NCBI GenBank assembly: GCA_003427395.1
Contig: BFEA01000012.1
Span: 1,996,089-2,046,830, forward strand
Reading direction: 5' to 3'
DNA: 50,742 bases
Source: Chara braunii
Lineage: Eukaryota > Plantae > Charophyceae
The position numbers and the translations under genes are program-made. The notes under the pieces are model-generated. The model was not told the DNA's origin. It did not search any database and was given only the letters and a program-made list of their open reading frames with translations. Of this stretch, positions 1 through 50,742 are shown one piece after another. The first letter of the stretch is position 1, and every line of letters begins with the position of its first letter.

Positions 1-2290
1 ATATCAGAGTGCAAAAGCGAAAAAAACAAAGGAAAAAAAAAAAAGATATCAATTAATTTTTTATCTTCTTACTTACAACTCCCCCTGTTCAGAACCTCTT
101 GCTTACAAGGCCGCCCACGTGGATATATATCATCACATAAATATCAGAGCGCAAATGCGAAAAAAAGGAAAACAGGAAAAAATGAATTCAGTCTTTTTAT
201 CTTCTTCCTTATGACTCCCCTTGTTCAGAACCTCTTGCGTATAAGGCCGCCCACGTGGATGTTGAGCGGCGGCTGCCCCCACCCCCGTGTGCCCTCTTCT
301 CCCTCTCTGCCTACGGTTTACCGGGCAGCTCTGTTTGACTATATATATATCGTCACAAACAGAACTGCCCGGTAAACCGTAGGCAGAGAGAGAGAAGAGG
401 ACAACAAACGAGGGGCTGTGACAAACTGTTATCGTCAAATAGAGCTGCCCGGTAAAGCGTAGGCAGAGAAGGAGGGAAGGGAGAAGAGGACAACAAACGA
501 GGGGGTGTGACAAACTGTTTGGTCGGAGTTTCACCAACTGACTCATCAGGAGGAGGCTGAACCCTCAAAAATAGTCTGCGGAATCCCCTAACGGATTAAC
601 CCCGGTTGTGGTTAAGCAACACCGACTGCCCGAGCCGAAGGTGGGCAGTGATTATATATTTATATATAAATATACATATACACGGGGGTGCAGGATCTAG
701 GCAGCAAGGGAGAACTGGACAGCACATGAGAGGCTTTGACAGACTGTAGAAACAAGTAAGGAAAAGTATGGGTGATCTTCCTCCCTTTGTTATTTGGTAC
801 ATTTGTTTCTATCGGCGGGAAAGGTACAATGGCCACTTATCGCGCCATTAAAAGGGAACACCATGGTGACCGCGCAATTGCCCTGGGCGCGTAACGTATG
901 TACTGGAACGACACTCATATGCGCCATATGAGGCTCATATGTATATGACATCATTGACATGTATATCTATGTGTGTCAGTGACAGCGAACGCATATCGCC
1001 ACGTGGGAAAGAGGGGAGATCAGAGGACAGAAAGGGAGGCTGTGATAGATTTTTAGCAGATAGTGTTGCCCACTATCTCTCCCTCCATTTCGCTTGAGTA
1101 TATAGTGTATACATATATTGTCACATTGTGAATCAGAGCGCAGAAGCGAAAAAAAGGGGAAAGAAAAAAGGAAAAGGAAAAAAGGGGAAGGGGAAGAGGT
1201 AAGGAAAGCTCCACCTGTTCATAACCTCTTACGTACAAGGCCAGCCACGTGGATGACAGGTTGAGCGCTGGCTGCCCCCATCCCCGTGTGTCACAAGGAC
1301 CCACTTGCACGCAGCCAAANNNNNNNNNNNNNNNNNNNNNNNNNNNNNNNNNNNNNNNNNNNNNNNNNNNNNNNNNNNNNNNNNNNNNNNNNNNNNNNNN
1401 NNNNNNNNNNNNNNTGCCCAAGGAGAGCTGCGCCAGCACAGCATTCTGCAGGACGGCTAGCACGAACCATCCCATCAAAACAGTCCTGACAGAGGACATG
1501 TTGTCCACACGTCAAAAACACAGCAGGACGTTCATCACAGTGCGGAATCATACAGATATATACATGTATATATAGTTCATCGAGCAAGACATAGTATAAC
1601 CAACCAGGAGCGCGTTCTACAGAAGAAAAGAGGAAGTAGTCGCCATATACGAACGGCAAGAAGAGAAGATCAGGGGGAATCCAGGCTGAAAGTTTATTTT
1701 TCTGCATAACATAGTTTTCTTTCAGATTACCTTCTTTGGTCCTTGCACGGCCGGGCCGCCCGGGCAAACAAGGTGCGGTCCTTTTTTCATAACTACATTT
1801 ATGTTTTGCGCAAGATAAAACTTTTTTTCATCAATTCGAAAGCGAGTTGTCAAGCGAAAATCTATCCTCCCATCATTCCGAATATAAAGTTATATCTATT
1901 TTTTAGATATATACAGTTTGCCACAGCCCCTCGTTTGTTGTCCTCTTCTCCCTACTGCCTACAGTATATTGTCACATGAATATCAGAGCGCAAATGCGAA
2001 AAAAAGAAGAAAAACAGGAAAAACTGAATTCAGTTTTTTATCTTCTTCCTTATAATATATATCGTCACACGAATATCAGAGCGCAAAAGCGAAAAAAAGA
2101 ACAAAAAAAAGAAAAAATGAATTCGTTTCTTAATCTTCTTCCTTACAACTCCCCCTGTTCAGAACCTCTTGCGTACAAGGCCGCCCTCGTGGATGTAGGT
2201 CGAGCGGCGGCTGCCCCCACCCCCGTGTGTCATATCGACCCACTTGCACACAGCCAAAGGGCAAAGAGGCAAAGAAGAGAGGAAGTATAT
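1..2290. repeat. Mosaic of short repeated modules (about 75-200 bp) joined at (TA)n tracts
   Basis: The module ATATCAGAGCGCAAA..GCGAAAAAAA..TCTTCTT..ACTCCCC..GTTC..AACCTCTT..AAGGCC recurs, complete or partial, at about 1, 142, 1131, 1980 and 2073. The module CTGCCCGGTAAA..GTAGGCAGAG..AGAAGAGGACAACAAACGAGGGG..GTGACA occurs at 351-423 and 432-512, with inverted partial copies at 293-339 and about 1913-1962. Confidence 0.85.
511..578 (-). ncRNA. Degenerate (probably inactive) type III hammerhead ribozyme
   Basis: The reverse complement reads CAGACTAT TTTTG AGGGTTCAGCCTCCTC CTGATGA GTCAGTTGGTGAAACTCCGAC CAAA CAGTTTG. It is colinear with the intact hammerhead at 24294, but GAAA has become CAAA and the GUC site is lost. 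Confidence 0.7.
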
Positions 2291-2932
2291 ATTTTATATG
2301 CATTAGCTCGCCATTTCTTTTATTAATCAGTCACATTCGATTAAACAGGTAAGCGTGATCTTCCTCTCTTTCGGGACAAGACAACCGCAGAAACGCAGGC
2401 GCGATAGGTAGCAATCAAATCCTTCACCGCGCAAGGAAATCGAAAACAGGTCCTTTCCGCAAAAAACGAAAAAGACTGACTGCAGGAAAGTAAAGCGAAA
2501 GAGGATGCGCTTTCTACCCAGGTCAAGACTTCTTTTTTTTTTGTTTTTTCGGGAGGGGAGGAAGAAGGAGGGGGGGGGGAGGTGTCAACCCGGGCTAGAC
2601 TGAGAGGACCCCGGCCTCAGTTTCTTAAGATTAATTCGAATCGAAAGTGTTTGATTTGTTTTCTTCTCTTTTGGTCTAGCAACAGGCAAACGATGCGGCT
2701 AGTGCAAAGTGTTTGATTTTATTTTACTACTCCCTCACAACAGTTATTAATTCATAGTTATGGTTTTTTTTTTTCCGGGTTGTTTGTGGAGAAATTCCCG
2801 TCTCCTTCTCCTTTATTATGATTATAATAATAATGAGCATAGGCTGCATAGCGTTCTTGTTGTGTTAAAATAAAAATATAAAAATAAAAAATAAAAAAAA
2901 CGATGGATGGTGGAGAGTAGGAGAAAATCAGA

Positions 2933-2941
2933 GCAGGATAT
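2933..2941 (-). other. U12-type (minor spliceosome) AT-AC 5' splice site
   Basis: The minus strand reads TTCG|ATATCCTGC against the U12 donor consensus RTATCCTT. The reading frame stops three codons later. Confidence 0.75.
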
Positions 2942-3059
2942 CGAACACTTCAAACGCGTCGAACCGATCAATAGAATCTTCATCAGAAGCTTCTGGTCTT
3001 GCTTGGCGAGATTTCCGTTCGTGAATCTTCGGATTCGGATTAATTAGCCCCGGCGTCAT
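2942..3059 (-). CDS. AE7: First coding exon of an AE7/CIA2-like (MIP18/FAM96, DUF59) cytosolic Fe-S assembly protein; remaining exons not found in the window
   Basis: The translation MTPGLINPNPKIHERKSRQARPEASDEDSIDRFDAFEVF(D) matches the recalled plant AE7 N-terminus (M..GLIN.NP.I...K.R........D......D..E.FD). It ends at a phase-1 ATATCCT donor. Confidence 0.85.
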
Positions 3060-3270
3060 TGTATGACTTGATGTCTCCGTCTCGAGAAAATCACCCCCCC
3101 TCCCACCCGCGAATCCGGCGACCACACCTCCGCCCCCGCCGCCCCCGCCGCCGAGAAGATCGCCCTCTACTCTCAAGCCCAATCCGCTGCCACCGATGAC
3201 ACCGCTGCTGCTAACGAAAGCGGCGGCCGCGGCAACGACAGCGGAGGACGCACCCTCAACTTCGTTCGCC
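3060..3270 (-). other. Probable 5' UTR part of the AE7 exon, preceded by a 3' splice acceptor
   Basis: The minus strand shows a T-rich tract, then TTGAC..TGTGCAG|GG at 3271/3270, implying an upstream UTR intron. Confidence 0.45.
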
Positions 3271-3918
3271 CTGCACATTTTTTGTCAATCAAAGCAACCA
3301 GATAAAAAGAAAAAAAACACCAATCAATGACTCTAGCACAAAGAAGTCCCCCGATCGACCAGGAAATTTAAAAAAAAAAAAAAAACCCACCAATTCGTGA
3401 CTCTAACACAAAGCAGTTCCCTGACAGCAGATAGTCCCACACAGAGACCACTACCGTCTTCAACCGAATACAACGTACGATCATTATTGCTGTATCTCGA
3501 CTGAAAGGTGGCCCAAATACAGCTACAATAACCGGGCGGGCGTTCTATGCGGGTGTAGACGGGTAGTTGGCGTATCAAGCTCAACCAGTCGCCCAGAAAG
3601 CAGTCAGGGCAGACTCACTCGAGAAGTTTCCTGGATGTATTTGACCGAAAGTTCAAGTTGACCTGGATGCATCGAGTCGCAAGAACGTCCAGGTTTCACT
3701 CCAAAAAGTCCCAGGTTGGATAAGCCCTCACTCGAACAAGGGGAGGAGTCGGTCACACAAGACACTACCGAAGAGAGCAGTCGATCACGCAGCTGTCGAA
3801 AACAGTCACACACGCAGCAGACGCGAATCAGACAGACAGAGTAGAAAAACCGCGAAACACAGGCAGCGGCGCAGACGTCTCACATCGCAGACAGACTCGT
3901 GCATTCTCACACTAGGAC

Positions 3919-3956
3919 CTGTCTCTTATACACATCTAGATGTGTATAAGAGACAG
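3919..3956. other. Nextera mate-pair junction adapter (assembly artefact)
   Basis: Exact CTGTCTCTTATACACATCT-AGATGTGTATAAGAGACAG (two back-to-back 19-bp mosaic ends), flanked by identical 154-bp copies at 3765-3918 and 3957-4110. Confidence 0.97.
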
Positions 3957-4264
3957 CTACCGAAGAGAGCAGTCGATCACGCAGCTGTCGAAAACAGTCA
4001 CACACGCAGCAGACGCGAATCAGACAGACAGAGTAGAAAAACCGCGAAACACAGGCAGCGGCGCAGACGTCTCACATCGCAGACAGACTCGTGCATTCTC
4101 ACACTAGGACTCTTTGGCCCGAACCTGGTCATATTTCTGGTCAGCTGCATCCAGGATAATCCTAGCTACTGAAAGGACATTCCACAAACATCCAAGAGAA
4201 AAGGCGGAGGAAGACGAGGAAGCGACTACTGTCGAGGAGACAAACCGCCGACCAGTCCTTATGC

Positions 4265-4304
4265 ACACACCAAGCCAAAATAGGGCCACACAAAACTCGC
4301 TCAG

Positions 4305-4401
<97 letters not shown>

Positions 4402-4434
4402 AAGCCAAAGTAGGGCCACACAAAACTCGCTCAG

Positions 4435-4487
<53 letters not shown>

Positions 4488-4488
4488 C
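4265..4488. repeat. Duplicated ~45-bp unit with compound (TC)n(CA)n and (TC)n(GC)n microsatellites
   Basis: ACACCAAGCCAAA.TAGGGCCACACAAAACTCGCTCAGTCCC occurs twice, each time followed by (TC)n. Confidence 0.9.
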
Positions 4489-5362
4489 CCTATCCCCAAC
4501 AACATCCCCTCTTGTATCCGCTACTACTACTCGGCTAATGCAATGCAAGTCCAGAGGCGAGCGCATTGGCGAGGGACGATACGCCGATATGCAATCATAG
4601 AAGCGGGGGGGAAGGGGGGGGAAGGGGGGGGAGAGGGGCTGTGGCATCCTGATTCGTCCGACGCTCACTCACTCATGAGGAGGAAGATTTGACAGTCGAT
4701 TACCCGCAGAACACTCCTGCGTAATGGAACTCTAAAATCCAGTAAATCGATACAAACAAACGCAGTAATCTGCCTCTAGCACAGTCGCAAGTGGAGACCA
4801 ACCACTGCCCTCCTCAAGGTCGGATATGATCGGTCAATTGACGCCTTGAGCACTTCAAGGTTGGGCAGGCAGATTACCAACCACACGGAGCTTCAAGGTT
4901 GCGCAAAACGTCACAGACTGTCTGGTCCGATCTGCGCTAAGCACCCACCAAAGACAACAAGACTAAGATCTATTGGAGCACAAATATAGGTATGTAGATA
5001 TAGGTATGTAGAACACAGCCGACAGCCTCCCTCCCCCATGCCTACAGTTACACTGAAAAAGCGTTGCTGATACCATTACCTTCCTCCCTCTGCCCACCTT
5101 GGAACCAACAACTCTTCGGTGCATGTGTGTGAGAGATCTTGTCTCTGTTGCACGGACTGTGAGTTTGTCTGTGCGCGTGCATTCGTGCGTGTGCGTGTGT
5201 GCGTGCATGTGAGTGACATGTGCGTGCATGTGAGTGACATGTGAGTGACACGTGAGTGAGATGTGAGTGCATGTGCTTATTGTGTTGGGTAATGTGTGTA
5301 GACGCGGTTTCACTCACTAAAAGAACGGAGAAGAGCCCGAGCCAGCATATGCTCGAGAGGCT

Positions 5363-5575
<213 letters not shown>

Positions 5576-6806
5576 GAGGAAGAGAAACAAATTGAGAGAC
5601 TGAAGTGATAAACATGGGCAGGAGTGAACAAAGCAGGGAAAGAAAGAAAAAGAGAAAGAAAAAGAAATAAAATGATAAGAAAGGGAATCTCGACGCAGAT
5701 CCACCTCAAAGCACGGACCGATGAGGCTTACATGGTTAAAAATTTCGTTTCAGCGACACCAGTAAATCGTCAATCTCGATGGCGGACTGATCGATCATTC
5801 ATTCAGAAATACTCAGACGTGCAATCGCCGCTCCGATGCCTCGATAAGAGCCACCCACCACAATTTCCCAGGCGGCGGGGCACCTGGGCGAGCAGAGTCG
5901 AGGAAAAGAGAGAGGGAAAGGGAGTGAGAAGGGGAGGGAGTGAGGGAGTGAGGGAGCGAGGGGGGAAGAGAGAAAGTAGATCTGTGATTGGCGGGATGGT
6001 CCACTTGTAAACTGAACCCAGTGGTATGTAACGTGAGACCGATTCCCCCGACAGCAACAGACAACGTGAACGATGCAGGCGGGAACGTGGTCGGCCTTGA
6101 TTCAGCTTCAAAATTTTCTATTCTCTCCCGCCGCTATGCCAGGTTGGGCTTTGTTCTGCGACTCCTTCAGGTCGGCGGGAGAGAGGTTTCGTCCTGCTGC
6201 CCGCATACGAGGAGGCGCCGTTTTCCTTTTCCGTGTTTGGCCACGTGGAGTTCGCTCATGACTCCCGCCCCCGCCTTCCAAAACCGTTTCTGTGCCCGCC
6301 AACGCGCGACTGATACGAGCGGGTCAGAATCCTCCGTCCATGCGCTCCACTGACAAGCTATCACCCCTCCCAACCCCCATGAGAAAGCTACTACGCAATA
6401 GCCCACAGCGAAGATCAGCATGGGCCCTGCGGAAGAACGAGGACCATAGTAACTGGGAGGGGCAAGTTCCCCTTCTTTTTCTCTTTCCGTCTTCTCTGAA
6501 TACCCCTAAAGGTTGAGATATAAGCCAAAATGCCCCTAAAAGATCTGTTTTCGGTCGGGATAATTTGTGAATACCCCTATAAGTTAAGGTATTTCCCAAA
6601 CTGCCCCTAAAAGATCTACGTAGAGCAGAATAAATGTTTTGCGAAATGCCCCTGGGATCGATTGGACCTGTCATCTTTGCAAAATACCCCTACCGGGCAC
6701 TATCCACGTTTGCCAAATGTCCAGGTACTTGCAAGCTTTTCCCAGGCCCTATGTATTTTCGTTTTACCTCTAGTGGCCCAGGTATCTTTGCATTCTGCCC
6801 CCTTGC

Positions 6807-6818
6807 TGTGTGTGTGTG

Positions 6819-6874
<56 letters not shown>
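6807..6874. repeat. (TG)n(AG)n microsatellite
   Basis: Seen directly in the sequence. Confidence 0.95.
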
Positions 6875-6875
<1 letters not shown>

Positions 6876-7392
6876 AGGGAAGCCGGATAGCAGGATTGTA
6901 ACGAGCGTGAGGCTGAGGGTGAGCCGAGGGAGAGGAGAGAGAGGGAGAGAGTGAGAGCACACACACACACTCACTCCCTCGACACGACGGACTCGGACTG
7001 AGGATCGGACGCAGACAAAGTGGCAAGGCACAAAGTCGAAGTCTTGGATTCCCGAATGCCGAAAACAGCAAGTCACACTGAGTACGAGTACAGCAGCAGA
7101 GAACTGGTACGAGACTCCCCCCCGTACCGTACGGGGAGCCGGTCATAAGTACCGGTGACACGTACGGTACCAGGGGCATTTCTGCAAAGGCCCCGAGGGC
7201 AGAACTGAAAAATGCAGTATTTGAAAGTGGCGCCCGAATTGCAGCATGGCGCCAGTTGTCCAAAATCCTACGGTACCAAAAGGAGGGGTTTGGAAAAAGG
7301 GTGCCAGGCCGAAAATGGGATGCAGCCGAAACAGCAAAAGATAGACCAGGGATCGAGCCCTGGCGAAGTCCGTAACAAGGATAGCGGGGCGG

Positions 7393-8318
7393 TGTCGGGG
7401 CAAACACCCTGACAAGGGTATTTGCCGAGGATTTCAAACGTCAGACATTGTCCGACTCTTTCGTTGAATTGAAGGACTCGATGAGACTTACATTTGTCAA
7501 ACGTTCATTCAGACTGACCTATAATCGAGAGACTGTAACTTTTAGAAACCTAATCCGGACACATGCAGCGCCCGAGAATGATAGCAGTAGTTGGCAGTTT
7601 TTAACGAGCCGCAGAAGGGCGTGGATGTGGAAACGCTAACGTTTAATCTATCCTACTTAAAACAACAGCAGCCGCACAATTCAGGGCCTAGACACTGCGA
7701 TACCAATAGCCACGTTATGCTTGCGGTCGCGGCGTGACGAAATAGAGGTCGTAAACGCCTAAAATTGTTTATCTCTTTAGATATGTGTGCGGGGCTTGGT
7801 TTTGTGCCGAGGGTCTGAAGCCCCGACATTGTGACCTACTAAGTTGGGTACTCGTCTGGTTGAAAGACGAGCAACTGGTCATGTGACAGGGGAAGATAGG
7901 CGGCGCCTACCATACCACCAAAGGGCGGCCCTCTGGGGCGCGGAGCTCTTCATAAGGAAGAGCACTCCTACTTCTTTCGAAGTAGGAGCTAGCCCTGTTG
8001 GTAACGTGTCAGCCTGATGTGTCATGGATTCATGGATCGAGACCAGCATACTGAAGGGCTAGTTCCTTTTGATGGAGCAGCCCATAGAAAGGAGAGTTCA
8101 GGCGCGACCGATTTCGGTCGTGAGATCGTTGAGATCGCGTGACCGAAATCAGCCGCACGAGATTGAGTATGATCCCTGCGCAAGGATGACACACATAAAT
8201 CTAGAAAAAATCCAATTTGTTTTTCGATCCCGACTGAGATTCGAACTTGGGTTTGTATTTCAACAGCTCGTGGATGTGCCACGAGCACGTGATATGACTG
8301 TTGGTTGTGGTCAAACAG

Positions 8319-8349
<31 letters not shown>

Positions 8350-8671
8350 CAGAAGTGACTTGTCACCTGGCGGGTAGAGAAGTGGTAGAGGGGCAGAGCC
8401 TCTGAAGATGTCTGTTTTAACAGGCAAACGTTTCATAGAAGAGGTAAGTTTTTTTTCTTTTATTTAAGTTTTTTTTCTTTTTTTCTTTTTTTTTTAAGAT
8501 TTCGGTGTAGATTCTTCTTTAGGTTTCTCTCCCTTCGTTTTAACGAACTGCGTGAGCGCCCGTTCGTTTTCATAAACAGGCTGCACAACTCACTAGCAGA
8601 CAGGGAATCTCGAACGAATCTGTCCCCAAAATAAAGACGTATACACTGCCACGCTTGTGTGCTTGTGTGTG

Positions 8672-8758
<87 letters not shown>

Positions 8759-8759
8759 N

Positions 8760-8846
<87 letters not shown>

Positions 8847-11800
8847 AAGTAGGTCTCCAATCTGACGGTGGTCTCAGGTTACTTCCATCGAGATGATGAG
8901 CAAAATCGAATGACTCTTCCACTAGAACATGAAAATATGCACTCCCACGCATTTGCCTCACCCTGTGTTCTACGAGTGTGCCCGTTCGTTTCGATGAACA
9001 GGCTGCAGGCAACCTTAGGCGAGTTTGTTTTTTTTTTTTTTTTTTCGTTTTTCATAATTCTTGTTAGATTATTTTTAAACTTTTTATTATTATTATTATT
9101 TTTTCTCTCCTGCGGGATACCCCCCCTCCTATTTGTTGGAGTGCAGTTGTTGCACCCGTTCATTTTAGAAACGGGTTGCAACACTCAACGGCGTGCTTGA
9201 CCTGGCGCAGGTTGCGTTCGGGTACTGGCGCACGAGGTAAGGGGACTAAGCCCCTGTTGAGTTTGACTCTAGTTCGTCTCTGTGAAATGATTGAGCCTGG
9301 AGGGTCGGCCATTCATTTGAATGGCGGGTTGAAGAGGAAGGTTAGGAAAAAAATAGGAGAAAGAAAAAGAAAAGAAAAGAAGAAAGGGAGAAAAAAAAAA
9401 AAAAGTAACCGCCGCGAATATGGTCGAGGTCACGAAACAGGTGCAGCCCCAGAAGGTTCTAGGGGTTGATGAAACTGCGCCTCTTCGTTTTGAGAAGGCA
9501 ACAGTAAAGTGACTGAGTACAACCATTTCCAGGAGCACCTGACCTGGGAAAATGGCCAGGTACTTCTAGGGGTTGATGACTTTGGTTCCCCTAGGGGAAA
9601 ACCAAGGCACTAAGCTCCTGGCTGTTGATTTAGATCAAGGGCCAGAAGCACTTACAAATTTTTCCTGGATGTGGGCAAAGCAGTTGCCACATGCCTTTGG
9701 CTGGCTATAAAAGCCTGCTCCCCACCCAACAGCCTCATACTTGTGGCAATGTTGCTGGGGCATTCTACTTGAGTAGACGCTGGCTGGCTGGCTGCTGGTG
9801 TCGTGAGGGAGTGCTAGCGAAGTGTTGGAGGCCTGCAGGAACACTTGGAAGTGAGGAGCGAGGCAGCCATAACCGATGTTGAGGGCATTCTGCCTCAGTG
9901 TGAGGCTGGTGCTGCACCTGTGGGATTACCCCTGGGACCTTCGTGGAACTAAGGCTTTGTACTAGACTGGTTGTAGCGGTGCGGTAGGCTGAACTTCCCT
10001 TTGAGTAGGGTTATGCTGCAGAAGTGCGGACGCGTCGGCGCTGTATTTTTTTGTGTGAGGTTGGGGAAATGTTGTCCGTTTAACAACAACAAATTGTTTT
10101 ATTTTGTGGGGCGGCATACTGCTGGATTGTTGGCGCGGTGACAACAATCAATTTTGTGGGGGAAATGCTGTCAGTTTTACTACACGATGTCAATATTTTC
10201 TTTGTGTAGAGAAGTGTTGTCTGGTTGACGACTTGTCAAGCGACACTATGTTCGAGGGGCAGTGCTGCCTAAATTTTGCATTGCAGTGGAGCCGTTTTTT
10301 TTGTGTGTGATTACACGGTGGTGCCGCACGGCGACGTGGTTCCTTATTTGACGACGCAGCGAGCGATGGTCGCGTCATTGTTTTTTTGGTGTGTGGCAGC
10401 TATGGCGGACCAGCATGATATAGAGGTTGGACTGACGCTGGTGCGTGGTTGGGATTGTGCGGCAGTGGTGCATGGACCGGTGGCATGAAGAGAGTGCGGA
10501 ATGAGTGCACGTGGCAGTAATTATTGGGTTCGTGACATAAGCGGTCTTAAGTCAGGGCCACCTTTATTTTTTTTACGACGTGCAGTGTGAGCAGTTTTGA
10601 GTTTTGGACCATCTGGTATTGCGGGCGATGGTATGTGACCGTCCGGAACCGTCTAGGACCATTTTTGGAACCAGGTGGGTCTGGGTTTCAGATCGGGGCC
10701 GACGCGTTAGCTTGATTATTGTGAGCAGGCATGGTGATTGGAGGCGGCGTGGACTTGCGATTGGTTTGGTTGGGGAGTATCCTTGATGGTTAAAATACAG
10801 TTTGGATTATGTTGGGACAGCTCGAGACGTTGGGGCCGGTCTAAGCAAGGGTCAGTTTTGGACATTATGACCACGTGAAAACTCATTTGTGGGAACACCC
10901 AGGATTATCTCGCTTAAGTTTTTTTGTGGTCCAGCCTCTGCTTATTCGGGTACTTGGAGAAAGAGGCAGATCATGATATATTGGGACGATCACAACTTGT
11001 GTAGTTGTGACCCGCATATTGTCAACTTCAAAGATGATTTTTTTTTTTTTGATTGAAATACTACTCGACTTTCTTGAGTGAGCCGATTCAAACATCACTC
11101 AAGGTCAGTTACTTGATTGAGTCAGACTTCCCTTCACACCTGTGTGAACCTACACTTTGCTTGACTCTGCTGTTTTGAACGTTTGAAAGAAAAGGTAGAG
11201 GAAAGTTGAGCGAGTCATGCATGTGAATGGAAAAATATGACTTGTGTATGCGAATGCATTGGTTTCCTTTGAATTTGATTGTTTTGCTTTGCGTAGGTAG
11301 GTAGAATGATGTTTACAAAGGAGATCGATTGTGCTTATTTGAGATGAAGAAAATGATTATCCTTCTTCTACCTTTTGCCTGCCTGCTTGTTAAAAGGACT
11401 TGTTGTTCTGAGAAAGGTTAATTCATTGCATGTCGTAAAATGAATTTGATTCAAATAAAGCAGATAAGGTCAAATGGACTTCACCTTTTCTCGAGGTCTA
11501 CCTATTCTATCCCGAATGACCTTATCTATCCGTACCTGTTCAAATGATTACCATTCTCCATCTCCTTCTGTTAATTTTCGTCCAAGCTACCCCGAACTTA
11601 TTAGAAATGAGAATATCTGAAAGCTATTTGCAGTGGACACATCCTCTATCTTCAGGAAGCATCTGGGGCGGGGCTTCGTTGTTTTAGGAGCCGACCCTAT
11701 TATTGACTCGGAGTGGACCGTTCTACGGGGGGTACTTGCCGATTCGATGGAGACGATCCGACTTCTGAGATCCGAGTTTTGTGCTCGGGCGAGGAGGAGG

Positions 11801-12770
11801 AGTACCCCATACCACTTCTTAGAGGATGAGATATACAACACTTCAAGCAATACACCTGATCAATAATCATCTGAAAAACATCCTGTCATCCACGAAGATT
11901 GAGAAAGTATGAAGACAGGTGTGAGCGTGTATAATCTTAGGTTGGCGGTAGGCTGAAATTAATGACTTTTGCAGCGCGTCTCATCAAGTCAGAACTGAGG
12001 TTGTCCGACTAACATGTTGGCAGCATCAATATTATTTTCAATAACCAACTCCTTGTTGGGGGTTGTTTCATTGTTTTGTGGTGTTCGACCTGAGGCGGTC
12101 GGATTGTTTTTTAATCTTGTGTTATTGGATGTATGAGATGATGATTTGAATTCTTTCGATTATCATTGCAGATTGGATGTGCGTTCTATCGACTACGGTC
12201 GAATCCTTTTGATGTAATTATGTATGGTTGATATAATTTTCTTAGGACTATGTATCTGAGGAACTAGGATTGAGTGATGGGTTTCACGCTTGGTTGAAAC
12301 CGTCCTAGTCGACCGACGTCCGCTGCGTACTTAGGAGATCAACGCCATAAGGAACGGACGACGCTCGGGTCCGCTTGGCGTTAACCAAGCGTATCTATAC
12401 TATAGCGAACAAGCAAACGCCCTCGACTGACCTACCTCTGCAATTGCATCTAAAAACTTGCGCATGTGGGTCAGTAGCTCGGTAGGGATACGCCCCTAAG
12501 GGTGGTGACAGCCCCTTAGGGAAGGAAAGCTTATGCTCGATAGAAACCTATTCTGTCATAGGGGACTGCGGGATGTATAACTGGCGCACCCGGTTAGAGT
12601 GATGTAGGAACGACGCGACCACACCCATCTTGGCGGCTCGCGGGGTTATGGGTCGTCACAAGTTGTCGCTGTTTTTTTTTTTACTCCTGCGTAACATGGC
12701 CAGGAGGGCTCCCGCACCTTGCAAAAGAGGCGGGAGCCGATGCGCTCGACAGCGGGATAGTGGGATAGCG
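7393..12770 (+). mobile_element. Non-coding ~5.4 kb interspersed element, copy 1 (possibly a very long solo LTR or LARD-like element)
   Basis: It has colinear inverted homology blocks with 33680-34575 and 20880-24590, for example 12300-12590 vs 21010-21300, 11670-11830 vs 22190-22355, 11070-11170 vs 22800-22895 and 9582-9645 vs 23685-23750. It starts TGTCGGG in both copies and has a conserved TATAAAA at 9706. No ORF was recognised. Confidence 0.75.
8675..8845. repeat. (GA)n microsatellite
   Basis: Seen directly in the sequence. Confidence 0.95.
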
Positions 12771-12792
12771 AGCGAGCGAGCGTGCTCGCGCG

Positions 12793-12794
<2 letters not shown>

Positions 12795-12876
<82 letters not shown>

Positions 12877-13321
12877 NNNNNNNNNNNNNNNNNNNNNNNN
12901 NNNNNNNNNNNNNNNNNNNNNNNNNNNNNNNNNNNNNNNNNNNNNNNNNNNNNNNNNNNNNNNNNNNNNNNNNNNNNNNNNNNNNNNNNNNNNNNNNNNN
13001 NNNNNNNNNNNNNNNNNNNNNNNNNNNNNNNNNNNNNNNNNNNNNNNNNNNNNNNNNNNNNNNNNNNNNNNNNNNNNNNNNNNNNNNNNNNNNNNNNNNN
13101 NNNNNNNNNNNNNNNNNNNNNNNNNNNNNNNNNNNNNNNNNNNNNNNNNNNNNNNNNNNNNNNNNNNNNNNNNNNNNNNNNNNNNNNNNNNNNNNNNNNN
13201 NNNNNNNNNNNNNNNNNNNNNNNNNNNNNNNNNNNNNNNNNNNNNNNNNNNNNNNNNNNNNNNNNNNNNNNNNNNNNNNNNNNNNNNNNNNNNNNNNNNN
13301 NNNNNNNNNNNNNNNNNNNNN

Positions 13322-13397
<76 letters not shown>
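12795..13397. repeat. (GA)n microsatellite spanning an assembly gap
   Basis: Seen directly in the sequence. Confidence 0.9.
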
Positions 13398-13405
<8 letters not shown>

Positions 13406-15762
13406 GTTTTCCATCAATAGGATGAGCAACGCACTGCCGAACAGGCAAGTCTCCAACCACGTGTGACGTACCAACTTTTGTACCTAAACGATCTTCCAAA
13501 GCTCTGTGTTTTTGTTGTTCCTACTCTTTGGATCTCTCTTAGGTTTTTGGGGTACCCCTCTTTTTGCTGTCACCGTAATGCACGGAATTGCAGGTTAACC
13601 GCGCCTTCTCACGTCTAGGACGATGTTCTTCTTTTTTGACTTTTTTGCAATTTCTTTTTGGCAATCCATGCATCTACGTAGCTATTATACGCGCCTTAGC
13701 AAGCGCGCTAGGAATTTTGTTGGGCAGTTGGGAACTCAAAAAATTACGGGCGCTCCTCTCGCTGATGTGTTCTTTCTTGCAAGTGGATGTTCCTGCACTC
13801 GCCCTTGAAACTCTGTGAATGTTCAGTAATAAGTTAGATACACGTAGGATTTTTGCGCACTCAATTTTGCACGTTGATATTGCTTTTGAATTTTTCAATC
13901 TTGAATCAGAACTAGGATGAACAAAACGTAAGTGTTTCGGTGCCCTTTTTTTTTTAGTGCCAATGCCATGTATACAAGTTTCCCCTGCCTCCCGCTATGA
14001 TCCATGCCATCTTCACTCTTTTTTCTTCTCGCCTTCTCTCTGTTACCCGTAACTGTTTTCCATTCCCCCCCTCTCTCTTCACGTTTCTCCCCTTCCCCAA
14101 TCGTTCGAATCTTGGTCCCACATCACGCTACTCTATGCGCTCTTTTTCTTCCCACCTTCACCCCCACTCATAAACTCCCTAACGATCCCCTCCCCAGAGT
14201 GCTCGAAGCCTCAGACGATAGCGTGTAAGAGAGATACTCCACGTGCGTTGTAATCTGACTGACGACGAAAACTCGCGAGGATGGATATAGTTTTCCTCAG
14301 GCAATAAACTTGTACTTTCTTTCCCCCCCCTCCTATATCCGTCTCACCCTTCCCCGTCTTCCCTTCCCCTCTTCGCAACTATAAAACCCGCAAGCGCATT
14401 CGACAAATTCTCTCTCAACCCAATTCCCAGCTTCAGGGAAGTCGTGGCTAGCTGATGTATAGACGGTGAGTCGGTAAGTCCTGACGAGCTGACTGCAGTG
14501 TATGCAAGACTGTGTGCTGGGTAAGCACAACGAACTGCGGAATGTGGGCAAGCTGGTGCAAAAATTGAGTTGGTGGGGTGACGATCGGTGTCGGAGGTTG
14601 GTACGTGGCGCTCGGGATCATCAGTACCTGAGTAAGAAAGGGTGTACGTGTGTACGAGTGTTTGCATGGTCAGGGGCCATTATTAGAGAGCAGAAGGTCG
14701 GTGCGCCTTGATTTTCGGTTCTTCTTCTTCTGGTTCTTGAAAGTTAACTCCACGATGGATAGCCAGATGTTGTCCCTCTCAAGCTTGTTTGTATGATCAA
14801 AGTTCTCTCTTTTTTTCTTAGTCCCTTCTTTGGTCAAAATTATGATTTCGTCCTTGTTATCTCTCTCTCTCATTCTCGTTCTTTGCTTCAGTTCACTTCA
14901 TGGATGCTGAAAAGATCTAATGATTTTTTTATTCCGCTCATCCCTGTCAAATTCAATCAGACCATCGCGACTGTTCCCGTATAACGAGGAAACGCACGCG
15001 CATGTGAGTGGGATGTACGAGAAATTGTCACCAAGATCGGCAGGCGCTATTGTTTTCCTCTCTAAACAAAGTGCTCGGGATTCGTAGACCCTGGTTTTGT
15101 CATTATTGATACCCACTTTCTTTCGTACTCTTTATTATTACCTTTTAACTAACAGATTGACATCCCGTGGACGTCAATAACGCCTCATTGGCCCAACACT
15201 TTGTGTAGTGATTGCCGCCGCACCGAGTGTTATCAGGAAAAGAGGTTCCACTATCGGACACGTGGCAAACATGACTACAAGGTTAGAGCGACCCGATTGA
15301 GGTTGTCCATGTCGGATTCCGAACTTTGTAACGAGCGGCCTCAGGATTTAATTCGAAAACGAGATCCCAAGCGCGTACCCCCTCCTTTCCATTCAAAAAA
15401 ACGACGAGTAGCCCGCATGGAGGTTCAAAGATACTTTTTGGATTAGGTGAACGTTTGAAAGTAGCGTACACCATATCTTTTTCGTGCGACTATGGTCCTT
15501 TCTCACTAAAATTGGAATCACACATGGGGCTTTCAGTTCCGATTGTGGCCCCAGACTCGATATTCCCAAAATTTATGACAAACTCCATTTTGCTGTTCTT
15601 TCAGGGCTTATTCCACATAATTTACCACTCCGACCGAAAAACAGGACAGACTGTGAGGTTAGAACGTCACATCCGCAACTTGCCTCGCGCTACTTCCATC
15701 GATAGGATGAGCAAAATCGAATGAATCTACCGCCAAAACATGGAAATATACACTGCCACACT

Positions 15763-15780
15763 TGTGTGTGTGTGTATGTG

Positions 15781-15818
<38 letters not shown>

Positions 15819-15879
15819 TGTGTGTGTACTATGTGTGTGTGTGTGTGTTTGCGTGTGTGTGCGTGTGTGTGTTTGCGTA

Positions 15880-15934
<55 letters not shown>

Positions 15935-16529
15935 NNNNNNNNNNNNNNNNNNNNNNNNNNNNNNNNNNNNNNNNNNNNNNNNNNNNNNNNNNNNNNNNNN
16001 NNNNNNNNNNNNNNNNNNNNNNNNNNNNNNNNNNNNNNNNNNNNNNNNNNNNNNNNNNNNNNNNNNNNNNNNNNNNNNNNNNNNNNNNNNNNNNNNNNNN
16101 NNNNNNNNNNNNNNNNNNNNNNNNNNNNNNNNNNNNNNNNNNNNNNNNNNNNNNNNNNNNNNNNNNNNNNNNNNNNNNNNNNNNNNNNNNNNNNNNNNNN
16201 NNNNNNNNNNNNNNNNNNNNNNNNNNNNNNNNNNNNNNNNNNNNNNNNNNNNNNNNNNNNNNNNNNNNNNNNNNNNNNNNNNNNNNNNNNNNNNNNNNNN
16301 NNNNNNNNNNNNNNNNNNNNNNNNNNNNNNNNNNNNNNNNNNNNNNNNNNNNNNNNNNNNNNNNNNNNNNNNNNNNNNNNNNNNNNNNNNNNNNNNNNNN
16401 NNNNNNNNNNNNNNNNNNNNNNNNNNNNNNNNNNNNNNNNNNNNNNNNNNNNNNNNNNNNNNNNNNNNNNNNNNNNNNNNNNNNNNNNNNNNNNNNNNNN
16501 NNNNNNNNNNNNNNNNNNNNNNNNNNNNN

Positions 16530-16615
<86 letters not shown>
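15763..16615. repeat. (TG)n(GA)n microsatellite spanning an assembly gap
   Basis: Seen directly in the sequence. Confidence 0.9.
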
Positions 16616-16622
<7 letters not shown>

Positions 16623-17199
16623 TTCACAGAGTGTCGAGCAGGAGGATTTCAGGGATGGTGATGTGGCAAAAGAGGAGTTGGAGATGGGGAGCCTCACGAG
16701 GGAGGACGATGAATGAAGTTGCCGAACATGAAGGCAAATTACCCTGCCAACAGGCTTGGGTATTTCACAAAGTTGCCCACCCGGTATGAAGGGCAAACCG
16801 GGTAAAACAGGGTGCAGGCCCAGACCCCAATGGTGCGGTCCACATTGCAAATTTGCACATGGATTTGACAGGGGCAAAACGCAAAGAATTCAGTCAAAAA
16901 GGGCATTTCGCTCTACCCATATCTTTTAGGGGCATTTTGACATATATCTCAACTTATAGGGGTAGTTCGCAAATTATCGCAAAAATTATCTTCTTTTTTT
17001 TTTCACCTGCAAGTTTTTTTGGGGGGATAATTTGTAAAATATCGCTATAAGTTGAGATATATGCCAAATGCCCCTAAAAGATGTTGGTCCAAAGGCTAAT
17101 TCCTTCAGCACAACCAACTTGAAGGTGTTCGTCACACAACCTTTCGAAATGAGGCATTTTCCGAAATTTGTCAGATTGAATTCGAAAGGATGTTTGCGC

Positions 17200-20100
17200 A
17201 CTGTTTGATTTGATGCATGAGTTGAACCTTGTTGATCCCTATTGCGCGCTTAACCCGGAGGAAGCCGGGTAAACTTGGTATTCGAACATTAGGAAAGACA
17301 AAGGGGAAGTAACACGAAGAAGATTATACTACTACTTGGTTAGTAGCAACTTGTAGCAGGCGTTTACACATATCAGACAAGTCTCTCACTCAATGTCAGA
17401 TCATAAACCGGTACAAGCAGACTTTGTCATTGCGCAATCATAAGGAAGGGGAAAATGATACTTTAAGTTGAATATCAGAAACTTAGAAGATCTAGGGTTG
17501 GGTTAAGGAGTAAGGTAACTTACTATATGGAGGCTTGACACTCCGCAAGGGGCAACTTTGATACTATAGCAGATTGGCTAAACGAGGGTAAATCCATTAT
17601 TTCTAAAGTTCTGAATGTCTGCTCTAGAATTATGGTTAGGGAGAGAAATCGAGAGGAGGACCAATGTCGTAGGAGGGTGGAGGAAGCGGAAAGGAGGATG
17701 GAGCAACATCTATATCAGAATTAGTGTGGGTGAAAGAAAGAGAGCAAAAATTGGCAAACTGGGAAAAACTGCAAGATGAAAAACAATGGAGGTGGGAAGA
17801 AAACTTGAAGGTGAAAGAGATACTTCTGCAAGATAAGTTAACAATGGAAACTCTTAAGAGGTTACTGCCGAGTTACTCCTTTCATCAGTTGGTGCAACTG
17901 AATCACCCTTTTGACGCCTTTGGCCCCCCGGCTAATACTCCAAACGAGTTTTTGGATTACGATAAGCTTTTACTCTCACATCTTGACGACTATGCGACGT
18001 AGAGAAGACGAAGAGGCAGACCTATCTACAGAATTAGACATGTGGGAGGAGACTGAGGCCACCCTGACCACGTCATAGTGCTTAAAAACCATTTCGTAAA
18101 AACGAACATATTATATTTTTTGAACGAAATTAAAATTAAGTTTTTGGGTGAAATCTGGTCCAAAGTTTTGGCTCCTTGGGGTCCGGCGTTGACCCCTTAG
18201 ATGTATCTGGTCGCAGCTTGAGACTAGATACATCTAGGGGGTCTGGCGTTCTAGGAACGCCGGACCCCCAAGAGCCAAAGATTTGGACTGGATTTCGTCC
18301 CAAAAACTTAATTTTAATTTCATTCAAAAAATATAAAATATTCGTTTTGACGAAATGGCTATTGCTCGAACCTCGACAGACTGATTACTCTAGAGGAGTT
18401 GCAATATACGCTGACTGAAATGGCAACAGGTAAATGTCCAGGTAGGGACGGCCTAACGGTGGAGTTCTATCGAAGTTGTTGGGAGTCAATGGGCCGGATA
18501 TTGGTGGAGGTTTACAACAAGGTGCTGAAAGGGGAAAAGTTCGGGGATCTGATGATATTTGTTGTGATCTCAGTGATGTTTAAGATGAGGGACAAGACCT
18601 GCATAAGGAATTACCGACCTATTTCCGTATTGAACGTTAATTATAAGTTGTTGGCGACGACATTGGCGCTGCAATTGGGGAAGATGTTACCCAGACTGGT
18701 AGAGCAAGATCAAAGGGTCTTCGGACAGGGTAGATCTATCTTTGTAAATATCCTCATGACAATAGAGAGCATTGAGGTCATAAGAGATAAAAAATTGGAT
18801 GTGGTCATTCTCCTCTTGGACATGGAAAAGGTGTACGATAGGGTGTGTTGGCCATTCGTTATGACCACCTTGAGGAAGATGGGCTTTGGGCAGAGATTTT
18901 GCAGTTGGGTAGTAGCGATGTACATAATAGCGAGGTCTGCAGTCTAAGTCAATGGCCACTTGTTCAACTCCTTCCAACCGAAACGCTCACTCAGGCAAGG
19001 CTGTCCCTTAGCCCCTCTCCTATTTGTGCTGCAGTTGGGGATTCCATTTGAATCGGATTCGGAAACACCTCCATATTCGAGGTCTGCAACTCTCCTCCAA
19101 CAAAGAATGTAGGACGAACGCATTAGCAGATGATCTGTTCCTAGTGTCATAAAACTCTCTGGAGTCTTTAGGGGCGGTGAAGGAAGCTTTGATGAAACAT
19201 TCACAGTTGTCGGAGGCACTGGTAAACTGGAACAAGTCCGTCTACCTCCTCCCGATGAAATTTATCTTGAAGGTGGAATAGGGGATGCAGCGAGTGGACC
19301 CCGAGTTGGGAGAACAGTTCCTGGGGGTGCTAGTCAGTTACTAATATAATGGGGATGGCCCAGGGAATGATCCTGCAACAAAGGGTGGTGGCAAAACTCC
19401 AGATGTGGGGTACAACTTGACACCTTTCCCTGTTTGGTCAGGCTATGGTTATCAACGTAGCATTGTTATCGCTGATCTGGTTGATGGGATCGGTGAGAGA
19501 GATAGCTGCGTGCACCTTTCCAAAGATTATAAAACTGGCGATGAGATTCCTGTGGAAGCCACAGGCAAGCGGAGAGGAGGGTTTTATGAGTAAAGTGGCA
19601 TGAGAGTTAACTACCTTCCCGAGGGAGCAGGGAGGGCTGGGCCTGATCGATCCTCAACGAAAAAATCAGGCCCAACTGAGGAAATGGCTGACGAAGGTCG
19701 CCCTGACCGAAGTGAAGAAAAAATTGATATTGTTGGTTGAACGAACCCTAAACCTTAAGAGGCAGTGACAGTTAAGCAGAGGAGAGGACGTTTGAATCTG
19801 TTTTTTCATCGACTCCTTTATGCCAAGAAAACTCTACTCGGAATTCTGGGAAGCGGTGCGACGACCTGGATTAAGCAACCTCCGGATATCAGAGTTGGCC
19901 AACCTCTAAAGAAGAAGTTTTGACCCTGACATTGTTTGAGAACCCTTTTATCCAAAACAATGAAGGGTGAAATTTCTCTGCAGGTTCGAAATCAGCGGTG
20001 TTCGGTCGGTCCTGAATCACTGGCAAGAGGGGATTGATAAGGATAAATGATCCGTTGTCAGAGCTCTAGGGGACATGGAAACCACTTCAGGAAGTTCAGG

Positions 20101-20240
20101 CCCCCCTGCAGGGCTTGTTGAGAGTGGAATAACATTGGAGAGTGTTGTTACAAGCTAACCCAGATGAATGACAGACGTTGCTAGGCTCAGAAGGCCTAGA
20201 CCCCCCTAAGACCCGATATGCCCCAGGACAGGGATCCAAC
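17200..20240 (+). mobile_element. Degenerate, truncated L1/Tx1-like LINE ORF2 (end of APE endonuclease, RT and downstream region)
   Basis: Motifs seen are SDHKPV (~17396), GKCPGRDGLTVEFY, NYRPISVLNVNYK, LLDMEKVYDRV, SLRQGCPLAP (~18988) and ALADDL (~19120). There are many stops and frameshifts, and it is homologous to the LINE at 24591-33500. Confidence 0.93.
18089..18358. mobile_element. 270-bp foldback (MITE-like palindrome) inserted in the LINE
   Basis: CCATTTCG..AATTAAGTTTTTGGG..GGGGTCCGGCGTT..TAGATGTATCT pairs with AGATACATCTA..AACGCCGGACCCC..CCCAAAAACTTAATT..CGAAATGG. LINE coding homology resumes on both sides. Confidence 0.85.
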
Positions 20241-20319
20241 AAAAAAAAATCCTAAAATTAAATAATCATTCAATAGTAAATTTACATTTTAAATTTTAAA
20301 TTTTAATTCCATCTTAAAA

Positions 20320-20685
20320 AATGTCATTCCAATTTTTTTTATTATTTTTTTTACTTGAAAACTTTCCTTCAAAGAATGAGGTATCCCTTCTTATTTGAAC
20401 TGCATGTTAGAGATTGAATGAAAGTTTGAATAAATTTATGAAATATTTTAATTGGATTGTCATTCTAAGTAAGGATTTTCAGTCATAAATAGGTTAATCT
20501 AAGATAAATTAGAAGATATTTGTTGTAGTAGAATGAAAGTGTAATTAAAATATTTCATAAATTCGTCAAAACTTTCATTCCATCTTGAACAAATAGATGT
20601 AGTTGGAAGGAAAAACTCATATTTAGAAGAGAACTTATTAAATAAAATTGAAAATTTCGGAACTAGAGAAACATTGGAATGGTAA
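20320..20685. mobile_element. AT-rich degenerate foldback/MITE-like element
   Basis: GAATGAAAGTTTGAATAAATTTATGAAATATTTTAATT (~20416-20453) is inverted relative to AATTAAAATATTTCATAAATTCGTCAAAACTTTCATTC (~20543-20580). The outer arms are CATTCCAAT and ATTGGAATG. Confidence 0.65.
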
Positions 20686-23149
20686 TTTATAAATATGAAA
20701 GACTTTCTTTTTATGAAATGTCTTTGCAACTTTCATTTCTCGTGAGAATTTTTATGTTGTTCAACCAAGAGACGGTGTGGCAACTGCAAGGCCTGATTGA
20801 TAGTGGTTTCAGAAAGGTCCAGGAGTGACGCGTAGTGGATCACTCTGGTAACCTCTAACTGGTGGGAGATTGAGTAATCTCGCAATGACGGTGTCGAGTG
20901 CATCGTCCCCCGCGTGAGTGAGGGTCCTCCCGACCGCGTCACGCAGGAGAAACTTAGGAGACAACTCGGGGACGACACGGTAACCCACGTCGACCCTTCG
21001 CCGCTCCGGCCGAGTGCGCCAGCTGTACATCCCGCGGTCCCCTACGACAGGATAGGTTCTCGCGGGGCACAACTAACCTTCCCTAAGGGGCTGTCACCAC
21101 CCTTAGGGGCGTATCCCCGTCGAGCTACCGATCCACATGCGAAGGTTTTTATAATGCAATTGCAGAGGTAGGCCGACCGAGGGCGTTTGTTTGTTCGCAG
21201 TAGCATAGGTACGCATGGTTAAACGCCAGAGTGGATCCGAACGTCAGCCGTCCCTGAGGCGCTGATCTCCCAGGAATCAAACCGACGTCGGTCGACTAGG
21301 ACATAATATTCCAGGCGTAAGGAAAACTTCTAGTGATCGTAGTCCCTTCTTTCAAAGGCAATCAAAAAGTTAAACAGACAAAACACTTTCATGAGACGAT
21401 TCATGTCAACATAAATTGACTTATCTTCTGAAATCGATACAATCATACATGCTACAAAGGTTGACTTGACCTCAAACAACACTTATCGACAAAAGATCAA
21501 GGCATGACCTACACACAAGGCAATGCTCAAATGGCGTCTGACTAAAGTATCTTCACTCTGCCTGCCAGACGGTTGGCTGCCACAACTTTCTCGACTTGAT
21601 GAGACGCGTTGCCAAGTTCTGTCATTCCATACCACAGTGACTGCTAGCGAAGAAATGCCGACATCCCAATTCTCAAGTAAAGTTAGGTTGTCATTGGCTT
21701 TAATGATGATCACGCTTTTTCTCTATCTTTGATGTGAATGTCATTTGCAAGTGGTACGACTACCACTATACGAGTTAGTACTCGACTTGAACGACCGAAC
21801 ACTGAATGCCCCATTAAGGTCAAGGGTCCACCTTCAAATTTTGTTGGTCACTTTATCCTCCTGGGCAATAATTACTCTTTCTGTTCCACAAATGATCATG
21901 AGGTACGCGCCTTTGACATGAAGACATTCAATGCAATGCTCTAGCTACCTCTTCCTGTTCAACTAGCCTGATTGCCCCAGGCTTGCACTTCCTATGATGC
22001 AAACCTATCCTAGAAGGTAGTGCCTACACACACTCCGTCCATAACTAGTGAAAACACGAACTGGGCTTCTTGTGGCACCAGTCCCCCATCCGTTTGTGGC
22101 TCCTAAGACGGCCACTAGAAGGGTAAACTATAGCAGTTCTTCTTAACGTGAGCCGCTAAGAATTTAACGCCTTTCGTGAATAACACACGTCCATCCCCTA
22201 GGAGGTGGTCTGGGATACCCCTCGTCCTCGCCCGAACGAACCTCGGATCTTAGAAGTCGGGCTGACTCTACCACGACAGCATGGTACCCCCCCGCCTAAG
22301 CGGTCCACTCCGAGACGTTAACAGGGTCGGCCCCTAAGGCAACAAACCCCCGCCTTAGATGCCTCCTAGGGAAAGGGAATGCACTTACCACAGCAGACGG
22401 TCAACCCTTATCACCTGACGTTAAGGGCGAACCTAGACGAAGAAGGAGATCACAAAGAAGAAAAACATTCAGACAGACGGGCATAGATAGAGAGGGTCAT
22501 TCGGGAAAGAATGGGCAACCTCAGGGAAAGTCTATGTCCAATTGATTCCTTCTCCTTTGTGCATCACTTCGTTTCCCGTCGTCTTCTTTTCCCTTTAGTT
22601 CATACGCACATACAAGCACATAGATGAGAAAGCAACCATTCTTCCACCATTATCACCCTCATCCATCTCAGTCCACATGTCGTACCTGCAATCAAGTCAA
22701 GCCACACACAGACCACCATACAATCCTTTACCATCGTTAGCCTCCCCGTCACACATGCAAACACACATTTCTTTCTCCTTTTTAATGAATGTTCAGAAGA
22801 CCAGGGTCAAGCAAGTGTGGTTCATACAGCTGTGAAGGGAACTGAGTGAGGTTAACTGACCTTGAGTGAAATTGAGGAGACGGCCCACTCAAGAAGACCA
22901 TGTAAAATCGCACTCCAGAGAAGATCGCTGCAATAAGTTGTCAGAAAAGTGATCCACACCACTCCCTTACGACGACCACCTTCCATAACATAATCACTTC
23001 CCAATAGTCTGATGACGTTTCGGCGTCGTCGTCACACCATCCGCACCACCACGCCGTTGCTATCAATACTCGAGTGTGCTGTCACAAAATGTCCCTCAAA
23101 GTCAAGTCAAAACGGGCAACACCCCCTTGTCACCACTTAGAACGCACTG

Positions 23150-23320
23150 CTGTCGCCGCAAAAGTTCAGCAGCACCTCCGCGTCACCGCCAAAAAAAACA
23201 CCTGCCGCCGCACAATTTTGGCAGCGCTTCCGCATCACCACCAAAAAAACACAGCTGCCGCCACAAAATTTCGGCAGTGCTTCCGCGTCACCACCAAAAA
23301 AACAGTTGCTGCCGTGCCAA
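23150..23320. repeat. ~52-bp tandem repeat, 3 copies
   Basis: GCCGC.CAAAATTT.GGCAG.GCTTCCGC.TCACC.CCAAAAAAAC is repeated. Confidence 0.8.
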
Positions 23321-24196
23321 GCGGACAATACCTCCCCTACACACTTCTCAAAGTGCAGTGACAGCTATGACTGCCCTCACTCTCACGCTCCCTGCAGACC
23401 TCCAGCGCTCCTCTCTCTCTCCACCCCGCTGAGATGGCAACTATGGCTGTGTTCCACAGCTATGGCCACCTCCAGCAGTCCTCCCCTCTCTCTCTTGCAG
23501 ACCTCCACTCAACTCCTTCTCACTCCACCAGCAGCTCCTCCTCCAGTAGCCAGCATTCACCCAAGCGTAATGCCAGCAACACCAACCACAAATGAATGCT
23601 GGCTGGCTGGCTGCTGGCTGTTTTATAGCTGGCTGAAGGCCGAGGGCAGCTACTCTGCCCTCCAACCAAAACTCGGAGTCAGGCCTGGCCCTTGATCTCA
23701 AACGAGATCAAGGGCCGAGGAACTTGATATTCCCCTAGGGGAACCAAGTTCTAGGCCTTAGCAATGCATCCGGCCGCTACCCCCGGCCAGACGCAACTCT
23801 TAATGGCTGTATAGAGCCAAGTAGAGCAGACTGTTGAAGTTTAACAGTCTGCAGTCACCTCAGGGCCCAAAAGCTTCTACCCTCTGCATCTGACCTAAAC
23901 TCGAGGCCACGTACGTGGCTGTTACTCACCCTTTCTTTTCTTCCTCTTCCCTATTTTTTTTTATTTTTTTTTCTTTACTTTGTTCCCCCCCCCCTCTCAT
24001 TTTCTTGGCAAGGGCAACTTCGCCGTTCGAAACAAACGACCTCCCCTTTTACTTCTCAGGGGTACACTGGAAACAAGCCCAGTAAGGGCTTTTACCCTTC
24101 TTCACCGCGCGCCCGTACCTGGGCGCCATCAGTGCCAGGTTTGGGCACTCACTTGCAGCCTGTTCAACAAACGAACAGTCGCAGGTGAGTATTCGA

Positions 24197-24199
<3 letters not shown>

Positions 24200-24241
<42 letters not shown>
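24200..24241. repeat. (TC)n microsatellite
   Basis: Seen directly in the sequence. Confidence 0.95.
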
Positions 24242-24243
<2 letters not shown>

Positions 24244-24293
24244 GGTTGCGCAACGTATACATCCACCTTCGAGGGTGGATGCATTTGTTCCCT

Positions 24294-24354
24294 GCCAGAC
24301 TGTCGAGGTTCAGCCTCCTGATGAGTCGGTGAGAGTCCGACGAAACAGTCTGGC
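24294..24354 (+). ncRNA. Type III hammerhead ribozyme, intact
   Basis: The motif is GCCAGACUGU-C | GAGG UUCAG CCUC | CUGAUGA | GUCGG UGAGAGU CCGAC | GAA ACAGUCUGGC. It has a 10-bp stem III, a GUC cleavage triplet (cut after 24304), a 4-bp stem I, a 5-bp stem II and all core nucleotides. Confidence 0.95.
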
Positions 24355-24949
24355 CCAGTCTTCCGCCCCGTCAATAGTAGCAGCCCGTTCGTCAAAACGA
24401 ACGGGCGCTCGAGTGATATCACAAACAAAAAAAAAAAAAACAAATCTAAAGAATCTAAAAGGAAAAAATAAAACTAAAGAAAATCTCAAATAAATCTTAA
24501 AGAAGAAAAACCTAAAGAAAATATAAAAGAAGAAAAAAAGCAAAAAAAAGAAAAAAAAAACCCTTACCTCATCGTTGAAACGGTTTCCCGTTTTTTTTTT
24601 TTTTTTTTTTTTTTTGAACTTGTCGAAATATGTTCCAAAGTGAGAGTTTGAGGCCGGGGACCTCACAAATCAACCCGGAGTTATCCCGGCAGCATCAGCC
24701 GGTTTGGCTTACAGTGGCCAGACTAAACAACTAACCTATATTAAAAGCACAACCAAGATGATGATGACCGATGATATCTGGCTGTGTAAAGCACTAACCT
24801 GGTAGAAAATCACTCCTCATTGTTCTTTAGATTATCTCAACCTGTTCAAGTTGTCCACTAGTATTATACTACCATAGGGCCACTGCCCCTATACTTAACT
24901 AGACTAGCCTAGCCTCTAAGCCCACATAGGCAGCTGACTAATCTGCTCT

Positions 24950-27900
24950 GACTTGCTGCTTGAAGATGATGTTGTTTCTGTCCTCCCAGATGATGACGGA
25001 GCGGATAGCTTGTGCCACATATCCCCTCCCTTTCCGCTTGAACCATGTGGGAGGGATAATGCCATGCATTGCCCACGCTTCATCCCAGGCTAATAGGGTT
25101 CCCACAAACTGGTGTCAGTGCCTCTCCCACCACTGCCAAACTCTCCTGGAGGCTGGGCATTCCCAGAAGAGATGGACCAAGGTTTCCTCTTGGGTACCAG
25201 TGCCCTCATCAGAAAGATAAAGACATGGATCCGAACCCTGATCAGAGTTGACTGGATCCGCAAAGCAGCCAGGGGACGCAATCCCAGAGGTCGGCACTGG
25301 TTTTTGGTTACTTGGGCCCGCGATAACCAGCTGGCAGCTATTACCTTGACAGGGAAGATGGTTATCACCCCCTGGCTCGGCCTCTAAGCCTCTGCCGATC
25401 TCTGCTATGCCCGTGGGAGAGACTAGTTACTAGCTGCAGTTGCGTGAACCAGGGCACTCAGTTCAAGTAGACAGCCGCAGTAGGCTATTTGGGACAGGGG
25501 GAGTAGGAGAGTGTCCATGATTTAGATACGAAGTATGTGATGACTCATCGCCTACACTTCGTTTCCAGCTCCATACCTCTTTCGAACAGCCATTCAGCAC
25601 ATGGGATGGCGGAGTGTGAGAGAATCCAAAGGACCCCTACCAACTTCCGTGATGGTAGCTCTGGTAGCTGGATCCACAGGTTCTGCAAGGCCTGACCAGT
25701 CATAGGTTGACAGTTTGGAGTACGTCTGCTGAGCGTGGCAGCAGCAATTGAGGGGACTTCGTTGGGTTTATGAAGGAGCCTTCTGCCCATGGCTGAAGTG
25801 TATTGGTTGAGAAATTTCTGCTCCCCAGTATGCGTTCTCCACGACTAGGCCAGAGGATTCTCTAGTGGCTGGCCATTTACAAGGAGGTCACAAACAATCA
25901 TTCCCTGCTTTGTGTAGCGGTGCACTCAGATCTGTTTAAGCTTCTGTTGACAATCCAGAGTGACGTCTCCCTGTAGCAAGAGATTGGGAGAGGGGGTTGG
26001 CGCTGATTGTGGGGCCCATGCTTGGGCTAGCCATGTGTCGTCATCCAAGTCCTGAGTTATATAGTAGACCGTTGTCGGGTCAGCAGCCTGCTCGTTACAG
26101 TACCATTTCCCCACTGTCGGTTTGGAGACCTGCAGCTCGTGCACCCACTCCGATGGTATAGCGGCTCTGATTTGCTGACTCCTTGTACAAACATGTTGTA
26201 GTCTGCCCAATTTGTTTCTGAGTTGTTGCTCTCTGAGCCAATTCTTGTCTTCCTCACTCCAAAGGTCCGAAAGTCTCGTTACTGCCCGCTCTACCCATCT
26301 GCGCCCAAAGTTGCCCCCTGCTGCCGTGGTTGTGAACGGCCAACCTTGTGAGTCGCAGATTAGGGGGTTATCGAAGATGCCTTGCCTCATGATTTTCTCT
26401 TTGGTGATCGGTGCTGATTGTTCTTGCGGGAGCAGAGCTCGCCATGCTGACCAGCACGCGCGGACAACCGGTGACCGGGGCTGGCGGCGGATAAATGAAG
26501 TCATGAAGAGGCAGGTCTAGATGTCTTCTCTTCTGTTGAGCGAAAATTCCTACTGTAGCAAATCTTCCAAAACCTTGAGCCAGCCCCTGCGTTCCGCTTG
26601 AGTGGCAGCTCTCGATAACCATTTGGCAAGCAGGGCTAGATTTTGCCGACCGGGGTCAATGATGGCTAGGCCGCCCTGCTGATTCTTTTTTGTCACCTTT
26701 GACCAGGCACACTTTGTAATGTGGCCCTGCCCTTCGATTGCTGCAGGCTTCCACAGGTAACGAGCTGCGACGTAGGCTAGCTTTGATTAGGAGAGTGCGA
26801 CCCATCAAGGATGTGCCTACCGTTGTGCGGCAGCGACGTAGGCTAGCTTGGATCTTAGCCTGAAGGATTGTCTGTTGGGTCTCACTAGCGTTAGACCTGT
26901 ACGCCCAGGTAGCGCTCCGAGATATCCAAGGGGATACGTTTCATTCCCCAGTCTTGGTCTGCCAAGCTGTATTCGGCAGGGAGGAAGTAAACTGATTTGC
27001 TCCAGTTCACCTGTGCTTCAGATATTGTGCAATATGCATCGATCAGCGTCTTAGCTTCGTCCATAGAGTCTGGTGTTGCTTCCATTACCAGCAGCAGATC
27101 GTCCGCTATGGCTTCTGTCAGCAGCGTGTCTGAATCACCCAAGGTCAGACCCTTGATGCGCGGGGAGGCTCGAAAGGCGTTTAGGAAGATCTCCATCTGC
27201 ACAGCGAACAGCAAAGAGGCCAACGGGCAGCCCTGACGCAGTGAACGCGTTAATGAAAACGTTGGAGATAGAAAGTCATTGACATTGACGGATGTTGTTG
27301 CATCGCTGTAGAATTCCTTAACCAAGGTGCAGAAATGCGGACCAAAGCCAGGTGCTCCAACGTGGCCAGCACAAACGACCAGTTAACGCGGTCGTAGGCC
27401 TTCTCCAGATCGAGCATTGCAGCCATGACTTATCTTTTCTCCCGCTGTATCACCTCTTGTGCTCCCACTGCCATCAAGATGTTCTCGGCAATCGATCTCC
27501 CTTGAATGAAAGCACCCTGGTCCGGACCAGGGTGGGGAGAAAGGGGGTCAATCTTCTGGCCAAAAGTTTGGCCAGAATTTTGTATGAGACGTTGAGTCTC
27601 GAGATTGGCCTCCAGTTTCGTACGTTAGACTTATCTCCCTTTTTGTAGATGAGAGTGATAATACCGAGCTTCATGTCTTCCATAAGTGTGACGCCTTCTG
27701 GGACTTCGTTATATAGGTTCAGGAGGTCTGGCTCAATGTGTTTCCATGCCTCTTCGTAAAATTCTACAGGCAATCCACCCGAGCCCGGGCTTTTACCCCG
27801 CGCCATGGACTTAACCGCCTGCAGAATCTCTTCCGTTGTGATAGGCTGCTCAAGGGTGGTCACGGCTTCTTGGTTGAGGCGGGCGTGTGTATGCTGCCAC

Positions 27901-29240
27901 AGGTCTTGCTCTTCACGCAGTTGCTGTAGCGAGATGTCGGGCTGACGTCGGGAGGTTAAAATGTCGCTGAAGTAGGCCAATGCGTATTCTCCAATTGCTG
28001 CCGAGTCAGTTGCTGGTGGTGCCTCGACATGGAACAGATGTTGGAGTTCCCTCATCAACGAGTGCTGTCTCGGGGGGCAAAGACGTTGGAAGGTGTCCTT
28101 CGTAAGACGGTCCGTAGTCAGAATGCCTTTCTCCTGGGCTCTCTTGGCCCAGATTATTTGCTGTTCGACCTGAAGCTCTTCCAGCTTGTGCAGCCATCTG
28201 TCTCGTCTGTGCTGCCAATAGAGCTCGGCCAGCGGACTGTTAGCTAGCTCCTCCTCTGCCTCCTCAACCATTTTCCTGCATTCTTCCTCTTGGTGTCTTC
28301 TACCCCTTGCCTGGATTCTGGAAAAGACATCCAGGGCACGAGTAACCACTTGCAATCCTGTATGCAACCACCCCCCTTTAGTGCCAAACTGGTGCTTGGT
28401 CTGTTGCCAATCCTGCCAATGATTTGCAATCCATTCTGTGACTCCCGGCCTGTTTAACAGGTCAGTGTTCAGACGGAAGGTACCCGGGCCTCTTACCAGT
28501 TGGCCCGCCATGGTGAAGCAGGCTACTAGTGGTCTGTGGTCTAATAGGAACTCGATTGGGCAGGTCACCGCGGTCAAGGAGTCCCAAGGGGAGCCCCTGG
28601 CCAACAACAGATCCAACCTCCTTTTCGGTGGAATGCCGTCACCCGAAGTCTGCGACGAGAACCAGGTATAGCCTAGCACCATCGGGTGAGTTGTACGATA
28701 TGTGTCTGTCAGATCCCGATCAGCTAGAAAGGCTGCAAGCATTAGGGCGTCGGCCTTAGGAGGTGTAAAGGTGGGTGAGTTGAGGCCAGGGACCAGAGTT
28801 ACGTTAAAGTCGCCCGCAAGGATGAGGTTGTCCTCCCTTGGAACGATGGCTGGTAGTTCTTCAAGAAAGGAGCGTCTCTCTGTTCTCTCCGTTGGCGCAT
28901 AAACAGTCATGAGGGTCCAGGTCTCGGATCCTAGTCGCATCCGCGCCCATATCCATCTCCCCCAGATGTCCAAGTCGTGGTCCAAAATCTCTGCTTCCAG
29001 GTTCCGGTGTATGAGAACTGCGCAGCCGCCCCTTGTATCGTCAGCAGGTGCCCAAAATTGGGGCCCCCTCCACCAACCTTCGATATGTCGAATCTTCTCC
29101 TCGTTTAGCTTAGTCTCCTCCAAAAAAAAAACTTGAATCTTCAGGTCATGCATCCAGGTCTTTAATCTGGGTCGTTTTTGCTTGTCCGTCGTATCGCCTT
29201 GCCCCCGGATGTTCCTGGTGGCAACTTTAAAGTCCGACAT
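24950..29240 (-). pseudogene. LINE ORF2 (APE endonuclease + reverse transcriptase + zinc-binding C-terminus), frameshifted
   Basis: 27474-29240 contains RNIRG, LEETK, VYAP, LAGDFN, DHRP, GKSPG..G and NWRPIS. 26891-27325 contains SLRQGCPL, IADD and RYLG. 25115-25297 contains EETLVHLFWECP. Confidence 0.93.
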
Positions 29241-32001
29241 GGATTGCTGCAGGGGCGGCTTGGGATTGGATCCACTGTTCTTCTTCTGAAGGCTGCTGCC
29301 TTGTCGGCCATGGATCTTCTGGAATTTTCAGAGTCCGCAGAGTTGCCCCAAGGTGCTGTGAGGAGCGTTCGGAAGGCTGCCGAGTGAGGTTGCTTGTCAA
29401 CTGCCAGTGTGGTACAGAAATCAGCCACTAATCTTGCGTTTACGTCCTCTGTAAGAAAGGTGTCATGGAGTTCCTCGATTGCATTAGATGCCAGCCAGCT
29501 CGATGGGAGTCAGACGACGCCTTGAGTGGCCAGAAGTGCTGTTGTTTCCAACGAAATCTTCACGTCCAAGGCTGCAATGGAGAAGTGTCAGCTGCCCCCT
29601 GCAGCCGCTGCTGTTGTCTTTCTCCCGATGCGGATGCCCGGGACCAGCCTGAACAGGAAGCGTTCAACGATGAAGGTGGAAGCTACCGCCTTGATTGCCT
29701 CTTTGGTCGTTGGCGATTGGCTCACAGCGACTGTCGGTATGGCCAGGACTCCCTTCTCCGTACGCCTCGCCATGAATTTCGTCCCCTGTGGCGAGAGCAT
29801 GAAGCAGAGCAACACAAGTTGATGTCTGATCAGGCTTGGCTGCGATCTGCTGCTTGATGGCTGCGCCGCCAGGGGAAGGGGCGCCAGCGGTCCCCTGGGA
29901 AGTGTGTTTGCAGGTGGAGGGGTTGAGGTTGGTATTGTAATAAACTCCAACTCTTCCTCTTCCTCCTCCTGCGTAGCCTGTCCATCACCTTCGGTGTTGA
30001 TCCTCCGTTGCTTGACTTGAGTCCGGAGAGATTGCCTTGGGTTCCTCATCGCTGTGTCTTCACTGATATGTCCGAAGAGGCTTGTGTCTTCTTGCTGTGC
30101 CGAAGGGGCGCCAGCGGTCCCCTGGGAAGTGTGTTTGCAGGTGGAGGGGTTGAGGTTGGTATTGTAATAAACTCCAGGTCTTCCTCTTCCTCCTCCTGCG
30201 TAGCCTGTCCATCACCTTCGGTGTTGATCCTCCGTTGCTTGACTGGAGTCCGGAGAGATTGCCTTGGGTTCCTCATCGCTGTGTCTTCACTGATATGTCC
30301 GAACTGGCCTGTGTCTTCTTGCTGTGCCGGTTGAAGCCCTAGGGCTGCCTGAACTGCGTCCGTGTTGGTGTGGTCTGAGTGGGAAGGGTATGACTCGTAT
30401 GGGTGCAGGTAAGTGGGGTTATCATAGAGGGTGACGTTGTGGTGGATGGGGGCTGAGGGGGAGTTTGCTGTGGAGCGTGGCACTACTGTCTGTTGGGGCG
30501 CACAGGTCCCAAGGGGGGGCACAGGTGCAGTTGATTGGTGAATAGTCGGAACAGGACCAGAGTGCGAAGTGTACAGTGGGATGATGGGCTGGGACGTGGT
30601 TGTGTGCAGTGGTACTTCCAGTTGCAGTGGAGGAGGGCGGGGGGGGGGCGAGCTAGGGAAATCAGCGGAGGGGATCTGAGAAAGGTCGAGCCTTGGTTAA
30701 GAGGTTGTGGGTTATCTGACGGGGCTGATGTGAGAGGTAACATCGGTCGTGTTGGGAAGAAGCCACTCAAAAGAGTGCTGAAGGACGGTGCTGCTAGGGA
30801 GAGGCCTTGGGCGTGAGGGGGATGACAGGGAGCGAATGAGACAAATGTCTGCTGTGGTGCAGTCCATGGGTTCATTGGTCCGGAGTAGGTTGGTATAGAC
30901 AGGACCCGAGGGGGGGGGGGCGGGAGCTGGGGAAAGGGAGAGGGCCTGGGTTGCGCCGGGGGGGATGGCATGTGTATGGTGGGGCGGCCAGTCTCTGATC
31001 ATGAGAGGTCGATGCTGCTGTGGGGGATGGCTGGTGGGGACTGTTGCTGTAGTAGTGGTGGCCCGGCGGGCCTGTGGCGGAAAGCCTTGTCCCCCAGACT
31101 GTCTGCTTCCCCGACCTCTACCACGTGTTCGCCGCCCTGGAGGCACGGGTTCAGCGAAGCGTGGACAGTCGGGGTCAAACTCATCATGGTACCACCAAAG
31201 ACACTTCTGACAAAAGGGACTGTTTTGATTAGCAAACTGGATTTTCATGATTTGGCCTGTCGGCCTTCTCAAGGCAATCCATTCCATGAAAGTGTCGGCT
31301 ACTACTGGGTCACAGTCCTTAACATTACCTAGCCTTGGCTCGTCCTCTCGTCTGTCCGGGGGGTGCATGTGTATGATTGGTCCCATCAATATTTGGACAA
31401 CATTTCGAAGGGAGAACATGGCCCCCAGAGGGACACGAAGAGCTATGATCCTGAATCTGGCTGCAGATTCGGCGTCCCGCAATTGGTCTAGTTCGTGCTG
31501 TGTCATCCATGGCCGGAATGTGACCCTGACTGGACCATCGCATGACGGGATCGCATCTTCTCTTTTGTTGATCATCATTTGGGCGATTTGTCGTGTGCGT
31601 GCAACGTAAGACATCACGTTAGGGCCCTCTCCATGAGTGCGGCCCCTCTTCTGCGATGGATTGACTCTAGGGTCGTGAAACCACGCATCCTTGTATATCC
31701 GTATGAACTGCTCGCGTTGGGCTATGGAAAAATTGGCTGCTCGCGAGTCGAAGATTACGATTACAGTGCGCTCCTTTAACCAGGCCACAGTCGCGTCGTC
31801 AACCTCTGAGCTTAGGTTGAGGTACCCTATTCCGTCAACAATTTCGACCTCTCCGTGATTAAAAGGTGTATCGGGGAATAGTCCGTCGTCGAAGCAACCG
31901 TCCAGGAGTGCCTGTATTCGTGAGTGATCCTCTACAGAAGTCTGGGAGGGGCCTGGTTGATGTTGACCCGGGTGTGTGGCCGCTGAAGGAGAGGGTTCCA
32001 T
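29240..32001 (-). pseudogene. LINE ORF1 (gag-like, zinc knuckle, Pro-rich), frameshifted
   Basis: The 429-aa ORF at 30712-32001 contains CQKCLWWYHDEFDPDC and is followed by broken Pro-rich ORFs that run up to the ORF2 start. Confidence 0.75.
29875..30328. repeat. 227-bp near-identical tandem duplication inside LINE ORF1
   Basis: 29875-30101 and 30102-30328 differ by only a few substitutions. Confidence 0.95.
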
Positions 32002-33517
32002 GATGTGGTATTGCGTTGACTAAGGATCAAGACTGTGGGCTTCAGACGAGCGGACTAGCCAGAAAAGGAGAGGGCGGTCAAAATGAGTGACGTTGTCAAA
32101 CCGAGAGGGATCTGTGGGTGATGTGATGGGTTCTCTTTAAGGCTTGTAACTGGCAGTGCCTGTTGCAGACGACTGACGGGTGGGGGCGAAAGAAATAGGG
32201 TGGGTACAGAAAGGGTGGGGGAGGGGTGGAGAGGCGAAGAGAGGAATGACAAAAGTGAGGGGGGATGGAGGGATCGGTGTTAGTTCAAAAGGTGTTGAGA
32301 GAGAAGAGAGGGGGGTTGTGCAGGTGGGATGCGAAGGGGTGTGAATGGGGCTGGGAAGGGGAGCTGCAAAGAGGGTCGAAAAAGGGTAAGTCGGGATCGC
32401 AACACTGAGTGAGTGGGAGGGGGGTCACGGGGAAGGTGGCGGTCGTGGGAACAGTATCGGTCGTAGGCGGGGGGTCTGGGGCGGGTGAGATGTCTGATCG
32501 ATTAAGGTGGATTGGCAGGTAAGGGGATATGTGGACATTGTGGAGAAGAGGGGGTTGATGGGTTAGCGAAGATGGGGAGAGGGGGGGGGGAGATGAAAGA
32601 TCGAGAAACGTTGGTTTGTCGGAGGGAAAGTCAGGAATTGGGTGGGGGAATGGGGGTGAGGGCCTGGGGAACAGGAGTGCGCCGAGAGGGGAAGAAGGGA
32701 AGGTTGGGATAAGGTGGGAGCATCCAGGGGGGGTTAGAAGGTGAGGAGGATAGGTAGGGGTGAGGGGGTGGGTCGCGGTGTGGCGAAGGGGTCAAAACAA
32801 AGGTATGGAGTTCAAGGGTGTACCTACTTGGGGCAAGGTAGGGCAGACCGTAAGGGGGAGCGGCTGAGAGGTGTGGATGGAATGTGCTAGGTGAATCAGG
32901 ACTCACCAGGCTGTGGGATACGAACTTGAATAGGTTTGCCCGTCAGGGCTTCTTCGGCAAAATTCTGCTGAGTGTCTGTGTTGTGTAGGTGAATTGCTGC
33001 TGGACCGCTTCAGACTCGTCCGGGACAGGGCGCTAGCGCCTGTCCTATTCCACATAGTACGTATGAGTTGATGTCAGGCTATGAAACAAATTGGCTCATC
33101 GCTCGCCTCCATGCCTCACCTGCGTCGGTGCAATGCCGGGTTGACCAGGCTATGGCGTCCGGTAAGGTGGTGGACGATGTTCACATCTCCCGGTCTCGTA
33201 CCGGGGTGGTGACCGATGAGACCGGCCCTCCAAAGCCGGTAACGCAACTACGGAGCGCTCTGCGCCGGTAGCGCGTCCCCTACTTTTTCCCCAATCCGCA
33301 TCCTTGCTCCCAAAATTTAGGCAGCAGCCTCAGTCGCCCGTTTTTCAGGGCGTTGTCAGGCGCACTGGGGCTGAAACGCCCCAGTCACTTCCAAGAGCGC
33401 CAAGTGGCGCTTCAGTTATAGTTTAGTTTTTTTTTTTCTTTTTCTCGTCGGCTACAGCCAACGACACATCAGGTCTCGGGGCTTTCCAGCCACGAGCAAC
33501 CATCCCCCCAAGGGCAT

Positions 33518-33671
33518 GGTTCCACTAGCAAAGAGGATCGGATCGAATGCCTGAATCTGGACGATGCTACGGAGATGTGCAGGAAATCGAGATTGAACTA
33601 CTTTTCTGCATCTCTGTTTAAAGCACATCCAGATTCAAGAGTTCGATCCTATCCTTTTTGCTAGTGGGACC
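33518..33671. mobile_element. 154-bp foldback MITE-like element, copy 1
   Basis: The arms are GGTTCCACTAGCAAAGAGGATCGGATCGAATGCCTGAATCTGGA and TCCAGATTCAAGAGTTCGATCCTATCCTTTTTGCTAGTGGGACC. A homologue lies at 40818. Confidence 0.85.
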
Positions 33672-33679
33672 TCAACCCT

Positions 33680-34575
33680 GAGGAACCCTCGTTCTTTTCC
33701 CTTTTTTTCTTTTTTTTTTTTTCAGAAAAAAAGTTACAATAAAGAAAAATTTGAATCATTTCTCGATTTATGCGTGTCATCCTTACACAGGGGTCATGCT
33801 ACCTCGCGTGACCGATCGCAGCCGTGCGATCCTGATGATCGCGCGGCCGAAATCGGCCGTGCCCGACTGGGCTGCTCCCAAAAGGAGATTCGCCAAGTAG
33901 GCCGGCATATGGGGTTCGATCCCGGTATCAGCCAGGTGAGGGTCCTATGCAATAACCTACTAGGCTAGCTCCTATCACGATATTGATAGGAACAACTCTT
34001 CTATATGAAGAGCTCTCCCAGTCAATTTTTTCCCCATGCCACGGCCTTGCAGGCTCGGCCTGCCTCAGGCCCAGCCTACCTGCGGCCCTGCAGGCCTCGC
34101 CAGCTTGTGGCCCTACATGCTTGGCTGACCGCGTGGCCTCGACATCGGCCTATCAACCCCCTAGCTCGGTGTCAACCCCCGCGGCCCGGGAAATAAGACC
34201 CTTCTTCCTATTCCCTCTGCGTCGTCCGGCACACTCCTCTTTTTAGCGTACCTAGGCCCTGAATCGCGCGGCTTAGCAGTCGTGCGACATTATTTTAGAT
34301 AGACTAGGTCTGGCTCTAATCTTTCCATGACCGCACACCACTGCGGCCTCGTCGAGAACCGCGGACGACAGTGCCAACTCCTGCTGTCCCGAACGAACGT
34401 CGATGACATCACACATCAGCGACGTCAACTTTAGGTTTCTCAGTTATAGGGTTGGTCTGAATAACTTTGGCAACGTCAATCTCATCATGTTTCTTAAATC
34501 CAGCGAAAAGAGTCGAACAGCGTCTAACCTTGAAAAACTCGGGCAGAAACCCTCACAGGGGTTTCTATCCCGACA
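33680..34575 (-). mobile_element. Non-coding element copy 2, 5' portion
   Basis: Inverted homology to 7393-8350, including conserved hairpins and the TGTCGGG terminus. Confidence 0.75.
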
Positions 34576-35463
34576 ACGGAACCCCCCGCAGATAAGGGTC
34601 ATCGAGTACCACGACAAGAGAGGAGTTTTCGAATCTGCAANGTNGGTGGGGGATGCCCCTTTGTGCACCCTCCCTATAGACCCTAGAGTGTGGCGCTGAA
34701 GCAGGGGCAAGGCCACTCCAGCCTCCCCCCAAGGCTTGGATTTGGTCTCCTATTCAGTTAAGGAATCATGCAGAATCGCAGACACAAGGGTCACAACTCC
34801 CGCTAGCGTCACCATTACTAGGTGGAGTGTGGTTTTACTAACAGATCTCCAAGACTCTGCTGCAGATTTTAAGAAGCTGTGGGGCGTGTTGGCGGATTTA
34901 CCAGACGTGAAACAAGTTAGCATCCTTTGGATGCTCTCTATGCTAGTCACTCCCTCGGCGGTCTGGCTGAGTGGCCGAGGGATAAAAATCTCACTGGGAT
35001 GCTCTCGATGCACCTGGCCTTTTGAATCAATGAAGCGCCTATGGTGGACGGCCCGACATCGAAGAGTACATGAAATTTGAGAGCGGACCATTGAACACAA
35101 ATGGGGGGAGAGGATGTGGATTGGAATGCGCATTGGGTTTTGCTAGGTTTCGTTGGAGACGGAGAAGACAAGTAAATGAGGTTGGTCGTATATCGCCCAT
35201 GTGGCCAGGGCTGTGATCTGCTCAGTCATACGGGCAGATAGAAACCACTCCCGGTTTGAGGGTCGCCAATATGCATATGTTCAGATTAATGTGGCGATAA
35301 AAAAAGGTTTGAGGAGAGCAACTTGGGCAGATGGTGTAGAAGGGCGAAATGTGGTAAGACTCCCAAATAGGCCCTCTGGTGGTTTTTTAAGATGTGGGCA
35401 AGAGGCAATCGCCTGGCTCGGGTCCATCCAGAGAAAGGTTTGATAGTGACTAAATAGCTTTAG

Positions 35464-35647
35464 GGTTGAGGGGAGGTAGACATTGAGGCAAGAACCAGGG
35501 TATCTCAGTTCAAGTTCGGACCTCAGGAGATCACTAAAGGAAAGTGGGTGACTAAATTGGCTTCAGGTTGAGGGGAGGTAGACATTGAGGCAAAAACCAG
35601 GGTATCTCGAGTTCGGACCGCAGGAGATCACTAAAGGGAGGTGGGTG
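35464..35647. repeat. ~100-bp tandem duplication
   Basis: GGTTGAGGGGAGGTAGACATTGAGGCAA.AACCAGGGTATCTC..AGTTCGGACC.CAGGAGATCACTAAAGG occurs twice. Confidence 0.9.
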
Positions 35648-35792
35648 TGATAGTGTCATGGAGACTAGGAACAATAGTTCCAGCCGACCGTCTAAGGCCA
35701 GTTTCAGGCTGTGTAGTCATGTGTATTGTGAAGAGATGAGAGATAGGTTAGGAGTGGTAGGTGTGGCATAAATTAGAGCTAGTAAGGGGGAA

Positions 35793-36698
35793 AGAAGGTT
35801 AACGGAGACCCTAATTTTGAGACCACTTGCCATGCCATTTATATGAAAACCAAAGGGTCATTTTAATCAAACTTGCCACCAATTCGTAGAGTTAAGAACA
35901 TACTAACTAACTACAAAAAAAAATCCAAAAAATAATAATAAAAAACATATAAAACAGCACAAGAGAAGGTTAAAAATAATAATAAAAAACATATAAAACG
36001 ATAAGGCAAAAAAACATTTTTATGAAATTTCACCGACATCTCAATTTCAAAAACCTTGAGAACTTTTAGAAATCTTAACCGAGGAAATTCCAATTCTCCA
36101 AATGACACAAAATTTGGCACACACCAACCTTAAACCAAAACAAGAACAGGCAAAAAAAAAAAATTCAAAAAACATAAAATTTGACCCCGAAACCCTAATT
36201 TCAGTTTTAGACTCGTTACCCAAGGCCTGAAAATGGGGGTCCCTATTAACCATTTGTGCGAGAGAAGGTCGCGAGAGAAGGTTAACGGAAACCCTAATTT
36301 TCAGACCACTTTCCATGCCATTTATATGAAAACCAAAGGGTCATTTTAATCAAACTTGCCACCAATTCGTAAAGTGGACACCATACTAACTAACTGCAAA
36401 AAAGAATCCAAAAAATAATAATAAAAAACATATAAAACANCAAGGCAAAAGTGCATTTTCATGAAATTTCACCAACATCTCAATTTCAAAAATCTTGAGA
36501 AATTTCAGAAATTTTAACAGAGGAAATTCCAATTCTCGAAATGACACAAAATTTGGCAGACACCAACCTTAAACCAAAACAAGAACAGGCAAAAAAAAAA
36601 AAAAAAAAAAACATAAAATTTGACCCCTAAACCCTAATTTCAGTTTTGGACTCGTTACCCAGGGTCTGAAAATGGGGGTCCCCATTAACCATTTGTGC
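35793..36698. repeat. Tandem dimer of a ~480-bp AT-rich unit (satellite-like)
   Basis: Units start AGAAGGTTAACGGA.ACCCTAATTTT at 35793 and 36276 and end TTAACCATTTGTGC. The second unit is shorter. Confidence 0.9.
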
Positions 36699-37169
36699 TC
36701 GATTGACGATTTTTCTATAATGAAAGTTGTTTTTTTGTTAAAAAAAAAAAAAGCTTCGCCACACAGACTTTTGAAACAACGAGGGTTTTTTATAAGCACA
36801 TTAGAGCCTCGCTCCACTACTCTGCCTATGTGCAAAAAAATGGTGTGAATCTTCCTCTTGAACGTGAGATACTGTGCCATAATTTTGTATTTTGTGCATG
36901 TCTTAAGTAGTGGAGCCAGACCCTGGTAATCTGCCATTTTTTCTGTTTTTTTTTTTCCTCGCTAATCGACCGTCCCGAGAGGTTCTTTCCAAAAGACCAC
37001 TCACGGTCTCTCAAAGAAACACTCGTGCCAGGCAAGTGGATCTTGCCCTCTTGAAACTACTTTTGATGCCCGCGTCTCTGACACCTTGCGAAAGTTTTTC
37101 GAAAGGAACTTTTTCCGACAGCTTTTCAAAAGGAACTTGTTTCGAAAACCTGTGTGGCGAAGATGCAGC

Positions 37170-37830
37170 ATCCCAAATGCAAGGAAAGTCTTTGGGAGGA
37201 AATGGATAGAGAAATGAGTTATGCGAGTAGAAGATTTGTGGGATGAACAGACTTTGGATTGGTTTAGTGAACAGGATTTAAGGACAACGTTAAGAAGACT
37301 CACCCTCGTTGAACAACATAGATGTCATCTTATTACAGCCCTTCCATCAGATTGGAAAGATTTGCTCTTCAAGAGGAAATCAAATCCAGTGGGCCGGTGG
37401 TACAAACCGGAAAGGGAACTACTAAGCAATGTCCCGTGAAAAGTAACTGATGTGTATGACCCCCTAGCACTCAAGATTGAAGAATGGGAAATGGTGGAAG
37501 TGAAAGGCCAGGACAAAGTCCTATCCTTGAAATTCAAGGATAGCTTTGATATGGCCAACTAACTGGACAGCCACAGAAGTGCGGGTTGTGAAAATTGTTC
37601 GGGTTGGGAAGATAACTCTACTAACAAATTTGAAATTGACCCCTGTCACAGATCGAAACTTGGCTCCATTCTTTGCAAGTTGGATTGATAAATAGGGTAA
37701 CCAAGTCCCTCTGGATCACTATACAACGAAGATAGGTCTGAGAGAAATTCAAGCCAGAAAGTACAAGATGCCTACGATACTGGCATTGGGGCGGCTCAGT
37801 CGGTCTATAACCATGCAAAATCAGTCTTCA
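37170..37830 (+). mobile_element. LINE ORF2 C-terminal fragment
   Basis: RVEDLWDEQTLDWFSEQDLRTTLRRL..LITALPSDW..VGRWY aligns by eye with RLSDLWSEEDKNWLREQQLRNKLGRL..IRAAIPSEW..VGKWY of the LINE at 25926-26504. Confidence 0.8.
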
Positions 37831-38750
37831 AAGATTTTTCGATTCTGGTTGCAGTTACGGATGCTGCTGTCCCAGAAGCAAGCCAGTGATATGCAACCTC
37901 AGACCCCGCGCGCCGTTCTGTACTCACAAACACCGATCATAGTAGTTGGGGATGTGACCGAGGATTTTTGGTCGGTGGGGTTTAATCGCCCGGGCGGAAC
38001 GGGGGATTCTTGTTTTGGGCCGAGGTGTTATCATCTTGAGTTCGAACCGTCATCCAGGACAAGGGACAAAGAGGAGAATTATTATGGAGCAACCATAAAC
38101 AAAAAAACAAGAAGAAGAACAATAGGAAAAAGAAGAAAAAACAAGTGAGCGGAATTTTACCGCTCTCGATTGCGCCATGTGCGTGCGAACTTTGTGGCTG
38201 TCGCTCCGGAATGGGGAATTTTCAGGCCTCGGTGTTGGATTCGTCGAGCTCGTGAGGGCGTCCTAACGCGGGCTCGACGAGTGTCGGGTGGGCCGAGGGA
38301 ACCCAAGTTCGAAAGTCGGTTGGGAGCGCGCCCGCGTTGCGGGAGAGTTCTGGGAATCAGGCCACACCTTTGTATCATGGGACTAGTCTTCGCAAGGAAC
38401 ATGAATCCTCCTGGCGACACCAGCGGTCGTTTGACTTAGGTCCCCACATGGCGTGGGCCGCGGACTAGGGTAACACAATCAGATCGGTGTAGGGCAATAT
38501 CACGGGAGGGGAAAAAAAACGATCAATCAACACAAACCCTCTCCCTCCGTTGTGGCAGACCCTGGCAGGGTTATGCAAATGAATCTGCTCGGTTCATCAC
38601 AGAGTGCTCCATAGGTCCGCGTCGAAGTACATGTTATCGTCGTAGGACAACAGCGCGCTGCGATGGACCGATATGAAGGTTGAGCATGGGCACGAGCCCA
38701 CGCTCATGTCCGCCGAGACGAACGCTAGCTCCATGCAAGGATCAATAACC

Positions 38751-38870
<120 letters not shown>

Positions 38871-40556
38871 TGAATGCTAGGTCGAGGATCCGGGGTGAGT
38901 CCCAGAGATATCAGCCGCATTGCGGAGAGGCACGCGACTGATCTCTCTGGTTATCGAGTGTAAATCGTGGGGCGACACCCGCCCGTTTCGCCCGGATCTC
39001 TTGCGCGCACGAAGGGGGAGGGAAAGGGAAGATGTTGGCGCCAATCCCGCGCACATACATGGCGTTGAGATTGAAAAAAGTGTCAAGGAAAGGAGGAAGA
39101 TCCAATACACTCATGCATCCATGCAGACAGTCGACACCCAACACTCCTCAAAAACGCGTCTGTAAGCGCCCACGCATGTACTCATTCAGCTATCTTGGTC
39201 AGTGAGACATTCGACATCCATAGATCCTCATACCATAGCATGCATACAACAGAGTACCCATACTTCGGGACCTTGCACACAACCACTTGGACAAAGCGAC
39301 AATGAAGATAAAAGCGAGTCCCTCAGAATACAAAATTCTGCACACGGCTGGTCGCCCTGGGCCCAGCCCCCAGTCCATCAGAACCACCGACAACCATAAC
39401 CACAAGGCCCTGTCGCTATCGGCATCCGATCTCCACCACAAGCCCGTCCCACGTCGTCACTCCGCCCGTCACTTGGGCACGTCGAGCCTGTTCAACGCCG
39501 CAGACCTCACGCATAGCTCGCTCAATATTGCAGCTGAGATAAAAGAGAACGAGAGGAAGGGACTGCGAGAACTTATACCGCGGAAGGTGTCGGGGTCTCA
39601 GTACGAGGTGCGGGCACACGGGTTGTAGATGAGCAGGACAAAAGAAGGGCCAAAATTCCAAAAAGATTGAAGGATGCAAGTCGAGCATTCTGTGTGATTG
39701 GGGTGGTCGTTCAAGTGGTGCGCGCTTCCTACTTTCACCACATTGATCCAACCATCCCAATCACACAGCCAATCGCTCGCGATGATGGGTGAGGCGAGGA
39801 TCGAACTTCGCTCAAGGGAAGAAGAGACATGCAAGAAGGGAGTGCGCGACAAGAAGGAAATATGGCGTGGGGACGCCAAGCAGGGGAACGGGTATACACG
39901 GCGTGCAAAAAATTGAAAAATAGCTGCCCGCGCAAAAATCAAAATTCCCACCCACACTTATTCCTAACTGTTTCCTGGATTTCTCGACGTGGTCGCTAAC
40001 CGACCGCACGAAAGGTTGTCAGGGGCAACCTTCTCGACTTTAAATGCTTCAATCTGTTTGAATGTGCACAAAACTATCTGGGCAGACCGGCATCGCAAAG
40101 CTTATTAAGTACCCACTCATGATTTCGGTAAACTGTGGTTCAACAAGACCTGGTGTATCAATGACTACTTTTCAAGCATCAATGATCAAGGGAAGCTGAG
40201 GTTGGCAACATGGCTCAGGTCGGAGCCTCAGAATGTCTTGCGTCAGGGTGCCACCAGATAGATTGTAGCGACGCTTAAGTCTAGCCTAGGATTCAAGTTG
40301 TTTTGGCAGCCTTAGCTGAGAGGGTTACCGGTTTGATGAGCCAAGTGAGTCTGAGTTTTTGGATAAAGGGATGCTGGACCCGGTTTCCAACACAGTTTTC
40401 CCACATTCTGGTTACCTATTTGTGGGAACCCCGACCCCAGAAACTTTTATTGGAAATCAAATCATAAGTCTCTTTTTTTATTAAAAAAAAAAAAAAGATG
40501 TTGCGTCCATTTTGCACGTTTCGAAAGGCTGTGTGGCGAGCCCCCTTCTTTTTTCG

Positions 40557-40612
<56 letters not shown>

Positions 40613-40817
40613 GCGAGCCCCCAATTCAATTACCTGTCGAATCTGGACAGGACAGCCTCAACAGTGTCTTTTTTTGTCAAAAACAAAAAAAAAGTTCCCC
40701 TGCCAGAATGCACTTGAAATGACAAAAAAAGAAGGAGGTCAAAATGCACTAGAGCGACAGTATCGTCCCAATCCGAACACCAACGGGCCTAGCTCAGTTG
40801 ATGCAACCCTAGAGCGT

Positions 40818-40971
40818 GGTCCCACTAGCCAGGAGGATGGGATCGAATGCCCGGATTTAGAAGTGTTTGTGCACAGACGCAAGAAATAGAGTTTGAACCG
40901 CTTTTCTGCATCTTTGTGTAAAACACATCCAGATTCGGGCATTCAATCCGATCCTCTTTGCTAGTGGGACC
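40818..40971. mobile_element. 154-bp foldback MITE-like element, copy 2
   Basis: GGTCCCACTAGC..GCTAGTGGGACC arms; same length as, and homologous to, 33518-33671. Confidence 0.85.
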
Positions 40972-40989
40972 TCGGCCTTGAACTGTTGA

Positions 40990-43900
40990 AATACAACGTG
41001 TATCGGACAAGCTACCCCACCATCCTCCCCCGAGAAGAACGCATGGTCATCAAAGCTTCGGGGCTCGCTCCACTACTCGACATTCTACATGCATGTAGAG
41101 GCCCTTCTGCAAATGCATTCAGAGGAGTCCAACATTGTGAATGTACTGGAACGACTGTAACGCCCAGACCCCGCGATCCCTCTCCCCGACCATCGCCACC
41201 CGACCTTCCCCTCTCCTCCTCCAAACACCCCGACGACATAACCGTTTCCCCCACGATCCCTCTCCATATCCCGATCATGTTTCGCCGCCCCATAACCGAC
41301 TCTCCCCGATCATCTCCCCCCTCTTTACCCTCTCTACAATACCCCGAACGTGTGACAGCACCGCGTCCAACACCCGATTCGATTCGGATCCCGTCTCGCC
41401 CCCGTACCCTATACCGACCCTGATACTCGATCCCATCTCGCCCCCTTGATCCTTGGACGCCCCGACCCCGATCCTGACCCCGCCCCGTCCCGTCCTCGTG
41501 TCCCGACCAACCCCCCATATCCCGATTCCTCTCCCTCTTCCTCCTCCCCCTGTGTCCTGCCCCACACCGATCCTTCCCTGACGCATTCCGCCCTGATTTC
41601 TCCTCTGCCCCATCTCGATCCAGACCCCCCTCGTCCCGATCCGCCACGATCCTCCCCTGCCACATTTCCATCCCCATCATCCCGATCCGGACCCCCCTGC
41701 TATCCTAATCTCCCTCCCCTAACCCCCGGCGACTTAGAAAAACAGATAGGCTCTTACGCGTACCATGGCTAGCTTGAATAATGAAGCAAGGAAGGGGAAA
41801 GGGAAGGGGTGGACACACACGATCTGGTATCAGGGAGCCATGGAACACCACTCAACAACTTGGAAACCTCGGGATAGGATATATAGGATGGATACGGAAA
41901 TGGCGGACACAGCCTCCCCTTCACACCCCCCTAAGTCTGATCATCCAGAAGGGTTACACTCCAGAACACCCCCCTCCCCGATAAATTTGCTTAAAGAAAT
42001 GAGAGAAACAAATGAATTGCAGAAGGGGGAAGAAACAAGACAAGCACACCCCTTATTGTGGGCCGAGAAGCTTTAGAAAGTGTACTTGGGTCAAACCCTG
42101 TCAGTCAAAAGAGATGGGGAAGGGGAGAGAACCTGGAAATCCCGTTAGATAATCTGACGACAGCCTCAACATTTTTTCCCTCTAAAGTCCTGGCCTCTCC
42201 AGAGGATAAGATAATTAGCCGGGGGGAAAAAAACACAGGGTTAAGGCTTTATCAAGCAATATAATTAAGGAAAAGGACGCAATATACACCCGCTATGCAA
42301 GCACAAGGGTGTTTTATGATGATGCCACGTACAAATCCGCCAACAACAAGGTAGGGTGGATCAGGAAGCGTCTCGCAACCCTCAAGGGTTCAGAGGAGGG
42401 GGCGAGGGACTTCTTCCTAATCCAACCTATCTCCTCGACAGTCTTCACAGTCCTCTGTATGTTTGACTCAGATAAACAAATTATGGACTCATGGCGGAGT
42501 ATACCCTGCGGGCGCTCGGAGGTCCAGATCTTCCCTTGTTCACCCCCGAAATAACAAAGACCGGAAGAAAAGCGAGAACAGTTAATGGCAGACTACTATT
42601 GGGAAGAATTCCGGCATGCGCCCATAGAAATTCAAGGGGCATTTGTGCAGGAGCTCGCTAAAAAATATGAGATCGTTGATTTCGTTGACCCTCTTCCCCC
42701 TCTTGTGGCCCCAAGGGACGACTACCTCATGGTGGCCCTGGATATCCCCAAAGGGCACATCTTCTCCATTGACGATGTCATATTTTTTCGGGTAGGGGGC
42801 AAGGATTTTAAGATCCACACAGCGCACAAGACACGACCTTGCTGTTTTAAGTGCCCGGCGTACGGACACATTTCCTTGGACTCGGGCTGCCCCCACCACC
42901 CGGCCAAGAGAATCAGATCCACTGGCCGCCTGCTTCGAGACCCTTTCAAAGAAAATTGGTGGAGAACAGTTGATGCAGGGCACGAAGGGTGGGTCTTTAT
43001 AGATGAGCCTCGAGAAGAGGGAGGGGTTAGGGGGTGAGAATGGGAGAAAAGTGAAGAAGTCAACTGGGACACAAAGCTACCCGACCAGTGGACCCCTTCT
43101 AAATCAGTAGAAACGCACATGGGAAGGAATACCATCCCCCCACATACTCCCCCAAAAGAGGACATGACACTAATTAACAAACGAGAATCGTTGGGAACAG
43201 TTGGATCTGAGCCCCAGATTCACCCCGGTTAGAACCCAGGCCCCAGGACTTTATCACATCAATGGACATGGGTGAACTGTCGCAGACTCCGATTCTGAAG
43301 AAAAAAACGCCCGCTAACAAAAAAAGTAAGTTGTCATTGAATCCAACCACTTCCGGAACGAACAATCGATTCCAGGTCTTGGCGACATAAGATGGGAACA
43401 GGCAGGCAGTAGCACAACAGTCGGAGGAACCAGGATGGGATGAATGCCACAGACAGTTAAAGAAAGCAGAGAAGGACAAGGAAGGAGACGATGCACGGGT
43501 GACCAAGGGGGAAGGAGGGGGAGGGGGGGCAAGTGATGCTCAGGTAAATAGGAAGGAAGGGGAGGGAGAGGGCGAATCATCACAGGAGAGCGAACAACGA
43601 TCGTCCCAGGGGGAGGGGGCACACCAGCCAGCCACGCAACCCATTCCAGAGGGGGAAGCAGCAAGGAACGCTGCTAAAAAATACCCTGAAACCAAACCTC
43701 CCCAAGGTTCTCAGGTCAGCAAGGAAACCACTAGAATGGACCCCTTCTTTCAAGTTTCTGGACCCCAACCCATGGATTGGGAATCACCAGCCTCCCCCCC
43801 GGATGTGGAGATGGCAGACGGTGCACCGAAAGCCTGGGGGTCACAAGGGCAAGAGGACGCAGAAACCAGATTGAGAAATCTGGCAGAATGGCTAATTGGC

Positions 43901-46900
43901 CAGCTCCGGGTACTTTACATAGGACAGGACGAGATATACTGGGACGAGGCCTATGTGCAACTTTTTTCATTGTTAGACGAGAGCCCAAGCCTAAAACAGG
44001 CTTTAGAGCAGAGCCTGCCCCCAGAAACGGACTGGCAATAGGTCTTGAACAAAATCTAGAACATTGTGCACCATAAATTCCAACCCCCTGTTCCTCTAGA
44101 CACGCCCGACACATCCAAGGAGACAGACAAGGCCCCCCCCCACCNCCCCNACCAACCGCCCCCAGATGAGGACATACAACAACCCCTAAAAAACCCGCAT
44201 CCCGAACAAGGAGAGGGAGAGGCAGCCGCAGAAGAGGGAACAGGCCCTTCAAAGCGGGCTAAACTACGCCATCTAATTAAAAAAGGGTTGTATCACAAAA
44301 TTCTGCCAAAGGGGGATAAGGTTCTGGTATTGCCAATTAGAAAGAAAGCCGGAAAATGGGAATTGGGCTTGTCGCTTGCTGAGTCTGAAGACCCATACAC
44401 CCCTGCCTATGGAGGAATGAAACTACATGGGTGACACATGCACAAGGAAGAGGTATTAAAGACCCAGATAGTTACAGATTTCATCACCGGCCACTACGAA
44501 CCAGGAGCAATGGCCACCATTAGTGTTTCAACAGAAGGACTGAAGATGACCTACAAATACCTCTATGTGAGATTCGAAGAGAATAAGGAGGCTGGATTGC
44601 TTTGGCATACACACAATATGATGTTCCAGGACACTCAACAACTGAAATTGAAGCCAAACATTATATGGTTGGCTAATGAACTACTCACATGTATCTGCAC
44701 GATTCTAAGGAAAAGTATCATCAATAAGGGGTTAAACTGGGAGTCACAGGAATAAATCCAGTTGCTTAGAAAATAGGGGAGGGTTTACGGTAGCACAATT
44801 ATACTTCAAAATGGACTGGGTAGATGTGGTATACGGGAATAACAAAAAATGGAAATACATCCTGCAGCAAGCATGCCTAGATATTAGAACGATCAACATG
44901 AATGATATAGCATCCCATAACCCCAAAAAAAAACTAAAGCATTATGAGATGTGATGAGGGGAGTCGGGGCAAGAACGTGGTCGGATGTGGTCTGCGTTCA
45001 GAAGACCCATCTGATGGATACACTCGAACACCACAGAGCCCACAAACAAGCCTGACCCTTCCAAAGCTATCAAGCTTTTGCCCCCTGTCCAGGCAGCTCA
45101 GGTGTAGCAATTTTGATTCCACCACATTTGGGACTCGAAGTACTCAGCTGGGAGAAGGATGAGGAGGAGGGTCGATGGGTCAAAGTATTGGGCATGTTGG
45201 AACTAGAAATCGTGTGCATAGTCTCCATATATGCTCCCAACACGACCAGGGAGCCGAGGACCTTCTTTCAGAAAATGGAAACAATCCCCACCCCAGATGT
45301 CCCCATGATACTAGCATGAGACTTCAATGCCGCACCGGATAGGTGGCTGAACAGATGGAGAGTCCCCCACACCTCCGCTTATAATGCGGAGGAGGACGAA
45401 CAAATGTTAAAATACCTATGCGCCCCACTCTCGCTTTTTGATACTTTCAGGCGCACCTACCCTACTGAAAGGGTCTTTACATGCATCCGAAACAATGACC
45501 CTGCCGTGACTCTCCAAATCCCGAATTGATTTAATCCTGGTCTCAGAGGAGCTGGATTGTGGGCTCTCTGTAACAACAATATTACTGACCAGCCCATATC
45601 CCGGACTGGACCACATAATGTGCATGGCGGTGTGAACGTTTCGTAAACGATCAGACCAAGGGGCCAGTTACTACAAACTAAACACTTCCTTACTCAAAAG
45701 CAGCTCTTTTCAAAAATACCTACGACACGCCTGAGACTTTTGGAAAGACCATCGCCCGCAACAAGTATCACAAATCACTTGGTTCAATAATGGTTTGTTC
45801 TTCATGGCAAAAAAATGTAACGAATATTCTAAGCACCTGGCCGCTCAAAGATATCAGCAAGAAGTCACAATCATGCAATATCTAGTAAATGCAGAGCAAG
45901 AGCAAAATTTGTAAGGGTAGAAATAAAACTCTGAGGAACTACAAACCCACATACAGGAATTGAAAGATCAGTTTCTCAGACATGCACAATACAAATGGCA
46001 AGGAGCCCAAACGAGGGCGAGGCTATCTCGATTCTCTTCTGAAGGGGTGATGAATTCTCACTTCTTCAGCCTGACCAAAACACATATTCAAAGGACCACA
46101 ATTGAAGCACTTTACGAACCGAATGTCAGGGAAGCAGACCCGACCACAACGACAACTCGCTGCACCAAGATAACGTACGGCTTCTACAAAGATCTCTTTT
46201 CGCCACATATAGATAAATCTGACATATCACACCATGATCACCTAATAACTAGGTTTCTCGAACCACTCAACAAAACACGAACGCTTGAACAACGTAATGC
46301 CTTAGAAGCCCCGCTCTCTAAAAACGAAGTATGGACCGCCCTTCTCCAAATGAAGGAGGATAAGGCTCCCGAGATAGATGGTTTCCCTAAAGAATTCTGG
46401 GAAGCTACATGAGATTTTATGGGCCAGAAAGTTATGAATTTCTACAACGAAGTATGACTCACACGGGAGATGGGTGAAAAAGTGGAACAAGGGATACTAA
46501 CACTCTTATATAAAAAAAAGAGATAAAATGGATCTCAGAAACTACAGACCAATAACGCTCCTCACTGTAGTCTAGAAAATGTTGTCCAAAACCCTGACAA
46601 ACAGAATGATCCCGGTGATGGAGGATCTCATCCATCCAACACAAACTGGCTTCATGAAAAATATGAATATACAAGAGAACATCCTGTTGATTAACGAGAT
46701 CCTCCAACTTACGAAGCACTCCCGCCAAAACGCAGCCTTGATCTTCATTGATTTCGAAAAGGCCTATGACCACGTGGACTGACTGTTTTTAGATAAGTGT
46801 CTCCAAAAAATGAATTTTGGTCTGGATTTTCGACGATGGATACAAATCCTGCACCAAAATGCCATTACATCTATCCAAGTCAATGAAAATTTTGCGCCAC

Positions 46901-49900
46901 TCATGCACTTAAAGCGTTCGGTCCGCCAAGGAGACCAGGAGACCCTATTGCCCTCTTCCTTTTCCTAATCATCATCGAGGCATTAACCGCTAACCTTCGG
47001 ACAAACAAAAACATCACCACAATACGGATTACACACATCCCGGAGGAGGCGATCCCAGTATGTTCGCGGACGATCTCACAATAATGGCGGAGACCACACA
47101 CCGTAACATGAAGGAAATCCAACGGTTGATGAAAAGGTTTACCAAGGTTTCTGACATGACAATAAACTGGGGTTCCAAGATGCAAGGATGGTCGATTCAC
47201 CACCAAGGCGGACGCCCCTCAGAATCACCACGCATTGCATAGATGCCATTAGAGACCCCAATAAGAATCCTAGGGGTATCCATGACCGTAGGGGGGCGAC
47301 CCCTAACCAACGACGAGTGAATCAATACCCCAACTCTGCATAAACTAAGTAGTTGGAAAAATAAACCCACATCCCTTTTCGGTCGGGCCTTAGTACTTAA
47401 TAATGTGGTCTTCACATCACTATGGTATAAGTCTTTGATGTGGCCTTTGAGTAAAAAGACTTTGAGGGGCCTAAGGAAAAAGGCTGTCACCTTCTTGTGG
47501 AGAGGGGAAGGGGAGCCGGATAATGTGATAAGCCGAGTAGCCTGGGACTCGGTTATCCAACCAAAAGCAAGGGGAGGCTTGGGAATTCTCGATCCGGCCA
47601 TGAAGGCGCAGACATTACAAATAAAATGGATTAAAAAATTGAATTTTGCCGCTCAAAGCCCGTTGTGTGTTCTAGCCTTGGAACATCTGGTCTGTTTGGC
47701 CCCGACTGCCCCCCATACGATTCACCCACTGACTTGGCTAGAAGACCGGTTTTTGTCAATCCCGCATAAACTCCCACATAGAAGGAAGGGGAAGGAGGGA
47801 GGAGGTCAGATGTTGGATAAATTTTGACCATCCCTGTTGCAAACATGACGCAAACTCCCGCTCCCAGACAAAACTCACCTCGACCACTGGGAGGAGGTCC
47901 ATCGCCAACCCCTCTTTGGGAATAGATGGGTGACAGACACGAGGGGCTGCGTTATGACAAGCTCATCACTACCCTAGAAGAACTGGGTTAAGCACGGTGT
48001 ACTCAGGGTAGGGGATTTGTGGGACAATGAAAGACACGACTGGAAAACAGGGGACCAGTTGCGAGCAACCTTAAGATATTGCCACCACGTACAAGAAGTT
48101 ATGGAAAACCTTATTGAAGCTATCCCACTGGAGTGGTACCGAATCATCAAACGCGGCCCCTCCTTAAAAGAAGGAGATTGGGTAGCAAGCTCAGAGACCC
48201 CGTTGAGGGTTGGTTTGATACATATGGTGTCGTCCCAAACTGTCTTAGTTGAATCCTATGGTATCACCAGTCAGGCACCCTCCAAGGGAGTACAGCTCCC
48301 TTGGAATGGATAGACAGAGCACCAGTGCACCAAGTGAGGGTTATCGAAGAGAAGGGACAAAGGGTGATATTCCAACCAGACAAACCAATCCAGGATCTGG
48401 CTTTGGACCCAGTGGAATGGGTCTAGCAATCCTCCCAAAAGAGGGGTGCCCCCGTGACAAGCCACATTAGTCTGCACAAACTTTCAGTAAAATCAGCCTA
48501 TAAAATGCTTAGGCCTAAAAGACATCTAAGGGACATAATTAATGATCGATGGGCCAAACATTTAAATGTGGATCGGACTCTCCTGACTCCAATCCAATGG
48601 TTTAGATAACAAAAATATAAGCCCATGAAAATCACCTCCCTGCAGTGGCAAATAACCCACCGCTGCCTGTCAACCAACAACTAGTTAACTGACCGCACAA
48701 ACCTTGAACAAACAGGCCGGTTGCTTCCATGGTGCCAGCGGTGTCAGAGTCTCTTCCCCTTCCACAAAAAGGCAGAAACCATTGAACATATATTCATGCA
48801 GTGTCCAATCGCTTAACACATATGGAGGTGATGGGACCGCATATGGAGGAAAATGGAACCAAACATCCCCTAACCCTGGTCATGGCAAGCCATATTGGCA
48901 GGACACTGGGTGCTGGCAAGAACAACTTCGGCCTTCTTTGGGAACATGTACAGACTGGGGAGGAGGGCAGTGATATGGGCACTCTAGTGGCAAAGATGCA
49001 CCCTGGCCATGGAAAGGGTACGGGTGGAGGGCGCAGAAATTATTGAACAGATTCAGCAGCTGATACACCTTGAACTCACATGTAGATGCTTGGACACCAA
49101 AATGCAATTAGACCAGTTCAGACAAATAGGAGATGTCAGGAGACGAATTACGACTTTTTGCACTGACTGGGTAGGAGGGGAAAGAGAGGGATGGATTGCA
49201 AGGGTAGAATGGAGTGGGGATCAGGGAGAAGGGTTGGGAGAGTTAGAAAGAATGAGAGACTACCGCTTCGTGTTCAAAGATTGGACTAACATAGAACCCT
49301 CGTTCCCATTACGCCCTCCCTCGGATTTCCCAGACCCCTTCCCACCCCACGCCCTGTCACTGGCAGAAATTGTGTTATAAATGTGCTCTATGGCCTTCAC
49401 AATCCTCCCCGGAGCCCCCTGAGGAGGACCCCGCTCATCCTATATTCCTTTGCCCTTCAGTGGAGTCGCCAACCGGTTACCTGAGCAACTTGAGCAAATA
49501 AAGCAACATCAACCAGGATTTGAAGTGAGCAGCAGCCTTTGAACGGTATCAGTTTTGTCGATGGGTGGAGAGATACGGAGGTGGATCTTCAAGCTTCAAA
49601 TCGACTACACTACACCCTACTGGCTGGTTAGCAGCTGGGGACCCCCTCCAAGCTCACAACAGATTACACTATTGGATGCTGGACCCGATTTCCAGCAGGT
49701 GATGCATTCCAAAAAAGATACTGGGGAAGTGGTACAGGTTTGCTCAGTCAATCCCCTGTGTAGCAGGGAACTGGTATGTAGCAGCAGATATCTGGCGCTG
49801 GTTTTAGGGGGAAGAGAGGGAGGAACTAGTTCTTTCTCAATAGATATCCGGCGCCTGGTACTAGGGCGAAGAGGTTTCCTCCCCTCCCTTAGCAACCTGC

Positions 49901-50141
49901 ACAGTCAATCCTCTGGATGCCAGAGTAATCAATGCTGGCAGGGTTCACAGTTATCTCCTCTTGATCCAGCCTGTATTCATTCTGTTTTCTCATCCTGTAA
50001 TGGGGCGCTGGACCCGTTTTCCAGCAGGTGATGCTCCCCACCAATAGATGGAGCCTCTCCCCGGGTGCTAGTGGTGCCTGCACCTATCAGCACCACTAGC
50101 ATTGCAGGGGGTGTGTTTTGGGAAAAAAAAAAAAAAAAAAA
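40990..50141 (+). mobile_element. Near full-length degenerate L1/Tx1-like LINE (second family)
   Basis: It has a C-rich 5' region and ORF1 relics with CFKCPAYGHISLDSGC. ORF2 relics include SIYAPN, DFN, LDH, KAPEIDG, NYRPI, IDFEKAYDHV, VRQGD, MFADD, GGLG and CQRC..ETIEHIFMQC. The poly(A) is at 50123-50141. Confidence 0.9.
44880..49380 (+). pseudogene. LINE ORF2 (EN-RT-zinc finger), heavily disrupted
   Basis: Fragment ORFs at 45113, 45960, 46579, 47060, 47405, 48017 and 49009 carry the expected motifs in order. Confidence 0.9.
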
Positions 50142-50630
50142 GACTGTAACGCCCAGATACATTTAGAGTGTTGTATAGTGGAGCGAGACCCTTCCTATTT
50201 TGGATAACTTCCGGTCTATAATGACTGTGCTGTCTATTCGCGGGAAATGCTAACCGTGCCCTGGTGCCGTCTTAGAAAATCGTCTAGAAGGGTGGGTCAT
50301 GCCACCCTGTAACCTAGCAGTTGGGGGCATGAGGCCTGGTAGAGATTGGGCATCGGGATATAGGGGTGATGCAGGTAGGGTTGGGCTGCCGAAAGGCCCT
50401 AACGCAGGTGGCTCTTTCGTTCTGAATGCTCCTTTGATGCAAGCTTTGGAGGATAGAGAATTTTAGTGTTCTTGTACATAGTTGTTTTTCTTAGCCTAAG
50501 CTGGGTAATGGTCCCGGTACCTCAAGGATTTTCCCATAAATTTCTCAATTCTCAATATGATCTTGAATGGGACGCTGGGCCCGGTTCCCAGCACGTGCTG
50601 CTCCCCACGAATAGATTGGAGCATGTTCCC

Positions 50631-50667
<37 letters not shown>
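50142..50667 (+). mobile_element. Additional LINE-type 3' end segment with its own poly(A)
   Basis: It carries the same stem-loop module (50569-50623) as 50002-50054 and ends in the A run at 50635-50667. Confidence 0.55.
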
Positions 50668-50672
<5 letters not shown>

Positions 50673-50742
50673 ATGTGTGCCCTGGCACGGTGTGACCTCT
50701 GGTTGCCTCGTGCAATGCTTTGGAACAGGTGCCGCTCGTCAC

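Follow-up and report, generated by a model that had tools for sequence, protein, structure and literature searches.

A sequence-intact type III hammerhead ribozyme in Chara braunii, likely a silent copy of an abundant module derived from Penelope-like elements

What is a hammerhead ribozyme motif doing in an ORF-less stretch of the Chara braunii genome, and which kind of element brought it there? The question is raised by positions 24294-24354 of a 50,742-nucleotide stretch of contig BFEA01000012.1 (assembly GCA_003427395.1), hereafter called the window. An earlier note on this DNA had read the motif as an intact type III hammerhead with a predicted kissing loop, carried by a multi-kb, non-coding, non-autonomous retroelement. 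We compared the region 23990-24425, at 80% likeness, with the reads of three stranded oligo-dT RNA runs and one DNA run labelled Chara braunii, and extended the searches to three loci of the same assembly (L001-L003) that surround homologues of a neighbouring LINE ORF.

In fact, the motif at 24294-24354 (+) is a genuine, sequence-intact type III hammerhead. When the window was searched against all of Rfam, 24297-24351 (+) matched RF00008 (Hammerhead_3) with 53.3 bits and an E-value of 4.7e-9; the match covers model positions 1-54 of 54 and exceeds the gathering score of 48.5, and this full-length hit is the outcome of the Rfam check that the earlier note had proposed. Helix III (24294-24303/24345-24354) has 10 bp and an open end. 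The cleavage triplet GUC, read from the sequence like the other core elements, ends with C17 at 24304; it is followed by helix I (24305-24309/24313-24317; 5 bp including a U.G pair, loop UCA), the CUGAUGA core (24318-24324), helix II (24325-24329/24337-24341, loop UGAGAGU) and GAAA (24342-24345), all on the plus strand. The conserved catalytic core (C3-A9, G12-A14, A15.1-U16.1, H17) is thus fully present, and core, topology and a UGAAA-like loop 2 are those of RF00008 members. In the minimum free energy structure, alone and in context, three helices surround the core, I and II capped by loops and III open. The segment 24290-24358 folds as the hammerhead three-way junction at -29.1 kcal/mol (z -3.3), which none of 200 shuffles equalled, and the fold is kept in a 183-nt context (24243-24425, z -5.0) between two hairpins at 24260-24281 and 24383-24406. 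Sequence reading, model match and fold therefore agree with the note on the core nucleotides, the three stems and the open stem III. Its statement that there is one active motif holds as well: the Hammerhead_3 search of the window gave no further match even at E<=5, and a descriptor scan of ~120 kb of Chara DNA (the window and L001-L003) gave no other intact one. The copy is probably cleavage-competent. A plus-strand transcript would cut itself between C24304 and G24305, and the predicted cut would leave a 2',3'-cyclic phosphate and a 5'-OH.

Do the two closed loops touch? Loop 1 UUCA (24309-24312) is complementary to UGAG in loop 2 (24330-24333) with one U.G pair, and in the family consensus, where loop 2 reads UGAAACU, the complementarity of UUCA and UGAA becomes perfect. 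By simple arithmetic, ~3% of random pairs of a 5-nt and a 7-nt loop would contain a perfect 4-nt match. In ~30% of the family U24309 is locked in a U-A pair, which leaves a loop of 3 nt. A metagenome scan for CTGATGAGTCGGTGARANTCCGACGAAAC returned six contigs (L004-L009) with unrelated hammerheads of other topology or context, which have in common with Chara only helix II and loop 2; their loop 1 is not complementary, even though helix II and loop 2 are identical. This shows that helix II and its loop recur as a module, and it makes the case for a kissing loop weaker. Three of these contigs carry complete hammerheads just upstream of ORFs, at 8195-8223 (-) in L007, 3461-3489 (+) in L009 and 2529-2557 (-) in L006, again of other topology or context and with the helix II and loop 2 of the Chara family (GUCGGUGAAACUCCGAC or ..GAGAG..). 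Natural type III hammerheads make a few loop-loop contacts, most of them non-canonical. The kissing loop of the earlier note thus stands as complementarity, which is conserved and even perfect in the family consensus; as a tertiary contact the UUCA/UGAA pairing is possible but unproven, because in the reads neither loop varies across the family at the 5% level, which leaves no covariation.

The reads tell how common the motif is. DNA word depth is 12.4 on 23990-24064, which assembles into one perfect contig and is therefore single copy at >=80% likeness. From there it rises to 38-110 on the upstream hairpin (24260-24281, against 12 on the single-copy flank) and to ~1400-1500, ~120 times single-copy, on the downstream hairpin (24383-24406). 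On 24320-24334 it reaches ~1.1 million, a summed depth rather than a copy number, ~10^5 times that of the single-copy flank. We place the number of hammerhead modules in the Chara braunii genome on the order of 10^4-10^5. Some DNA contigs carry two hammerheads head to tail, and the loose ends of reads reveal copies that are cut off within the hammerhead and abut (TA)n and (CA)n.

The family is also expressed. Each RNA run holds 2005-4430 reads on 24305-24349, in both mate orientations. At 24347, A>G occurs in 73/413 reads of one orientation and in 3/344 of the other; such orientation-dependent frequencies indicate that the libraries keep the strand and that different copies are transcribed each way. 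Nearly all core reads (all but one in two runs) continue into flanks unlike those of 24294-24354, and the locus-specific flanks have 0-2 reads in the three RNA runs. The copy at 24294-24354 is thus silent in these libraries.

Family variants within 24307-24346 respect the ribozyme. In helix I, 24313 G>A turns the U.G pair into U-A; in helix II, 24327 C>T retains a G.U pair; and 24322 T>C falls on U7, the sole core position known to accept any base. Among the variants listed for this interval, none lies on an essential core position. Loop 2 differs by 24333 G>A (99%) and 24335 G>C (~80%), so that the copy at 24294-24354 bears two private loop changes. C17, a CpG site, is T in ~14% of the DNA depth; U17 is compatible with the NUH rule. 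No pile-up of RNA ends was seen at 24304/24305, a weak test given that family reads clip at 24307, the libraries are oligo-dT and the locus is without reads. The ratio of depth upstream to depth downstream of the cleavage site is 0.06-0.09 in RNA and 0.05 in DNA, and is uninformative on cleavage in vivo. In loose ends with the main-family flank that run upstream past the cleavage site (24304-24307), the majority triplet is GTT, with T at C17, in each of the three RNA runs and GTC, with C there, in the DNA contigs; at an agreement of 0.5-0.6 this is only a hint. Self-cleavage may have removed GUC copies from uncleaved poly(A)+ RNA, or the expressed copies may be those with CpG decay.

What do the other copies look like? 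The dominant family is flanked by ..GGGGATTCTGCAGACTGTYGAGG upstream and GAAACAGTTTGTCACAGCCCCTCGTTTGTTGTCCTCTT downstream, and these are the flanks of a decayed hammerhead in the window itself, at 511-578 (-), 24 kb away from 24294-24354 and on the other strand. There G12 has become C, helix II has an insertion and the cleavage triplet is broken, and Rfam returns no match for it at E<=5. It sits in a main-family unit of ~220 nt (431-650, -) that is inserted in (TA)n, present on both sides, and whose flanks equal the loose-end consensus of thousands of reads. Next to it are two further tail copies, one in tandem and 5'-truncated (430-348, -), the other inverted (292-343, +), which together make up a palindrome at 290-403; more tail fragments lie at 699-747 and 1913-1953. 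The palindrome resembles miRNA models of Rfam on both strands (mir-4433 with 61 bits against a gathering score of 77, mir-8 with ~40 bits). These scores are explained by the two inverted tails, and inverted tail stacks of this kind could yield hairpin RNAs. L003 carries another copy of the 24294-24354 subtype (88% over 43 nt); it is 5'-truncated and has (CA)n on both sides. A protein search with the translation of the open frame that runs through the hammerhead (24185-24493) found no candidate further copy. Family depth together with the copies at 431-650 and in L003 bears out the claim of a repeated retroelement family rather than a single copy. The 5' truncation, partial tandem and inverted copies are features of the family (292-650, L003 and contigs), not of 24294-24354. 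The same is true of insertion into microsatellites, (TA)n at 431-650 and (CA)n in L003; the copy at 24294-24354 has (TC)n on its 5' side only.

These hallmarks have been described before. From C. braunii, Craig et al. 2021 (PMC8557442) reported Chlamys Penelope-like elements (PLEs) of three types. One, Chlamys-2_cBra, combines a gag-like ORF with a canonical 3' hammerhead; the third, PLE-X-like type also has canonical hammerheads. Very high copy numbers are reported there together with frequent 5' truncation, partial tandem and inverted copies and microsatellite insertion, structural traits listed for Chlamys and Naiad PLEs alike. PLE hammerheads are mostly minimal type I in animals and canonical in plants (Cervera & de la Pena 2014, PMC4209133). 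The system is not an undescribed one: hammerhead-bearing Chlamys PLEs of Chara braunii are already in print (PMC8557442). By Pfam, neither the window nor L001-L003 contains a Penelope-type ORF (GIY-YIG endonuclease, CxC motif and PLE-type RT), only LINE APE/RT sequences and an integrase fragment, and the ORFs near the hammerhead have no Pfam match. With no PLE ORF present, 24294-24354 is at most a non-autonomous or truncated PLE derivative.

To explain these results we propose, as the likely reading, that 24294-24354 is a silent, diverged copy of a very abundant module that derives from the published hammerhead-bearing Chlamys PLEs. The link to PLEs is drawn from shared hallmarks and from the text of PMC8557442; against it, this copy abuts (TC)n on one side and has flanks unlike those of the main family. 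We envision that short, non-coding retroelements that target microsatellites spread the module to the 10^4-10^5 order in Chara braunii, and that the copy at 24294-24354 would be an old, diverged and transcriptionally silent one. The short units would most likely be 3' or pseudo-LTR parts, or non-autonomous derivatives, of hammerhead-bearing Chlamys-type PLEs, in which the ribozyme would cut transcripts that are tandem or read-through down to unit length. We infer the catalytic activity, the mobilisation by Penelope-like elements and this trimming alike.

A tentative variant of this proposal would make the short units (5' hairpin, type III hammerhead and 3'-hairpin tail; ~160-230 nt) a distinct SINE-like family that PLEs mobilise. 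If true, the green lineage would have a counterpart of the animal non-LTR retrozymes that depends on Chlamys PLEs for its mobility in trans and counts 10^4-10^5 copies, with both strands transcribed. Tandem units would then be cut to unit-length, possibly circular RNAs, and the UUCA/UGAA complementarity would be a tertiary contact.

Could the hammerhead belong instead to the larger repeat in which it lies? The surroundings are as the earlier note had them. A (TC)n microsatellite (24201-24241) lies 52 nt upstream, and directly before the hammerhead there is a strong hairpin, CATCCACC..GGTGGATG, at 24260-24281 (+), with 8-9 bp and loop UUCGAG. Its counterpart before the decayed copy, at 650-628 (-), has another stem and the same CCACCTTCG centre. 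Downstream, the 10-bp hairpin GCCCGTTCG..CGAACGGGC at 24383-24406 (+) recurs at 24157-24179, 9002-8978 and 8583-8555. In the general form CCCGTTCG-N6-CGAACGGG it is also found at 9176-9152, and the copies have compensating differences. An A-rich tract then follows with a block CTTACCTC..GAAACGGTTTCCCG (24420-24590, +). All of this closes an ORF-less host region A (21010-24590, +), whose reading frames carry no Pfam domain, and which is collinear over ~3.5 kb, in blocks of 61-82% identity, with a paralogous region B (8400-12593, -). Both regions have hairpin, microsatellite, second hairpin, A-rich tract and CTTACCTC..GAAACG block; in B the microsatellite is a longer (CT)n (8840-8674), and the A-rich tract and block stand at 8530-8400 (-). 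Because B shares it, 24420-24590 is part of the host region; the hammerhead unit does not have its poly(A) tail here. Within A, 23130-23314 (+) is a tandem duplication of ~105 nt with 78% identity and the motif CACCGCCAAAAAAAACACCTGCCGCCGCACAATTTTGGCAGC.

Region B has no hammerhead. The slot from (CT)n to hairpin (8673-8586) holds ~90 nt, and its alignment with the slot of A is no better than those of shuffles (z 1.6). By eye, a TTCCCTG|TCTG junction resembles an excision at the base of helix III, but in view of this slot alignment we do not claim a clean-deletion loss from B; either gain in A or loss in B may account for the difference. DNA contigs of other genomic copies combine A-type flanks with the hammerhead, and their word depth points to ~10-40 such copies. 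Some contigs span 24255-24351 or 24298-24410; those that run from the hammerhead to the downstream hairpin (24298-24406, 24303-24410) are ~10% different; and others join 24128 directly to 24296, or 24152 to 24300, and run on to 24406-24425. Given these joints, the module may also travel in a larger, low-copy composite repeat.

A stronger view counts the hammerhead as integral to, and functional in, a new retroelement, multi-kb and non-coding, that is neither retrozyme nor Penelope-like. The collinearity of 21010-24590 (+) with 12593-8400 (-) and the contigs that pair the hammerhead with A-type flanks speak for this, but we hold it improbable. B is without the ribozyme, A and B are only 61-82% alike, and at >=80% likeness 23990-24064 has one copy. 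Elsewhere this hammerhead, at ~10^5-fold depth, stands between flanks of quite another kind and in short units embedded in (TA)n or (CA)n; PLEs with hammerheads have been published for this species (PMC8557442). The multi-kb host is thus unsupported as the mobile unit: its flank is single copy, its paralogue has no ribozyme and the abundant members are short, with other flanks.

The host region adjoins a LINE. This element (24591-32001, -; APE endonuclease and RT, frameshifted; Pfam Exo_endo_phos and RVT_1) is separate from the hammerhead element. The T-run 24591-24615 represents its poly(A) tail and abuts the A-rich tract, and a possible ORF1 lies at 30712-32001. The database search with the 588-aa ORF of the LINE returned 21 homologues, every one a Chara braunii protein (35-76% identity). 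A degenerate LINE-type RT fragment lies at 18399-19150 (+); its RT part (18399-18947, +) and the RT fragment at 26891-29240 (-) are both LINE-type with APE endonuclease. No target-site duplication was found for the LINE that would show region A to continue beyond it. The A-rich end of B is likewise adjoined by a poly(A)-tailed retrocopy, in opposite orientation (8318-8345). That a retrocopy neighbours this end in both regions suggests that the tract is a hot spot for LINE endonuclease. The window contains three U6 retrocopies, at 8098-8345 (+), 33700-33866 (-) and 6403-6478 (+), each of which joins a structured 5' portion to the U6 3' half and ends in poly(A). They score 46.5, 37.4 and 22.4 bits with the Rfam U6 model, of which they cover the 3' half only, and look like a U6-half SINE-like family mobilised by LINEs. 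The block 33742-33866 matches 8224-8098 and may be an independent repeat. L001 has a full-length U2 snRNA gene at 6886-7080 (-), with 105.8 bits, ~3 kb from a Chara LINE.

Very unlikely, in our judgement, is a plant-type LTR retrozyme that Ty3/Gypsy elements mobilised and that survives as a solo LTR or other fragment. Type III topology and a stable helix III are indeed those of plant retrozymes (PMC4918200), and the integrase fragment shows that LTR elements exist in this genome. The plant layout, however, has two hammerheads in direct LTRs of 300-400 bp around a core of 300-600 bp; here there is one hammerhead match and, at E<=5, no second in the window. The tRNA-Met primer-binding site TGGTATCAGAGC with <=2 mismatches has 3 matches against 3.2 expected, chance level, and none within 750 nt of the hammerhead. 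Graded 5' truncation and microsatellite sites are a signature of non-LTR elements and PLEs, not of LTR integration with 4-bp duplications. On this point the note was right: this is not the compact retrozyme layout.

We give even less credit to domestication, by which the ribozyme would act in cis on a host transcript and process it. A fully intact core between diverged flanks would suit such a role, but the locus-specific flanks have 0-2 reads in three RNA runs, there is no gene or ORF around the hammerhead, and paralogue B has lost it or never had it. A chance consensus match, for which nothing speaks except the small size of the motif, is refuted by the E-value of 4.7e-9 for the window against all Rfam, the homologous copies in the window and in L003, and the massive DNA depth of the family.

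Thus the hammerhead at 24294-24354 is real but ordinary in the Chara braunii genome. The single locus carries little weight, being a silent relic of a family whose PLE link in Chara is already published. The family is another matter: a type III hammerhead competent as a monomer, at ~10^4-10^5 copies with both strands expressed, far exceeds the ~100 in land-plant genomes. Chara is a convenient system to ask what hammerheads do for Penelope-like elements, whose catalysis was dispensable for insertion in vitro in the PAc study (PMC11167929), and whether the plant lineage has circular RNAs of the non-LTR retrozyme type.

How does the family compare with known systems? Set beside the RF00008 hammerheads of viroids, satellites and plant genomes, the motif shows no difference; it is the genomic carrier that differs. 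Plant LTR retrozymes (PMC4918200) are likewise non-coding repeats of the green lineage with type III hammerheads and closed helices I and II. They have paired 300-400-bp LTRs, a primer-binding site and a second ribozyme, none of which was found at 24294-24354; the Chara copies, unlike them, are 5'-truncated and microsatellite-targeted, with a copy number orders of magnitude above the ~100 per genome of plant retrozymes (Cervera, Urbina & de la Pena 2016, PMC4918200). According to one proposal, animal non-LTR retrozymes derive from PLE pseudo-LTRs as non-autonomous elements (bioRxiv 10.64898/2026.07.22.740005; PMC4209133). With the Chara family they share short, non-coding hammerhead repeats, dispersed or in tandem, co-occurrence with PLEs, and expression. 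Their hammerheads are of type I, often minimal, with a helix III of 1-2 bp, so that dimers are needed; the one at 24294-24354, by contrast, is of type III with a 10-bp helix III and should act as a monomer. Head-to-tail tandem units of the animal kind (~170-400 nt, type I) are not present at 24294-24354, which has a single type III motif. The Chlamys PLEs of C. braunii differ from the copies here by the GIY-YIG/RT and gag-like ORFs, absent next to our short (~160-230 nt), non-coding units, which we liken to them by hallmarks and published description. Both live in the same organism, both have a canonical hammerhead near the 3' end, and both insert into microsatellites, (CA)n included.
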